A stretch of 63,945 nucleotides of DNA, the filler included, from Hausera hauseri (taxonomy: Eukaryota), in the NCBI GenBank assembly GCA_046269625.1. It is 11 parts of 11 records of this genome, joined end to end, with 100 filler letters (N's around TTAATTAATTAA, not from the genome) between each part and the next. Parts side by side here need not be neighbours in the genome. Positions count along the whole stretch, not along the records: positions 19,892 to 24,948 come from JBJURY010349157.1; 10 more parts are not named here. One strand, given 5' to 3'. Position numbers and translations under genes: made by a program. The notes beneath the pieces are model-generated. The model worked only from the letters and a program-made list of their open reading frames with translations. It had not been told where the DNA came from and searched no databases. Position 1 is the stretch's first letter; each line of letters begins with the position of its first letter. This document shows, piece by piece, positions 1 through 63,945 of the stretch.

Positions 1-148
1 GAACAACCTATTGATTCCATCACCCCATATAATAATTGGAAATAGATCCACATGCATTTTACCTGCAAGGTTTATTCACTAATTTCCCTTTCCTAAGTAC
101 TAAAATGGATGCATTGCAATTAAAGCCGAGCATAAGTTATTTGATTAA

Positions 149-1375
149 TTGGGTTGGTGCATAATTTCGTACGTTTTTTTTATTTTTTTTATTTTAAACA
201 AATTAACATAACATTTAATCAATAATGTATTCTCCGTTGATGTTTACAACTTCTTCTTAACGATCAAAAAGCTTTTCAATGCCTCGGCGGTAAAAATCGC
301 CTAGTCTCGACTCGAAGAATTCTGCCAATTATGCCTTCAGTTCCTCATCATTATTGAACGTAACTTCACGCAAAGCGTTTGAAAGTGATCGGAAAAGATG
401 GAAATCCGATGACGCTAAGTCGAGAGAATAAAGAGGATGTGGCAAAACGTCCCAGCCAGATGTTCGAATAGCTTCCTTTTGTAATGATTGCGATGTGAGG
501 GTGAGCGTTGTCATGTTGAAGAAGAACGCCATACTGCTGATCGGGTCACTTTTGTTGAATAGCCTCGTTGAGCTTCTGCATCTGCTGCACATTCGTCTCA
601 GTCCCACCAAACGCATGGCATTTTTTCCGAGGATAAAGGTCTTGTTTTGTACGTGGAGTTGCATGTTTGTTCAGATTCAACCATTCTTTTCGTTGCTTCA
701 TTTTGACATAAAGACACCATTTTTCTCACCTGTAACGATGTAATAAAGAAAACGCTGCTTGTTGTCGTGTGTTGCGAGATAACGAGAGAGCAAACCGACG
801 GCAATTGTTAAGCGCTGATTTTTGATGTCTTGGTTCAAAATATGTGGTACCCATGCGCCGCGTTTTTGAATCTTACCCATTGATTGCAAGTGGTAAACTA
901 CCGTTGAGTAGTCACAGTTCATTTGTTCAGACATTCCTCGTGTCGTATGACGCGGATTTTCGTAAATAATCTCGTTCAGTCACTCTTCTTCGAACTCAGG
1001 CGGTCGACCGGTATGAGGCTGGTAATTGATGTCGATATCACTGTTTTTAAACCGCGAAAACCATTTTTGAACAGTTCTTTCTGCCACAGAACCTTCCCTA
1101 TACACTGCACAAATATCTCGAGCAGCTTTGGCGGCCTTAAATCCTTGATTAAATGCAAAAATAAGATGTCGAAAATGCTTATTTTTGTCGACTTAACATT
1201 TCATTTCAACGATCTAAAAATAGACAAACATAAACGAAAACAAAAAACCAATCGGACTATCTTATAGAGCAATACATTATCTATCGAATAGCATAAAACA
1301 CTTAGCCAAAACATTTTATATTATTTGCGCAATTTTGAATTTAAAAAAAACGCACGAAATTATGCACCAACCCAA
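149..1375 (-). mobile_element. Full-length mariner (DD34D) element with pseudogenised transposase (~1204..215)
   Basis: 29-bp TIRs ttgggttggtgcataatttcgtacgtttt / aaaacgcacgaaattatgcaccaacccaa (1 mismatch). Motifs KHFRHL, WVPHIL, IVTGE, HPLYSLDLASSDFHLF and NGEYIID*; frameshifted. Confidence 0.95.
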
Positions 1376-2114
1376 TTCGATTTCATACGCGATGACAATC
1401 TGCCAAAAGTTTGATCATGGTTCAATGTATTAAGTGTTTCTGTCAACAGAATGACTTCTTTTCGGGCTGAAAACTTTGTTCGATCAAATGCAGCAAATAC
1501 TCCACGAAACATTTTATCTTGCATGCTTGTAATTGGAAGAAGCCTCATGAACGTCACTTGGTGACATTGAAAAACTAAAAACTGCTAACAGTTTCATGAT
1601 CAGATCGAGCCTTCAGACCCCTTTCGCTCATGCATTAAATACAAGAACTTTATCCACAGGATCAATGACGCCATAACAGTCTATTTTTCGCAGCGTCAGA
1701 AGAAATGACATCTTATGACATAATGATATTCATAGCTTCTGAATTGAGTGATGTCGAACCGTTTATCTAATTTTTCCAGAAATTTCCTTTCTTTCCCCTC
1801 ACATATCTCTTTAATGGGCTTTATGTTTCTTTAATGCTATCCAGTCTTGGAAGAATTTGTCAATCTGTTCAATGTAGTGTCGTGATACCTTTAAAGGGAT
1901 TTACGATATTTCTCTTATTTGAATAACCTTCTTTATAATCTCCGTTGAAGCTGAGCGGAAACACATTTGTCTATTATAAATTTGTTGTTAGTCATCATAG
2001 TAAATATCATCCCAACAAGAAAAGCATATTTTTGCAGTGTGACTAACTATTGCAAATTGAAAGGAGAACTTCATTACTTTGAAGTGGCATTTTATGTTCT
2101 ATGCATATAATCTA

Positions 2115-3458
2115 CAGAGAGTTTTCATAAGTAAATAGACACCCGTAAAATGATTGTAATCTGATGATATTATTATCTATCTGTTTTATCCAATCCCATT
2201 GAAGTAATGTATTTGTTTATTCATGTATTTGTTGTAATAGGTAATATTTGAGCTTTCCTAAGTGCATGTAGCTGTTTTTGTTGTTTTAAATTATCTTTAC
2301 ATCAAGTTTCACCTATTAGATCGTGCCTAGGGCAATTGGCGCATTGGAGTTATCTGAATTCACTCGTGGAAGAATTGTTGGGCAATCGAAATGTGACAAA
2401 TCAAAAAGCAATGACAATCAGTCTTCATGTCCCTCTGTCAACCGTGAACAGGATTGTGTTGCAATTCAGGCGTGCTGGTAAAACAACAAACTTGAAACGT
2501 CAGGGCAGGCCAAAACTAAGTGAGAGAAATTTGAGGGCTGTCAGAAGAAGTGTGGAGTTGAATCCTCGTCAGACAGCTTCTCAAATGGCTATGAAGGCTC
2601 ATGTATCCACTTCTACCATCTGGCATTACCTCATTGAGTTACAATGGCCTTACAGCACGACGCAAGCCTCTGCTCACTCCCCAAAACATTCTCCGTTGTA
2701 AAAATCGGTCCATTGCAGAAGGGATCGGAATTCTGGAAAACTGTACTTTTTACTGATGAAAGCAGCTTCCACAAGTTTGAGAACAGTAGCCGTGTTTATG
2801 TGTGGCGGAAACCGAGCCAGGAGTTCTCCTTGGCACATTTGTAGCCCACAGTAAAGCACAGCCCAAGTGTGATGGTATGGGGCGCTGTGTGGTATGCTGG
2901 CCGTTCCTCTTTGGTTGTGTGCAATGGTTCTGTAACCGCTGATCAGTACATCCGAGTACTTCATGAAAGGCGTCTTCCTTTATATACAACTGGTCAGGTG
3001 TCAAAACAGAACGCAATCCTATTGCATGATGGTGCGCCGGCACATGCGGCACGAGCCACACATCAATGGCTTTAGAAGCAGGGAATCACTATCCTTCCTT
3101 GAACTGCCCAATCCCCTGACATGAATGTCATCGAGAACGTGTGGTTCATTCTTGATAATGCTCTTCGCAAGCCACCAGAAAAACCAGCATCTCGAGACAG
3201 TCTCATTCGTATGCTGCAGGAAGAAATGGCTGCAATTCCTCAGTCTGTCATTCAACAACTGATTTTACCTATGCCTAACCGTGTAGCTACTTTACATAAA
3301 ATGGGTGGACATTCTACACAATTTTAATATCTTTGTAAAAATTTTACTTGTTTTCATGTTTATTGTATGTAAACTTCATGCTATTCCATGTGTAAACTGT
3401 TTTGTTATTTTTACAGGGTGTTATTTTTTACAGGTTTTACTTATGACAACCATCTCTG
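2115..3458 (+). mobile_element. Tc1-like (DD34E) element, pseudogenised transposase ~2290..3327
   Basis: TA|cagagagttttcataagtaaa left end and tttacttatgacaaccatctctg right end. Motifs GRP, VLFTDES, VMVWG, HDGAPAH, SPDMNVIENVW and MPNRV...GGHSTQF. Confidence 0.92.
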
Positions 3459-3920
3459 CGTACTAACTGTTGCTTCCTCCATAAGTGTGAATGTATCCAT
3501 TTATATACAGAAAAACCCCGTTTCTCGTTTTTCCAGAGCAGCTTAATCAGCAGCAAATGTTATACTATGCTCATAGTATACTATCCTCATATCTACTATA
3601 TTTTGGGCGTTTGGAATTTTAAAAACATTTTGTACATTTTTTCAAGAAACTTTTGTTCAATTTATTTTCTGGTGTGTTATGGATGTACTTCACAACTTCA
3701 AAATCTACACCAAATAGGTTTTTGAGAGACGTCGTTTCGCGAAAAAGTACTGCAAGAATCACATTTCAACAAAATTCTGAAGCCCCTGGATGACTTCTTT
3801 ATATGACGTTTCTCGAATGAAATTTTATACAAAATGTTTAGTCCAAAAAGAACAAGATTAATACAAAAATATGTAAACTTTTCCACCAAAAAAAGATCAC
3901 AAGCAGACATAAATATTTAC

Positions 3921-4186
3921 TTGATTTCATCTTCAGTCAGTTTGATAACATCATCGTAGAAATGAGGTATATTTATGTGACCATTGTAATCCCGTAAGGA
4001 ATTAAGCAAATATAACATATCGGACATTGCTTCAGCCACACACCCGCCAAAAACACCAGAATGTAAATCGTAATTAGCACATCTTATTTCAATAAAAAAA
4101 TAACATATTCCTCTTAATCCATATGTAACGCAAGGTACTTCATCACCAAGCCAATAATTATCAGATATAATAATGTATTCTATATC
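3921..4186 (-). CDS. CNDP2: Single internal exon of cytosolic non-specific dipeptidase (M20A, CNDP2-like)
   Basis: tttag| acceptor and |gtaaat donor flank an open 266-nt exon: DIEYIIISDNYWLGDEVPCVTYGLRGICYFFIEIRCANYDLHSGVFGGCVAEAMSDMLYLLNSLRDYNGHINIPHFYDDV, matching the CNDP2 ISDNYWLG..PC.TYGLRG..YF.IE...DLHSG..GG signature. Not in the ORF track. Confidence 0.9.
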
Positions 4187-4535
4187 CTAAACCATAATTC
4201 TTTAACAAAACATACATATAAACGTATTTATGATGATCAATAATTGTACTAAAATGATTTATTCTGAATCACGTAAATTAACATCCGTATCAAAAATTCC
4301 CGGAGAAATTAGAAAGAGGTTTAGACTTTCATAAGACTACGCATTAAAGGTATAATCTTTTAAGTTTTTTTCGCATATTTCGGAACATATACCTATATAT
4401 TTGAGATTCAATTAAACGTAAAGAATTCGTAATAATCTTACACGATTTTCCAAAACATTTACCAAATAATAAAACAAAACCAATTTCAAACGATCACACA
4501 AGGGCATTGAATCAAATATAAAACACCTTTAAAAT

Positions 4536-4552
4536 TGTGGTGCCCACCGCTT
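4536..4552. repeat. Probable LTR terminus of the CsRn1-like family at the contig end
   Basis: tgtggtgccc resembles the TGTGGTGC / TGTGGCGCC LTR termini at 27597-27626, 32510 and 43473-43502; only 17 bp are visible. Confidence 0.35.
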
Positions 4553-4652
4553 NNNNNNNNNNNNNNNNNNNNNNNNNNNNNNNNNNNNNNNNNNNNTTAA
4601 TTAATTAANNNNNNNNNNNNNNNNNNNNNNNNNNNNNNNNNNNNNNNNNNNN
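4553..4652. other. Artificial contig spacer N44-TTAATTAATTAA-N44 (first of ten)
   Basis: Identical 100-bp spacers, with stops in all six frames, at 4553-4652, 8674-8773, 15258-15357, 19792-19891, 24949-25048, 34718-34817, 41926-42025, 46941-47040, 51348-51447 and 59448-59547; plus a 10-N gap at 46518-46527. Confidence 0.99.

Positions 4653-4692
<40 letters not shown>
4653..4692. repeat. (GA)n microsatellite at contig start
   Basis: Direct reading of the sequence. Confidence 0.98.
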
Positions 4693-4694
<2 letters not shown>

Positions 4695-5251
4695 CAAAAT
4701 ACATAAGATCTAAGAACTGTTAATTGAATTTAATTATTTTGGGATATGAGATTGACAACGATAGTACAAAAATAACAAAGAAAAAAGAAGGGTATAATAC
4801 CTAGTAATGCATCATCAATCTTTTACAGCTTTCGTCAAAAATATATTACCATTACAGACAAATTAGACTCGACTATATAGTCGGTTCTATCATCTGTCGA
4901 GTCTCAGCTGTCAACTACCATAGTCATCAGAGATAATTACATAATTACATTAGGCAATCATCAATCAGATAACTACAGGCAATTTAACGTCACTTATAAT
5001 GTCTGAGTCCCGAGGCTGATCAACAATTCTTTAGTCGATAATTTCGAAAGTAATTTTGTCATAAATTTTTTTTTAAGCAATACCAATATAAAATTTTAAA
5101 ATTATCGGTTTCATTTTTAGACAGTAATGGGTTGCTTCTACTTTTGTGTAGTTGTTTTCGACAATCTACTGCTAGATTGTAATGATCTACGAAATTGGAA
5201 CCCAGATTTGGTCCCATTGTACGTGGAGAAATAGTCTGTGATTGGATTGTC

Positions 5252-6199
5252 CTATGGATATTCTGTTTGCAAACTGTGGTCTGGATATGACACTGAAAAT
5301 TGCTGCAGGAGTGCTTTCATGGACATGCAAGACAAAAAGCGGTAACCTTTGCACAAAAATCTGGATAGGTCACGGGGTTATCCGGTTTGTGAACAGATTT
5401 GACAAGATGGGCGTATGTTATGTTGCTCCAACATTTTCTTTGAATTGTTCTTAGCTTTCGCATGGAACCACATATTCTCTACTAATTGAGTGTTTGCCCC
5501 GTTTTCGGGGTTAACAAAATTCATGGAATGATTAACTGTGGAATATTGAAAAAGAGGTAATCCAGTATTTAAGTTCATTAAACGAGAAATACCATTAACA
5601 TGTTGATGCCATTCATCGGAAATGATGTGTGAACTTGGAAGAATATACTGTTCAACAATTGGCATTAAAGTCGTCGCAGGAACATTGAAAAGAAAACAAT
5701 CCCGAGTTTCTCGACATATTGCTCCAAAAATCGATTGTTCAGGTAAAATCCTCCCTACATTGTCTTTCCTTTTCTCAAATTGAGATTCATCTATTTCTAC
5801 AGTGTAACCTCGTCCTCTGATTTGCTGAAGATTGGTTAGAAGATATTGTGCCAATACTTCTCTTAGAAAATTACTCCAATCGACGAAAGAATTTTGTCCA
5901 AAAATCTAGTTCCAATTCACAAAATTTGACTGATCTTTTCACGAGACCACCAATAAATGAAGTAGATTATTTTACGAAAGGGAAGTTTCTATTTCTCCAG
6001 CTATGTATCCTTCCGCAAACCGATTTCAGAACGACATTCGGTGATTGCACATCCATCTGTCAGAGCTATTTGCTAAGCTCAATGTCATAAAATGCCCACT
6101 GGCGCAAAAACGTTGATTGTGCAGGATACCAGTTTGCTGAAGAAACGTAACAGCCGATGCTTTACCATGAACTGTTTCAATAAGACGAATAAAATTCAT
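5252..6199 (-). mobile_element. Merlin/IS1595-superfamily transposase pseudogene
   Basis: GYTVEIDESQFEKRK..GR, IFGAICRET, TLMPIV..YILP.S.IISDEW and TVNHSMNFVNPENGANTQLVENMW match the Merlin VEIDES / SD.W / VNHS..FV.P..G.HTQ.IE..W motifs. TIRs not confidently located. Confidence 0.9.
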
Positions 6200-6532
6200 G
6201 ATGACAGTTGATGAACAGAAATATGAATGTTAACAAAATAATGTAATATGAATAATGCGGCAGAATTTAAGACTATTAAAACACGAGCACAAAGCGTGAT
6301 ACATTACAACATTAAATTCATGTTGAATAAAAATTTCATTGCATCAGATACCTGCTTTATTTAAAGAGGGGCGGGGATATAACAAACATGTGTCAGTAAT
6401 TCTTCGATTTGAAACCAAAAATATATAAGCCTACGATGTTTTATTTAAGAAAGTAATGAGTGTATTAAAATCAGTTATTACACGAAATTTTACATACTAT
6501 TTTATATTTTTAACGTATTTTTGTTCAATGGC

Positions 6533-7680
6533 ACAGGGATTGCACATAATTTCGAGTTTGACATTGAAACAAATAAAACAAAGTATAGTTAATTCGAAAA
6601 GTTATGGCTATTTTATACCCATAATTTAAAATAATGCATAACTTTGCCAAAACAAAACATATTTACTGGAAATAAAAACCTTCAGATGTACACATTCTTT
6701 CCAAAGGGATACAAGCTTAGTTATTCCAGACTTGTGAAAATCAGGAGTCATGGAGCCAAGGAAGTCTTCGAAGGATTTCTTAGCAGTAGCTTGATCTTTA
6801 AAGGTTTTCTCCTTCAAGAAGAGGTCGAGGTGGTAGAAGAGGTGATAATCTGTCGGTGACAGATCCGGTGAGTAAGGTTGGTGCGACGGGGTTTTGTAGC
6901 CGAACTCCATCAGCTTTTGGAGTGTCATTTTTGACACGTGGGGTCTGGCGTTGTCCTGGAGGATTATAGGACCTTTTCGATTGACCAGTTCTGATTGAAG
7001 ATGTAGTAATTTCTTGTACATGTCATCGATTTGATGACAGTACATCTCGGCTGTGATGGTTTCTCTCGGATTCAGAAAGCTATAATGAACGACCCTAGCT
7101 GCAGACCACTAAAATAGTACAATAGCCGTCTTGGTATGCAAATTCAGTTAGGGAAATTGTTTTGGAGGTTCACCTTTATCCAACCACTGACACGCACGTC
7201 GTTTGTTGCCATAAGTAATCCATTTTTTATCGCACGTAACAATGCGATCAAGAAACGGTTCGTTTTTATTGCGCAGAAGAAGCGATGTACACAATTCGTA
7301 GAGGAGATTTCTCTGTTTTTCGTTAATTCATGTGACACCCACTTCTTCAGCTTCTTGGATTTACCCAGTTGGTGCAGGTGCTCACAAACTGTTGAGGAAC
7401 TAACTCCCACTTGTTCTGCAAGCTCCACAACAGTTTGGCGTGGATCAAACTCGACAAAGCTTTCAATTCATTGTTGTCAACTGCATACGGACGGCCAGAT
7501 ATTTCTTCATCCTCGAGGTTATGATCTCCCCACGGAATTTTACAAACCAACGTTGCACAGTTCTTTCATTTAAATTAACTTTTCCAAAGACACATGTTAC
7601 ATTACGGCTAGCTTCAGCTGCATTATGACCGAGTTTAAATTTGTATAAAAAATCGCACGCAATTGCTTCTTATCTATAGC
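6533..7680 (-). mobile_element. Mariner (Hsmar1/cecropia-like, DD34D) pseudogene
   Basis: DKKQLRAIF, SGRP, KWVSHEL, LQDNARPH and PYSPDLSPTDYHLF; multiple frameshifts. Right TIR not seen. Confidence 0.9.
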
Positions 7681-8778
7681 TTTGTGACTACTCTTAAAAT
7701 TTAAACAAGACAATTGATAAACTTAAACAACTCCACAAAGAAGTAAAGCGTGATCAGTGCGCTGAAAGTATATTCACTACTTACATTTTTATTTTTACTT
7801 ATATATTTATCTTTGTATTGTGTGATAATATTTTTGTTTCTTATTTGTTATATTGCATCAGTAAGTTAACTAATTAAATAAGTTTTCTCAAAGTAATTCG
7901 GAACGGACCCGACGTACTGTCGGATCGTGGCCCAAGTAAAGATAAATAACAGAGTCAACTAAACATTACTCAAATAAAGTGAAAATAAAAAACGACGTTG
8001 TCCCCGACATATTACCCATAGGGTAGAAAGGTAAGATTTTCTGAAGAATATATACATGCTCATAGATTATTAATTGTCTCATATTTGTTCACCCGTTAAT
8101 TTATTCCGTCACATAATATTAAATAAGCCTCTCCCATAAAAATTGTCGGAGACTGAACAGTTCATCATAGTTGTATAGTTGCGTTACTTGAAAATGTGTT
8201 TGGAAAGTGTGTAATATTTCAGTGCGATATGTTAGTTGTATTTGAAAGGAACAAGACGAGATGAAATTTAAATTAAATTAAATACTGTTCACGACGAAGA
8301 AAGTCCTTGGTACAATGAATTTAAAGGTTGAAAAAATCAAGAAAGCCGCGTGAGATCAGCCGGAAAGTAACAAAACACCCAAAGTAAATCAGTTAGAATT
8401 TTAAAGTTTTCTCAAATCAGCATCTAATAGAAATCATTCAAAATGGAAAAATCACAACCAGAGAACTCCAGCGCGTCTTAAACGTCAGCATAAGTACTCT
8501 TGACACATTGCTGACAGAACACGTGTTAAAATGATATCGGAGACCGTCACAATGGATGGTACACCACCCTCTCTGTTTTCATGAGTCGAAAAGTATATCA
8601 CAAGAGTGGAAACTCTCTGAAGAGATTAGCTCAAGAAAAACACCAGCATCAAAAACGTACTTAAAAGTCATGANNNNNNNNNNNNNNNNNNNNNNNNNNN
8701 NNNNNNNNNNNNNNNNNTTAATTAATTAANNNNNNNNNNNNNNNNNNNNNNNNNNNNNNNNNNNNNNNNNNNNAAATA

Positions 8779-8799
8779 GTGTGTGTGTGTGTGTGTGTG
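8779..8799. repeat. (GT)n microsatellite
   Basis: Direct reading of the sequence. Confidence 0.95.
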
Positions 8800-8959
8800 A
8801 AATTTTTTCTACCCTATGAGTCATTCGCGAACCACATTGATTTCCCTCAGCAGGGGGTTTGGCCCAGTGTCCTCCTTTCCTATTACCGCCGTATAATCTC
8901 ACGATGGCGATGCGTACATACAATCAGAAATGAATAATGGAGGAGAGGGAGGACAGAAC

Positions 8960-9420
8960 TATTGACAATACAGAGAACAAAGGAAAAGTGACAAAATGGA
9001 AAATTTCACATTAACCTAGGAGATAAATTTTGGGTGTTAAAAAGAACAGAAAGACGAAATCGATGGCCGATAGGTGAAATAATTCAGACATTTCCGAGTA
9101 AAGATGGGTCCGTGCGAGTTGTTGAATTCTCACAGAATGGGAGGTATATCGGCAACTTATCAATAAAATTGGTAGAATTGAAAATTGATCAGATGAATGG
9201 GAAAAATTAGAAACAACAACCAGACGATAAGGAAATTTAGAATTGAACGAACAAGTTCGCCGGATTACCCCAAGGAGGGAGAAATTGTGAATCTTGGTAG
9301 GTTAGTTGGGTAATCCAACCAATACCCAATCGGAAATACCGGTGTAAATATAAAAAATGTACATATGAGTTAAAGTGTGAATGTTGTATATGTTCGAATG
9401 TGAATGTCGAAATTATATAT
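8960..9420 (+). mobile_element. BEL/Pao LTR retrotransposon 3' end (integrase C-terminal domain, PPT, start of 3' LTR)
   Basis: LGDKFWV...RNRWPIGEIIQTFPSKDGSVRVVE matches the BEL GD.V...R..WPLG.I...PG.DG.VR.V domain. PPT aaggagggagaaa at 9272-9284, then TGTGA at 9286; interrupted by the Tc1 at 9422. Confidence 0.72.
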
Positions 9421-9421
9421 A

Positions 9422-10458
9422 AAATACTGGATAAAATAAGCACATCCTACGTAAAAGAGAAATTTGTGAACGTCCTTAAATACATTGCGAAATATTGGTA
9501 AAAAGGCTGACATTAGTAAAGATTTGAGAGAAAGGGTAATAACACTGCATTTGTCTGGCAAATTTCCGAGAGAAATATCTGCAATATGAGCACTTTCATA
9601 ACAAAGTATTAGGTTTTATGCAATGTTATGCATTTTCTCATATTTAGAAATACATTGATTGTGGCTCAATTGAATCAAATCGAGGAAACACGGGAAGGAA
9701 ATTGAAATTAACACTCAGGGCAATGAGACATCTCAAGCTATGTGTTCGCACGAAACCCTTCTTGTGAGATTGCATGGTATAGTAATATTGCAGTGTGTCC
9801 CAGAACAGTAAGGAGATATTTACACAAGCTGAAAATAAAATGTTGAAGGGCTATGAAGAAACCTCTCCTAAATGCATTGCAGATAATGAGAAGGGTCCAA
9901 TGGGCTAGGAGGTTGCAGATGAAACCTACCAGTTTCTGGAAGAAATGTAAACAATCGATGAATTCATTATAGTATTTCAGTGTTTTAGAAAATGAGCTTT
10001 ATGGCACATTACAAGGTCCATTTAGGGGGCATGGCAGGGCATTTTTTCATGATGATGGTGCCTCTTGCCATCAGTGAAAAGTTGTTCAACAGAGATGTCA
10101 GCAGATAGGAATTAGAAGGCTAAATTGGGTGGGACAGTCACCAGACTGTAATCCCATAGAGAATATTTGGGCTTTTATGAAGAGAAAAATAAGGCAAAGA
10201 ATCCCTCACACAGCATCTGACTTGAAAAATGCCATTCAGGAGATTTGCAGTTTAGAAATATCACTGCAGTATTGTTAGAGTCTATACTTCTCAATGCCTT
10301 CAAGACTTTCCCTAGTCATGAAGAAGAAAGGATTCTCTACTAGATACTAGATATTGTATGAGCTGCCACATTTTGTGTTTGATATTTGTTCAATTTCTAC
10401 CTTGACTTGAGTTTTACTGTAATCTGAGGGAGTATGCTTATTATTTTGTCCAGTACTG
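9422..10458 (+). mobile_element. Internally deleted Tc1-like element
   Basis: TA-flanked degenerate TIRs (aaatactggataaaataag / ttattttgtccagtactg). Motifs GKKADISKDLRERV, FHDDGASCH, WVGQSPDCNPIENIW and MPSRL...KGFSTRY*. Confidence 0.85.
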
Positions 10459-10714
10459 TAGTAGAGGCGGAAACGGCCTTATTCATCCTCTGAACGAACC
10501 ATCAACCACGTTTACAAAACTTTCAAAATCAAAAAATTTTTTTTAACGAAATATCCCAAAAATATATTATACATCTTCGAACAAGAATTATGTTAATCCG
10601 AAGTCTGCATAAACATTAAGTTTTGGAGTTGCCAAATAGAAGTAAATATATATAAAGTCTTTTTGATTTCGTCACTGATTTATTAAATATTTCAACAATA
10701 ACAAATACACATAA

Positions 10715-11956
10715 AGGGTGGACCATCTATCATTTTCTTTTTTAATTAGTCATAATTTGGACATAGACAACACTTATGCCATTCTGTTTTTTTAAACGTT
10801 AATTTGTTGGCCTCCAATTTACTAATATGGATCGATATATGATTGAACAACGTTTTGAAATATTAAAAATTTACTTTGAAAGTATCTGCTGTGTGGCACA
10901 ATGCGTGCAAAGATTGAAGGCAATTTTCTGTCTCGTAAATGCACCTTCTACGGCTTATGCGAAGTACTTTGAAGAAAGTTCGTACACCAACACGTGCGCC
11001 TCCGGTTCGTTCGACCGAAAATATTGCTGTTGTAGTTCAGAGTGTGCGTGAAAATCTTGGAACGTCGACTCGCCATCGTTCTCAAGAACTGAACATTTCC
11101 CGGACTTCCCTGAGACGTATTTTGCATAAAGACCTTGATATGACAGCCTAAAAAGTACAGTTAGTTCAGGAGTTGAAGCCAAGAGACCATCCGATGTGTG
11201 CTCGGTTCGCTGAATGGGATGGAGTTCAAGAAAATCCCGAATTTTATCGAAAATTATGTTTTCCGATGAAGCTCATTTTCATCTGGGTGGCTATGTAAAC
11301 AAACAAAAAATATCGCATCTGGGGCTCAGAAAATCCACATGTTGTCGTGAAGAAGCCAATGCAACTATTGGAAGTGACTGTTTGGTGCGTATATTGGTCT
11401 GGAGGCATCATTGGATCTTATTCCATTGAAAATGAGGATGGAGACACGTTTACTGTGAATGACGAACGTTATCGACGCATGATAAGTATTTGGATTTGAC
11501 TGACATCTGGTTTCAACAGGATGGTGCTCCGTGTCACAATAGAAAAACCAACAATAGAACTTCTGCACACCAATTTCGAAAACCGTTTAATCAGTCGTTT
11601 CGGCAATGTCAATTGGCCACCAAGAAGCTGCGATCTTACGCCGTTAGACTATTATTTGTGAGGTGCCGTTAAGGACAAGTGCTACGCCGACAATCCAGAG
11701 ACTATTGATGCTCTTAAAAGCAATATCCAAATTGCCATTGCTGAAGTAGAGCTTCATACAGTCTAAAATGTATTAAAAATTAGATCTATTGGATGGACTA
11801 CTGTGAGGCTAATCGAGGCAGCCATTTGATTGAAATTGTATTCCATAAATGATAGGAAGAATTACTCTTTTAGATAAAAATATAATCATTGAATTATATT
11901 TATTGGTCTTTTATTTACGGCTCTTTTTAAAAAGAAAATCGTTAATGGCCCACCCT
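10715..11956 (+). mobile_element. Tc1/mariner DD41D (rosa-like) element, pseudogenised
   Basis: TIRs agggtggaccatctatcattttcttttt / aaaaagaaaatcgttaatggcccaccct. Motifs FSDEAHFHLGGYVNKQ and WFQQDGA...NWPPRSCDLTPLD, with 41 residues between the 2nd and 3rd Asp after frameshift correction. Confidence 0.92.
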
Positions 11957-12518
11957 ATGTATGCTGTTGTCTTCTCCTCGGCTAATGTAAGCACCACAGT
12001 AACCATTAGTTTACAATTCCAACAAAACTTCTATAGTACATGATAAACCGATGAGCGGTAATGTTATGATTGGCGTTTTACCCTAATACATAAAGATACC
12101 CTATCTACTCAATACATGACCGGTATTTTTATAAAGTCTCTCTTCCTCATTTTTTTACCATATTAGACTAATATGCGGTCGTTAGATCGTCACTGCTCAT
12201 GTTAGCTGCTGAAATTAGCGACCACATTATTAAGTTGGTATTTTTCAGTCCGGTAAGACAGTGACGATATAGTAGCGAGCAAAAGACACAAGAATTTGCA
12301 CAAGAGGTATACTGAATAAGTACCGTTATTTTTATGTTGGGAAAACTTGTTATGAAAATATCACTCACAAATGTTTTCAAACGTTGTATATGTATTTTAT
12401 CATGAAAAAGCCCATTCTTTTATTTCCTTTCAGTTTTTATATTGAATTATGCGCATTAAACCTTATTTTATTATACTGTATCTAGTATGTCACTGTTTCC
12501 AATGTGTTCATAAAACAG

Positions 12519-13623
12519 GTATGGAATCGACAGTCAAACTGCAGCACTTATTGGTGTAATGCAAGCAATGGTTTCATTCGTCGAAACGGATGACGATCAA
12601 TTGCGGGTAGTTGTTGCAGGAATTCACAATTTCTACTTTCTGATCAAAGAACATTTAATACTCGTTGCAGTTAGCAAATCTTCCTTTATTCCTGGCCAGT
12701 TACGTGTTTTTCTCAGTTACCTATACAATCAGATTTTAAGTATACTGACATTTCGGTCTATATCAAAGGCTTTTGAAAAGCAGCCATGTTTAGACCTTCG
12801 TCGTTTATTGATTGGTACTGATAGATATCTCAATGGGATGATTGAATTCATGGAAAAAGATATGGGCCCTTTGTTATATTCAGTTACATGTATACCCATG
12901 CAAGCGACTATTCGACAAACGCTTCTTTCAGCAATTACTCAGGCTATTAAAATAAACGACTTCGTCTTTGCCATTTTACTACTTGACGAAAAACTGGTTG
13001 GTGTGATAAGACGAAAGGACCAACAACCGCACCCAATGGACCTTCATCTAATTCTTAATCTGATTCGAAATTCGTCTTATTTCAAAACTCAGATCTGCTG
13101 GCTACCGATTTGTTTACCTAAATTTGATGTTGACGGATTTTTCTACGCACACATATCGTATTTAACTCCCCGTGTTTCACTCGTTCTACTTACCGTGAAT
13201 CCAGACCAATTTGACGTTTTGCAACAAGTTCGGAATTCCATTTGTTCATCAATGGAAAGTACGGGGATATTGGATCGTATCACGACCATTTACACCGTGG
13301 AAGAACTATTACAAAGCTATAAATTGACCGAGGTCAAGCATTTTGTTTATAAAATGAGAAACGCCAGCCAATGTATATCTTACTCGAGTTCATCACATTC
13401 TGACGTTGCAAATGAAAAATTTATTTTGAGCCATTATGTTCGATTGCATAGTTTCATTCATAAGTCAGAAAGGTCTGCTAGACTTGTATACCAATGTACA
13501 GATTCAGAAGTCTTTTTCGCATGGCAAACTGTCAATTTCGAGTTATATGCTACCTTAAATACTGTTAATCACAAACGGAGAATAATGGAAATCGTCAATA
13601 AATTGCTGGATAAATTGAAAAAA
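12519..13623 (+). CDS. MON1: Vacuolar fusion protein MON1 segment (part 1 of chimeric ORF 12519..15257)
   Basis: Follows a cag| acceptor at 12516-12518. Motifs (R)YG....LIGVMQAMVSFV, LILVAVS, YLYNQILSILT, DLRRLL.GT, HPMDLHLILNL, WLPICLPKFD.DGFFYAHISYL and FELYA. The last few MON1 residues and the stop are absent. Confidence 0.93.
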
Positions 13624-14640
13624 GCAAATATTCCATATTTTAAATTTATTGAAACCAATTGTTCGTTTGTCGGTCGACGAATTCGGGATTCGTTACAGTG
13701 TTTATCGAGTTTGGGATATGGTTATGATTTATCGGCAGAAAAAAACAGCGTGTTTTATTGGAACAATTTTGGTATTCTCCATTTCCATTTGAACAAGCAT
13801 AATCTTGGAATTATGTATCTCAATCGTTGTTTGGCACTGACGGAAATAGCTGGAAAGAAAGGGAAAAATACGTTAAACAATTGCACAGATTTTGGTCTTA
13901 CTCGGCCGTATGACGTTATTTACAATCTCGGTGTTCAGTTGCTTTTTGCTAATAAGCCAATTGATGATTTTGATTTGCTTCTTGAAGTTGTCAGCGTTTA
14001 CCCGAAGAATCCCAGACTTTGGCTTCGATTGGCGGAATGTTGTATCAAGGCATATCGAAATGATGATAACACAGAATCGAAGCCTAAGTGTGTTCAAACA
14101 GTTTATGGAAATTCTTCATTCAAGAGAATAGTATTAGGAAATAATACGAAAGAATTTAAAAGAACTCTTGAAGGTGTTGCTGCTATGCCAACTCCTAGCT
14201 TAGAATTTGGATCTTTGTGCATACGCACAGGGTTATTCCTTCTTCCGCGTCGATCTAATTTAGATTCTCAAAATCTTGTGGAGTGGTACAGTCAGCAGTG
14301 CTTGACTGTAAACCCAGGTGGATGTATTAAAGGTACGGATATTTTACACCTTGAGTCATCATTGCTATTGAGTGGTGCTTATATTTCCCTGTCGTTGAAT
14401 AATTATGTGGAAACAATAAGACTTTGTGAAACGTTAATGCAACAGCCTATTCTTTCTCCATATTATCAGTTTTTAGCAAGGATGTATTTGGGTGAAGCTA
14501 TGACAATGGTTAACAGTTATGCAAATGCCAGCATGTATTTGAGGTGTGTTCATACATTGAAACTTCGAGCATCGGAATTAAACCCATCGGAAAACCACCA
14601 GTGGCAATATTCATATGCGTCCGTAAAAATCGATGATAAT
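13624..14640 (+). CDS. CNOT10: CCR4-NOT subunit 10 internal TPR segment (part 2 of chimeric ORF)
   Basis: YWNNFGILHF...KHNLG, YNLGVQLL, YPKNPRLWLRLAECCI, SLEFGSLCIRTGLFLLP, AYISLSL and FLARMYLGEA correspond to the CNOT10 motifs FWNNLGCIHF..KHNLG, NPRLWLRLAECCI, SMEFA..CLRNAL.LLP and LGHLYAAEA. Confidence 0.92.
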
Positions 14641-14649
14641 CTCGAAGAT

Positions 14650-15257
14650 AAGTCAAACGAGATGGTGGAAAACGATGTGCTATCACAGCAAAGTCATATA
14701 AAATCACTTAAGATAACTCAAATGAAAAAGGACCTATCAGTTAGTCAGAATTATTTGACTCAGGCTGTGGAAATTCTTGGACAATCTCTAGTTTTAGCAG
14801 TATCATCAAATCGCTACAAAGTTGCAAGCTATGCTGCTGAACAAATGATTGATTTTTTTGGTACGATGGATCCTATAATTAGTGTTCATATGCTGAATTT
14901 GTTGCAAAGTTGTGTCACTGGAAAGAGGCTTAGAAAAATCTTGCTGAGCACCCAACGGAAAGCATCTATGGGTGCCTTAGCTGCGTTGGTTCTTCAGCAC
15001 AAATTCTTGAAGGAAAGGTCAAAATATTATGAATGTGGTCTTATTAATTCCCCGTTGTATCATTTTGTTTTGGATCAACTTAATTCTGATTTTAACGCGT
15101 GGAGAATCACGAATGTTTCTCTTAACCAGCAAGAAATTTTGAAAGATCTTTCGAACGTTTCTAACGGATTTTGTATTCTTCAACATTCCCCTAATTATAA
15201 ATATCTCTACTGTGCATTTATTGATCCGAAACCAAAAACTGCTACAACACCGAAAGT
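14650..15257 (+). CDS. CFAP46: Cilia/flagella-associated protein 46 C-terminal-region segment (part 3 of chimeric ORF; runs into gap)
   Basis: QNYLTQAVEILGQSL.LA...VASYAAEQMIDFFGTMDP...LNLLQSC...LAALV.Q...AW..TNV...ILQHSP...YLY.AFI.PKPK parallels CFAP46 Q.YLAQASEVL.QCL..A...A..ASLEMVEC.G.LDP...LALSQSC...LAALL.LQ...AW..L.V...L.LS.D...LY.A...KPK. Confidence 0.85.
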
Positions 15258-15357
15258 NNNNNNNNNNNNNNNNNNNNNNNNNNNNNNNNNNNNNNNNNNN
15301 NTTAATTAATTAANNNNNNNNNNNNNNNNNNNNNNNNNNNNNNNNNNNNNNNNNNNN

Positions 15358-16187
15358 TGAACAATTTCATCATCATCATCTGTTATATCATACATCACAG
15401 GCATTTGTCTCGTATTAATTCCACTTATTCGAAATACCTCATCACTCCAATTATTATCAAAGTTTTTGATAAAAGGTGTTGTGCTTTGTTTACTGATTGG
15501 AACATAATCACCAATATTATATTTGGGTCCTATGTTTTTATCATCACTCTGTAAGAATATGTACATGTCATTAGTAACATCTACTGGATGAAGACCATGC
15601 AAACCACGATGTGGACTATTGTTATATTCTTTGATAAGTTTGAGATACAATTTTATGAGTTACATATTTTACAATCTTTCCTCGCACTGTCTGATTGGAT
15701 CGTTCACAATACATGCCTTGTATGGTAAAAGCACTGAATTGTGTTTGATTTCATACTTGTTAAATACTTCGTTCACTTTAATATTATAGAATTCCTTACC
15801 CAAATCAGTCTGCACGTATCTAAGTTAAATCTTGCTCACCATTGTTTGAATTGAATCTTATGTATACTTTGCACTTTTACTCTTTACAGGTACTGCACGG
15901 GCATAGCTGCTGAATACATCAATGCATGTTATAATATGTCGGTATCCTTTATTTATTTTATAGAATGGAATCATCTCTATCAGATCCATTTGTCACATCC
16001 AATTCACGGATTTAAACAGGTACTTTCTTGTTGGAAATCTCTTCAACACAGGTTTGTTGAGACTGTATGGCAACTGCTACCTCAACGACTTTTCCGTTCC
16101 CATTTTGCTGCCCTCTACTGCTTTGGTCAACCTTGCTACGCTTCTAAAACCAGCTGGATCTTCGGAATTGTACCATATCTTCTTCAT
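15358..16187 (-). pseudogene. Polinton/Maverick retroviral-type integrase
   Basis: WYN.EDPAGF, YSLNKPVLKRFPTR, QMDLIEM, NKGYRHIITCIDVFS, VQTDLGKEF, YNNSPH and YNIGDYV.ISK...NWSDEVF; in-frame stops; truncated by the gap. Confidence 0.9.
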
Positions 16188-16281
16188 CAACACAACAATT
16201 AGATCTAATATTAAATGTGAAATTTTGAATAGATGGACTATAGCCCATAATATTGGAATATGTTGGCATAATGATCAGTAT

Positions 16282-17130
16282 TTATGCATTTTCCTCCTTC
16301 TTTTTATTAATGGCATCATATGTGGCACCGAAAGCCTTTGTTATACCATATGATACAGCTGCAGTTGCAGCAGCTGGAAGTATATAACGGGCAAGCCGGG
16401 TAAGGAATGGCACTAGTGCTGCACATACAAATCCATTTTCCTCTTGATTTATTTGATGTAGTCGTTCAGTTTTATTTCGTATTGGGCTTTCTAGTTCCTT
16501 GAAATCTTTGTTGAATCATATATTTTTTCGCTCGTAATGCCCTTGCTTCGGCCATTTCCAGAAATGTATCTCGATACTTGTTTAATTTCTTTGTATAATT
16601 CCCAATCGTGACATTGCTCATAACAATATTCTGTAGGACGTCAATGAAATCCTCCATTATGAATGATGGAAACGCCTGTAATAGTTCTCATCTCCGTGAT
16701 CCATTTTTAATAGTGCTTCGAAATTTGGAATACTTCTAACAATTGACCTCATTATTATCCATGTGTTAAATTATTCACATACTGTTTACACACGCATCCA
16801 TTTCCGTGGTAGTTTCTTAAATGTCTTTCTTACAACCACTAGTCTAGTCGCAGTTTCATATATGGACATTGGTTTCTTTGAGAACTTAGCCTTCTTCTTT
16901 GGTTTGACTTTAATATACACTTTACTAAAATTCAGGACTAGTATTACTATGTTATTTTGTTTGTTTATAGATGGTGATGCATTTAGGATGGAATATATTG
17001 GTTTTAATTCGTTCATCATTAGTGCATTGTTGAGGGAAATCTATAAAGAGGTATACATGTGGTTTTCTTGTTGCATCCTTATATGCATCTACAGGATATT
17101 TTTTATTCTCAGGAAATGCTTGTTACAATC
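16282..17130 (-). pseudogene. Polinton small accessory/core ORFs upstream of the integrase (~16282-16762 and ~16786-17130)
   Basis: Basic ORF ending Q..NGFVCAALVPFL...LPAAATAAV resembles the small 'QxGGF' Polinton protein usually adjacent to the integrase. A second Lys-rich ORF ends KWMRV. Confidence 0.5.
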
Positions 17131-17249
17131 ATCCAGTGACGTTGAGGTCAGGATGGTAGAGGTGCGATCTACTAACAATGGCAAAGGCCCATAATGGCAC
17201 AAACCAACGAAAAAGGCAAAAAGTGTCAACACCAGTCGTACCTACCGAA

Positions 17250-19250
17250 CATTCCACCGTCCCTTCTGCCATACAACCTTTCAATGTCACAAATTGCGCG
17301 AATGCATTGCAAAAGTCCAAAACCTTTAAGCCTGTAGGTTCAACATTTCACCACATTTACGAGTTCACGCACTCCAGTTGCACAATGCCGATCTTTAAGC
17401 AGAACATCGCAACATGGTTGAAGCCGAATCTTTGTAACTTGAACGAAAAGGTACAACCCGACGGTCTACCTCTCCCCGGGCTTCACCATTTCACGTAGTA
17501 CCAAAATTGGTGGCACGCTTCGGCCTTGCGGAGATTATTGTAGGCTTAACGCCTTAACTACACCAGACAGTTACCCTCTCCCTATGATTTATGACATTTT
17601 CTACAGATTAGATGGTATCAACATATTTCCACAGGACTTACGCAAAGCTTATCATCAGATTCCAGTCGCTCCGGAAGATATTCTGGAGACCGCTATAACA
17701 ACGCTATTTGGTCTCTTCGAGTATCTCTACAAGCCGTTTGGACTCCGCAACTGCGCCAAAACATTCCAGCGGCATACAGACTTTGTGCTATCAGATCTGC
17801 CTTTGTCATTCCCATATATCGACGACATACTGATAGCTTTCGGAGACGATGACCAACACACGGAACACATGCGAACTCTTCTTAAGAGCCTCCATTACCA
17901 CAACATGCAAGTGAAGAGAACTAAATCTCGTTTCTATGCTCACTCCGTCACATTCTTGAGTCATGTTATTTCATCCCAAGGACACACGCGACTGCCTGAT
18001 TGATTACATTCTATTCGCAACATTGCTTGTCCATCGACCTTGACAAAACTGCGCAGCTTCCTAGGAATGGTTAACTTTTGCCACAAGTACATCTCTAACT
18101 GTTCTCATTTCATCGCGAACCTTTTTGTTCCAGCTTTTGGTCCGAAACGACTTAAAGTTTAATGGACGGATTCTTTAATAACTAATTTTAACACGTTAAA
18201 GTCGCAGCTAGAGGATATTAGAATTCTCGCTCATTAAAAGAAGTGCATCATTGTATTTGTCAACTGACGCATCTATAATAGCGGCAGATGCAGTCCTACA
18301 TCAAATGAACAATGAAACACATGAGCCATTAGAATTCTACAGCTCTAAATTTTCCAAACACTGAAAAGAGTTACTCAACTTTTAATAAAGAGCTACTTTC
18401 AATTTTTCTTCCTGAGAAATTTTCAGCACATGTTGACAGGAAATTCTTTCACAATCCAAACCGACAATAACCGCTAATATATATGCTACAAATGCATAAC
18501 CCTTCCTCATGCCAAGAGAAGCAAATTTCTTTTACCTCTCAATTCAATTTTAATATTCTGCATATATCATCTGAAGAAAAACGTAGCCCATTTTATGTTA
18601 CGTTCTATGTCGTCAAGCGATTTTCTCCCGGTATTCTCTCAGGACAGTCTTCGTCAAAATCCATCGTCCCCATACGATATCGCACATCTCAAGAATACCG
18701 AAACCATAGAAGGTTTCATCTTCGACACAATACTGCCGGGAACCTTACGGTCTATATTGTCAGAGGCTTTACGCAAATAAGCCTTTGACCACATCCATAA
18801 TCTTCACGATCTTGGTAATTCAAACACTTCACTAATGGTCTTCTTCACACTTAAGTAATCTGGCCAGCCATTCTTCGAGACCTTAAAACACTCGGTTTCC
18901 TACTGTATCCCATGTCCAAAATTCGAAACTTTAAGGCACATTAAACCACCGTTATATCATTTCCCAACGACGTCACATTTAGACAATGTCCATGTCGATC
19001 TCGTCGCTCCCTGCCACCTATCCGAGGATCCATTTACGTAATCACCATGCTTACAGATCAATAAGACGGCTAGACGTCATACCATTTCATAATATCCAAG
19101 CTGATACCGTAGCTAAAGCTCTCATCCTCACATGGGTCACCCTTTTCGGAACGCCAAAACACCTCACCTCCGATCAAGGACGCCAATTCGAATCCTTCCT
19201 TTTCAAAGCGTTAGCCATTCGTTTAGGGATCCTGCACAACTCCCGTCATG
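17250..19250 (+). mobile_element. CsRn1-like Ty3/gypsy pol fragment (RT-RNaseH-integrase), decayed and truncated
   Basis: FHHI, ASPFHVVPK, RPCGDY, DSYPLP, KAYHQIPVAPEDI, PFGLRN, YIDDILI, LTTDAS, VHVDLV and TSDQGRQFES; related to the elements at 27494 and 43430. Confidence 0.9.
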
Positions 19251-19891
19251 TATCCCTGTTTGAGAATAGTCCTCCAGTGCATGACACCATCCAGTATATA
19301 CATACATAAGCTGTATTTGCAAAGAACAATAAAACCACCAACAAAAGCATCATCACCGGTACAGCACGCCTTAAAATTTCTTTACAAAGTTGTACATAAG
19401 CGTCACTTCATTTCTGTTGGAGGCCCTTTTGTGTCCGCGTGCAGCTTTACGAGGAATTATTTTCTTAAAAATAAATAAAATGTTAATGAATCGCAGCAAT
19501 TGTAATTGAAGGAACTATAAATTTTGAGAAGAATTAGAATTACCGGATTCACCCAATAAAAATATTATAATGCAAAAATTAATATTTTTTAAGAAAATTT
19601 TCGAAAAAAAAGTTTGTTTTAAAAACCAACTTTTTTCCATGCTTTTTTGCAATTACTCAAAAAACAGAAAATGATCAATCCTCCTTCATGGAAATTATCG
19701 ATTTTACCAGCGTTTCTCTATACAATAAAAATGAACAATCCTGCTTCATGGAAGTTATCGGTGTCATCACCGGTGATACTCATTAATGGATNNNNNNNNN
19801 NNNNNNNNNNNNNNNNNNNNNNNNNNNNNNNNNNNTTAATTAATTAANNNNNNNNNNNNNNNNNNNNNNNNNNNNNNNNNNNNNNNNNNNN

Positions 19892-22800
19892 TATCCAATT
19901 TGGCCGTCTTTCCTTTTTTATTTAGTGGTGTATACAGCATCATAGAATCTCCTACTTTTATCTTAGGTTGTTTAGTCTTTTCGTCATAATATCTTTTATA
20001 AGTGGTTTTATTGTCTTTCTGATTCTTCTGCACTAGCTTATGTGCTAGTTGCAACCGCTCTTGCATTAATTGTTTATATTTTTCCATTTTCATTAGATGA
20101 GAAGTCGGTTTTACATTAAAGTCTAAATCAGTAGGTAGTCTAGCGTCTCTCAGGTACATTAGATAAAATGGAGTCTCCTTCGTAGCCTCATGCACTGAAG
20201 TTCGGTTTACAAATACACAAGTATTTATGTATTCGTCCCAATCGCCCTGCCTAGCACGATCGACCGTTTGTAACTTACTTTGCAAATCACAAATATATCG
20301 TTCCACCATTTCATTATTTTCTGGGTGCTAGGGTGTTGACCGTAATTTCAATATCCGTAAAATGTTATATATGGCCTGCATCACATTGCCAGTTAGATTT
20401 GATGCTTGATCTGTAAGTAAAATCCTTGGGGCCCCATAATTGAATACAATGTTCTCCACAAATTTTTCTGCAATTGTATCCGCCATCATGTCTGGCATGT
20501 TAAGGCCACAATCCATCGAGTAAAATAATCTATGAACACGAGAATGTACCCATTGCCGTTTATTGTTAGTGGTAACGGTCCGGTTATGTCCATCGCCATG
20601 AATTATAATGGGGCCGGAGGGTTGTCCCAGATTTTTAGAGGAGCTTTGAATTGGGTTCCGGTATTTTTCCGATTGGCACATAATTTGCAACTATCACGCC
20701 AGTCTTGGACATCCTTCGTCATAGTTGGCCAAAAATATTTTCTTTTTAATTTGTTTATTGTTTTCTTTACTGACTGGTGTCCTCCTAATAATCCATCGTG
20801 ATATTGAGTTAATAACACTGCTCTATTCTTTTTAGGAATTACTAACACGGGTCAATTTTGATGAATATAATACAAAAATCCATCTTTTTCTTCGTAGGCC
20901 TCGCCAAACCTAGCTAAATGACGGGCTAGCTCTTTATCCTTTGGCACAATTTTGTTTTGCATAAAATTCCTGATCATTTTTATCTCCTCATCTTCCCGCT
21001 GATTCTCCTTTATCTTCTCCGTGGATCCGTCCATACTCCATACTGCTGCGATTACTTTTTTTCTTTTTGACTCCTGCTGCATTCTGGATAAATAGTCCGC
21101 ATTCGAGTTTCGTGTACCAGGCTTATATTGAAATTCTAATGTGTAAGGTTGGAGTTTTAAAGCTCATCGTAATAGTCTACTATTGGGGTTCTCATGCTTT
21201 TTCAACCATTGTAACGGTCGATGATCTGTGTATATCACCAAAGGTTTATTTTCACTAATATAAGGTGAAAATACTTCTAGTGCAAATATGACCGCCAACA
21301 TCTCTTTCTCAATTACGGCGTACTTCTTTTGATGCTTATTTAATTTTCTCGATGCATATTCAACTGGATGTTTCTTATCATCCTTATCCATGTGTGACAA
21401 TACTGCTCCAACTCCGTAGTCACTTGCATCGGTTGCCAGTATTAACGGTTTCGTCATATCTGGATAAATTAGTACAGGAGCATTTAATAACCTTTTTTTA
21501 CATTCTCAAAAGCCTTTTGACAGTCGCTCGTCCATAATACCTTTTCTAAATCCTCCCGTAACAACTCGTAGAGTAGTTTAGCTATCTTAGTGAAATCCTT
21601 TATAAACCTTCGATAGTAATTTGCAAGCCCTAAGAATCGACGTAGTTCTTTTACCGTGGTTGGCTTTGGAAAATCTTTGATTTTGCCTACTAGTCTGTCC
21701 TGAGGTCTCACACCATACCTATCAACTCGGTGTCCGAGAAAGTCAACTTCAGTTTGAGCAAACATGCATTTCTTTGGGTTTATTTTTAGATCCATAATTT
21801 CACATCTATCAAAAAGGTCCTGTAAATCTTTCAGATGCTGCTGAAAATCTGATGATGCTATTATTACATCGTCAATATATACCATAGCATGCGGCGCATC
21901 TAGGAGTAACAGCTCCGTTCCTCGTTGAAAGGTTGGTGGTCCGTTTTTTAGTCTAAAAGGCATTCTGTTAAATTCACATAATCCTTCACCTATTGAAAAG
22001 GCTGTTTTGGGTTTATCTTCCTTTACTTCTATCTTCCAGTATTCTTTTTGTAGGTCTGGTGGTAAATATTGTCGAACCATGTAATTTATCTAATATTTCG
22101 TCAATCCTTGGTAACGGATATGTATCATTTTCTGTTATCTCGTTCAATTCCCTATAATCTACACAGAATCTCATCGTTCCATTCTTCTTTTTGACCATTA
22201 CCACCGGGGCTGTCCAAGGCGAACAGCTTGGTCGCATTATCTTATTTTCTCTCATTTCTTTTATAATTTTTCGAGCTTCCTTTTTGTCATATGATAGTCT
22301 ATATGGTCGTTTCTTTATGGGTTTATCTTGCCCGTCGTTTAATTTAATGGCATGTTGAATGACGCTCATTGTCCCTAGGTCAGTCATTCTGAGCAAATTG
22401 GTCACCATTGTTCTCCAACAATTGACTTAACATTCCTTTTTCTTCCTTGGTTAATATCTTGGAGTCTTGTAACTTTTCATCCCAATTAATAGGGGCGGCT
22501 TTTTTTTCTTTTCTTTGTTGGCCCCTCTTTAATTTCTCCGACATCTTTTTTTCAATCTTGTCTACCTCGGAAATAATCGAACTAACCTCTTCCTTTGATA
22601 TTTCCTCGATCACCGTTACCTGTCCGAGTCTAGTATTTCGTGTTAGTCTTTTTTCCTTAGTTCCCTTATTACAGATTCTCAAATGGATTCTTCCATCTCT
22701 TATTCTATCTACGTGTGGCGCAACCACGATGTCACATTATTTCATCATTTGCGGAAATGGCTCAAAGTGTACCCAAACCGTCGGCAACCTTTACTCTATT

Positions 22801-23250
22801 CTGCCAGGCACTACTACTGAACGTTGCGGGATTGTGATATCCTCAGTCAGTGAGACTCATTCTTCGTTACATTCTTCATTAAACCTTCTAAGTTGACCAG
22901 TTTTGACATCAATATATACGTTATCTAATTGGTGCAATACGTCGCATCCTATCAGTATTTTATTAGTTAAGTTTTTCGCTACTCTTATGGCGTGGTTTAT
23001 TGTTTGATCACAGATTTTGATTTTTGCGTTTAAGACAATTTTTATTTCCTCCTCCATTCCAAATGCTCCAACATTAATGTTTCTTTAGGCTTTCGTAGTT
23101 TACTTATTAGTTCATTGGGTAATTGACTCTTTCCCATTATTGTGGTTGTGGATCCTGGATCTATCAAAGCAGTTAGTCGATATCCGTTTACTTCAATATC
23201 TATTTATGGTGTCATGCAGGATCGAGGCTTGTTTAATACTAATTTTACAA
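19892..23250 (-). mobile_element. Ty3/gypsy pol (PR-RT-RNaseH-IN) of glycoprotein-bearing element C
   Basis: ALIDPGS protease (~23161), RFCVDYRELN..DTYPLPRID, YIDDVII, LATDASDYGVGAVL, YTDHRPLQWL, HD...GGH..YFWPTM..C..C, LTDQASN and VER; frameshifted. Confidence 0.95.
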
Positions 23251-23546
23251 GTAGACTCGCGATTACATGGTGAGAGGTTTTCATCATAATCCTGTTTTAT
23301 TCTTAACACTTGATATGTAGGATACATCCCTCCATGTTTCAGGTATTGTGGAGCTGATGGGTTTATCAACAATTGTTCATTATAAACTTGTCCATGGTAT
23401 TCTTCCGCAGGGTCTAGTTGCGGCAGATCAGTAACCAGCTTCTTTTGGTATTTTTGCCTGTGTGGCTTTAACGAGAATCTTTTAAGTCTATTAGTGTATC
23501 TATTACCTTTAGACCTAGTGTCTAAATCGTTATTATCATCGTCGTT

Positions 23547-24948
23547 TCATCCATTCAAGGTACCATAGGGTGAGTTCTTGTCTATGTCGTGATTTCTTTT
23601 GGTTATTTTCCTTTTCCATTTCGCGTCATGGTTAGCTAGAAAACAACTAGCTACTGCCGGAATCACAGCTATAAGGATTTTCCAAGAACACCCAACTGCT
23701 GTATGAATGCCATAGGCCTTGTCAAGTGAGGTGAATATTGTTCGTAAGGCGCTGATGATAAAATATATAACTAAAAATCCTGATGCTGCTTGACCAAAAT
23801 ATAGAAATTTTCCCCACATTCTCCATCACGTTTCTTGTGACCTTCTTCAAATAATCTTTTTCCATCAAATGTTCCCAATGAGTGAGCCTTCTCGATCCCA
23901 CATTACTTTTCTTGTTAATTATGTTACTACGCGTTGCATTTGTTGGGGGAACAACAGCATTCGTCGATAATCTAAATTTTTTGTGTATAAATTTCTCCTT
24001 GTGATGTGCCAGTTAACGGTTCAAACTTCTGATTTCTTTGTAAACTAATCAGTGCAATTATCCAACTGAATGAATTTCGTCTTGGCATCTAATATCCTGT
24101 TTACTGGCATTACGTATTGCGGTTCCATTTTATAAATCATCGGTAACTCTGAAGTGCATTCTCCGGTTTCCCTGATCGATACCTATACCCTCTTAGATTC
24201 AATCGTTATTAATACTTCACCCATTACTCTGCCAATTACTCCATCGCTAAATGGCATAACAGGTGCCATCTTATTACGTATTATTTCGTAATTTAATTTA
24301 CATCCATTTAATATTATCTCCCTATATAGGCTTCTTATTTCTTTTCTAACGTAATTAATTAAATGGCCAATTTTATTGTCGAAATACTGTGTCAATTTTA
24401 TGTCCTTCTTGTCAATTTTTGTCTTAGCTTCCACTACCTCCCTTGATGAGATATAGTCCTTTATAATTGGTTTTGAACATTTCATTAGATTTATTAATTA
24501 TTCCAGTGATTTTAAATCGCATTATTTCTTCGGATATTGTGAGTACACTACAGTCGCTACTTCCGTCATTTTTACTTCCTTAGCTCCTTCCTTATACGTT
24601 GTTTTTTCCTTTTTAGCTGTCTTTCCAATCGCTTTATTGAATTTTCCTTCTTTCAATAATGTCAAATGACATTGATTTGAAGATATTTCCCAGGTCATCT
24701 TGTACTCTCCAGTATCATATTCACCGTTCTCATATTCACATTCACTCATTATTGTCATGAGTTTAGTTTGTAAATCAAATAATCCTTCATATTCTTTCAA
24801 TTGGACCTGGTAGTCTTCAATAGCTACTGTCCTGAGTGCTATAGTACCTCCAACGTCATAATCTACTTCTTTGCAAGTTCCTTTTCTTGTCTTGTCTATT
24901 TTTCCTGTTTTATAAATTCGCGTATACTTTATTTTGTTGCGTACTGCT
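23547..24948 (-). pseudogene. Chuvirus-like (Jingchuvirales-type, class III) envelope glycoprotein, upstream of pol; N-terminus lost in gap
   Basis: G.C..VDY...VAIEDYQVQLKEY, C.Y..G...W....C...LKEG, LTQYFDNKI..LYREI...CKL, GEVLITI...V..RETGECTSELP..Y....VMPVNRIL, LLFP and the TM region WGKFLYFGQAASG...YGIH.AVG.SW.IL.AV match the consensus of chuvirus-like G proteins. Confidence 0.82.
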
Positions 24949-25048
24949 NNNNNNNNNNNNNNNNNNNNNNNNNNNNNNNNNNNNNNNNNNNNTTAATTAA
25001 TTAANNNNNNNNNNNNNNNNNNNNNNNNNNNNNNNNNNNNNNNNNNNN

Positions 25049-26250
25049 GGTTCTTTTGAACTTCGGACGTTGAACTTGTATCCCACGCGATAAGTATCAG
25101 TAATAATTGAATTACAAATTGGATTATATTGGGTTGTTTGGAATCGAAATTGTGAATAACGATTTGCAATATCTCGATTAATTTCTGCAACAACTTTAGC
25201 TGTGAATGAGACCTGTATATTTTCGGACGATGTTGCAAAATGTGTTCCTCAATTTTACTATCCGGCCATTTCATTTGACATGCAGCTTTTGTTGCTGAAA
25301 TTCTGGACGGTGGAGTTGGATGTGTAAGTTGATCCATCGTCATGCCAATCATATCCTTTATTTGTAGTCGATTTCTCTCGGTTTTCGCTATTCCCCTGAC
25401 TGTTTCATCGTTGAATTGCACTGGTGTATCATGCACTTTCTCTCTTTTAATAACTTTCACCTTGCTTTCTTTGACGGCGATCTCGGGTTCGGACATATTT
25501 AAATCAAAGTGTTGTATTCGCAGATAAACCAACTGCCGAACAGACGATATGAAGTCGTATAAATGCTTAGGAAAATCATTTTGCTGCAAAATTCATCTAT
25601 GTATTTGCTGAATACAACGCCAACATATTGACTAACGAAGCCACTCTCGTTCACAGATAGTGACTGCGCAAAGCTGCTGCTTACATTCTTTATAGAGACA
25701 AGTATCATCTTTAGGGATTATATATTTTTCTAAACGAGAATTTCCAAAACACAATTTATCCGATGACTGGAGAATATTCCACATTATTTCTGGAGCAACA
25801 GGAATTTCGATTACTGTTACGAAATTAGGTTGAACGTCTTTCGGGATGTGATTGTTATAGTCATTTGTAAAACAAAACTTTTCGTGAATTTGTGTAGACT
25901 TGGCCCAATTGTAAAATCTTAATCGAAAATCTGAACAAATGTATATCTTGGTAAACCATTCTGATTGTCTATCTTCGAATGTTCCAATACAATATCCGGA
26001 TATGTAAACTGCAAATGAAGTGCGATCAACACTCATAATAATTAAGTAATCATTTGCACTCAGTTCTGAACAAAGACTGGCAATTTTCTTTATTTCTGAT
26101 TTGTCGTTCATGAGCAAATTCTGCCCGATTGCATGCACTAACCTCAGACTACATACTTGTAGCCCTTGTTCGGTAAACTTGAAATATTTCGATACGTTTA
26201 AGTTGGTTATCATAATTTGGGTCACATATTCGGTATTAAACAAGTGCCAA
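25049..26250 (-). pseudogene. TOR kinase N-terminal HEAT-repeat fragment, copy 1 (intronless, with stops)
   Basis: Visibly highly similar to 33541-34503. LLQKLIEILQIVIHNFDSKQPNIIQFVIQLLLILIAW parallels mTOR LMEEKFDQVCQWVL...SKN.LIQ.TIL.LLPRLAAF; the assignment rests mainly on copy 2. Confidence 0.65.
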
Positions 26251-26578
26251 AAACCGTCAAATGGTAAATATAACCACTTCATTTTTCCTTTGAGTCTACA
26301 AATCTGTGGTGTTCTGGATGAACAAATGAACGGATGTCGTCACGATGGTCGGTCCTGGTGTATATTTTTCATCCCACTCCTGGCACCATTGTTGTGTTTC
26401 TCCCGATTGAGAGCAAATCTCATTAGTATGGTAAAAGGCTTTGCAATTCAAATAAAACACACCTCAGAGTGCCATTCCCGACCGCCATTGGCCGGGTCGA
26501 TGAACACCGCATAAAATTGAGATCCACAATACAAAATATGCTTCATTCAACGGCAATATCCAATACAAGTACTACATT
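26250..26578 (-). pseudogene. Degenerate PHD-finger-like exon, possibly NSD/MES-4 family
   Basis: Follows a ttgcaaag| acceptor. Frameshifted reading EC...LYCGSQF...DP...GTLRCVL..CKAFYHTNEIC..SG resembles NSD F.C.LH.C..C...P...G...RC..C..AYH.N..C...G. Confidence 0.42.
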
Positions 26579-27049
26579 CTTTGCAACAATAAACAAAACT
26601 TCGCGAAAACCAATCGAAAAAAATTTTTAATCAAAATTTAACATGGCCATAAAAATTTCTTATTTAAACAAGTTAATTAAAATTTTTATGATGCAATCGG
26701 GCAAATCCGCCAAATGACAATTCCGACACTTGTTTGCTACGTGAACAGATATTTTGACCAAAAATAAATTTTTTGTTAAAGAAATATATTTAATACATCG
26801 CATTATGCATATATAGAGCTAAAACGCGTTTATGATTAAAGACTGATCACAGCTAATTACTTTTCATGAATGCTTACTTGTTTTAACCGCAATCTATTAA
26901 ATTGTAATTTTTGTACAATGAAATTCCTTTACATCAAGGGATAACAACAATTATTATATATATATTTTTAATAAACAAGAAAAATTTTTGTTCTCCTTCC
27001 TTTACTGAGTAACGTTTGAAGTAATTCCATTAAATACGTTCCTCGCTTT

Positions 27050-27410
27050 TTTTTCGCCGATAATTGACTATCTGACGAATTGCTTTTATCCGAGCTCATT
27101 GAATTTTGATAGCATCGTCTATCGTTTCAGTAAAATCTAATTTCATTTCTTTACATGCTAGTTCAATTTCCGTTTTATGCTTTTGTGATTTAAATTCGAC
27201 AAAAAAATGTTTCGAATTAAATTGTTCTTTAAAATATAACAACAATTTCGTTGGTAGATAGTATTTCTGAATCCAGCTAATCTAATTAATAAGACGATGT
27301 CGATTTGATGGTTTCAAAGGGTGGATTGCCTCAAGTGATTTAATACGCGCAGGTCAAAGTAGATAACCCGGACTTTTAACCCATGCGGTATCATTGATAC
27401 TGGATACCAT
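27050..27410 (-). pseudogene. PWWP domain fragment
   Basis: MVSSINDTAWVKSPGYLL*PARI...ISWI...LL.FKE matches PWWP GD.VWAK..GYPWWPARI...AW...L..F; in-frame stops. Confidence 0.65.
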
Positions 27411-27493
27411 ATTGATAACGATCTTTCGTCTATTTTGGTTTGAAAAGTGATTTTTATTCTTGCGATCCGGGTGATGATGTCGACTTAGGCGAA

Positions 27494-30400
27494 TGTGGGC
27501 CGATAGACTGCCAAACCAACAAAGCCCGGTAAGTCAACACCGCGGCATCAAACACCACGGTCATGCGGCGTCGTGTGCCGAAGCAAAACCAGGACTTGTG
27601 GTGACGCCCGAAACTGTGGCACCACATTACCCCCGTGGCAAAATAAGATTATGTAAAGCAAAAAATGAAACTAAGAAGCTGCAAAGAGAGTAGTTAATGT
27701 GATCTAATCAGTTTTGGTATGAACAAGACGTTGAACCTTATCTATATTTTGTTCTCTGCTATATTTGCTGAAGGTAATTATCTTGCTTTGTTTAACGTGC
27801 TGTTTGCTTCTTTGTGTCTGTGTTCGGGGTGAAGTTCTATTTTGATTTGCCTTCTTAGCAGGTTGAGAACTGGTAGGTATGCCGTTTAGTGTTGTTGGGG
27901 GTCTTAGAGTAGCAGGTTGTCATGTAGGTAGATTGGAGGAAGAATTGAAGGAGTCGAAAAAGGTTTGTGCAGACTCAACTGAAGATTCCGGTGTGTCATT
28001 GACAAAGAATGCTGGTTTTACGTTAGTTATGTGTACTTTTTGTTCTTTATAGTTTTTGAGTATAGTAACTATGTGTGAGGTATTATTGAGGACTTTAAAT
28101 GGTCCTAGATAGTTTGGTTGGAATCCGGAAGGTGAAGGGTTTTTAGCCACACAAACTTTGCGTTAAATAGTGAATCAGGTAAGTATGTTTTGTCACCGTG
28201 TATTATTTTGCAGAAGGAATCCTGGCTTAACTGAACGAAGTGATTTTGTGCAGATCGAATAGTTTCGTCAGTTGGTTTGTTGTCCAAATTGGTAAGTTTG
28301 AAGAGTGCACGGAATGTGGTACCGAAAAGTGCTTCGGCAGGTGAGCAACCCGTAGTAGTAGATGGTGTGTTGCGCCAACCAAGTAATACGAAATGGAGGA
28401 TGTTGGTCCAGTTCGTATGTGTTTTAGCTAGAATCTTTAGCGAAATTTTAAGTGTGTGGTGAAATCGCTCCAATAAGCCGTTCGACTGGGGATGGTATGG
28501 AGTAGTATGAATATGGTTTATACCCAGTCGATTAACTAAGGATTTGAATAGGTTGGATTCAAACTGGGGGCCTTGATCTGTAATTATATAGCGTGGTGAA
28601 CCGAACCGACTAATCCAGGTTCTTATGAATGCGTCGGCTATGGAGTCTATATTGATGGATCGCAGAGAAACGACTTGCGGCTAACGAGATGCACGGTTTA
28701 TCATTGCTAGTACGAATTGGTGGCCGTTATTAGAAGGCAGTGGGCCCACAACATCTAGGTGGACTGATTCAAAACGGGACGTGCAGGGAAAATAGCATAA
28801 TGGTGGTTTAAGATGCTTGGCTACTTTAAACTTTTGGCAAGATACGCATTTCCTAACCTAGTTTTGCATATTAGACCTCATTGATGGCCATGTTACGTGA
28901 CGTTTGAGGAGCCGGAATATATCTTTGGAACCTAGGTAATGCAACGAATGAACATGCTGAAATGCGGTCTGTTGGAGAGAAGGTGCCAAAATTGGTAATT
29001 GTTGCCCTGGCGTCGACGTGTCCATAACTATTCCCTCAATCAATTGTACAGATTTGTATCTTTTAAGAGTTTCAGCTGAAGGAGGATTTTGGATTAATTG
29101 TTCTTTAGAGAATATTGGCGTGACGCTAATAGCACCAACTGACCGTGATAAGAAATCGGCTATTAGGTTGTTTGTGCCGGCAATATGGCAAATTTTAAAG
29201 TTAAATGTTGAAAGATATGATATATATCGTTCTTGTCGAAGTGATGGTTGTTTCATGTTCCTTACGTGAACAAGAGGTTTGTGGTCCGTTTAAATGGTAA
29301 AGGAACGAGCAATAAGTAGGTGAGCAAAATGTTTCAGAGCTAAAACAATGGCCAGGGGTTCTCTATCGAAGGTAGAATAACGGCGTTCTTGTGGTTGGAG
29401 CTTGCGTGAAAAGAGTTCTAACGGTTTATTTATTTCTTGAGATATTTGATGAAGAACCGCTCCCACTGCTGTCGTTGATGCGTCGGTTGTTAAAATGAGG
29501 TCAGCATCAGGTTTTAAATAAGCTAAAATCTCGACTGTTTTGAGCTTGTCGCGAAGTTCATCGAACTTGTTAATAAGTTCTGGTGTCCAATATATGATCT
29601 TTTTCTTCGGCCCTGCTCCTAGTTGAGTGAAAGGAGCGGTTAACTGGCTACAATGTGGGACGTATTTATGTTCAAAATGTAAAGTTCCGAGGATTCTACG
29701 CATATCAGTAGTAGTTTTTGGTAGCTCAATGTTTTGTAGCTGATGGATTCTATCAGGCTGTGGACTGTAACCATCAGGTATGATGACGTGTCCAAGGAAA
29801 GTTACCTTTTTCTGAAAGAAGGAACACTTAGAAAAGTTCACTTGCAAGTTCTAGTTGTGCAAACGTTGGAAAACTAGTCTAAGATATTCTTCGTATTGTT
29901 TGAGCGATGCCGATGAGACTAGTATATCGTCGATGTACGGATATGCAAATGACAAGTCTGAAAAGACTGAATCAATATGCAGTTGAAAGGTTTGTTTTGC
30001 GTTCTTTAAACCGAACGGCATGAATGCATATTCAAAGAGACCAAAAGGTTTTATTATGGCCTTCTTTTGGATGTCTTCGCGAGCTACCCGTATTTGGTGG
30101 TAGGCTTTTTCAAGATCTATAATCGAATAAATTGTGGTCTTGTGTAAAGAATTCAATATATCTTTTATCAAAGGTAGAGGATAGGCATCCATGGTAGTTA
30201 CGTTATTAAGTTGGCGATAATCGCCGCATGGGTGGAATGTGCCATCTTTTTGGAATGACGTTGAGTGGTGCTGCCCACGGTGATTTTAACCGTTTTATTA
30301 TGCCGGCTTGCTCGAGTGCAGAGAATTCCGTTTGTACTACTTGTCGACGGCCTGGTGAAAGTAAGTGGAGTTTTTGCCTAACAGGCTTGGGATTTTCTGT

Positions 30401-32649
30401 GACGATATGATGAAATGTCGTGTTAGCTGGTCGAAATGCTGGGTCTTTTTTTATTGTATGGAAACAAGACTTGGTTAAATATTGTTGCATTTCTTGGCTA
30501 AGCGTAGTAAAGGATGTTGTTGTTATGGCCGTGGCTTGATTGGATTTAGTGGGAGAAACGCTAGAAATCGAGTCGCCTAAGTCGTCCTTGTCAATGCCTT
30601 TGGTTTCTCTAATACCGGACTGCAACCAAAATGTTGGATTATTTAAACTGGTATTAAAGGCAATATTATTTGCGTTTGCTGATGGGTCTTTTAATATCGC
30701 TTTTATTGTCGAGACAGGAAGCAAAATCGGTTGGTTATTTGTGGAGATCGGTTTTGTTGAATTGCTTTTAATAAGCCGACGTTGTCTACAATCTACAAGG
30801 AGGTTGTAAAAATATAAAAAATCAGACCCAATTATTGGAGATTGTGTGTCGGCAACGATGAATGTCCAATTAAAAATGTCGGAAAAAGGCGGTAAAGTGA
30901 ATGAGATCTTGTACGTGCCGAATATGCGTAATGCTTGGCTGTTAGCTGTGTATAATTTTGTGGTAGATGGTGAGATGAATGATGTTTTGATATATGGTGG
31001 TAATAAAGAAACAGCCGCCCCAGAGTCATTGAGGTAATTGATTGATTGATTGGATTCGGAAGTTAAAGAAGCTTTTAATGTGAAAACGGCATAAATACGG
31101 CTATCATTATGGAGACGTTTGCCTGTGTCAAAATGTGCCGAAACATCTGGCGGCTTTGTCAGTTTTTTGGAATAGAAGAATTTGGGGGGTCAAAAGAATT
31201 ACGATGCAATTGGTTAGGTTGATTGGAGAACATGCATCCGTTGATGCATTTACGGGCATTGTTGCTGAACCTACCGTGGTAAATAAAAACGTTGTAAGGT
31301 CTTTGGAAAGCGGGTGTGAAGAATTTGCACCCCAAACAACATTTGTTGGCTTTGTTCTTGAATTTAATGTAATAATAATACACCATAGGTAAAGTAAGGG
31401 ACTAAGTGGATCTCGAATTGTGCGATGAGGCGCGGTTATGATTAGGTGTAAAACGATCCCGTCGCGGTATGGATAAATTTTCCAATTTAGACGTTAAAGC
31501 GGAAATTGCTTGGTGTATTGCCGTGTTTTCAGTCCGGAGAGCGTCGATTTAATTATTTAATGCTACGATTTCTGCATTGAGTGTTGTCATAGAGGGTTTT
31601 AATGTGGCTGCAACGATTGGAGTATTGTGAGTATTTAGTATGTCGTGGCTTTTATCAGCCAGCTGTGCTAATTTCTCTAGTGTAGCAGTGTCTTCCACGA
31701 CGGTTAATAGAGCCCGTATTTCTTTCGGCAACGATTGAAGGAAATATTTACGTAGTACGTCGGCATTGTTTGTCTGATTTACTCCTAACTTTTTAATTGG
31801 GTCAAAGATGTTTGTAAAAATTTTGATGGTTTCTGGTTTCTTATCGAATTATCATTGAAATATTTTTGGATAATGTTATCCAGAGATGGTTCCGTAATTT
31901 TTAAAATTGCGTTAAAAAGTGTTTTGTATGGGTCACTGCTTTGAAAATTTTCAGACAAGTTTGAAATCCGCGACTTAATGTTGGAAGGCAAGAGTATAAG
32001 CAAGCTGTTTGCTTTAAGAAAAGAGTCGACAATATTATTCGACTTCAACCAAGCCGCATGAAAGTCCAACCACGTCCAGCTGGAGTGTTGCTTGTCGACA
32101 AAGTATTCGACGCAAGGTAGATTTAAAGTAGACGACGGAGGTAAGTTTAGCGGTACGTTTGTAGTAGGAATGTCGGCAAAGTCATATTGGTCCATAGAGG
32201 AGGCTTTTGGCTCAGATCTCCCTAACAGGCAATAGTGTACAATTAATATAGGTGTTGAGGATGAGTGGGTGTAACTTGTTATAATGTCGGATTGTTGGCG
32301 AAAAAGTCCATTAAAACTAAGGCGGAAATTAGCAAAAGTTGTTTGTCGTTGTAACATGTGTGACAATTTTGCTATTTTTACTGATTTGTGAATGTAGTAG
32401 GTTTGTGTATGCTTATTTTCAAATAACAAGGCAAGTGGGACGAAAATGTCATATAAATCTGGTATGTAATGTGGTGTTCGCAGTGTAATCGCGGGAAGGT
32501 ATTCGCCAATGTGGCGCCTGGGCCGCCCAACCGAAACGCCAGCCGCTCCAGTCGACGCTCGCCAATCGTGGCTCGCAAGCTGGCGGGGACCAAAGTAAGT
32601 TTTCGGACGTGTAATCACTTCCGTTCGTTTAGATGTGTGAGTCTGTACA
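27494..32649 (-). mobile_element. Near-complete CsRn1-like Ty3/gypsy element A (gag ~32195-31150; pol ~31050-27707), decayed
   Basis: gag W.......I.....LP..I......DPY..L...KPS.FL with CHCC-type knuckles; DSGAAVSLL protease; YIDDILV; LTTDAS; VHLDVVGPLP, ITDQGPQFES, MERFHHTLK and YLGPF; PPT gggggtaa then a short 3' LTR (27626-~27494). The 5' LTR (~32510-32649) is only weakly similar. Confidence 0.92.
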
Positions 32650-32679
32650 TCTATATTGTAATGAGGTATGACTTTTATT

Positions 32680-34503
32680 TGTAACTTTTCCGTTGGTTTA
32701 AATTTCCCAGTACTTTTTGATGCGTAAACATTATCTGCTTCGTTCGAAAGTTCGAAAACTATTTTTATCGTTTCAATTTCACTTAACAAACCAAATTTTT
32801 CGTTTTGAGAAACGGGTGATGGAAGTATATCTAATATCGGGTTTTTTGTACGTTTAACAAAATTTATATTGGCTTCTAGTCCCAGTTCTTTAAAGGAACG
32901 ATTGGCGAGTGAAATGAGTTTCGACAATATAAACCACACAAATGACGATAAATTATGTTTACTGCGTTCAAATTTCACTAGCATTCGTAGTGCCTGAATT
33001 TTATTTCGGGCCTCAATTTGATTTAAAGACACAATTGCTGGGTCAATCGGTGGCAGAATTCTGGTATTTAAAATGGCGTCAATATCCAAAACTAAAGGAC
33101 CAGTTAGTGAAGATCTGGTGGCTGTAGATCGAGCCCCAACCCTTAATGTTTTTTCTAGACTAGTCAATAGATAACTGTGAATATTATCTGACAACTTTGA
33201 AATGAATAGGCTAGCTAATTTCGATGAGTAAATCGGTGGGAAACTGAGTCCCGCTTGAATCGGCGGTTCAATCATGACTTTGATGTTGTCTCGAATTTTC
33301 TGTTGACATCCATTTGCTATGGAACCCATGACAGTATAAATCGATGGTTCTAATAATGAATGACGCTTTTTCGTATCGTTATTTGGTAAGTTCGACTTGA
33401 TAGGTTCAATCGTTCTTCGAAAATATTTCGTTTTCTTGAACGCAACTGCGATAATGTGTGCGATAATTCTAGTACCCAAATATGACCATGCTTTTGTACG
33501 ATCTTTACGAATACACTAGTTTAAGAATTCCATTGAATGGTTCCTTTGAACTTCGGACGTTAAACTTGTATTCCATGCGATAAGTATTAGTAATGCTTGA
33601 ATTACAAATAGGATCATATGGGGTTATTTAGAATCGAAATTGGGGATAACGATTTGCCATATCTCGATTAATTTCTGCAACAATTTTAGCTGTGAATGAT
33701 ACCGGTAGGTTTTCGGACGATGTTGCGAAATGTGTTCCTCAATTTTACTATACGGCAATTCCATTCGACATGCAGCTTTTGCTGTTGAAATTCTGGATGG
33801 TGGAGTTGGATATGTAAGTTGATCCATCGTCATGCCAATCATATTCTCTATTCGTAGTCGATTGCTCTCGGTATTTGCTATCCCCATGATTATTTTGTCG
33901 TTGAATTGTACCGGCGTATCATGTACTTTCTTCTAATAACTTTCACCTTGCTTTCTTTGACAGAGAACTCGGGTTTAAACATATTGAAATTAAAGTGTTG
34001 CATTCGCAGAGAAACCAACAGCCGAACAGACGCCATGAAGTCGTATAAATGCTTAGGAAAATCATTTTGCTGCAAAATCCATCTATGTATTTGCTGAATA
34101 CAACACCAACATATTGACTGACATAGACGCTCTCGTTCAGAGATAGTGATTGCAAGAAGTTGCTTCTTACATTCTTCATAGAGACAAGTATCATTTTAGG
34201 GATTATATATTTCTCTAAAAGAGAATCTGGAAAATGCAATTTATTCGATGACTGGAGAATATTCCACATTATTTCTGGAGCAACAGGAACTTTGATTACT
34301 GTTACGAAATTAGGTTGAATGTCGTTCGGAATGTGATTGTTATAGTCATTTGTAAAACAAAATTTTTCGTGAATTTATGTAGGCTTGGCCTAATTGTAAA
34401 ATCTTAAACGAAGACATGAACAAATGTATATCTACGTAAACCATTATAATGGTCTAACTTCGAATGTTCCAATACAATATCAGAATATGTAAACTGCCAA
34501 TGA
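32680..34503 (-). pseudogene. TOR kinase N-terminal HEAT-repeat fragment, copy 2 (intronless)
   Basis: KDRTKAWSYLG..IAVAF...YF.R.IE.IKSNLP..D.KKR...EPSIYT.M..IA....KIR.NIK.MIEP..QAGLS and ALRMLVKFERSKHNLSSFV...SFKELGLEA align in order with mTOR KERTAAFQALG.LSVAV...YLPRV...IR..LP..D..KR...D.TVFTCI..LA....IQ.DIK.LLEPML.VGLS and ALRTLGSFEFEGHSLTQFV...EHKEIRMEA. Confidence 0.8.
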
Positions 34504-34651
34504 TTGTAAGTTGGTGAAAACCACGTTGCCAAAAATCAAGATTGAAATAAAAATCAAAATCATCAACACCATCATCAAAATCAAAAAATGCGAATGGCAG
34601 AAATTTCGAAATCTCAAAAAATTTTGTCACAAAATCTACTAGTGTTATAAA

Positions 34652-34717
<66 letters not shown>
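34652..34717. repeat. (CAT)22 microsatellite at contig end
   Basis: Direct reading; it explains the poly-Met ORF 34454..34717. Confidence 0.98.
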
Positions 34718-34821
34718 NNNNNNNNNNNNNNNNNNNNNNNNNNNNNNNNNNNNNNNNNNNNTTAATTAATTAANNNNNNNNNNNNNNNNNNNNNNNNNNN
34801 NNNNNNNNNNNNNNNNNTTAT

Positions 34822-36200
34822 TCAATCATTGATTACGCTCTGTGGTACCATCACCCTTAATTCTCTCTCAGTGATTTTATGGCGCTTAACACAGCAATTT
34901 TGGTAATCAATCGACAAAACGCAATAAAAATTGAGAGCAAATACTGACGTTCCAATAATCGATGTTAATGACAAAGTTGTCCATTTAGTTAAATTTCTCA
35001 TTTTAGCGGTAGTCATAATTTCATCCTCCGTTTTCTCATTAATCAGTGGTTTTGTTACGACAATCTCATTTACAGTTCGTACTGCGAACATTCTACTTTG
35101 TTTGCTCTCTGCACTCATTTGTATTATATAGTCCGTTTTGGATTTCAGACCGGTGCATTTGGTTCGATAGCTACCTTCAACCAATGTTACTTTCTGATTA
35201 TTGTGTAATGTTCGGCAGCTTATTTCTACGTTGCAGTTAAGGGTCTCTTTTACAATGAACGTTATTTCACAACGTTGCCTCCAATATTTTATAGGAAGCA
35301 TTTCTAGATCCTTTTGAAATAATCCACTCGTTAGAGTAATTTTGGTGGATATCGGAGTGGTAGTCCTTTTTTGTAGTTCTACTCATTATCTTCTGCGGAA
35401 CTTGCCCGATTGGATTTCCAAACTGGTAACTTCCTTAATAAATACTCGACTGGTTTAGTCGAACTTCCTATAAGTCTAATCGAATTCTGTATTTATATTT
35501 TTGCGGTAAATTGCAACATCTTTTCGGTCTTTCAACGTCAATTCAACAGTATTGTTGGTCCGGAGCTGCTTTGTTCTCGACCGTTAATTAATCGCCCTTT
35601 GGTATTTATTTGGACACAGTTGTCCTTCGGATTTTCCGTTATACGGCCTATATTTTCCTCTAGCATCTGTTTTAATGGATCATTGGATTGGAGTATGTCT
35701 TCCAGCTTTATGTCAAGGTAGTCTCTATAAGTTCGTAGTTTAACTAAACATGAATTCATCCTTATTTCAGCGTGTACATGATTACAATTTGGCAAATATG
35801 AACGATAGCTGAAGGCGTAAGAGTGTCCGTACTCTACGTTACAGCAACTAGTACAATGTCCTGGTTCGAAATGGCACTCGAACTCGGCTTGGTTTGACAA
35901 GTCATGGAGTAGTATTTGAATTCGTCGTTTATATGGTCCTAATAACTTAAATTCGACACATGGTACTTCTGGAGATAAATAATCTAATTCTATTGCTCGT
36001 AAACATTTTTCATCTTTTTTGTTCGATTTGCGTTCGGAAGTTTTTTCTTTTGGCGATGAAGGTTTTAATCCGCTTTTTTTATTCCATATACATCATTCAA
36101 CAAAGTTTCATCTATCCACCATTGAGCATTAGTCTTAGGCGCTAGGACAGGAATCAATGTTAAGGCTACTATTATCTGTGCATAAGATACTGGTCTAGTG
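34822..36200 (-). pseudogene. Type I membrane protein (signal peptide, Cys-rich ectodomain, Thr-rich stalk, FN3-like domain, TM) fused 3' of the integrase of element D
   Basis: In frame after the integrase tail YNLRPR: QIIVALTLIPVLAPKTNA|QW. Then CHFEPGHCTSCC..CNH..C, TTKRTTTPISTKIT, CTGLKSKTDYIIQMSA (FN3 GL.P.T.Y.V.V.A pattern), TM WTTLSLTSIIGTSVFALNFYCVL and a CC-containing tail; frameshifted. Confidence 0.62.
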
Positions 36201-39200
36201 ACAATCGACGATGTATTTTTTTCTCGCGGCCTTAGATTGTAGTGTTTAGCTGGTCTTACATCCGTTTTAAATACTCTTTGGACTGATACGATTTCCTCTT
36301 TCCCATTTTTGTTAACATAGACCGTGGTTGGCATTGTGAGGATGATTGCATATGGTCCTCTTCCGGTACGTGTTAATTTCAAGAATGTACCCTTTTTCGC
36401 GACTGGGTAATATATATAAACCCAATTTCCCTTTTTCAGATCATGAAGTTTAATCTTTTTATCATATTGTTTTTTAAATTGTTCCTGATATTCTAGTGAT
36501 TACGTTTTTGCCACTTCCCAACACTTTTGTAATCTTGTCTGTAATACTTCAGCAAAGTTTTGCTCTAGATCCTCGAGGTTTGTTTCCTACGGTGTCATAC
36601 TTAGATCTGTGGGTAAGATTGCCTCTCCTCCATACATCATAACGAACGGTGTAAATCCTGTTGCTGGATGTGGAGTTGTATTAATTTCGAACTGGATCCC
36701 TTCTAGGAATTCGCCCCAACCCTTCTGATCTTTGACCACTACTGTTGATAGTATACGGATGACTGTTGCATTCATACGTTCGACCATCCCATTACACTGG
36801 GGGTGATAGGAGGTAGTATTTAAACATTCGATTTCAATATCTTAGAAATTTTTTTAAATAGTTTGCTTGTGAAGTTCCTTCCTCTGTCTGTTAAGATTTG
36901 TTCTGGTGGTCCGTATATGCAGATGATTTTTCTAACTACTGCTTCGGATAAAGTTTCTGCCTTTTGATCGAATATTGCCACCAGTTTGACGAAATGCGTT
37001 AATCGATGCACACATTTTAGGATGTATCTGTTATTTTTGTGAGTTTTTGGCAAAGGTCCTACTATATCCATAGACATGGCTTGCATAAGCCTATCTGGTA
37101 CGTTTATGGGTTTTAGTTATGCTACGTAGCCTTTTGTTTTCTTTTATTTTATCGCGCAAACTTCGCACGCTCCTACCCAATTCTTCACATCAATATAGAT
37201 GCTTGGCCAATAGTATTTATTTAATATTCTTTCCATGTGTCCGGCTAATTATGAATCGTGTTCGGCCATGAGTACTTCGATGCGCAATTCTTTTGGAATA
37301 ACTTAGTCTTCTTCCTTTTCGCTCGTAGTATAGTATATTATCTTGGTTCAATGCATGATATTTATGTCCGTGTTTCTGTAGATGCTTTTTCAGTTGCCGT
37401 CCCTTCGGTATTTTGTCGTTCTGTACGAACTCGATAATTTGTTGAATAACCGTGTCTTTAGCCTGCTCGACTGTAATTCCGATCGTCTTATCCGATATTA
37501 GAGTTCTTTGTCGTTCAATCAACTGTTCAGGTTGTGGCTTTTTATTGTGGTAATTGCACTCCTTTTTGTCTTTAATTTTGACAGTGCGTCAGCGTTGACG
37601 TGTTTATTACCCGGTTTGTATTGAAATTCAGTGTTATATAGTGAGATTTCTTCGATCCAACGGTTTAATCTACATGTTGGGTTATTATCTCGTTTTCTCA
37701 ATGTTGTAACTGCTTTGTGATCAGTCACTATAATAATCTTTTGCCCATAGACTAAGAAATTAAAATGTCGGAGTGCTTCTTTTACGGCTAACGTTTCTAA
37801 TTCGGTAACCGAATAATTCTTTTCTGCTTTTTTAATGAGAGTCCTCCATAGGATATTTGGATGTTCTAATTCTTTGTCTTCTCGTTTCTGAGCTAATTCG
37901 TGTCCTATACCTTCTTTACTTGCCTCTGTATTAATAATGAATGGTACGTTAAAATCCGGGTATTTTAAAACTGGTTCGCTTATCAAAACTTCTTTCATTT
38001 TGTCAAATGCTTTTTGTTCCACTTCTGTTCATCTCCACTTGGTTCCTTTTTTCAGTAGGCGATATAGTTGCGCGTTAATTTTCGAGTTGCCTGGTACGTA
38101 AGTAGAGTAATATCCACATAGGCCTAACCAATGTCTTAACTCTTTGTGATTCTGTGGTTCCATACAATCGAATATTTTATCTAGCAGGAATTTGTCCGGT
38201 TTTCATCCTCCTTCTCCAACGATGTGTCCGAGGTATAATACTGCGTTCTGTGCCCATTTACCTTTCTTTGGATTTAGTTTTAGCCTTGCTTGTTCTAGCC
38301 AAATGAGTGTATCTTCAATGTCCTTTAAGTGTTCCTCCTCTGACTTTGATGCTATCATCACGTCGTCTAAGTAAGCGAATGCATGATCAAGTCTCATAAA
38401 CATTTTATTCATCATTCTAGGAAAAATAACTGGTACTGTGGTTATGCCGAACGGCATAACATTAAATTCATATACGCCATCGTGCGTTTTGAACGCTATC
38501 TTATATCGATCTTTTTCTTCAATTTCTACTTGCTAGTACCCCGATTGTAAGTCGAGAGTGGTAAACCATTTCGCTACCGATAGTCTGTCTACAGCTACTT
38601 TTACTGACGGTAGGGGAAACGGGTCTTTCATCATCAGCGTATTTAATGCTTGATAATCTATACAAAACGGGTGTTTTGTAGTTTCTTTCTTTTTAACCAT
38701 AATTACAGGAGAGAACCATGATCGAAAACTTGGTCGAATTATATCGGCCTTTAACATTTGCTTTACTTCTTTAATTATTTCTGGTCTCCGTGAATGAGGA
38801 GGTGGATACCATTTAGGCATTTTCTGTTCTTCTAGATCGATTTCGTTACTTAAGCCGGGTTTTTTCCTTAATGGGATTTTTAATCTCAAAGAATTTGTGC
38901 TGCCTATGTCTTCCTTATTTTGTGCGATTATTGAACGATATTTGCATAGTAATTCGTAGAACTTGCAATACGCTTCAGGAGAGAATTTGGTTGCAACATG
39001 AAATGGAAATTCAACACACTTGTATGGTTTCTCCTCTACTGTCACTGCCGATACTCTGCAAGTGTGACCTAAAGTGGTGTTAGCGTGCAATTTTACGTGA
39101 ATTGGTGCATTGTTTACTAATCTCATAGATATTCATCCCGTCACTACTCTACATAAAATGTTGCTAAACAGGAGGTTTGGATCGATATTCTCCTGAGGTT

Positions 39201-39700
39201 CGAAATATACTGGTAGATCGTCGTCTTGACGAATTTGTGCGAAAATTATCATTTCGGTTCTTGACGGAATGTCTTCATCCACCGGAATCCATACTTTGCC
39301 GATTTCCTTTCCTTTATTAGTTTTGTCCCTTCTATTGGTTCGAGCTCAATTAGTTCTCCGTTATGCACATCAATTGCCATGCCTGGTATTTGTTTCAATA
39401 TATTGCAATCTAGTACTACATCGTCTGTTAACTGGTCCATTATCGCAAATTCATGTTGAAGTGCTTGGCTCATCATATAAACGGTAGGGGTCCATTTAAA
39501 TTTCGGCTTCGATACTTGCCCAAATGCTTCTACACTACGTGGGTCCGATGATGCTGGTGGGCATAGCTGGTCTCACAATGTGATTAGTATAGATTCATAT
39601 TTTATAAATGACTTTTCTGATACTGTGTCAATTAATGCATACACCTCCCAATCTTCGACGTGTATTTTAGCAAAAGTCTCCCTTCTGTCACTGTTCCGTA
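36200..39700 (-). mobile_element. Ty3/gypsy pol (PR-RT-RNaseH-IN) of glycoprotein-bearing element D
   Basis: YALIDT protease (~39630), FCIDY..LN..KDPFPLP, TTLDLQSGY, YLDDVMI, VTDHKA, NADALS, MDIVGPLP, LTDRGRNF, VERMN and GRGPY. Confidence 0.95.
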
Positions 39701-40238
39701 ACAATTTGACGCTATCTTTGACTATTTTATAGTAGAGACTCTGTGTCCGTTTGTTGTTATTTCTGGAGATGAGAGGATATTTTTTCTTAATTGTCTTAAT
39801 TCTCCGTTTAGGTATAAATTATTATTTGGCATCTCATTGACGCGACTGTCAATAAGCGGTTCGTTAGGTAGTGAAACCGAGATCGAACACAGTTTTGGGT
39901 TCTCCCAAATTGATGGTTTTGATTCTATGTGACGCCGTATCCTTTTGAGTACAATATTCCGTGGTCGTTTTCTGTTGGTCCTTGGTTGATAACATTCATT
40001 TTCCGTAGTACTCCATATTGTTTTGTTTTTTCATACAGATCTTCATAATTAATAGGCTTTTGATAGATTTCGGACCTACATGATACGATATATTTGCGGT
40101 CGCAGTCTTCATATATTGGTGCCTTTGGTGGTATGATGGATTATGGGGCGTTAATCACTGAGTACATTTTGTGCATCTTCATTCTGGAACTTACTTCTCT
40201 TCCCTTAGGCTCGTCGTCATCTGAATCATCCTTTCGTG

Positions 40239-41925
40239 TTACTGTTTTTTATTTTTAAGTCTATACAATATCGAGATCTTTCCTTGCCGTTTACGATTAT
40301 AGTAGCCGACGTGGCGTTCTACGTCATTCTTCCATCGATTTTCCTCACAGGCCTTAAGCATTTTCCCGAAAGGTGTGATAATTGCAGTCAGAATTTTACA
40401 GAAAACTCCCGTTAATGTGAATATTTCATAACCGTTTATGACGGCTTGGACTACTGCTTTAATTCGCTGGAATAAAAAGTAGATGGATAGAAATCCAGAT
40501 GCGGCTTGTCCGAAAATCAGAAACCTTCCCCAAATCTTATGCAGTATTTCTGAGGTTACTCTTTGATAGTGATTCGCACCGAGTAACGATTCCCATTTCG
40601 TTTGAAAGCGGGTATCGTCCATGACCATTGACATGGCCCGATTCAGTTCATAAGTTCGTTGTCGTGGAAATGCTAAGAATTGCCTAATAGCTTCTATGTC
40701 TTTTGGCCTATAAATTCCCTTATTAGCCGTGTCCTCGAACTTTCCTTCTGATAATACTTTTTTTAACTTTGTCCTAATTAGCTTACCGGGCCTGTAGCAG
40801 CGCCTCTGTTCGGTAAACTTATCCAGTCAATTCCGCTACATCGAAGCATAGGGTCGCCTAATCTCGTTTTGCATTCCTTCAGTATGCTTGGTTTCGTTGA
40901 GTTTGCCAATAATACTCTGGTAAGTGGCATTGCTAGTCTCGGCATATTTTCATAGATGACTGGTAATTATTGCATGCACCTTTTTTCTTCTACGTTGATT
41001 GGTATGTCTCTTTTTTCGCATTCATACGTTAATAGGACTTTTCCGGTAACTCGTCCAAAAACGCCTTCCTTCAACGGTATAATTGGTAATGCTAGTTCTG
41101 GGTTGGCATAGACTGAGGCCAGCTTGGTTCTCATGACTTCAGTATCTATTTGCAGTCATTTCTTATCATTTTGTGGTATAGTTCCGATATTCCGATTTGC
41201 CCTTTATAGTAGAAATAGTCGTCTTAATTTTTGAGGTAATCCTCGATCCGTATGTCTTGCGTTTTCAAATCATTCGTTTTCATGTTAATTTCGGTTTTTG
41301 CTACGAAAAATGCTTTGTAGTTTGTGGCATACGTAACTACATCACAGCGTGTTAACATCTCCTTTCTGATGAGCTTTAAACCGTGTGCATCCGATATTAA
41401 TATCGTTGGTTTGCGATGTTCTACTACATCTTCCCTTGATCTGTTGATTGTCAGTAATTTATTTGTATAACGTTTTCCGGTTGTCTCATTAAACTTTAAT
41501 TCTTCGATTTTAATGAAATTACAATCTCTCTTGGAAGGTGGGCTGCATACAACGACTGAACTTCTGAACGTGCAAGCACCATCTTGGATGTGACACTTTT
41601 GATTTTCGGTGAATAGTTTCGTAGCGTTATGAAACATAGCTTTTAGAAATCTTAACTCGATTTTGTAAAAATCTACGACTACTATTCCTCCCTTCCCTGT
41701 TTCATATTCTCCTCCGGCACAATAACCGGTGTGCATGCTCAATTTTTTTACTGCCACTTTGTAGGCTCTGATTATTTTCCCTTATTGGGCTTCTAATTCC
41801 ATGTTGTCCCAAACCATTTTACCGGTTAACCGGGCTCTTAAACAATGCTGTCTATCTACGTTCATCGGAATCAATGGCGTGGTAGGTTTAATTATCGAAG
41901 AATGTCTGTACATATTACCACAATG
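40239..41925 (-). pseudogene. Chuvirus-like envelope glycoprotein upstream of pol (element D); extreme N-terminus lost in gap
   Basis: HCG.MY.HSS, C.RA.LTG, GYCAGGEY...IVVV, CHIQDGAC, LYH...C, GVFGRVTGKVL...C, C...LPVIYEN...MPLTRVL, GIY...DI..IR.FL.FP and WGRFLIFGQAASG...INGY.IF...G...IL.AI. Confidence 0.85.
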
Positions 41926-42025
41926 NNNNNNNNNNNNNNNNNNNNNNNNNNNNNNNNNNNNNNNNNNNNTTAATTAATTAANNNNNNNNNNNNNNNNNNN
42001 NNNNNNNNNNNNNNNNNNNNNNNNN

Positions 42026-42618
42026 ATTTTTATTTTGATATTTTCTTTCGCATTTGCTACCGAATGAATCTCAAAAAATTTCCCGATATTCCCACCGATA
42101 ATCGCCAACGAATTGTCGTAGACAAAATAGCCATATAAAAATCCAATATTCTTTGTGATATTAATAGTAAATTTTAAATTGTTTGTAGAAAAATAAAAAC
42201 ATAAAAATTGCCGTGCATTACAGAATGAACAATCTACTAACCCCACGCTGCATCGGAATGTCTGGTGCTCGAGTTAGCCTGAAAAGCATAATACATTTGA
42301 GTGTGGTCTGTGCACATCCAAGTAGCCATGCAAGTATCGGGCGTCTGTACGGTTTTCCAAAAAGTGCTCGACTGAAAGTGTAGCCGGTTCCATGAGTGAA
42401 TTTGTCGGTAAAATCTGACGCCATTGTCGTTCCCTTATGGTAAAATTACGGTGTTGCACTTTAGCTGCATTAGAATAGTGAAATATAAAATTCATAACCG
42501 ATGTTTTGTGGTGCCTGCGCTTAACTCCGACAATCAAAAGCTTCGGCACCGTAAACTTCTCCCAATCCAATAATAAGCAAAACTCGTAAACGTAAATATA
42601 ATCAGAATAATCCAGCAT
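42026..42618 (-). pseudogene. Unassigned coding-like fragment (~195 codons, one stop)
   Basis: ORFs 42274..42618 and 41974..42246 are in the same frame, separated by one stop; no motif recognised. Confidence 0.3.
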
Positions 42619-42849
42619 TTTATTTCAGAGACCAAAGATAATTGAACAAAAGTAGAAATGAAAACTGAAAATCCACTGTATTTACAAAATGGCCAGCAAT
42701 ATATTTCATTGAAAAATTTTTTTGAAAAGAATCACTCAAAAGTATTTTAGTTAATTCAAACAAAAGGAGCGTGAATTGCTCACTCCGTAACGCCGGCACT
42801 TATAACAAACGTGATGGCTAACTTTAACGATGCGTTTTTACAAATATAC

Positions 42850-43440
42850 TCGGATAAACATTTTCGTTTCAAGAAACACGTCGGTATTTCTTCCGTTTTT
42901 GGTTCGTCTTTGTTTGTCGTAACGAACGTTTTTTACCGGGTTCGAGAAATTGCAGTCGTTTCGATTTATTGCACGGTTCGATGTCCTGATGTGTTAAAGT
43001 ACTTAAATCATCGGTTGATTTGCGTTTCTTGTTGTCGATGGTTCAATACCGGTTTGAGTTTAAAATTTTTCATAACGATTCGTAATATTGTGATCCATCA
43101 TTAGTTGCCAATAAACTGTCGTAAGGTAGAATAATTTTCTCATGATTAATTTGCAATGCATAAACGTGATTGCAACAGTTATAGCTCAATTTCATACCAA
43201 TTTTCGGCCAGACTTTATTAACGGTCACATGATCATCGCTGGCATTTTTACGAACTAATTTGCGTAATTTGTACGGATCTAGATGTCGTCCGTTGATATT
43301 TGGTACTTTCAATTTGTCGGATCCTTGAAATCGTATAAACTGGGATAATTTCGTCAGAAAATTCAATTTAACTCGTGATTGCACTTTCATTTCACAAATT
43401 CTTTGTACTCTCGGTGTAAACTGAAGTGTGTTCACGTCTA
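42850..43440 (-). pseudogene. KDM5: KDM5/JARID1 (lid) post-JmjN linker plus ARID domain fragment
   Basis: VDVNTLQFTPRVQRICEMKVQSRVKLNFL..L..F..FQG...LKVP.I.GRHLDPY.L...V...V...K.W.KI..KL.Y...L..NHEKIILPYD matches KDM5 VDV..F.FTPRIQRLNELEA.TRVKLNFLD.IAKFWELQG..LKIP.VE.K.LDLY...LK.HYERILYPY; stops downstream. Confidence 0.88.
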
Positions 43441-46400
43441 CCGGTATCGGGTGACAGATAATTCTCCAGGATTGTGGTGACGTCTACAGCTGCTGCACCA
43501 CATTTTCCTTCCCCGTGGCAAAGATGACATTACGTACGGCAAAAAACAAAATCAAAAGGAAAAAAGGTGTGCGTGTTCTACTCAGTTTTTGTACGAACCA
43601 GACGTTGAACCTTATCGATATTTTGTTCCCTGCTATATTTACTGAAGGTAAATGTCTTGCTTTGTTTGGCGTGCTGTTTAACTGCTTGATGAAATGGTTG
43701 GGGTGAAGTTATGTCTTCATTAGACATGTGGGCAAGTTGAAAACTGGTTGGTATGTCATTTAGTGTCTCTTTATGAGTTGGTGCGGATTTTAGGGTAGCA
43801 GATTGAATTGTAGGCAGATTGCAAGAAGAATTGAAGGAGTCAAGAAAGGTTGGTGCAGATTCAATCAAGGAATTTGGTGTGTCATTAACGAAGAACGCAG
43901 GTTTTACGTTCGTTATGTGCACGTTTTGTTCTTTGCCGTTTTTGAGTATTGAAATTGTGTGTGAAGTAATGTTGAGAATTTTAAACGGTCCTAAATAGTG
44001 CGGTTGAAATCCAGATGGTGACGGATTTTTCAACCATACGAACTTTGCCTTAAATAGGGAGTCAGATAAATATGTTTTGTCGCCGTGTATTATTTTACAG
44101 AAAGAGTCTCGACTTAGCCGGACGAAATGATCTTCTGCGGACCTAATGGTTTCGTCAGTCGGTGTGTTGTCTAAATTGGTCAGTTCAAAAAGTGCACGAA
44201 TTGTGGTGCCGAAGAGTGCTTCAGCGGGTGCGCAACCGGTGGTGGTAGATGGTGTGTTGCGCCATCCGAGTAATACGAATGAAAGGATGGTAGTCCAGTT
44301 CGTATGTGTTGCGGCTAAAATTTTTAAGGAGATTTTAAGAGTTCGGTGAAATAGCTCCAATAAGCCATTCGACTGGAGGTTGTACGGAGTAGTATGGATA
44401 TGGTTTATGCCAGTCAATTGACTAAGGATGTGAATAGGTTTAATTCGAATTGAGGGCTTTGATCTGTGATAACATAGCGTGGTGAACCAAACCGACTAAT
44501 CGAAACCCTCATAAATGCATCGACGATGAAATTTGTGTTGATGAAGCGCAAAGGAACAATTTCGGGCCAACAAGATGCGCGGTTAATCATAGTTAAGATA
44601 AATTAGTAGCCGTTATCAGGTGGTAGTGGACCAACAATATCTAGGTATACAGATTCAAAACGGGACGTAGATGTGGCTTAAGATGCTTAGATAATTTGAA
44701 CTTTTTGGCAAACCACGTATTGCCTAACCCAACCCTGTACGTCACATCTCATTGATGGCCATGTTACGTGATGTTTGAGTAGGCGGAATATAGCCTTCGA
44801 ATCTGGGTGATGCAATGAATGAATATGGTTAAATGCTGTTTGTTGAAGAGAAGGTGCCAAAATTGGCAAATCGTGTCCAGGTGTCGACGTTTCCATGGCT
44901 ACGCCATCCATGATTTGGACAGATTTATATTGTTTAAGTATTTCAGTAAAATGAGGATTCTGAACCAATTGTTCTTTAGAAAAAGTAGGCATGCCGCTAA
45001 TTGCCCTAACCGATCGTGAGAAAAAATCGGCTATTAAATTATTTATGCCAGAAATATGGCACATTTTAAAGTTAAACGTTGACAAGTACGAAATATGACG
45101 TTCTTGTCGAAGTGATGGATGGTTCACGTTCATTACGTGAAAGAGGGGCTTGTAGTCTGTTTGAATAGTGAAAGACCGGGCGATAAGTAAATATGAAAAA
45201 TGTTTAAGAGCTAAAACGATGGCCAGGAGTTCCCTATCGAAGGTTGAATAACTGCATTCTTGTGGCTGAAGCATACGTGAAAAGAATTCTAGTGGTTCAT
45301 TTATTCCTTGAGATATTTGATGGAGAACCGCTCCGACAGCTGTGATTGGTGCGCCAGTTGTCAGGATGAGATCGGCATCAGGTTTTGAATAAGCCAAGAT
45401 GTCAGGGGTTTTAAGATTATTGTGGAGCTCATCGAACTGGTTTGAATGTTATGGCGTCCAATATAAAGGTTTTTTCTTCGGCCCAGCTCCTAGTTGGGCG
45501 AAAGGAGCAGTTAACTGGCTATAATGTGGGACGTACTTATTAACGAAATGCAAAGTCTCGAGAAAGCTGCGCATATCAGTTGTAGTTTTTGGCAGTTAGA
45601 TATTTTGTAATTGTTGAATTCTATCAGGCTGTGGATAGTGACCGTCAGCCGTGATGATGTGCCCTAGGAAGTTGACTTTCTTTCGAAAGAATGTGCATTT
45701 TGCGAAGTTAACCTGTAATTTGTTGTTATTCAGGCATTGAAAAACAAGCTTGAGGTGTTCAGCGTGTTGTTTAGGTGAAGATGATATGCCGTTGAACAGT
45801 TGGGCTGCGTTCTTTAAGTCAAACGGCATGAAGGCTTATTCGAAGAGGCCAAATCATGTTGTTATCGTCGTTTTTTGAATGTCTTCGGGCGCTACCGGTA
45901 TTTGGTCGTAGGCTTTTTCTAGGTCTATAGTGGAGTAAATTGTAGATTAATGCAACAAATGTAAGATGTCCTTTATCAAGGGTAAAGGGTAAGCATCCAT
46001 TATGATAATATTATTAAGTTGACGATAATCTCCGCATGGTTGGAATGTACCACCTTTTTTGGGTACAACGTGAAGTGGTGAAGCTCAAGGTAACTTCAAA
46101 CGGTGGATTATTCCTGCTTGTTCAAGTAACATGAATTCAGATAGAACTGCTTGTCGACGGCATGGTGATAGTGGCCTGAGTTTTTGACTGATAGGCCGAG
46201 GATTCTCGGTGATGATGTGATGGAATGTCTAGCTAGATGGTCTAAAAGTTGGGTCCTTTGTGATTGTGTGGCATCAGGACCTACTTATGTATTGCTGGAT
46301 TTCGTGACTTAATGAGGCAAATGGCGTTATTAATAAATTAGATGGTTGATCAATGACAGAATTGGATATGGTGGATATTGAACTGTCTAAATCGTTTTTG

Positions 46401-46940
46401 TCAACGTTTTTAATTTTGTTACCATTGGGTGGAAATATAAAATTATCAAAATCAGTAGTGTTAAAATTCTTATTCGTATTTAAATTAGGTAATGACTTTT
46501 TTATTATAGGCCTAACANNNNNNNNNNATCTGTATACGTTATATTTACTTGACTGTTTCTAACTAAACTACTTTGTCTACAGTCTACTAGGAGGTTGTAG
46601 AAAGATAACAAATCTGAGCCAAGTATTGGTGACTGTGTCGGTTACAGTAAAAGTCCAGGTGAAAACGTCAAGAAAATGTTGTAACATGAACGAAATTTTG
46701 GATGTTTTGCACATTCGTAATGCTTGGCCGTTAGCTGTATATAATTTCTTGGCTAACGGCGAAAGAGTTTGAGTTTTTGTAGAGAGAAGCAGAAGAAACA
46801 CTGCTGCTCCAGAGTCGATTAAAAAATTAATTGATTGAGTGTGCTTAGTTGTTATTAAAGCGTTTAGAGTAAATACGGCATAAGTACGGCTGTTACAATG
46901 GAGATGTTTGCTATGCCAGCGTGCGCCGATACATCTAGCG
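43430..46940 (-). mobile_element. CsRn1-like Ty3/gypsy element B (pol plus truncated 3' LTR); RT YxDD segment deleted
   Basis: FLIDSGAAV protease; CGDYRQLN..DAYPLP; MPFDLKNAAQ joined directly to SSPKQH (YIDD missing); integrase 43578..44417; PPT ggggaaggaaaa then TGTGGTG at 43502. Paralogue of element A. Confidence 0.92.
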
Positions 46941-47040
46941 NNNNNNNNNNNNNNNNNNNNNNNNNNNNNNNNNNNNNNNNNNNNTTAATTAATTAANNNN
47001 NNNNNNNNNNNNNNNNNNNNNNNNNNNNNNNNNNNNNNNN

Positions 47041-48780
47041 TACTATTAGATTTCTAGACACTCTTCTAATTTTACCAGCTTCACTGAAAACATTAGCCTC
47101 CAATTTATATAATTACCCTTTTAAAAAATCGGCCTTTCCTTCGGACATCATTAAGGGAAAAGGAATTTTTCCATACACTGCAGCTAAAACATTCAGTAAC
47201 TAACAGTCTATTAGTTATTTACCGCCTAAATGGGATGATATTACCGACACTGATTCTGAGGAGGCTCAAATTGCCTGGTCCAGATATACATGTAACAGTC
47301 TTTTAGATTATATGTTGGTATATATGAAACTTGATGTATACTTGTTAGCTGATGTTTTGAACTTTTCAGAAAGGAAGTTAAGTTACAGGATAATTTAGAG
47401 GCAATAAACTTCGTTTAAATTCCTGGTTTGTCCTGGGACACAGCACTGAAATCCAGTCCTTGTAAGATTGAGCTTATACAGGATCCTCACATGTATCAGT
47501 TCTTTCAATCAGGAATTCGCGGTGGTATGACTTTTATAAATAAGCATAGGGTTACCACTGATGAAAGCACCAGTCTCTTGTATATAGATGTAAATAATTT
47601 GCACGGCTGGGCTTTATCTCAACTTTCGCCATTTGGAGAAATTAAATGGTTTGATAGAACAATTGCCTTATGTTGACACTGTTAGGAAAAAATGAGGTTT
47701 AGTCTTTGAGATTGATTTAAGCATCCCATCAGACAAGCACGATAAATTGGACCAACTGCATCTTTCTCCAATCAACCTATGTCCTCCTGGTTCCAAGGTA
47801 AAGAAAATATTGCTGACACATCAGCCTAACTCCAATTATATTATTCACTATCGGCTCTTACAGTTGTACATTGAGTTAGGCGCAGTAATTGAAAAGGTTC
47901 ATCGCGCTGTTGAGTTTGACCAAGGCTATGTCTTTAAGGATTACATCGATTTAAATACTGCTAAGAGGGCTGCAGCAAATAATCCCTTTAAGAAGAATTT
48001 TTTAAGCTCAAGAACAATATTTTATTCGGCAAAACACTTGAAAACCTTCCAAAAAGGTCCAACTTGAGATTGTGTAATAATGCAAAGAAGCTTATTGCTT
48101 ATGCTCGTAAGGCCAAGTTTAAAGAAAGTATTATTATAGCCGATGATCTGGTTGCCGTTCTCCTTGATAAAAACATGGTTTCATGAGACAGACCTCATAC
48201 ATTGGTCAGGCCGTATTTGCTCTTTCTAAGTTAAGAATGTGTGAGCTGAATTACATTTAGATGGAGTATTATAGGCAACATTTTCATTGTCAGTTAAATA
48301 TTATTGCTGGTGACACAGACGATTTTGCCACTGAGTGTCATGAAGTTCATTTGCTATCACAGCTCATGGCAACAATGATAGCTAATGAACAGTTGGACAC
48401 GTTTAATTACAACCATAGTTACCCGCCTTATTATACTCGTTTTGTGACTGTTATAGGAAAATTTAAGGACGAGAGTAATGGTAGTGTTGAATACCAAGAA
48501 GCGATTACTTACGGCCAAAATCATATGCCTTTAAAACTCAAAGCAGAACCGTCCTTAAATGCAAAGGCAATAACCTGAAACAGGCGGACCTAGAGTTTAG
48601 CAACTACCTACAGGCATAGGAAAATGGATGCGGGACAACTGTTAATCAAGAACGGATTGGAACCAAAAACCATCAACTTCTGACGATCAGTGCAAAAAAA
48701 AGCTTGGGACCCTTTTGATGATAAGCGACACTGAATATCGTAAAACAAAGGTGTTGCTTACGGAAATTACTGTATTTGAT
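47041..48780 (+). pseudogene. Polinton/adintovirus protein-primed DNA polymerase B (C-terminal half)
   Basis: KGIFPY, DVYLLADV, PGLSWDTALK, SGIRGG, LLYIDVNNL.GWALSQ, YIDLNT.KR, GDTD, GKFKDE and DDKR; frameshifts and stops. Confidence 0.93.
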
Positions 48781-49267
48781 TGGAACATATTTTAATGTTT
48801 TTTTATGTGTTATTGAAATAAATATTTTTTAAAATGTCTTACTTGTTTTGTTGGATAGGTTTTTTAGTCATAGTAAATGCGTATATTTTCTGTATTTACA
48901 GTTTTACACTGCGGACAGTGTGTTACATTTGAACATTTAGAACATACAACCAAATGACCGCACATTAGGAAAATAATATCTACTTTATTCTGTTTGCATT
49001 ATACACACATAAACTGACACTTAACTACTTTATTCTTAATTTTCTTTTTCAAGTTGTTTAGTTCAGCACGTACCTTTTCAACAGTATTAAAAGAATTTGT
49101 ATCATACAATCGGTGTATGTATATTTGATTTATCACACTCACCAGATTTTCAAGTGATTCACACTCTGCTGTTATCATCATTGTTATTGATGCTAGATCT
49201 GCTTGAAAACCGAAATCTCTTGCTTTTACAACTAAATCATTCTTAAGAAAATATGATTGATTCTGAA

Positions 49268-49618
49268 ATCGTTCCCATTTACGGAATACCTCAGCAGAGT
49301 GGTAAACTGCCGTATTTCGTTGGTAAATAGTACGATTCTGGATGGTTACGTACATCGGCACATTTAGCATTTTCGATACTGAAACGTATTGGAGCCCTTG
49401 AGGCAAAAACAGCACAGGATGTGCTGCATGAAAACAAATCAATTCTAAAAAAGCACGTCTGCCGAAATAAAAAATTTTGCATCAGGAGTCATTAAATTAG
49501 TCCAAAAACATTTCACTGCCAGAGATTTGAGAAAACGTGGTGGTGGTGCTGGTAAACGTAGAACATCATCTAGTCTTTCAAATATAATCAAACGTCGTCA
49601 TCGTACGGTTTTCGATTA
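49268..49618 (+). pseudogene. Polinton/adintovirus small basic core / pVII-pX-like protein, copy 1
   Basis: QSG.LPYFVGK.Y.SGW...LKRIG...KTAQDVL.ENK with an Arg/Gly-rich tail RKRGGGAGKRR...RHRTVFD; homologous to 58145-58504; immediately 5' of the capsid gene. Confidence 0.65.
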
Positions 49619-49628
49619 ATTGATTGAA

Positions 49629-50830
49629 ATGGCACATGCAAAATCTAAATTGAGTCTATTTGACAAAGCCGCGCGACAAATCGATATTGACAATGCGGCA
49701 CTTGAAGAAATCTACTCCGTTGATTCTGTTTCAACAAACGACAACATTGACATTCATTTCAATATAATGGCATCAGACAATGAATATATGAATTTGAACG
49801 ATAGACTACTATATGTAAAAGTGATTGTTAAAAAGTATGCATCAACGGTTCTCGGTGCAACAGATATTGTCATACCGGCCATTTACTTTTTTCTCACACT
49901 GTTTCAGGAAGCTTCACTGACTCTAAATAGTGCTAAAATTTAAGGCAATACCAGTCTCTATAGTATCAAAGCTCACATTAAAACGGTTTTGAATTACAGT
50001 GCAGACACGAAAAATACTGATTTAAAAACCATCGGATACGATGCCACAGAAGCAAACCGACAGACGGTTGGTAGAATCGAAAGCATTTACAATATGTGGA
50101 CAGCTATATTTTGACTTTTTCGATCAGTCGAAATACCTACTACCTGGTGTTAAAGTCCTGATTCGGCTCAAAAGCAGCAATAATGTCTGTTGCTTGAAAA
50201 TTGCAGTTGCAAATCGTAAACCCACACTGAAAATTACCGAGATACGATTATATGTACGTCGTGTAAAGGTATAAACATCTGTGCTCAAGGGACATCGATT
50301 GGGTTTGGAAACCCTAAATGCCTGTTATCCATTACAATGCACAGAACTCGTGATTTACACCATACCCAAAGGTTCAACTACGATTTACAAAGATGCACTG
50401 TTTTGCGGTATGCGATTTTCAAAATTTGTACCTGTTACATTTCAAACAACTGCTCGACAGACCGGCAGTTATACCACTGATCTGAATTATATCACTTTCG
50501 GCAAAAATACAGATTTCGTTAAGACGTGTAACCAAAATTTCGAGACTCACGATTATGTGTGCACATATATGCAATCTATCGTGCGCCACATGGGTTTGCT
50601 AAACAAAAATCTCAACAATGAAACCTAGATGGATTTATTCAAATAGCATATCAGTTCTTTACCATTGTTTTGGCTTCGGACAGGCTCAACAGGCTGAACT
50701 ACCTGTACAGAGAAACGTAAGATTAGAGGTTCACTTTGCTAAAGCGCCGGAACAGACTACCATTATGTAGATTTATAGCGTATTTGATGCAGCAATAGAA
50801 ATGACGAAAACTGGAACCGTCATTATATAA
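49629..50830 (+). pseudogene. Polinton/adintovirus major capsid (hexon-like double jelly-roll) protein, copy 1
   Basis: KS.LSLFD....Q..I......IY.V......I.F.I.....EY..L....LYVKV, GQLYFDFFDQSKYLLPGV.V.IRL, LYVRRVKV, ACYP and N.RLEVHFAK; stops and frameshifts. Confidence 0.88.
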
Positions 50831-50899
50831 ATAAAATCTGATGTCTCTTTTTTCTTAGTACCATGAAGTAATTTATTATTGTTATAATTATGCCTAAAT

Positions 50900-51254
50900 C
50901 ACTCTTTATGTTTAGCTCCATTGAGCCCAGTCACTTCAGAAAACTGCTCTTGGGAGTGAAATTTAGTAGTGTTTCCACTGGACCGTATGCCGCGTGATCT
51001 ACGATAATCTGGTGGTTTCATCGTCAATACACACTCCATCGTTACCGGACGAACATTGGATTGCTATGTATGTACATCCGCCATCGTCAAAGTATTCGAT
51101 CCGCTTGGATTTTACTATCCCCCATCGTATTTTTTTGCAAATTGAAAGACAATCACATAACGTTGAATACAATCGATTTAATTATGAACATCCAATGACA
51201 ATATTGTGTGGACATTACTGTTTATTGTGGCTTACATTACAAACACTTTTGTGA
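50900..51254 (+). pseudogene. Adenain-like cysteine protease (Polinton), copy 1
   Basis: VFPLD..P, IVNTH...EHWIAMY, VFDPLG and Y.HP....CGHYCL give the His/Asp/Cys triad order of adenoviral-type proteases. Confidence 0.85.
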
Positions 51255-51499
51255 ACAACCACTAAATGTTTTCTGTTGAACACGTTCGTGAATTTGAAAG
51301 ATATTATTTTGTTATATTGTCAGGTTAATGCTTATGGTTTGTGTGATNNNNNNNNNNNNNNNNNNNNNNNNNNNNNNNNNNNNNNNNNNNNTTAATTAAT
51401 TAANNNNNNNNNNNNNNNNNNNNNNNNNNNNNNNNNNNNNNNNNNNNTTGGTTTAAAACCACCCTTTGTTTTAAGATTAACCTTTATGTTTTTTGTTCA

Positions 51500-53987
51500 G
51501 ATTGGTAAGTAATCAGACCCAGATAGAACCAAGCCGAATTAGTATCGACGCCAAGAGAGTCTCGAGCCGACTTAGCATTGACATTGAGGAGAAACAAATA
51601 GACTTAGTACCGACGAGTTTTTACAGCGATACGTAACAGTGGAGATCCAATATTCGAAGGTCATCTACAGGCAAATAATATAGAACTGCAAGGAAAGAAC
51701 TTCGTTCAATATGGAAAGGTCGGTGAGATACCAAATGGGTTAAAAGGAACAACCGAAGAAGCCAGAGCAGTATACTTGTACGCATGGATAGAGGACAAAG
51801 ATTCTAGTGCATACCCCTTTAAACCGATCGCTCAATATCAACCAGATAAAGAACAGAAGATATATGTGCACTTGGCAGACGGGGAAATTTACTATCGACT
51901 GAAGGGTCAAAAATGGGATTCCTTCTAAGTAAGGCAAAGCCGATTTAGTATGTTTATTTGACAGTAGGAACCTCCAACATTATGAATTGGAATTTCGCGT
52001 AGCTGTCTTGCCAGTAAAAATGATGATCGAAACAACTGAAGAAGAAACAATACCTGCCTCATTGCCGCCCTTAGAGTTTAGACAAAGACCCACGAAAAAA
52101 GAACAGGGCATACACCTACATTCATTCAGATTGGCAGCTGACGAGAGAAATCTCAGGATTATCCCAATAAACTATGGGGAAGGAGAAAAAGGAAATTACA
52201 TTCCAATCGAAATATCCATCGAGAAGAAAATGGGGCCGAGGTCTATTCAAAAATCATTAACCCGAGAGGGAAAGTGCTTGAAACTTATGCAGAAGTTACC
52301 GGAATTAAAAGAGAGCAATTGAATCATAGAAAGGATTTCAAGTTATTACAGCAAGAAGTAATGCAATGCCTATATGGATACGTCTTAGTGGGGTATCAAG
52401 TAGAGAGGATAATAAATAAACTAGCCATATGGTAATGTATGTAGCTGGAGTGAGAGAGATAGAAACCCGCTGGACTATTATGCGACAAGTGGGAATTAAG
52501 GTTGAAAAAAAGAGTCATATACTACTGACCATGGAAGGCCGTTTTAAGTTAATGGTAGAGGCCATGACCGGAGGAAATATAAAAATAAGCAGAGTGCTAA
52601 CAGAAAATCAAAGATCCTAATATCTAAGGGATATAAATATTGGATTAAAGTGCGAACATTAATGGATTTCCAGCAACCCCGGACAAAACTTACGAAATTT
52701 CCCAAAATCCGAAAGACTCAGCACACGATACCGTAAATATTTTCGACCACACTCTCCACCCAGGAATGTCGAAATCAAACCAGAATGGAACTACCAAATA
52801 ACTATACAAGTACTGAAAACGGAGAAATTGGAGAATAAGTACGTACAGATAAAAAATCCAGTACAAGTTATGGCGCCACGGCAAATAATGATTTATTTAA
52901 GATTCAAGAAGTTCCTCGAAAATACAGCGGAAAAACAACGAAAAGGATAACCTCCTTTTTCGATTACTTATTCAAGAAGAAAAGTAAAAATGGAGAAAGA
53001 GGACCAAAAGCAGAATCCAGACCAGACAGAAAAGATCTAAAATCAAAACAACCAGCAGAGGAACCCTCAAAACCAAGCAAACGGAAAGAACAAATTACCG
53101 AAATAAATGTCTTACGGAAGAAGACATCCACGGAGGCTGTTCACTATGCCACTACGGCAGATTACCCCAGGATGCTGATAGCCACCGAATACTATAGTAA
53201 GCAAAAGATTAAAGAGGCATTGTTTTTTGTCAAACTATTGCCTGCCAGACAAGTTTACGAGAACATGTATGTCTCGGAAAATTCCAAGATCGGAAAATAC
53301 GTTGTTCCAATATTTCAGTCCAAACGGAATGGTAAAATCTTAGGCCCCGTGGATAAGTCAGTTAAGTTGCTACTAAAGAAATAATACCAAAAGTACCGGT
53401 CGACTGGTGAAGTTTCCAATTTAGATCGAGATACTATTAGCGATTGGACCCTAATAGCCGTTGGATGCGATCCTAAGAAAAGCTCAACAAACCCAAAGCA
53501 AAAAAGAATATATGCCTACTTATATCAAGATGAGGAAGAGTTGATAGTAAAGCCTATTGAGATTTTGTTGAAAGTGGATATAGATGACGAAAATTTGGTA
53601 AAAGAGGAGAATGAATGTCCCGTATGTGAGGAAAATCTGAAGCAAGGATATGTAGTGTTAAATAACCCCGACTGCCGGCACAAGTACTGCAGAGACTGCC
53701 TAGAGAAATGGACGTTGGATAATGGGAAGACCGCATGTCCAGTATGTCGAGCTGAAGCTGCTGACCTGAAGTACTACTCAAACCGCAGTTATACCAGAAT
53801 CGTTAGAATAAAGCCCTACCATAGCTATGAACTCGAAACAAACCCCAAAGAAGATCAGCCTAGTACCAGTTCTGGACCCAGTCTAAGACAGCAAATGGAA
53901 TTATTACGTTGTCACTGCCGCCGCGGCACCTCTCCTGACGCAATGGGTACATCCGAGAATGCTGTTCAGGGAGGAGAAATGTTATAA
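51500..53987 (+). pseudogene. Large decayed accessory ORF of an LTR retroelement with a C-terminal C3HC4 RING finger (53616-53747)
   Basis: A-rich coding-like sequence broken by frameshifts, starting after tttatgttttttgttcag (51500). CPVC-x12-CRHKYCRDC-x12-CPVC lies in ORF 53541..53987, whose frame ends across the PPT/LTR junction. Confidence 0.7.
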
Positions 53988-54735
53988 AGACATTCAATAT
54001 GGAGAAAACGTCCTAAAACTGTAAATAATATTATAAACAGCATATTGTAGATATTTATTATTTTATAATATTTTCGTTATTGTACTAAAATAGGAATGTG
54101 TACAAAATTTAAGAAAGTATTTAGCAATAAATTGGTATATTTTACAGAAATTTTGGAGAAAGCATTGAATTGATATTAATTTTTAAATCAGAAAATACCG
54201 AAAAATTCAGTTATAATTGATTACAATTCCTAGAATAAATCAGTCACGTACACAGTTGAATAAGTATATAAGCAAGCAGGTTTTTGGAATTTTAGAAGTT
54301 TTGTGAAGCTGCTGAGCTTTCGAAGTTGCTAAACGTTTTCTTGAAGCTACTGAGTCTTAGAAGAAGCAGCCGAGGAGCACAAATTCAGCGAAACAAATTG
54401 TTGATTTTCGATTTGATACGTGGAGTATTGAGTAATTGATTTTGTGTAAAATATATTGTTATTCCAAAATTCTTCTATAGTTTTTCTTCGCCCCTTCAGG
54501 GTGATTTGACGACATTAAGGTCTAAAATGTGTACTTAATTTATATAGCTAAGAGAGAACCTTGAGAATTATTTGAAACAGGACCGCACTCATTTACCTGC
54601 ATAGCAATTTAAAAATCGTTAAGGTACAGTCTGTATGTTCGATTTCGATAGACCGACATGCATAAGCATTCAAATTTCCAGTGTAATTATTGTTATATCG
54701 TTGGAGTTGAATAGGGGCCACCACAATATATAACA
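53968..54735 (+). repeat. Polypurine tract (53968-53979) plus probable 756-bp 3' LTR (53980-54735)
   Basis: agggaggagaaa is immediately followed by TGTTATA, and the inverted TATAACA lies at 54729-54735. TATATAA box at 54265-54271. Only one LTR is visible. Confidence 0.7.
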
Positions 54736-55516
54736 GACAGTAGTTATGAGAGCGATAAAATATCAGTTAATCTTCCAACATTTTGTTTCTTTTTTGAAAA
54801 GATCACCTATGCAAGAAGTGCTGTATTACAAAAGTTTCATGTAGAATAACACTGTCAAAACATGCATTTTATGCTACGTCACTAACATTTAGCTAATTTC
54901 GGATGATTTTTGCTTGTAAAATGATTAATAACCGATTTTTTGTCATAATCCCTATGTGAATTGCACATAGCGTACACTCTTTGTTTCAGAGATGCAACCA
55001 TTTAGTCTACGTAAAACATTGATATCAAATCACAGTAATTAGAAAGTTGGCACACGTATCAAGAACACCAAATAGTTGATAATCAAACAACAACTGAAAT
55101 TTAAATTTAAAAATATTTCATGAATTGAAATCTTTAAACATATTCTAATGTTTTTGTCAACACCCCTTTTGAAAAGATCGAGCGAGGTTTATTTCTACTG
55201 CTCATGATATTACATAATGTTGCTTTATATGGAGTTGTAGTACAAGTTATGTTAATTGGCACTTTTGCGATTTCTTATTATTTATTGAATGAGGGATATT
55301 CTGAATGTATCGCTATTGTTTCTTCTAACAAAATATGGCCGACGTTATAATCATTTTAGATTTACATAAAACTCAACAGATTACTCAAGTAAAAGAATTC
55401 TCAGTTGTAAATATTTAAAACATAAAAAGTTGCGGTAGATATATTTATGTCTAATGTTCATTGGCGATAGTTGTGAATTTGAAGTCCAAATAGGTTTATC
55501 AAAATACGTAGAAGTG

Positions 55517-56440
55517 TCAGCTCGTTACCACTTTCAAAAATTCTTTCCAAATCGGTTTTATATATCGTACAATAAGGAACCTTTCACTAAAAATTTTGGA
55601 TGACCCCCCCGGTGGTAAAATCGTTGGACATCGGACCGACTCAAATCGGTAGAATTCGACGAGGTGAGCAAAAAATTTGCAGCTCGGGTAAGTCCGCAAA
55701 TGTAAGGGAGTGGAGCTAGAGGACGAAAAAGAAAAACAGGAAATGCACCACCAGAAACGCCTCGTACATTAATGGCGTACTAATGCGATGGGCATACGTT
55801 AAATCTATGTTGGCGAATCGAATGGACACACTTTCAACGTTTTTCCAACATGGCAACATGGGGAAAAATCGATCGGAAAAATTCAAACAATAAAAATTTC
55901 CCATTGTTCAAGTCCATCGGCGACAGAAATTCAATGAGCACATAGCCCGTGTCGAGAAGCACATTTCATATTATAAGCGCCTTACGATTAGACGATTGCA
56001 AGTTGGTGAAAAGTAAAGCGAAAAGGCGTTGTTAAAATATAAAGTTTTATTTTCTGTTTGTCGTGTCGTGTCGTACAATAATCGTAATAGAAAATCATCA
56101 TCAACATTGTTATCGTCATCATTCTCAAACCATGTGCACGTAACCAGTACTACCACTACCTCTGCTCACCATAAACAATAGGCACGAGAAGGTGATTGAC
56201 AACAACCGACCTGCCTGGCTGCATGCCTGTGTGCATGAAACTGTTTGCTGCAGCAACTGCGCAAAATAAAGAGTTGTCGCATCGAACAAAATACTTCTGT
56301 GTGCGCTTGTTTTTAGCAAAAGGGGAATGCAAAGTACTTGAAAAAATAACACACACACACGCAAAATTATAACAAAATACTGTATTTCTCAAAATGAATA
56401 CAAAGTAAATAAGTCAGTAAGTAGTAGTAGTAGTGTTTAA
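55517..56440. mobile_element. Non-coding, probably subterminal/TIR-like region adjoining the Polinton cassette
   Basis: GC-richer segment with repeated cagctcg motifs and simple repeats (ACAC, AGTAGT) directly downstream of adenain copy 2; no partner TIR in the window. Confidence 0.3.
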
Positions 56441-56464
56441 AACATGATAATGATGACCATTGTT

Positions 56465-56860
56465 CATCCAAGTTTCTGTAATGTAGGCCATAATAAGCAA
56501 TAATGTCCACACAATAAGGTCAGTGGATGTTGATAATGAAGTCTGTTATATTCAGCACGATATGACTATTTGTTTTAATTTCAGAAACTAACGATGACGG
56601 ATAGTAAAATCCGAACGGATCAAATACCTTGATAGCGAAGTTCGTAGGATGTACAGACACAGCAATCCAATGTTCGCCAGATTACGATGACGTGTATGTA
56701 TTGAAAATAAAGCCGCCACTACCGCCAATTTGTTGTAAGTCGCGCGGTACACGGTCCAGCGGAAACACACCGCGAAATTTCTCGTCCATGAGCAGTTTTC
56801 CGTAGAGAATGAGTTCCCTGGAGCTAAATGTAAAACGTGGATTAAAGCATAACAATATTA
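56465..56860 (-). pseudogene. Adenain-like cysteine protease, copy 2
   Basis: FRGVFPLDRVP...FIFNT...*SGEHWIAV...VFDPFG...YQHP..LCGHYCLLW. Confidence 0.87.
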
Positions 56861-56926
56861 ATTATCAATTACTTCATATTATTGAGTAGTAGTATGGCAA
56901 GAGTGACAGTGATGCATTAGATTTAT

Positions 56927-58129
56927 TTATACAATGACGGTTAAGTTTTTTGTTATTTCCACCTCGGCATCAAATACACCGTAAATGTACATCACAGTAG
57001 ATTGTTCCAACGCTTTGGCAAAGTGAACATCCAATCGCAGGTTTCCCTGTTGAGGTAATTGAGCCTGCTTAACGTCATAGTCCGGAGCCAGGACAAATCC
57101 ACCGATATGCCATTGTTGACATTTTTGTTTAGTAAACCCATGTTGCGCACGATAGATTTCATATGTGCAAACATAATCGCCGGTCTCGAAATCCTGCTTG
57201 TATGTCTCAACGAAATCCGCATTCCGACCTAAACTGATATAATTCACATTGCTCTGGGTAACCGTTTCCGAATCGGTGGTATGACTGTCCGTTTGTTGAA
57301 TAGTTGTTTGAAATGTAACAAGCACAAATTTCGGCAATCGTATGGCGCCAAACAGTGCATCTTTGTAAAACGTAGTTGAACCTTTGGGTATGGTGTAAAA
57401 GAAGATTTCTGTGCATTTCAGTTGGTAACAGGCATTTTGTGTTTCAAAGTCCAATCGATGTCCCATGAGCACAGATCATTCTACCTTTACACGACGTACG
57501 TACAATCGTGCCTCAGTAATTTTCAGAATAAGTTTGTGATTTGCAACTGCGGTTTTCACACAAAAGACCTTGTCTCTTCGTTTGAGCCGAATCATGGCTT
57601 TAACACTGGGCAGTAGGTATTTGGGCTGATCGAAAAAGGCAAAGTACAAGGGTCCACACATTGTAAGTGTTTTTTATTCTGCCACCCATGTGTCACGGTT
57701 TGCTGCAGTGGCGTCATATCCGATGATTTTCGTCAAATGAATCGTTTTCGTGCCTGCACTGTAATTGAGAGCCGTTTCAATGAGTGCTTTGATACTGTAT
57801 AGACTGGTGTTGCCTTCAATATTGATGCTGTTTAGAGTAATCGAAGCCTTATGGAACAGTGCTAGGAAAATATAATTGGCCGGTGTGACAATGTCTGTTA
57901 CAGCGAGAACCGTTGATGAATCCTTTTTAACAACGACTTTTACATAGAGTAGTGTATAGTTTAAATCGAAATATTCATTGTCCGATGCCATAATGTTGAA
58001 TTGAATGTGAATGTTATCGTCCGTTGAAACAAAATCCACGGAATATATTTCTTCAAATGTTGCATTGTCAGTAGCAACTTGTGGCGCGGCCTTGTCAAAT
58101 ATACACAATTCAGATTTTGCAGATGCCAT
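56927..58129 (-). pseudogene. Polinton/adintovirus major capsid protein, copy 2
   Basis: KSELCIFD, EYFDLNYTLLYVKV, GPLYFAFFDQPKYLLP, LYVRRVKV, RLPKFVLV, GNLRLDVHFAKAL and YG.FDA.VEI; paralogue of 49629-50830. Confidence 0.9.
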
Positions 58130-58144
58130 TTGTCTATCAATTAA

Positions 58145-58504
58145 TCAATCGAAAATCGTACGACAACGATGTTTGTTTACAGTTGATGAGGTTGATGATG
58201 CTCTACGGCATTTTCTCAAGCCACTGACAGCGAATTGTTTTTTGACTGATTCAACGATTTCCGGTGCAGCACTTTTTATTTCTGACAAGGCGCGTTCCTT
58301 CAATGATGGTAAAACCGATTTGTTTTCATATAGTACGTCCTGTGCGGTTTTTGATGCCACAGCTCAAATACGCTTCAACACTGGTAATTCTAAACGTGTC
58401 AATATACGCTACCATCCAGACCCATACTGTTTACCAAGGAAATACGGCAGTTCACCGCCCTTCTGCGGTTTACTGCAAATGGAAACGATTTCACAATCAA
58501 TCAT
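58145..58504 (-). pseudogene. Small basic core / pVII-pX-like protein, copy 2
   Basis: MIDCE...QKGGELPYFLGKQYGSGW*RIL.RL.LPVLKRI*..ASKTAQDVL.ENK...HRCRTIFD; lies between penton and capsid. Confidence 0.68.
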
Positions 58505-59447
58505 GTTGTTGGATTCGACGGAAATGAAGAGTTAGACTGGTTGTGTTACCGTATGGAAATTCAATAAGGTAGTCCGCGTCACATCGGATATTTACTTTAA
58601 CATTGTTTATAGATGTAGATGCCATAGGTAGGTACATTTGATTACCGAGCTTGACAGTGACATTGTCACTTGCAGTATACTTGCTGCTTTCCGAATAAAT
58701 TGCACGGCTTAGCGGTGCACGTACTCCACCGACCAAAATCGGTTCAATGACGTTCACGTAAATGTATATTTGACTTATTCCAGATTTCAGTTAGGACATA
58801 AGTGCTGAAACATGTGCCGCCTTCGCTGTAGTCGATGCCTCAAACCGCTGTTTGTCAAAACTCAATTCCATGGCCAAAGCTTTGTCCAATAAAATGTCGA
58901 CAATATTCTTAGCTAGTTCAAATTTTATGCACCCATTTGCATCTGACTCGAAAACGTTAAACATCTCCTTGTACCTTTGATTCGAAGAAAAGTGTTGACA
59001 AAGATGTGCTACTGATTCGCAATAGACATTGTCTCCAATCGATATGCATGACGTTGACACACTTTCTGCTGTATAGGTAAATTTCACAGTTATCTGGAAA
59101 TATACGGGACTTAATCTTGGTCCAAATACATATTCACTTTTAATATGTTTACCTCTGTATTCTATGTTTTTGAATCCAAATTACTGCCCCATCTCAGAGT
59201 ACTCAAAGGTAAGAGAAACTTCAAAACCTGCCATAAAATGTAAGTTTTGATCTAAAATAACAACACCGATTTTGCCATGTGAACCGAAATTTGCTTTGGT
59301 CGGGCAAATGGCCGATACTCCAACTGCTATTTTATTGTTAGTAAGTGTTAGAGGACAAAAATGTATTTTTGTTTTAGTAACAGTCTTGTTGTACGTTATT
59401 TTCATACTACCTTTCAATGTCACCGGTGCGTAGGGAAAGTTAAATTC
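58497..59447 (-). pseudogene. Polinton/adintovirus minor capsid (penton-like) protein
   Basis: C-terminus IYIYVNVIEPILVG...APL.R...MYLP....I..V.V.I.......I.F..G.T..TLHFRR is the typical Polinton penton ending; stops upstream; truncated by the gap. Confidence 0.82.
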
Positions 59448-59692
59448 NNNNNNNNNNNNNNNNNNNNNNNNNNNNNNNNNNNNNNNNNNNNTTAATTAAT
59501 TAANNNNNNNNNNNNNNNNNNNNNNNNNNNNNNNNNNNNNNNNNNNNACAATAAATTATATAAATAAATTAAATGATAATAAAACAAAAGGCAAAACAAC
59601 GAATAATATAAACTATTTATACAAAACAAACAGATCACAATGAATTGTCACACTAATTTGATCTATCTGCACCGAATTCGTGCTTGCGTGTC

Positions 59693-62600
59693 TTATTCCA
59701 AACGCCAATGTTCGTACGCCCAACTCTTATTTCGCCCCACCCACTTACCCTTATCATCATTGCATGGTAAAGCCACTTTTGTATCGGTCACCGCATACAG
59801 ATGGTACTCAATCGATCGGATGTATTTGAGACACATTAGCCTTTTATTGTCCCTCTTCTTCCTAGATACGGCGATAATCACCGTGATTTATTTCCGCCTG
59901 GGCCAACTGAACTCCTTTCGCGCGCATTTTCAGTTCACAGTGAGTTAAAAGGCTATAACATTTTGGCCGTGGAAATACCCATTCCCGATACTGAACCCGA
60001 CCGTCACTTTTATCCTTGAAGTAGCCGATTTTGTTGATGATTGCGCTGCTGTACAACGGATAATCCGGTAGATAGTTGGACGTGTCCAGTAATCCATCTG
60101 ACTGCATTTTCTGCAGCAGCTGTTCGCGATTGACTTTCTTCAGCCGCAGGAAAAATCTGACTTTGTCATCGGAAATTATGCTAATGTCACAGCCGTCAAA
60201 CATTTGCCGGTAACGTACCAAATTGCGATGCTGCAACTCATATATCAGAAAATTGCTCAGGTCCAATACCACTTGTCCGATGTAACTTGGCTGGTCCAGA
60301 ATGACTTCTTCTTTGTTTAACAGCACCGCAACCAATCTATTGGCAATGTGCATTGACCTGCGAAACTGCGCCTTACTTGTGTACGTGACCAACCGCTTTT
60401 GGCTTTTTCATATTCTCCACTGTTTTTTTTCCGTACAGGGAATTGTCTTTCAGCTTGTGGTAGTCCTTTTAGAACTTTATACAAGCTGCAGCTCGTTTCT
60501 CCGAATTTCCATTTATGTACGCCTTGAATATGGGAGCCTGAGCAAATTGGATTGCATGATGCAGCTGTGTGACCCGAACACCGAGCTGCATGTAGAACTG
60601 TAGCAGACGCCAATGAATAACGTAATTCAGCTACGGTTCATGCACCATGAGCAGTTTCTTCACTTTTGAGCCTGGTGGTCATTGGCTAATGGTGCGACCG
60701 GTAAATTGTCCAAAATGTTATGCAGCTCATCTGGTACCACGAGATCGACCTCCATTAAGTGTTCGACTGAGCCTGCCATGTCTGCTTGTGGTAAGTTGGC
60801 CATTGTGTCGTCCAGATCTTGTCTGTCGATTACCCATTCGAATAAACCGTACGGCAAGGGTTGCGAAAGCGCCCAGCCATACAGGTTATTAATATCAATA
60901 TACAGCAGTGATGTGGTATCTGCAGCACTGACCTGATGCTTGTTGACAAATGTCATGCCGTTGCGAATACCAACATCAAACAGCCAATACATTTCCGGGT
61001 CTTACTGAAGCTCAGTTTCTTGACCCAGTGACATTAGAGCTGACACCCAACTCATTCCCGGTGTGAAATAAAAGTAGAGTGGCTCCAACCTATTTTTCGT
61101 CAGCGCTTTTGACCAAAATGCTTCGAACACGTCCACTAATAAGTAAACGTCCAGTTTAAGATCCAACATGTTCCTATAACCGAGTTCTGTCCAACACCTC
61201 AGTGCTTTCCGATATTCATCCTCTGCGATACCTGTCCATCGCAGCGGTAATTCCTCTGCTGCTTGCAATATGTGCGGGAAACTGCGTCAGTGCTATCGAC
61301 GCATCTGTCAAAAAATTTACCACTTTTTCAATGAATCAAGAAAGCGTACTTGGAACCGGTTTATACGAGCAGGCAATGTCAGGTATTTCTCCATCGTAGT
61401 CGCAATTCTGGATAGTTCTCAGTGCGGAAATCTGTTTACTGCCCATTTTAAAATATGATGGCAGTCATAACTCCTGAAGTTATGACATACCACAGGTAAG
61501 AATGGCCGCACACGCCTTGCCAAATTGCATGAATTACATGCTGCTCCGAGGTATCGACCAGTAAAATGATCGTGATCCAGTACAAGCCGTTCCAGTGCGT
61601 CAAACAGTAAAATTTTATGGCACATATAACATACATCTGTGACTGCAAACGTCAGGCGTTTAACTTCATCTTACCACACCAAGAGTTTATTGCTATTTCT
61701 ACTGTACCAGGGTGCAATTTCAGTTTCCACTATGGTTTTCAACTGCTGCAAGAAATTGCGTACACAATTCCACTTGTGGCAAACATAATATTGAGGCTGA
61801 CTTGCGGCTTTTATTGGGACAAACAACATACCAACGGCGACTGGAACATGTTTTTGGCCAAATATGTTGTGCCGTGGTAAGATAGCTTCGATATCGGCAT
61901 ATACTACATATGCCGGACTGCTAGTTTTTGACCAATCAGTAAACCTGAGTTCTTGTTTGACAGGCATGACATACATTGTGGTTCCTAACGAATTTTGTCT
62001 GCACAGAGTCACATGTTTCTCCCATGTTTTTTCCGACCTGAATCAATGGAGCCATACAGGACACCATTTACACGGTATCCGTTTTTGGAAGCAATTGTCA
62101 TGCTTCGTGTTCAGTACTCTGTCCAGATTTGTCACTGCAACTAATGGTATTTTTCTTTTTGTTCCAGTAGCAACAAATTTACTGAGCGGCCACGATAGAT
62201 TATATCCACATGAGGATTTTTATAAATTTCTTCATCCGCCGGTATTTCTACGATTGTGTTGTACCGGAACACGTTGATTGCTTTTGTCGGATTACGGCGT
62301 TCAAAAGCTGGAATGTATTTCAGTTTCATAGTTATCCAGCTTTTATCGAAATCCAATTCGGAAAAATATTTCTAATACTGTTTTGGACGAGGTGTCCTAT
62401 GTCTGTCTACTTCGTCATATTTCAATATCGCCAGAATACTGTAAAGAAAACAATATTCATCGTTAGTATTTTTTACATTCACTACCTCCAAAGACTGTTT
62501 CAAAGCGGCAGGTGTCAGTATGAATGATCGACCAGACAAATATATTATTTCATTCGACTTTGTTATGATAAAGCCGAGGGTGACAGTTCGTATAATTCGC

Positions 62601-62860
62601 CATCCACTACTCTTTTACGTGTAGTTGGCGATTTTCTCCTCGAGCTTTTCGCCTACGTCGGCAAATAAATCATTGGCTTGATGTGACAGGTACCATTCTT
62701 TCCTGTCACCTTCAACGATTCCAAATTCCACAAGTGCATAATATTGTACTTTGCAGTGTTGGTGTTGCAATTTCTCCACTTCTGCATCCAACCGGTTGCG
62801 CACATTTTGCGGAACATGTCTCATTTGTGTTGTTGTTGTTGTTTTCGCCGACATGTTCAC
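59693..62860 (-). pseudogene. Polinton/adintovirus pPolB, near full length, with endonuclease-VII-like insert
   Basis: SSGW, NVKN.NDEYCFLYSILA, FERRN...INVF, VYADIEA (ExoI), DHDHFTGRYLGAACNSCNL, HNFRSYD.H (ExoII), GIRNGM, YIDINNLYGWALSQPLP, PSYIGQ.VLDLS, RPKCYS, RAKGV and DDK; decayed. Confidence 0.94.
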
Positions 62861-63363
62861 TTTATTTCCACGTACGATCTGTTCAGATCGTACTTGACAT
62901 TAATGTCGGATTCCTGTTGAATCTGTTCTTCTTGCTGTTGTTGCTCCCGCTGATACTGCTGTTGCTTTTCTTCTTGAAGCTCGGTGCTGGTTCTAATGTA
63001 TTTGTCTAGACTTGTTGATGAGTTACGCTTCCTACTGGTTATTTTTGTTGTTGTTAAAGGGATGCTGCTAATTTTTGTTGATTCCATTAATATTTCTTTT
63101 TTCGACCACCGCTGAAACTGGATTAAGTGGTCCTGGTGCTTATTGTAAAATTGTTCATAGTTGATTTCATCAACTGTATAACAACCGGGACAAATATAGG
63201 CCAGTTTACCGTGTACCGTTGTGGCGCCATATTTTTGCTCAATTACACTGTGGCAACCGTCAACGTTGTGCACTGTACTTGTGCGGCACCGTGGGTACAT
63301 GGGGCAATGCACTAGCATCATCTTCTTCGACCGTGTAAATAATCCAAGATGATGCTTGTGCAT
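62857..63363 (-). CDS. Polinton ORF upstream of pPolB with putative Zn-binding Cys/His motifs and a Gln-rich tract
   Basis: 168 aa open frame; CPMYPRC, CPGC...H..H and EEKQQQYQREQQQQEEQ; its stop overlaps the start of the pol frame. Confidence 0.5.
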   Translation of the reverse strand: MHKHHLGLFTRSKKMMLVHCPMYPRCRTSTVHNVDGCHSVIEQKYGATTVHGKLAYICPGCYTVDEINYEQFYNKHQDHLIQFQRWSKKEILMESTKISSIPLTTTKITSRKRNSSTSLDKYIRTSTELQEEKQQQYQREQQQQEEQIQQESDINVKYDLNRSYVEIK

Positions 63364-63653
63364 CTTATAAAAATCGGGGTACGGATATGGGCTGAAATAT
63401 TACACGTCGGACACAGATATGTGTCCATTCCAACGTTGTAACATTTCGCCATCTGTTGATGTCACTGTACTGCCTTCTCATATATGCAAGAGACGCAGTA
63501 TATAGGTAACATTTTTAAATTTAAACAAATTAAAGTAAACGGTAACTTTAAACTGAAAACATTAAATACAATTATATAGTAAATTGATATACACTAACTT
63601 ATTTCTTTTACGCAGGTATAAACATATCAACCATATTACATATTACAACTTAA

Positions 63654-63887
63654 ATGGAAGGGTACATTGAGAGTGAAATTCGAAAATTGACAGATAAAAT
63701 AATTACTGGACATGTGTTTGACTTTCAGTATCTATTTGAGCTAACAGAAACCGGGATAATGAACAGACAAGAGTATATTGAATTAATAGTCCTATCTCTC
63801 TTCATAAAACGTATCGAGGATGAGTGGGAACGAAAACGGCAGCGTATTAATTTCCTCATTGGAATTGTATTTTCTGCTTCGCTTTGA
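63654..63887 (+). CDS. Small hypothetical ORF (77 aa), probably Polinton subterminal
   Basis: ATG-initiated, helical-looking and divergent from the pol strand; followed by GC-rich sequence at the contig end. Confidence 0.35.
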   Translation: MEGYIESEIRKLTDKIITGHVFDFQYLFELTETGIMNRQEYIELIVLSLFIKRIEDEWERKRQRINFLIGIVFSASL

Positions 63888-63945
63888 GTAGGGAGAAAAA
63901 GGCGAGTCTGGAACAAGGGGGGGGTCCGCCCACGCAACACGTGAT

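What the first reader, a model, noticed from the sequence alone, without database searches (positions are those of the whole stretch)
12519..15257. Stop-free, intronless chimeric ORF fusing MON1, CNOT10 and CFAP46 fragments
Seen: more than 900 uninterrupted codons in which a MON1 segment (lacking its extreme C-terminus) runs in frame into an internal CNOT10 segment at ~13624 (AAAG|CAAAT), then into a CFAP46 segment at ~14650 (GAAG|ATAAG). A cag| acceptor precedes it. The three proteins act in unrelated pathways (Rab7 GEF, CCR4-NOT, ciliary central pair), and nearly all other coding DNA in the window is decayed. Inference: the exon-end-like AAG junctions and absence of introns suggest exons of three genes were spliced together and fixed in DNA through an RNA step (gene capture plus retroposition, or cDNA template switching). 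This could be a young chimeric gene; an assembly or transcript artefact is the alternative.
Basis: partly seen in the sequence, partly recalled or inferred. Interest (0 to 1): 0.85.

Follow-up and report, generated by a model that had tools for sequence, protein, structure and literature searches.

The report
Three-gene intronless fragment mosaic, multi-copy
One stop-free stretch of 912 codons really does string together intron-less pieces of MON1, CNOT10 and CFAP46, but it looks like a recently amplified, unconstrained mosaic of processed gene fragments in transposon-rich DNA of a flatworm-like animal, not a new working gene.

Summary
Window 12520-15255 (+) is 912 codons without a stop (chance about 1e-28; the other five frames have 48-68 stops). 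It matches MON1 (human 172-542 of 555), CNOT10 (231-594) and CFAP46 (2025-2225) in one frame.

No protein among 1.84 billion representatives matches more than one of the three parts.

The pieces lack introns that relatives have: one in MON1 after ..QAIK(I/V)N, and one widely shared in CNOT10 at aa 465/466. This fits an RNA or cDNA origin.

The "young gene" reading is not supported:
- The cag|G "acceptor" is built from MON1's own codons (..TCC AGG TAT..).
- In the best-holding run, depth climbs from 6.5 in the flank to 30-35, 129, 343 and over 600 along the ORF. Other upstream contexts join at 12516, 13603 and 14833, and copies 10-12% diverged also exist.
- 11 of 12 differences to three closely related organisms change the protein. 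Two are stop codons.

The DNA upstream is a transposon graveyard.

Best reading (0.55): a tripartite processed pseudogene or fragment mosaic, recently amplified. Whether the depth reflects DNA copy number or RNA could not be settled.

The parts
12516..13623 (+). MON1-derived segment. It corresponds to human MON1A 172-542 and lacks the first ~170 aa and the last ~13 aa (..EEERLFILxxPTF). It is continuous where relatives have an intron (after ..QAIKIN, about 12957/12958).
   Evidence: The X1 loose end before 12516 continues as MON1 coding ..GKPVFS|RYG.
12511..12519 (+). Upstream stop TAA (12511-13) and the 'cag|G' motif. This is either a true 3' splice site or a mid-codon breakpoint. The letters C AG G are MON1's own codons TC[C AG]G.
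   Evidence: The relative P0154 is continuous across ..FSRYG.. on the same contig that leaves a downstream intron unspliced.
13603..13645 (+). Junction zone 1 (MON1 to CNOT10). Homology places the switch at 13623/24-13645. The read graph shows a second upstream context joining at 13603.
13624..14575 (+). CNOT10-derived internal segment (human 231 to about 594). It keeps all invariant residues (NPRLWLRLAECC, SLEF, C..R). It is continuous across a widely shared animal intron site at aa 465/466 (13914/13915).
13969..14260 (+). Sub-fragment that also exists as at least 5 variant contigs about 12% diverged, with their own flanks, in X1 (depth up to 51) and X2. Those copies have lost invariant CNOT10 residues (W>L, G>R, L>P, R>Q).
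14575..14628 (+). Junction zone 2, a linker of unassigned origin between the CNOT10 and CFAP46 homology.
14629..15255 (+). CFAP46-derived segment (2025-2225 of 2641). The part 14833-15255 alone scores E 1.7e-12. The part 14629-14832 adds about 25 bits only when joined to it. The piece ends at ..AAAG|gt.
14833..14833 (+). Point where a different upstream context (..LFHTNDIAIR|AAEQ..) joins in X1, X2 and X4. Depth rises from 129 to 343 in X1.
9049..9141 (+). Remnant of a DUF5641 domain (I read it from my own knowledge as the tail of a Pao/BEL-type LTR-retrotransposon integrase).
   Evidence: E 5e-5.
10135..10224 (+). Remnant of a Tc1-like DDE_3 transposase.
10701..11970 (+). Decayed mariner-like element with 45-nt inverted ends (10701-10745 and 11926-11970) and a DUF4817 helix-turn-helix remnant.

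Best explanation
The ORF is one copy of a tripartite, intron-less mosaic of host-gene fragments. It joins MON1 172-542, CNOT10 231-594 and CFAP46 from about 2025 onward.

The most likely origin is from mRNAs: reverse transcription with two template switches, or end-joining of cDNA pieces. This is the known route to chimeric processed pseudogenes.

The mosaic lies in transposon-rich DNA of a flatworm-like animal. In the source organism it exists in several structural forms that share the 3' part and differ at the 5' side. By depth these amount to roughly 5, 20 and over 50 copies of the MON1, CNOT10 and CFAP46 parts.

The frame is open because the amplified copies are very young, not because the protein is selected.

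Shown: the three homologies in one open frame; the absence of two introns that relatives have; the junctions present in read-derived contigs; the depth steps and other upstream contexts; and the non-synonymous and stop-rich differences to closely related organisms.

Inferred: that depth means DNA copy number; that the origin was through RNA; and that the 12516 boundary is a breakpoint and not a splice site.
For: 1. Homology and open frame.

2. No protein in 1.84e9 representatives, or in the 5.8e9-protein index, matches more than one segment. The fusion is therefore not a conserved architecture.

3. Missing introns.
- The relatives P0140 (77% identical) and P0154 (71%) both break right after ..QAIK(I/V)N. 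P0154 reads into VSRSIV.. and then a stop. The window is continuous there.
- At least 12 ORF fragments from genomic contigs of other animals start their CNOT10 similarity at aa 466, inside longer ORFs. This points to a shared intron that the window lacks.

4. Read evidence.
- In X1 the flank 11925-12545 has depth 6.5. The MON1 part has 30-35, 13603-14747 has 128.8 with 0 differences, 14841-15190 has 342.7, and the last bin has 840.
- Other upstream contexts join at 12516 (MON1 coding), 13603 and 14833.
- One variant has a 2-nt deletion at 12862.
- 13 of the 41 contigs laid are under 90% alike.
- X2-X4 show uniform low depth (2.7-8.8).

5. Of the 12 differences to X2, X3 and X4, 11 change the protein. 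Two are stops: 13588 GAA>TAA and 13675 CGA>TGA. This rejects omega <= 0.3 at p < 0.003 and fits neutrality.

6. Upstream are three decayed transposons and no MON1 exon.

7. Precedent exists for three-part chimeras formed by double template jumps (PMC2104539).
Against: - The kind of run X1 is not on record. If it holds RNA, the depth steps are expression levels and not copy number, and the context before 12516 is simply the spliced upstream exon. The cag|G site fits a normal acceptor.
- No poly(A) tail, target-site duplication or LINE tail could be checked, because the piece ends at 15257.
- The parental genes were not seen, so neither their intron positions nor the age of the copy is measured directly.
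- The window's CNOT10 part keeps every invariant residue, and both joins are in frame (1 in 9 by chance).
- Junction 1 is not bridged by 31 or more letters on both sides in any listed contig.
- The differences in X2-X4 come from contigs of depth 2.7-7, and these could be paralogues or include errors.
Confidence: 0.55

Rival explanations
1. A real, transcribed chimeric gene. The flank before 12519 is a true intron of a MON1-derived gene, and its large last exon has acquired CNOT10 and CFAP46 cDNA pieces in frame. The high depth in X1 reflects RNA (or processed copies of its mRNA), and the gene is young or lineage-specific.
For: The 912-codon frame is open with both joins in frame. A cag|G follows a moderately T-rich tract. 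X1 holds a contig that joins upstream MON1 coding sequence exactly at this point, at about 4 times the depth of the flank. All invariant CNOT10 residues are kept. In X1, everything genic is deep and the non-genic flank is shallow.
Against: Eleven of 12 differences to sister organisms are non-synonymous, and two are stops next to junction 1. The relative P0154 has no intron at the FSR|YG site, although the same contig keeps another intron unspliced. No run is on record as RNA. Contig totals of 0.6-1.6 Gb per run look like genomic DNA. The depth never falls again after the CNOT10 part, so no normal CNOT10 molecule with this sequence is visible. Decayed copies exist.
Confidence: 0.2
2. The mosaic is cargo of a mobile element and spreads with it. 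Candidates are an LTR or non-LTR retroelement that transduced host mRNA pieces (like maize Bs1 or human SVA), or a DNA transposon of the Pack-TIR or Helitron type. The open frame would then be kept on the master copy.
For: Depth rises stepwise toward the 3' end, as in 5'-truncated retroelement families. Copies range from identical to more than 10% diverged, in at least two organisms. The 292-nt CNOT10 piece sits in a second repeated context with conserved flanks. The neighbourhood is transposon-rich and includes a DUF5641 remnant that I read as a Pao/BEL integrase tail.
Against: No terminal repeats bracket the ORF inside the piece. The immediate 5' flank is single-copy (6.5x), so it is not element sequence. 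Each depth step has one dominant other context, not the many different insertion flanks expected of transposition. The junction was not found in the viral or metagenome collections. The 3' end cannot be seen.
Confidence: 0.15
3. Artefact: cDNA or RNA carried into the DNA library, or a graph mis-join through a short shared word near 13603-13632, produced a contig that does not exist as one genomic molecule.
For: The piece is a short (6.5 kb) stretch that starts at a (GT)n run and ends in the deepest repeat. Depth over the genic parts resembles expression. The words LLDKLKK(AN) at 13603-13629 resemble both the MON1 C-terminus and the flatworm CNOT10 motif ..KQLIKAN.
Against: X1 holds 97% of the sampled 31-mers. 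One contig without any difference spans 13603-14747, so junction 2 is in the reads. The flank-to-MON1 join is in a contig (11925-12545). X2, from another organism, has 13430-13626 running over 13603, and 14296-14634. A library artefact would not recur in another study with its own substitutions.
Confidence: 0.08

Closest known systems
Tripartite chimeric retropseudogenes formed by double template switching during LINE reverse transcription (Gogvadze et al. 2007, PMC2104539; mammalian U6-L1-type chimeras)
   Same: Copies of three different transcripts are fused directly, in the same orientation and without introns. They are usually non-functional and can be transcribed.
   Different: The known cases mostly join small RNAs, SINE or LINE copies, and they end in a poly(A) tail flanked by target-site duplications. 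Here all three parts are internal pieces of protein-coding mRNAs, joined in frame and apparently amplified. The poly(A) tail and target-site duplication could not be checked.
'Tinkering loci' / exon-shuffling hotspots in Drosophila affinis (Weisman 2025, bioRxiv 10.1101/2025.10.28.685065)
   Same: These are transposon-rich regions that collect fragments of unlinked genes and build composite ORFs. They duplicate fragments with similar boundaries and differ between very close species.
   Different: There the favoured mechanism is ectopic DNA recombination, with parental intron or intergenic flanks often retained, and retroposition is thought unlikely. Here the fragments span intron sites without introns, which favours an RNA step. 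The animal group is also different.
Maize Bs1 LTR retrotransposon with transduced pieces of three host genes (cited from my own knowledge; see also reviews PMC7264820 and PMC13317346 listed, not read)
   Same: Spliced pieces of three cellular genes are fused into one reading frame and multiplied as part of a repeat.
   Different: In Bs1 the pieces sit between LTRs. No LTRs or other termini bracket this ORF in the visible 6.5 kb.
Amplified chimeric gene families such as Sdic or Stellate in Drosophila (from my own knowledge)
   Same: A recent fusion of parts of unrelated genes, one of them an axoneme-related gene, is followed by multiplication into near-identical copies.
   Different: Those families are expressed and selected. 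Here the only substitution data argue against constraint, and expression is unknown.

Membership tests
Chimeric processed pseudogene (RT template switching) | Two or more different transcripts fused head-to-tail in one orientation | tested here: met
   MON1, CNOT10 and CFAP46 blocks lie on one strand and in one frame.
Chimeric processed pseudogene (RT template switching) | Parts lack the introns of the parental genes | tested here: inconclusive
   Introns seen in relatives' MON1 (after QAIK[IV]N) and at a widely shared CNOT10 site (aa 465/466) are absent here. The parental genes of this species were not available.
Chimeric processed pseudogene (RT template switching) | 3' poly(A) tail and flanking target-site duplications | not testable with these tools
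   The piece ends at 15257, inside the CFAP46 part.
Chimeric processed pseudogene (RT template switching) | No selective constraint on the coding frame | tested here: met
   Eleven of 12 differences are non-synonymous, 2 of them stops. There is a copy with a 2-nt deletion. Caveat: the contigs compared are of low depth and may be paralogous.
Young functional chimeric (retro)gene | Intact ORF with start and regulatory context | tested here: inconclusive
   The frame is open, but no upstream exon lies within 3.7 kb. The first ATG is at 12559. The status of the acceptor is ambiguous.
Young functional chimeric (retro)gene | Purifying selection (dN/dS below 1) between species | tested here: not met
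   Omega <= 0.3 is rejected at p < 0.003, and the X2 copy carries stops.
Young functional chimeric (retro)gene | Expression as one spliced transcript | not tested
   No run is on record as RNA, and the single read-laying run was used on contigs.
Transposon-captured gene fragments (Pack-TIR, Helitron, LTR transduction) | Captured DNA bracketed by the element's termini | tested here: not met
   No inverted or direct terminal repeats surround 12516-15257. The 5' flank is single-copy in X1. The 3' side cannot be seen, so this holds for the visible part only.
Transposon-captured gene fragments (Pack-TIR, Helitron, LTR transduction) | Multiple copies of differing age | tested here: inconclusive
   The depth steps and the 13 contigs under 90% alike fit this, if X1 is DNA.
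MON1 / CNOT10 / CFAP46 orthologue (a normal gene of any one family) | Full-length architecture of that family | tested here: not met
   MON1 lacks about 170 N-terminal and about 13 C-terminal residues. CNOT10 lacks residues 1-230 and those beyond about 594. Only about 200 residues of the roughly 2600 of CFAP46 are present.

The most novel reading that the evidence does not exclude
The composite MON1-CNOT10-CFAP46 frame is the maintained coding sequence of a recently expanding unit. That unit would be either an amplified lineage-specific chimeric gene family (Sdic-like, possibly on a supernumerary or otherwise amplified chromosome region) or an animal retroelement carrying a host-derived three-gene ORF (Bs1-like). 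The decayed copies would then be its dead offspring.
Probability: 0.15. Interest if true: 0.7.

Novelty: new member of a known kind. Interest (0 to 1): 0.4.

Why it matters
If the best reading is right, this is a clean animal example of a three-part, in-frame fusion of processed gene fragments that was then multiplied. Such sequences are the raw material for exon shuffling, but this one is most likely not yet (or never) a gene.

It also matters for annotation. Gene predictors would call this a 900+ aa protein with MON1 longin domains and TPR repeats, and orthology pipelines could mistake it for the species' MON1 or CNOT10.

If instead the frame is expressed and maintained, it would be a rare case caught close to birth: a multi-copy chimeric gene joining a Rab7-GEF subunit, a CCR4-NOT subunit and an axonemal protein.

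Tried and rejected
No earlier notes and no source contig or organism name could be obtained.
- Three word-index protein searches were run: the whole ORF, a junction-spanning 450 aa, and a 163-aa CNOT10 core. The full HMMER scan was also run. None found a protein spanning two segments, and none found a close relative of the CNOT10 or CFAP46 parts. Only MON1 has relatives at 71-77% identity.
- The three other upstream contexts from X1 (30-nt consensus each) were searched in the window. None is present, so no upstream MON1 exon or alternative 5' piece lies in 8774-12518. tblastn with MON1 and CNOT10 orthologues agreed.
- Rfam found nothing in the piece.
- The junction-1 word was searched in the metagenome and viral contig collections, with 0 hits. 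This gives no support for a viral carrier, but a blank means little.
- A conserved fusion protein was considered and rejected, because no multi-segment hit exists.
- A reassigned stop code or polycistron was rejected, because the other frames and the flanks are full of stops.
- An antisense gene was considered to explain why 9 of 13 differences fall on codon position 1. It was rejected because the antisense frames have 48-62 stops. The bias fits the fact that 11 of the 13 changed sites are G or C in the window and that GC is highest at codon position 1.
- The ~12%-diverged 13969-14260 copies were considered as the true CNOT10 exon. This was rejected because they have lost invariant residues that the window keeps.
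- Structure prediction, complex prediction and the ESM Atlas search were not run. The families are already clear from sequence.
Full report
**1. What is there**

The piece 8774-15257 contains one long open frame on the + strand. Upstream it is closed by TAA at 12511-13, and it runs without a stop to the piece's end.

From 12520 to 15255 there are 912 sense codons. At the local base composition a stop is expected every 15 codons or so, which gives a chance of about 1e-28. The other five frames of the same DNA hold 48-68 stops. GC is highest at codon position 1 in every sub-segment.

**2. The three homologies**

- Pfam finds the three longin domains of the FUZ/MON1/HPS1 family. The first is truncated at profile position 32.
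- Against solved structures, aa 1-368 align end to end with human MON1A 172-542 of 555 (E 6.5e-64).
- 13627-14652 aligns with human CNOT10 231-454 and 494-573 (E 8.5e-40).
- 14629-15255 aligns with CFAP46 2025-2225 of 2641 (E 3.9e-20).
- 14833-15255 alone still gives E 1.7e-12. The 14545-14832 part alone gives nothing, but it adds about 25 bits when joined.

Alignment with orthologues (A1) shows MON1 homology running to ..FELYATLNTVNHKRRIMEIVNKLLDKLKK (13623). The usual last 13 residues or so (..EEERLFILxxPTF) are missing. CNOT10 homology (A2; tblastn) starts at about ANIPYFKFIETNCSFVGRR (13624-13645) and ends near 14541-14575.

The second (about 14650) probably lies 20-75 nt too far right.

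**3. Is the fusion known or conserved?**

No. The word-index searches and the exhaustive HMMER scan of 1.84 billion representatives returned only proteins that match a single segment.

The closest MON1 relatives are P0140 (77% identical, UniParc only) and P0154 (71%, a 1075-nt Logan contig). The best CNOT10 hit is from the flatworm Macrostomum lignano (42%). Other good hits are trematodes, molluscs and a nemertean. The source is therefore a poorly sampled, flatworm-like animal. I could not name it.

**4. Intron-less state**

Both close MON1 relatives break immediately after ..QAIK(I/V)N. P0154 reads on into VSRSIV.. and a stop, as an unspliced intron would. P0140 has a 6-residue insert there. 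The window is continuous at that point (about 12957/58).

In the CNOT10 part, at least 12 ORF fragments from genomic contigs of other animals begin their similarity exactly at aa 466 (13915), well inside longer ORFs. This is the signature of a shared intron site, and the window is continuous across it.

By general knowledge, 2.7 kb of coding sequence from three genes without a single intron is unexpected in an intron-rich animal. This favours an RNA or cDNA origin. It is not proof, because the parental genes of this species were not available.

**5. The 5' edge**

Run X1 contains a contig that matches the window from 12516 onward but continues upstream differently. Joined to the window, that contig reads ..AAG CCT GTT TTT TCC AGG TAT GGA = ..KPVFSRYG, which is the MON1 sequence of the relatives (..GKPIFSRYG).

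The letters C-AG-G are thus MON1's own codons. Two readings remain:
- (a) A real intron ends here, with the upstream exon ending in CAG like the intron.
- (b) This is a mid-codon breakpoint of this copy.

P0154 is continuous across FSRYG on the same contig that leaves the next intron unspliced. That speaks for (b) in that relative.

No MON1 exon lies in the 3.7 kb upstream. That DNA is a stack of decayed transposons:
- a DUF5641 remnant at 9049-9141, which from my own knowledge I read as a Pao/BEL integrase tail;
- a Tc1-like DDE_3 remnant at 10135-10224;
- a mariner-like element at 10701-11970 with 45-nt inverted ends.

**6. Read evidence**

Five runs from five organisms and five studies hold the stretch. 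X1 holds 97% of the sampled words and is probably the source organism. X2 holds 44%. All runs were served as contigs, and none is on record as RNA.

In X1 the exact-match contigs have these depths:

| Region | Depth |
|---|---|
| flank 11925-12545 | 6.5 |
| 12516-12861 | 30.4 |
| 12832-13524 | 35.4 |
| 13603-14747 | 128.8 (0 differences over 1145 nt) |
| 14841-15190 | 342.7 |
| last bin | 840 |

At 15191 there is a C/T split of about 383 to 259.

Other upstream contexts join at 12516, 13603 and 14833. No drop in depth is seen along the way. The 14833 context (..LFHTNDIAIR|AAEQMIDFFG) is the same in X1, X2 and X4.

X1 also has:
- a copy with a 2-nt deletion at 12862 (depth 4.4);
- at least 5 variant contigs of 13969-14260, about 12% diverged, with their own conserved flanks (also present in X2);
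- a diverged copy of 14718-14998;
- overall, 13 of the 41 laid contigs under 90% alike.

X2-X4 show uniform depths of 2.7-8.8.

Junction 2 is bridged by the 1145-nt X1 contig. It is reached by X2's contig 14296-14634. Junction 1 is covered in X1 (every bin has depth and 97% of words are held). In X2 it is covered by 13430-13626, which passes 13603 by 24 nt, and by 13612-14088. No listed contig bridges it with 31 or more letters on both sides.

**7. Constraint**

Thirteen single differences were listed: 7 in X2, 3 in X3, 2 in X4 and 1 within X1. Of the 12 between organisms, 11 change the amino acid. Two create stops in X2: 13588 GAA>TAA and 13675 CGA>TGA, on either side of junction 1.

Random substitution in this frame would give 73% non-synonymous, 6% stop and 21% synonymous changes. 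Omega <= 0.3 is rejected at p < 0.003.

Nine of the 13 fall on codon position 1. Eleven of the 13 changed sites are G or C in the window, and GC is highest at position 1, so this looks like mutation bias and not another frame.

The ~12%-diverged copies of 13969-14260 have replaced invariant CNOT10 residues (NPRLWLRL>NPRLLFRL, G>R, SLEF>SPEF, C.R>C.Q), whereas the window keeps them. So the window's copy is close to the functional sequence and young, while older relatives of the same fragment have decayed.

The divergence between organisms A and B is about 0.5%. At that level an unconstrained 2.7-kb frame staying open in one lineage is unremarkable.

**8. Interpretation**

The simplest account is a tripartite processed mosaic. 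Its pieces derive from MON1, CNOT10 and CFAP46 mRNAs and were joined by reverse-transcriptase template switching or by end-joining of cDNAs. Three-part chimeras of this type are documented (PMC2104539).

The mosaic is probably shared by organisms A and B. In A it was recently amplified in several structural forms that share the 3' part. It evolves without constraint on the protein.

The locus also resembles the transposon-rich 'tinkering loci' of Drosophila affinis, which gather and duplicate gene fragments and create composite ORFs (bioRxiv 10.1101/2025.10.28.685065). There, however, DNA recombination is favoured.

The weak point is the nature of X1. If it contains RNA, the depth steps are expression levels, the context at 12516 is a spliced exon, and the chimeric-gene rival gains ground. 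Three things argue against that:
- contig totals of 0.6-1.6 Gb per run;
- recurring depths of 3.8-6.5 for single variants;
- the many diverged copies.

These arguments are not decisive.

**9. Limits**

- The organism is unknown.
- The parental loci were not seen.
- The 3' end, where a poly(A) tail, target-site duplication or intron would show, is outside the piece.
- Read evidence comes from contigs only.

Noticed in passing
window 8781-8800: The piece begins at a (GT)n microsatellite and ends in the deepest-covered repeat. This suggests it is a whole short contig bounded by repeats.
   Followed up: no
window 9049-9141 (+): Remnant matching DUF5641 (E 5e-5). From my own knowledge I take this for the C-terminal tail of a Pao/BEL-type LTR-retrotransposon integrase. 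No LTR was identified nearby.
   Followed up: partly
window 9480-10330 (+): Decayed Tc1-like transposase. It has a ..SPDCNPIENIW.. motif and a DDE_3 hit at 10135-10224, and it is broken by stops.
   Followed up: partly
window 10701-11970: Decayed mariner-like element with 45-nt inverted ends (73% complementary) and a DUF4817 helix-turn-helix remnant. It lies directly upstream of the ORF's flank.
   Followed up: partly
window 13969-14260: This 292-nt CNOT10 piece is also found in a second repeated context with its own conserved flanks. At least 5 variants about 12% diverged occur in X1, and one in X2. The nature of that second repeat is unknown.
   Followed up: partly
window 14833: The same alternative upstream sequence (..CATTGCCATTCGA|, reading ..NDIAIR|AAEQ..) joins here in three organisms (X1, X2, X4). 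It may be the true CFAP46 gene or another family member. If it is the true gene, the window's copy is a mosaic of an older and a near-identical CFAP46 part.
   Followed up: partly
window 13603-13629: The residues LLDKLKK(AN) resemble both the MON1 C-terminus (NKLLKWIKK) and the Macrostomum CNOT10 motif (AKQLIKAN). The join may therefore have used a stretch of similarity between the two mRNAs, and its exact position (13602/03 or 13623/24) is open.
   Followed up: partly
window 13430-15255 compared with X2-X4 contigs: Nine of the 13 listed differences fall on codon position 1, and 11 of 13 are at G or C in the window. I read this as mutation bias toward A/T and not as a sign of another reading frame.
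   Followed up: partly
window 15191: A C/T variant (Pro>Leu) is split about 383:259 in X1 at very high depth, and depth nearly doubles just before it. A further unseen context therefore joins near 15160-15190.
   Followed up: no

Follow-up and report, generated by a model that had tools for sequence, protein, structure and literature searches.

Element C of Hausera hauseri, a decayed gypsy-type retroelement with a chuvirus-type glycoprotein ahead of pol

Burro (GYPSM1) comprises giant gypsy elements of planarians, in which an env resembling mononegavirus glycoproteins lies in frame between gag and pol. The Burro section of PMC6431247 places Gag, ubiquitin/SUMO-like, and BCL2-like domains ahead of env, and a dUTPase-like domain between the protease (PR) and the reverse transcriptase (RT). 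According to the text of PMC13524379, GAG-ENV-POL elements with a gB-type env occur in Nematoda, Bryozoa, and Platyhelminthes and are not monophyletic; the same paper cites the non-canonical nematode ERVs of Sacco et al. (2022, J Gen Virol), in which ENV also precedes POL. The env-before-pol architecture of element C, the locus described here, is thus already published, together with an insert between PR and RT in the case of Burro. The novelty that a sequence-only reading of this DNA had implied is not supported, and elements C and D add members to a known architecture rather than a new one.

Layout and decay of element C

The window analysed is a stretch of 63,945 nucleotides from Hausera hauseri (assembly GCA_046269625.1), consisting of 11 contigs joined by artificial N44-TTAATTAATTAA-N44 spacers, with element C at 19892-24948 and element D at 34818-41925. 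Element C lies on the minus strand and contains, in order, pieces of a PF24664 glycoprotein (G), a protease, a beta-rich insert, RT, RNase H (RH), and an integrase (IN) (Table 1). This order, first read from the sequence alone, agrees with the Pfam matches. Three of the five scanned stop-to-stop pieces of the G region matched PF24664 (Monjiviricetes_fusion; E 1e-5, 0.0088, and 2.5e-10), and the pol region matched aspartyl protease (E 0.0035), RVT_1 (4e-18), RT_RNaseH (8e-35), Integrase_H2C2 (3e-21), and rve. The PR-RT-RH-IN order with a gypsy-type RT places C in Ty3/gypsy (Metaviridae), and the best PDB match of the RT-RH region of L002, an intact relative, is Ty3 (E 5e-92). C also shows two features of the gB-type GAG-ENV-POL errantiviruses: its env lies ahead of pol in the same orientation and is of the HSV/gB (class III) type, as indicated by PF24664 in C itself and by the fold of L002. 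On this evidence, and on that of the relatives below, C is very probably a decayed copy of a Burro-like env-before-pol gypsy family.

Table 1. Features of elements C and D, in positions of the window
Feature	Positions	Strand	Basis
C, glycoprotein G, chuvirus-type (PF24664), gB-like class III	23550..24947	-	Pfam; collinearity with intact relatives; fold of an intact relative
C, linker, 117 codons, in the frame of the G tail	23196..23546	-	no Pfam match at E<=10; length variable among other copies (joints)
C, aspartyl protease, single, frameshifted	22860..23212	-	Pfam, collinearity, motif reading
C, beta-rich PR-RT insert	22599..22859	-	profile of relatives
C, reverse transcriptase, YIDD, one frameshift	21493..22381	-	Pfam, collinearity, RT tree
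C, RNase H	21167..21505	-	Pfam
C, integrase: H2C2 zinc domain, core, C-terminus in part; contig border precedes GPY/F motif	19893..20851	-	Pfam, collinearity
D, G pieces, same clade as C G	40242..41925	-	Pfam, collinearity, G tree
D, PR, insert, RT, RH, IN	36188..39650	-	Pfam, collinearity, insert profile, motifs
D, post-integrase region: signal-like hydrophobic segment and FN3-like piece; predicted second membrane protein	34825..36190	-	weak

The contig borders cut both ends of C, truncating G about 120 residues past its start and the integrase before its end, so that gag, the LTRs, and anything past the integrase are out of sight. Relative to the polyprotein P0003, whose G begins near residue 393, C begins near residue 510. 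The G part present comprises the C-terminal ~80% of the ectodomain, the membrane-anchor region, and the start of the tail, and the start of domain I falls beyond the contig cut. A search for long repeats found none in C, D, or L002, and no gag, LTR, or primer site is visible up to the contig ends in C or D. The protease motif ALIDPGS (23170-23150) follows the stop that closes G (23549-23547) by about 380 nt, matching the short distance noted before, and the intervening linker is likely the G tail or a spacer ahead of the protease.

At least 12 stops in the segments checked and at least 6 frame changes disrupt the reading of C. The G region itself is interrupted by stops and by an out-of-frame stretch at about 24045-23826, and the frame of PR differs from that of G. 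The active-site motif of the protease is D-P-G instead of the textbook D-T/S-G, and because this motif is non-canonical, the protease of this copy is likely inactive, as judged from its residues. The intact ORF that serves as the inclusion rule of PMC13524379 is absent from C, which is a dead copy of a GAG-ENV-POL family and cannot be active.

Comparison at 85% likeness with the contigs of the public run X1 (share of the stretch 0.38), possibly the source sample, placed 8081 contigs on C, most of them at 95% identity or less and together covering 30 of 30 bins, which indicates that C belongs to a many-copy family. Five of the 12 stops in C, including the one that closes G, differ in other copies among the 40 difference rows listed of 637; 0.28 such differences would be expected under an even spread, and about 0.75 under random drawing from the 637. 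Since the observed number exceeds expectation, these five stops look private to this copy.

Conserved order among intact relatives

A HMMER search with the G frame of C, stops written as X, retrieved 241 proteins at E<=0.001, the best of which are long polyproteins; a word-indexed search with the same decayed frame gave no match among 2390 candidates. Among the 20 relatives scanned, G, PR, and RT are in one ORF with G first in P0003, P0006, P0009, P0017, and P0026, and G is followed by PR in P0002, P0005, P0007, P0015, and likewise P0008. The same G-first single-ORF order was found in P0152 (4844 aa) and P0154 (4029 aa, from a cluster of 20), and in contiguous DNA at locus L002, which holds one ORF of 3426 codons. 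In total, eight intact relatives (seven proteins and L002) join env and pol in frame within a single polyprotein, and the intact relatives carry G, PR, RT, RH, and IN in one ORF of 2,100-4,800 residues. The nematode ERVs reportedly have a continuous gag-env-pro-pol ORF as well. P0003 bears a bacterial MAG label and is probably a contaminant. A scan of genome contigs found no relative, and the sole match in a scan of viral contigs was a chuvirus-like genome.

C is collinear with all six relatives tested, and this collinearity with intact single-ORF relatives argues strongly against an accident or a misassembly. The G-before-pol order in C is a conserved family architecture. Analysis of the region ahead of G in 15 relatives showed a CCHC knuckle in seven, the others being mostly incomplete at the N terminus, and a hydrophobic segment directly ahead of the G start in most. 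A Retrotrans_gag match is present in P0015. In P0012, G is preceded by a CCHC knuckle and then by ubiquitin-like (E 0.031) and Bcl-2-like (E 0.055) matches below the Pfam cut-offs, the same succession as in Burro; P0004 has a Bcl-2 match (E 0.00096), and P0152 has ankyrin repeats. The protease domain is repeated in several relatives, up to four times in some, while C and D have one each. By analogy with these relatives, we infer that the family of C would have gag and LTRs upstream and an in-frame fusion of G to PR.

It is highly improbable that C represents a chuvirus glycoprotein fossil brought beside a gypsy pol by chance or by misassembly. Fragmentary gypsy copies are often found around such fossils with no clear sign of capture, as described in PMC10084718, the frames of G and PR differ in C, and the eight contig pieces listed, out of 8124, all fall short of spanning 23160-23600. 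In the 15 joints listed of 37, however, contigs of other copies flank the boundary between G tail and linker (shorter side, 76 letters) and that between linker and PR (47 letters), with the letters between unread, giving partial support for the G-PR junction at the contig level rather than the read level. Against the chance reading also stand the collinearity described above, the repetition of the order in D, and the grouping of C G with the G of retroelement polyproteins, apart from the stand-alone type of ~650 residues (SH-aLRT 100).

Divergence of C and D and history of the glycoprotein

Between C and D, identity is 41% for RT and 22% for part of the G ectodomain, and blastn gave no match at E<=1e-3, bearing out the earlier impression that the two are very divergent. 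The two G motifs said to be common to both were found where they had been placed, reading WGKFLYFGQAASGFLVIYF in C and WGRFLIFGQAASGFLSIYF in D for the first, and GVIGRVMGEVL and GVFGRVTGKVL for the second. The G tree (41 rows chosen from 101 passing of 182 candidates: all long relatives, the named short ones, and the best 14 others), like the RT and RH-IN trees, is a quick tree with SH-aLRT support only. It places C and D inside the retroelement clade, and pairs C with P0012 (SH-aLRT 93). The RT tree (37 rows) unites C and D with five polyproteins that carry G and with a same-cluster fragment (SH-aLRT 87), and in the RH-IN tree (20 rows), C is sister to the main G-bearing group (SH-aLRT 97), with D forming a long branch of uncertain place. 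A sister relationship of C and D was recovered in none of the three trees. P0017 and P0026, and likewise P0006 and P0152, are grouped in all three, and the former pair forms a second G-bearing Pol group in the RT and RH-IN trees.

The proposal that two independent elements point to a conserved architecture held in part. The architecture is borne out by the intact single-ORF relatives and by the correlation of G and RT divergence, while separate origins of the two G genes are unsupported because both fall in one retroelement G clade; independent captures were rejected on the same ground (SH-aLRT 100). The co-divergence check gave a positive result: in the 10 elements that hold both domains, identity in G correlates with identity in RT at a rho of 0.76 (p 0.002), a value possibly inflated because C and D are decayed, and with a rho of 0.70 (p 0.012) when C and D are left out. 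C and D thus seem to have diverged after a single capture of G, and one old capture followed by co-divergence with pol is the simplest reading of these alignments, with exchange of G between elements possible given the separate Pol group of P0017 and P0026.

The order could also be real with C belonging to a separate GAG-ENV-POL lineage, not to the planarian Burro-like one, possibly in a host phylum from which this order is unreported. We consider this unlikely. It is favoured by the lack of monophyly of GAG-ENV-POL elements (PMC13524379, in its text), by the RH-IN tree, where C is sister to the main G clade rather than part of it, by an RT identity of only about 50%, and by the second Pol group of P0017 and P0026. 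Decay, however, lengthens the branch of C, and its G is nested among relatives with planarian-type motifs and the ubiquitin/Bcl-2 order. Of four env motifs of the Smed errantiviruses of planarians, at least two are present in 10 of 19 retroelement G relatives versus 0 of 67 stand-alone G proteins, and C and D have one each. These short motifs were picked by eye from six planarian env rows after the relatives had been seen, with no aligned Burro or Smed sequence in the comparison, and their sharing is for that reason suggestive only. A search of the supplements of PMC13524379 for exact copies of the membrane-proximal G motifs gave no match. A flatworm host is plausible.

Predicted fold, possible functions, and known systems

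The natural G of L002, modelled with a 74-sequence alignment, gave a predicted fold with a pLDDT of 90. Against solved structures this fold matches herpesvirus gB (E 1e-13), and against viral models it matches chuvirus glycoproteins (E 2e-42); a G profile searched against the PDB gave no sequence match. The family G would accordingly have a gB-like class III fold, as predicted from the model of this relative, not of C. The presence of a beta-rich insert between PR and RT in both elements was confirmed with a profile built from five relatives (E 9e-11 for C and 3e-12 for D). Among 25 RT relatives whose ORF lacks G, 11 also carry this insert, and several of the remaining 14 are fragments too short to hold it. 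The insert is thus not diagnostic of the family, and it was rejected as a family marker because it is common in gypsy relatives without G. Its position is that given for the dUTPase-like domain of Burro in PMC6431247, and a Pfam search of the insert for dUTPase gave no match.

In the family to which C very probably belongs, one long polyprotein would contain Gag, accessory domains, an internal signal peptide, the G ectodomain, an anchor, PR, the insert, RT, RH, and IN. As suggested by the intact relatives, G would be directed to the lumen of the ER by the internal signal, the chain would come back to the cytosolic side at the anchor, and the protease would free the enzymes from the polyprotein. 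Gag might then package the RNA into an enveloped particle. With its gB-like class III fusogen, this particle could enter nearby cells, and RT and IN would make a new genomic copy there. It is rather improbable that, in the same family, G serves not for entry of free particles but for anchoring the polyprotein to membranes or for direct cell-to-cell fusion. Sharing one ORF in the relatives would force equal amounts of G and Pol and a membrane-tethered Pol, as expected under such roles, whereas the predicted whole class III fold and the cysteines are kept, and a simple anchor would not need them.

Analysis of the region past the integrase showed at least two hydrophobic segments in all six intact relatives that reach so far. 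In D, a signal-like segment passes the same hydrophobicity threshold, and the presumed anchor is below it. Against the Atlas families of the FN3 type, the L002 tail scored 0.90-0.91 (named FN3 clusters) and the D piece at 34825-35382 scored 0.93, both below the recognition mark. Pairwise matches between tails are weak, and the top match of a tail profile among 1169 pieces was the D piece (E 0.069). Pfam gave no fn3 match in the tails at E<=10, and a single-sequence prediction of the L002 tail yielded no usable fold (pLDDT 36). A putative second copy of a protein of this type lies between the proteases of L002. The word fibronectin does not occur in the main text or supplements of PMC13524379, in passages of PMC5408684, or in the Burro section of PMC6431247; figures or supplements of the Burro papers may show it. 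These segments suggest that D and six intact relatives may encode a post-integrase FN3-like membrane protein, possibly unreported. A polyprotein with two envelope proteins, a gB-like fusogen before pol and a single-pass FN3-like membrane protein after the integrase that might be a captured host-receptor-like protein acting as an attachment partner of the fusogen or a signalling decoy, is a tentative and still doubtful extension of this lead. If real and conserved, the post-integrase protein would be a testable candidate for the means by which the gB-like fusogen finds its target cell.

Compared with known systems, C resembles Burro in having env before pol and a PR-RT insert, and its relatives resemble Burro in their ubiquitin-like and BCL2-like domains before env (weak in P0012, P0004, and P0002) and, for P0152, in ankyrin repeats. 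The Burro section of PMC6431247 also mentions, for one planarian, decayed fragments that like C contain stops and frameshifts. C differs in showing a short G-PR spacer and one protease, with its size, LTRs, and upstream domains lying outside the contig, and that section makes no mention of the post-integrase membrane protein or the repeated proteases present in relatives of C. As described in PMC13524379, Smed_errantivirus_1-6 (group C1a) share with C a Ty3/gypsy pol, a gB-type env upstream of it, and an env that diverges with pol; they are intact and mostly multi-copy, in contrast to the decayed and truncated C. The nematode ERVs of Sacco et al. (2022) share ENV before POL with C, a likeness of description and not of sequence. 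The mosquito BEL/Pao elements with a chuvirus G (reported in Dezordi 2020) show capture of the same glycoprotein family by an LTR element on a BEL/Pao backbone, whereas the Pfam domains of C are of the gypsy type. C and D are two diverged, decayed additions to an unusual but published env-before-pol group of gypsy elements.

The glycoprotein outside the window

The viral contig L001 (1-11270) encodes a Mononegavirales-type L, a chuvirus-type glycoprotein G (PF24664) and a third ORF, and is a chuvirus-like genome. Among the protein relatives found with the G of element C, P0003 is a complete G-pol polyprotein whose record is labelled as a Flavobacteriaceae MAG protein, a bacterial labelling that probably reflects contamination. 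In two further relatives G is part of other fusions, with Ig domains in P0148 (PF24664) and with RNase H in P0055.

Other elements and host-like frames in the window

Gypsy element 1 is bounded by terminal direct repeats of ~970 bp (88.8% alike) that contain two open frames, 235 and 181 codons long, and gypsy element 2 is 77% identical to it. The decayed pieces, which look Polinton/Maverick-like, gave no Pfam match supporting this label; two of their stretches (49250-51258 and 56460-58507) are 74% alike. In the 914-codon frame, Pfam placed three Mon1-type longin domains within residues 1 to ~370 and gave no match (E ≤ 0.01) for the remaining ~540; by eye, the frame resembles an in-frame fusion of fragments from several host genes, with introns absent.

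Features of the window and of L002, the locus of an intact relative
Feature	Source	Position	Strand	Basis
Frame without stops, 914 codons	Window	12514-15255	+	Pfam
Gypsy element 1, no G visible	Window	25049-34717
Gypsy element 2, no G visible	Window	42026-46940
Gypsy element 3, no G visible	Window	15358-19791
Decayed piece	Window	47041-51347
Decayed piece	Window	51448-59447
Decayed piece	Window	59548-63945
Decayed piece	Window	15360-15659
RING-finger frame	Window	53385-53984		Pfam
Mariner-type transposase piece	Window	6629-7108
IS1595-like transposase piece	Window	5381-5905
ARID domain piece	Window	43073-43483	-
Predicted extra single-pass membrane protein, post-integrase	Window	34825-36190	-	Weak FN3-like Atlas matches
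Predicted extra single-pass membrane protein	L002	4727-5371		Weak FN3-like Atlas matches
Predicted extra single-pass membrane protein	L002	8960-10279		Weak FN3-like Atlas matches
Separate ORF, RNase_T exonuclease domain, 496 codons	L002	10617-12107	+	Pfam, E 1e-5

Predicted additional proteins of an intact relative

In L002, predicted membrane proteins whose FN3-like Atlas matches are weak lie between the proteases as well as beyond the integrase. The RNase_T ORF lies directly downstream of the polyprotein and outside it, and is reminiscent of the DEDD-type extra ORFs in rotifer LTR elements (PMC5408684).

Follow-up and report, generated by a model that had tools for sequence, protein, structure and literature searches.

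A decayed Ty3/gypsy element, probably Burro-like, with a chuvirus-like glycoprotein ahead of Pol and a candidate second membrane protein after integrase

Results

The window, that is the whole stretch of 63,945 nucleotides analyzed here, comprises 11 short contigs with N-TAATTAATTAAN-N linkers between them. Element D occupies the contig at positions 34818-41925 and is read on the minus strand. Its coding pieces were translated on this strand with stops read as X and then searched against Pfam profiles. In the direction of translation, the following features were recognized:

41149-41925, minus strand: glycoprotein (G), first piece, truncated where the contig stops; PF24664 positions 85-339 of 653, E 2e-7; 2 stops
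40787-41149, minus strand: G, second piece, in a different frame; PF24664 positions 344-424, E 3e-4; 1 stop
40239-40787, minus strand: G, third piece, which includes the membrane anchor region and the first part of the tail; PF24664 positions 472-602, E 1.6e-19
39699-40238, minus strand: decayed linker between G tail and protease; stops in all three frames, neither gag knuckle nor LTR
39330-39698, minus strand: degenerate aspartic protease; ALIDT motif at 39638, and position
38980-39270, minus strand: dUTPase-like segment between protease and reverse transcriptase (RT), from alignment with relatives
38218-38697, minus strand: RT core with YLDD; PF00078 (RVT_1), E 4e-30
37636-38028, minus strand: RNase H; PF17919, E 3.5e-26, and PF17917 (RT_RNaseH), E 3.9e-23
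36272-37290, minus strand: integrase in two frames, with zinc finger, core and GPY C-terminal domain; PF17921, PF00665, PF18697
36131-36193, minus strand: internal signal-peptide-like hydrophobic stretch (hydropathy 2.11), in frame with the integrase C-terminus
35538-36092, minus strand: cysteine-rich frame of 184 aa (10 Cys), presumed first part of a second ectodomain
35098-35268, minus strand: FN3-like domain with the two cysteines of the family and LxxxTxY, found with the relatives' profile
34933-34977, minus strand: second membrane anchor, weakly hydrophobic (hydropathy 1.62), followed by a tail up to the contig end

Three collinear pieces of G are followed by the protease motif, the dUTPase-like segment, RT, RNase H and integrase, and the Pfam matches, together with the protease motif, bear out the succession of G, linker, protease, RT, RNase H and integrase on one minus strand put forward in the initial annotation. 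The limit set there at 36200 has to be abandoned, as the element continues past it until the contig stops, at about 34822. Stops and frame changes interrupt all coding parts of D. A repeat comparison of contig 34818-41925 revealed no LTR-like repeat, no CCHC knuckle is present in any of its minus-strand frames, and an Rfam search gave 0 matches.

The glycoprotein lies where it had been placed (41925-40239) but not as one ORF, since it is spread over three frames that contain 3 stops. The pieces are collinear along PF24664 (Monjiviricetes_fusion); the signal peptide and the part matching the first ~85 positions of the profile fall outside the contig. In tblastn comparisons, identity to relatives amounted to 19-29% for the first and 27-38% for the second piece. 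The third piece joins the clade of protease-fused G proteins with a support of 0.988 and stands apart from stand-alone proteins of ~650 aa in a tree calculated with FastTree only from 155 residues of 58 sequences (motif and length filter on 157 relatives, plus D). A fold check of G had been recommended; it was performed on relative P0007, whose predicted structure (pLDDT 77.5) matches herpesvirus gB (E 1e-13) as well as Tacheng tick virus 4 G (E 2e-44). We regard G as a chuvirus-like class III glycoprotein, the fold being predicted from the model of this relative and not of D.

As previously stated, neither a capsid nor a knuckle separates G from the protease: the ~540-base linker of D contains no capsid match, no knuckle and no LTR. 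From G anchor to protease, D has 299 codons as compared to 130-390 in 17 relatives, and the gap between G and POL is about 0.55 kb, set against 2 kb as the criterion for a gB-like ENV upstream of POL. Of the protease reported at ~39630 the motif stands, whereas profile and homology support does not: neither a Pfam protease match nor a tblastn match with relatives was obtained in D, and the protease is therefore named from motif and position. The dUTPase-like segment is conserved in D, element B (see below) and the relatives, and the top PDB match of its profile is a dUTPase, albeit a weak one (E 0.12). Ty3 RT is the best PDB match of the RT (E 1.5e-77, 264.7 bits; retroviral RTs at most 90.5 bits), in full agreement with the original Ty3/gypsy assignment, and the RT-RNase H region is only about 40% identical to relatives. 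The integrase is collinear with relatives in tblastn and matches Integrase_H2C2 (5e-9), rve (9e-10) and, weakly, MLVIN_C/GPY (0.0045). Peptidase_A17, DUF1759 and DUF5641, which we take to be the Pao-specific Pfam families, were detected neither in D (E<=0.05) nor in six relatives (E<=0.5). Judged by the order of protease, RT, RNase H and integrase and by the RT match, Pol of D is of the Ty3/gypsy type.

A second, independent decayed copy resides on another contig of the window:

19892-24948, minus strand: element B, with G, protease, dUTPase-like segment, RT, RNase H and integrase

Both contig ends cut this element. It matches PF24664 twice (E 4.7e-16 and 2e-10) and is collinear with relatives P0003 and P0005 in tblastn, protease included; blastn gave no match between B and D, and their RTs are 41% identical. 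Element B and the second membrane protein after integrase had both been missed initially. Elsewhere in the window, a host-type MON1 piece shows just 35-40% identity to every named animal, and an integrase fragment at about 8992-9207, on another contig, is presumably BEL-like. One public sequencing run shares 27% of the words of D; no RNA dataset is among the holders listed. In this run, 14,912 contigs match D at 85% or more and all 30 bins of D are covered, which is consistent with a multicopy family. The run may, however, stem from the source sample itself, and its depth over D, lower past the integrase, cannot rank the parts of D; none of this enters as evidence here.

When all protein representatives were searched with G of D using HMMER, 155 matches were obtained at E<=0.001. 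PF24664 is present in all 12 matches at E<=1e-10, nine of which carry a Pfam protease downstream in the same protein. Two of 19 relatives scanned, P0022 and P0096, turned out to be unrelated WD40 proteins and were dropped. A word-based search for the third G piece of D among longer proteins yielded none; locus searches retrieved 0 of 26 candidates from viral_contigs, 0 of 21 from genome_contigs and 2 of 31 from metagenome_contigs. Nine relatives (P0003, P0005, P0271, P0274, P0277, P0278, P0279, L001 and L002) encode G as well as RT and integrase in a single frame, with which the pieces of D and B are collinear; a search for adjacency of G, protease and RT had been proposed, and B shows the same order within the window. 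At the DNA level, the frames of L001 and L002 contain no stops, L002 constituting a gag-env-pro-pol frame of 3703 codons; no LTR pair was found in either. Gag is located upstream of G in L002, P0277, P0278, P0003, P0008, P0010 and P0023, and 7 of the 18 relatives inspected possess CCHC knuckles, each time 5' of G. The suggested (gag)-env-pol order is that of the relatives, whereas any gag of D or B would lie beyond the contig. Pol had also been proposed to be translated as an extension of the glycoprotein tail. This follows from the nine single-frame relatives; because the protease of D lacks a profile match and its linker is closed in all frames, continuity of G and Pol is demonstrated in the relatives only.

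Several relatives contain two to six protease-like domains, with an ORF for a DEDD exonuclease further downstream. Further matches are an ankyrin match in P0271 (E 5.5e-6), a weak Bcl-2 match in P0007 (E 0.001) and weak ubiquitin-like matches in L002 (PF00240, E 0.005; PF11976, E 0.015). In L001 and L002, Bcl-2 did not match the BCL2-like stretches, and none of the relatives scanned yielded a MATH or BIR domain.

A signal stretch, FN3-like domain(s) and an anchor follow the integrase at the same positions in eight of the nine single-frame relatives, the exception being P0279. Intact relatives have one to three such FN3-like domains, and the module is doubled in L001. FN3 proteins dominate the weak matches of the module, which contains the FN3 motif LxPxTxY: 24 of 26 PDB matches of its profile (best E 0.005) are proteins that we take to contain FN3, and a second module profile again ranked fibronectin first (E 0.015), with pilin-type proteins making up four of seven matches. 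Residues 300-530 of P0273 reached Atlas fn3 clusters at 0.86-0.87, a lead only. Pfam fn3 matched neither D nor the relatives, the AlphaFold model of the D domain (pLDDT 39) had no structural match at E<=0.001, and BLASTP of this domain against L002 found no significant match. These weak sequence matches hint at an FN3 fold.

It might be argued that the region after the integrase of D, in an element otherwise as described, is an unrelated host gene or the chance flank of a truncated copy. The FN3-like domain of D is only 19-29% identical to those of relatives, its fold prediction is unusable, a first leave-one-out profile reached D with an iE of 0.37 only, and the cysteine-rich frame at 35538-36092 matched neither Pfam nor, in hhalign, the FN3-like profile (best Atlas score 0.79, a lead only). 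On the other hand, the signal stretch continues the reading frame of the integrase C-terminus, the layout is that of eight of nine relatives, no intron-like interruption is needed, and a profile free of D, built from 10 domains of 8 relatives, ranks 35098-35268 first among 858 tiles (14.8 bits, iE 9e-4; next 5.3 bits). We therefore consider an origin from host gene or flank unlikely.

Discussion

D is very probably a dead copy of an animal Burro-like GAG-ENV-POL Ty3/gypsy element, its host probably being a flatworm, an assignment by association only. The relatives display the gene order, the single frame, the conserved second module and, in one of them, the G fold. Burro, also GYPSM1, comprises giant Ty3/gypsy elements of dugesiid planarians exceeding 30 kb with LTRs, in which, as described in 2019, gag and pol enclose an in-frame env with similarity to mononegavirus fusion proteins; decaying fragments were reported in Dugesia japonica (PMC6431247). 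According to the same account, the polyprotein (4,873 aa in Burro1) contains gag with CCHC knuckles, ubiquitin/SUMO-like and BCL2-like domains, a dUTPase-like domain between protease and RT, and ankyrin, MATH and BIR domains. Compared by this published description, our relatives agree in the single polyprotein with env between gag and pol and, mostly through weak matches, in ubiquitin-like, BCL2-like, dUTPase-like and ankyrin extras; P0271, with ankyrin repeats, has 4844 aa. They differ in that MATH and BIR were not found. In D, the part ahead of env, where Burro has its ubiquitin/SUMO-like and BCL2-like domains, falls outside the contig. The passages on Burro in PMC6431247 mention neither a second membrane protein after the integrase nor 2-6 protease-like domains with a DEDD exonuclease ORF.

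In 2026, GAG-ENV-POL errantiviruses with a gB-type, Chuviridae-like ENV were reported from Nematoda, Bryozoa and Platyhelminthes, without being monophyletic (PMC13524379). Together with Burro they contradict the former assumption that env-bearing Ty3/gypsy elements are always gag-pol-env (PMC6431247; PMC13524379). The platyhelminth C1a elements (Smed_errantivirus_1-6) resemble D in gene order, class III chuvirus-like ENV and Ty3/gypsy POL, and by eye their six Schmidtea ENV rows share the motifs of D's G; they are intact, unlike D, and the terms 'single ORF', 'fused' and 'polyprotein' do not appear in the text of that article (PMC13524379). Non-canonical nematode ERVs that captured an RNA-virus glycoprotein and carry ENV before POL (Sacco et al., 2022, as cited in PMC13524379) are likewise metaviruses with ENV ahead of POL, but in the 15 nematode C1 ENV rows shown the motifs of D's G are absent by eye. 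Troyka (PMC12440569) was also considered and dropped. As an env before pol, in frame, is already published, D in itself is merely another decayed copy.

Could G of D belong to a different element, a BEL/Pao env or an endogenous chuvirus fragment, lying by chance, or nested, upstream of an ordinary gypsy pol? The linker of D is not open, and the presumed BEL-like integrase fragment (about 8992-9207) lies in the window. Dezordi and coworkers reportedly described, in 2020, mosquito BEL/Pao elements with a Chuviridae-like glycoprotein; they share the PF24664 glycoprotein with D but have a BEL/Pao Pol, as opposed to a Ty3/gypsy Pol with G upstream. Chuvirus-like G in BEL/Pao elements is also on record in PMC13524379. 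An identity of D as such a BEL/Pao element was rejected given the absence of Pao Pfam families and the location of G upstream and not after the integrase. The identical order in B and nine single-frame relatives, the grouping of D's G with protease-fused and not with stand-alone proteins, and a G-protease spacing inside the range of relatives across a linker devoid of repeats largely refute a foreign origin of G, which we regard as very improbable. Equally improbable are tandem or rearranged gag-pol-env copies or an ENV-GAG-POL order with a short gag in the linker, as known from two mites (PMC13524379): the contig end falls within G and the contig might be pieced together from several copies of one multicopy family, but the ~540-base linker has no LTR, capsid match or knuckle, and gag of the relatives lies 5' of G in the same frame.

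In intact relatives, the frame carries Gag with accessory domains and, behind an internal signal sequence, the class III fusion protein and its anchor; protease(s), dUTPase-like domain, RT, RNase H and integrase come next, and these are followed by a second signal, FN3-like domain(s) and a second anchor. By analogy with flaviviruses and alphaviruses, such a polyprotein is likely to be threaded through the ER membrane and cleaved on both sides: signal peptidase would release two ectodomains in the lumen, and on the cytosolic face Gag and Pol would be cut by the element's own protease. Both would reach the budding membrane through what remains attached to them, a hydrophobic stub in the case of Gag and the G tail in that of Pol; G would fuse membranes. 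D itself cannot make any of these products. Whether the fast-changing FN3-TM protein acts as surface attachment partner of G is, in our judgment, evenly balanced; alternatively, it may be a decoy or modulator of host receptors. We tentatively propose, with somewhat more doubt than assent, that Burro-like elements are two-glycoprotein retroelements, in which one frame of 2,600-4,800 codons, whose product crosses the membrane repeatedly, provides a class III fusogen ahead of Pol and, after the integrase at the usual position of env, a distinct surface protein that is built on FN3 and evolves fast.

The literature searched contains no account of LTR retroelements with such a division of labor between fusion and attachment. 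The post-integrase membrane protein is the one part for which we found no published description, although figures and Repbase entries may show it; 'fibronectin' and 'FN3' do not occur in the text and seven supplements of PMC13524379, and a study on rotifer ORF3 deals with DEDDy and TM ORFs, without fibronectin (PMC5408684). This conserved protein is the useful addition made here and can be checked in planarian Burro sequences. If it served in attachment, the choice of target cells by these elements would be explained, and they would be retroelements that divide binding and fusion between two proteins. In planarians, BURRO1 is abundant, active and intestine-enriched upon smedwi-2 knockdown (PMC8532177).

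Gene order of elements D and B

The window consists of 11 short contigs connected by linkers. The interest of element D, a decayed retroelement on contig 34818-41925, rests on a fibronectin type III (FN3)-like membrane protein encoded past its integrase. The visible part of the element opens with a chuvirus-like fusion glycoprotein (G), the N-terminal start of which lies outside the contig, past its end:

34818-41925 (contig), minus strand: G pieces, three PF24664 matches in profile order (85-339, 344-424 and 472-602 of 653)

A linker with stop codons in each of its frames leads from G to a degenerate protease motif, for which a Pfam profile search returned no match, and this motif is followed by Pfam domains for RT, RNase H and integrase, in that order. 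A comparison with solved structures placed the RT-RNase H nearest to Ty3 (264.7 bits), with retroviral RTs reaching at most 90.5 bits. The initial annotation had described a G gene ahead of a pol of the Ty3/gypsy type on the minus strand, with no zinc-knuckle gag motif between G and protease, and all of this is upheld; indeed, neither a CCHC knuckle nor a long repeat was found anywhere in the contig. All genes of this dead copy are broken, with 13 stops counted across nine frame pieces. Several copies of a multicopy family may have been merged into the contig as a mosaic, which would leave the architecture unchanged. A second decayed element, B (contig 19892-24948), has a gene order identical to that of D, and a search for DNA similarity between the two found none. 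Since B repeats the order without such similarity, the order in D is no one-off accident.

Intact relatives and the G protein

With the stop-free G piece of D as HMMER query, 155 proteins were matched at E<=0.001, of which 12 reached E<=1e-10. All of the latter contain PF24664, and nine carry a Pfam protease downstream on the same chain. The set of relatives comprised these matches, cluster members, the results of a second search and two metagenome loci, L001 and L002. In nine relatives G, RT and integrase lie within a single frame, which in L001 has at least 3426 codons and in L002 has 3703 codons without stops, arranged as follows:

L002 frame: capsid-like start, two CCHC knuckles, signal peptide, G, anchor, two proteases, RT, RNase H, integrase

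CCHC knuckles occur in 7 of 18 relatives, upstream of G in every case. Between the G anchor and the first protease lie 130-390 codons in the 17 relatives measured, compared with 299 codons for D and about 216 for B, and both decayed elements are collinear with the intact proteins. The question of whether gag lies upstream of G is thus answered positively in the relatives, where Pol also continues the G tail in frame as had been proposed; in D itself neither gag nor this continuity is visible. Three other readings of D, namely that its G is a neighbouring or nested BEL/chuvirus fragment, that the contig holds tandem gag-pol-env copies, or that a short gag resides within the linker, are each unlikely, as element B and the single-frame relatives count against them.

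In a tree built from a short alignment of 58 sequences, retained from 157 relatives and D after filtering, the G of D falls within a 20-member clade with a support of 0.988, 16 members of which are protease-fused. The structural comparison suggested at the outset was run on the relative P0007, whose AlphaFold model (pLDDT 77.5) has structural matches to the gB of a herpesvirus (E 1e-13) and to a chuvirus G (E 2e-44); judged from this model, the G of P0007 is a class III fusogen.

Several relatives carry further domains. Retropepsin-like domains are multiplied (2 to 6, some past the integrase) in P0271, P0277, P0278, P0279, P0005, P0008 and L001, among which C2H2 fingers are also present. A DEDD-type exonuclease ORF (PF00929) lies 3' of the polyprotein in L001 (10617-12107, plus strand, E 1.4e-5) and L002 (12085-13473, plus strand, E 1.1e-3) and resembles extra ORFs of rotifer LTR elements (PMC5408684). 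L002 also contains a 222-aa ORF (11375-12043, plus strand) without Pfam match. P0003, a 2627-aa G-Pol-FN3-like polyprotein, is entered at NCBI as a Flavobacteriaceae MAG protein and most likely stems from animal DNA that ended up in a bacterial assembly during binning.

Relation to Burro and other GAG-ENV-POL elements

The giant planarian Ty3/gypsy element Burro carries env in frame between gag and pol (PMC6431247). Chary and Hayashi (2026, PMC13524379) describe GAG-ENV-POL elements with a gB-type ENV from Nematoda, Bryozoa and Platyhelminthes, citing Sacco et al. (2022). By eye, six Schmidtea ENV rows in the supplement of that study have motifs in common with the G of D, and these motifs are absent from the 15 nematode C1 ENV rows shown there. 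The additional domains of Burro may recur in part: weakly in L002 (PF11976, E 0.015; ubiquitin, E 0.005) and P0007 (Bcl-2, E 0.001), as ankyrin in P0271, and in a dUTPase-like PR-RT segment of the relatives, D and B, the best structure match of which is a dUTPase, albeit weak (E 0.12). Burro's MATH and BIR domains were sought in the relatives and not found. D joins the known group of Burro-like GAG-ENV-POL elements as a new, decayed member and is a candidate member of Burro itself.

An FN3-like membrane protein past the integrase

The initial annotation was correct on the G-pol order of the element and overlooked the region past the integrase.

Features past the integrase of element D
36193-36131, minus strand: signal-peptide-like stretch, continuing the frame of the integrase end
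36092-35538, minus strand: cysteine-rich frame
35268-35098, minus strand: domain with two cysteines and an LxxxTxY motif
34977-34933, minus strand: hydrophobic anchor

A signal peptide, FN3-like domain(s) and an anchor follow the integrase in eight of nine relatives, P0279 being the one that ends without them. L001 has an additional module of this composition between its proteases, ahead of RT and inside the single frame (about 4750-5320, plus strand). When a profile of ten relatives' domains, with D left out, was scanned over 858 window tiles, the D site ranked first (14.8 bits, iE 9e-4; runner-up 5.3 bits); a previous six-domain profile had given it an iE of 0.37. Pairwise BLASTP of the D domain against a relative yielded nothing significant, and mutual identity among the FN3-like domains is 14-29%, compared with about 40% for the RT-RNase H of D. 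The module profile gave 26 weak matches in the PDB (best E 0.005), 24 of which we take to be FN3-containing proteins, and a second profile ranked fibronectin first (E 0.015; three of seven matches). Atlas features pointed to fn3 at 0.86-0.87, a lead only. Pfam fn3 found no match in D or the relatives, and AlphaFold returned an unusable model of the D domain (pLDDT 39). From their sequences, the domains look like fibronectin type III.

No description of the module was found in the literature searched, among it text of PMC13524379, PMC5408684 and PMC8532177, and it may well be an unannotated or previously noted part of Burro. That the FN3-like membrane protein is an undescribed attachment partner is a tentative idea, to which we would give somewhat less than an even chance.

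A model for the polyprotein

The polyprotein is a single frame with two internal signal sequences and two anchors. The following topology model is drawn from what is generally known of membrane polyproteins. Gag would be synthesized in the cytosol, the first signal would direct G, the putative membrane-fusing component, into the ER lumen, and the G anchor would bring the chain back to the cytosol, where protease, RT, RNase H and integrase would be made. The second signal would then carry the FN3-like ectodomain out of the cytosol, as far as the last anchor. The products would be split by signal peptidase and by protease(s) of the element itself, leaving a hydrophobic stub on Gag and a Pol that begins joined to the G tail. 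Capsid, enzymes and fusogen could thereby be collected at a single membrane with no need for frameshifting or splicing, at the cost of equal amounts of every product unless other controls exist. The likeliest role of the variable FN3-TM protein would be the binding of target cells, at about even odds against that of a decoy or modulator, which would be in keeping with the apoptosis- and ubiquitin-related cargo of Burro.

Other contents of the window

A stop-free 914-aa frame (12514-15255, plus strand), open at the contig end and beginning after an intron-acceptor-like site, joins intronless MON1 (aa 1-376, E 1e-64), CNOT10 (377-582, E 4e-38) and CFAP46 (706-914, E 6e-19); it is a chimera of processed transcripts from three host genes. 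Its MON1 piece is 35-40% identical to that of named animals, and P0151 shows 75% identity across this part with an unrelated N-terminus. By the identity to named animals, the host is an animal from a thinly sampled lineage, probably a flatworm as judged from the kin of element D. Decayed Ty3/gypsy elements without G match occupy 27600-33515, 43573-46984 and 17443-19309, the first two being 70-89% alike in DNA. The stretches 47696-50628, 56927-58144 and 59862-62042 presumably hold Polinton/adintovirus polymerase and capsid gene fragments, for which a search for Pfam support found none; 49250-50481 resembles 57272-58507 at about 80%. Two intronless pieces, a RING-finger ORF (53385-53987, plus strand, E 2e-10) and a decayed ARID-domain piece (43070-43483, minus strand, E 6e-13), are also present.
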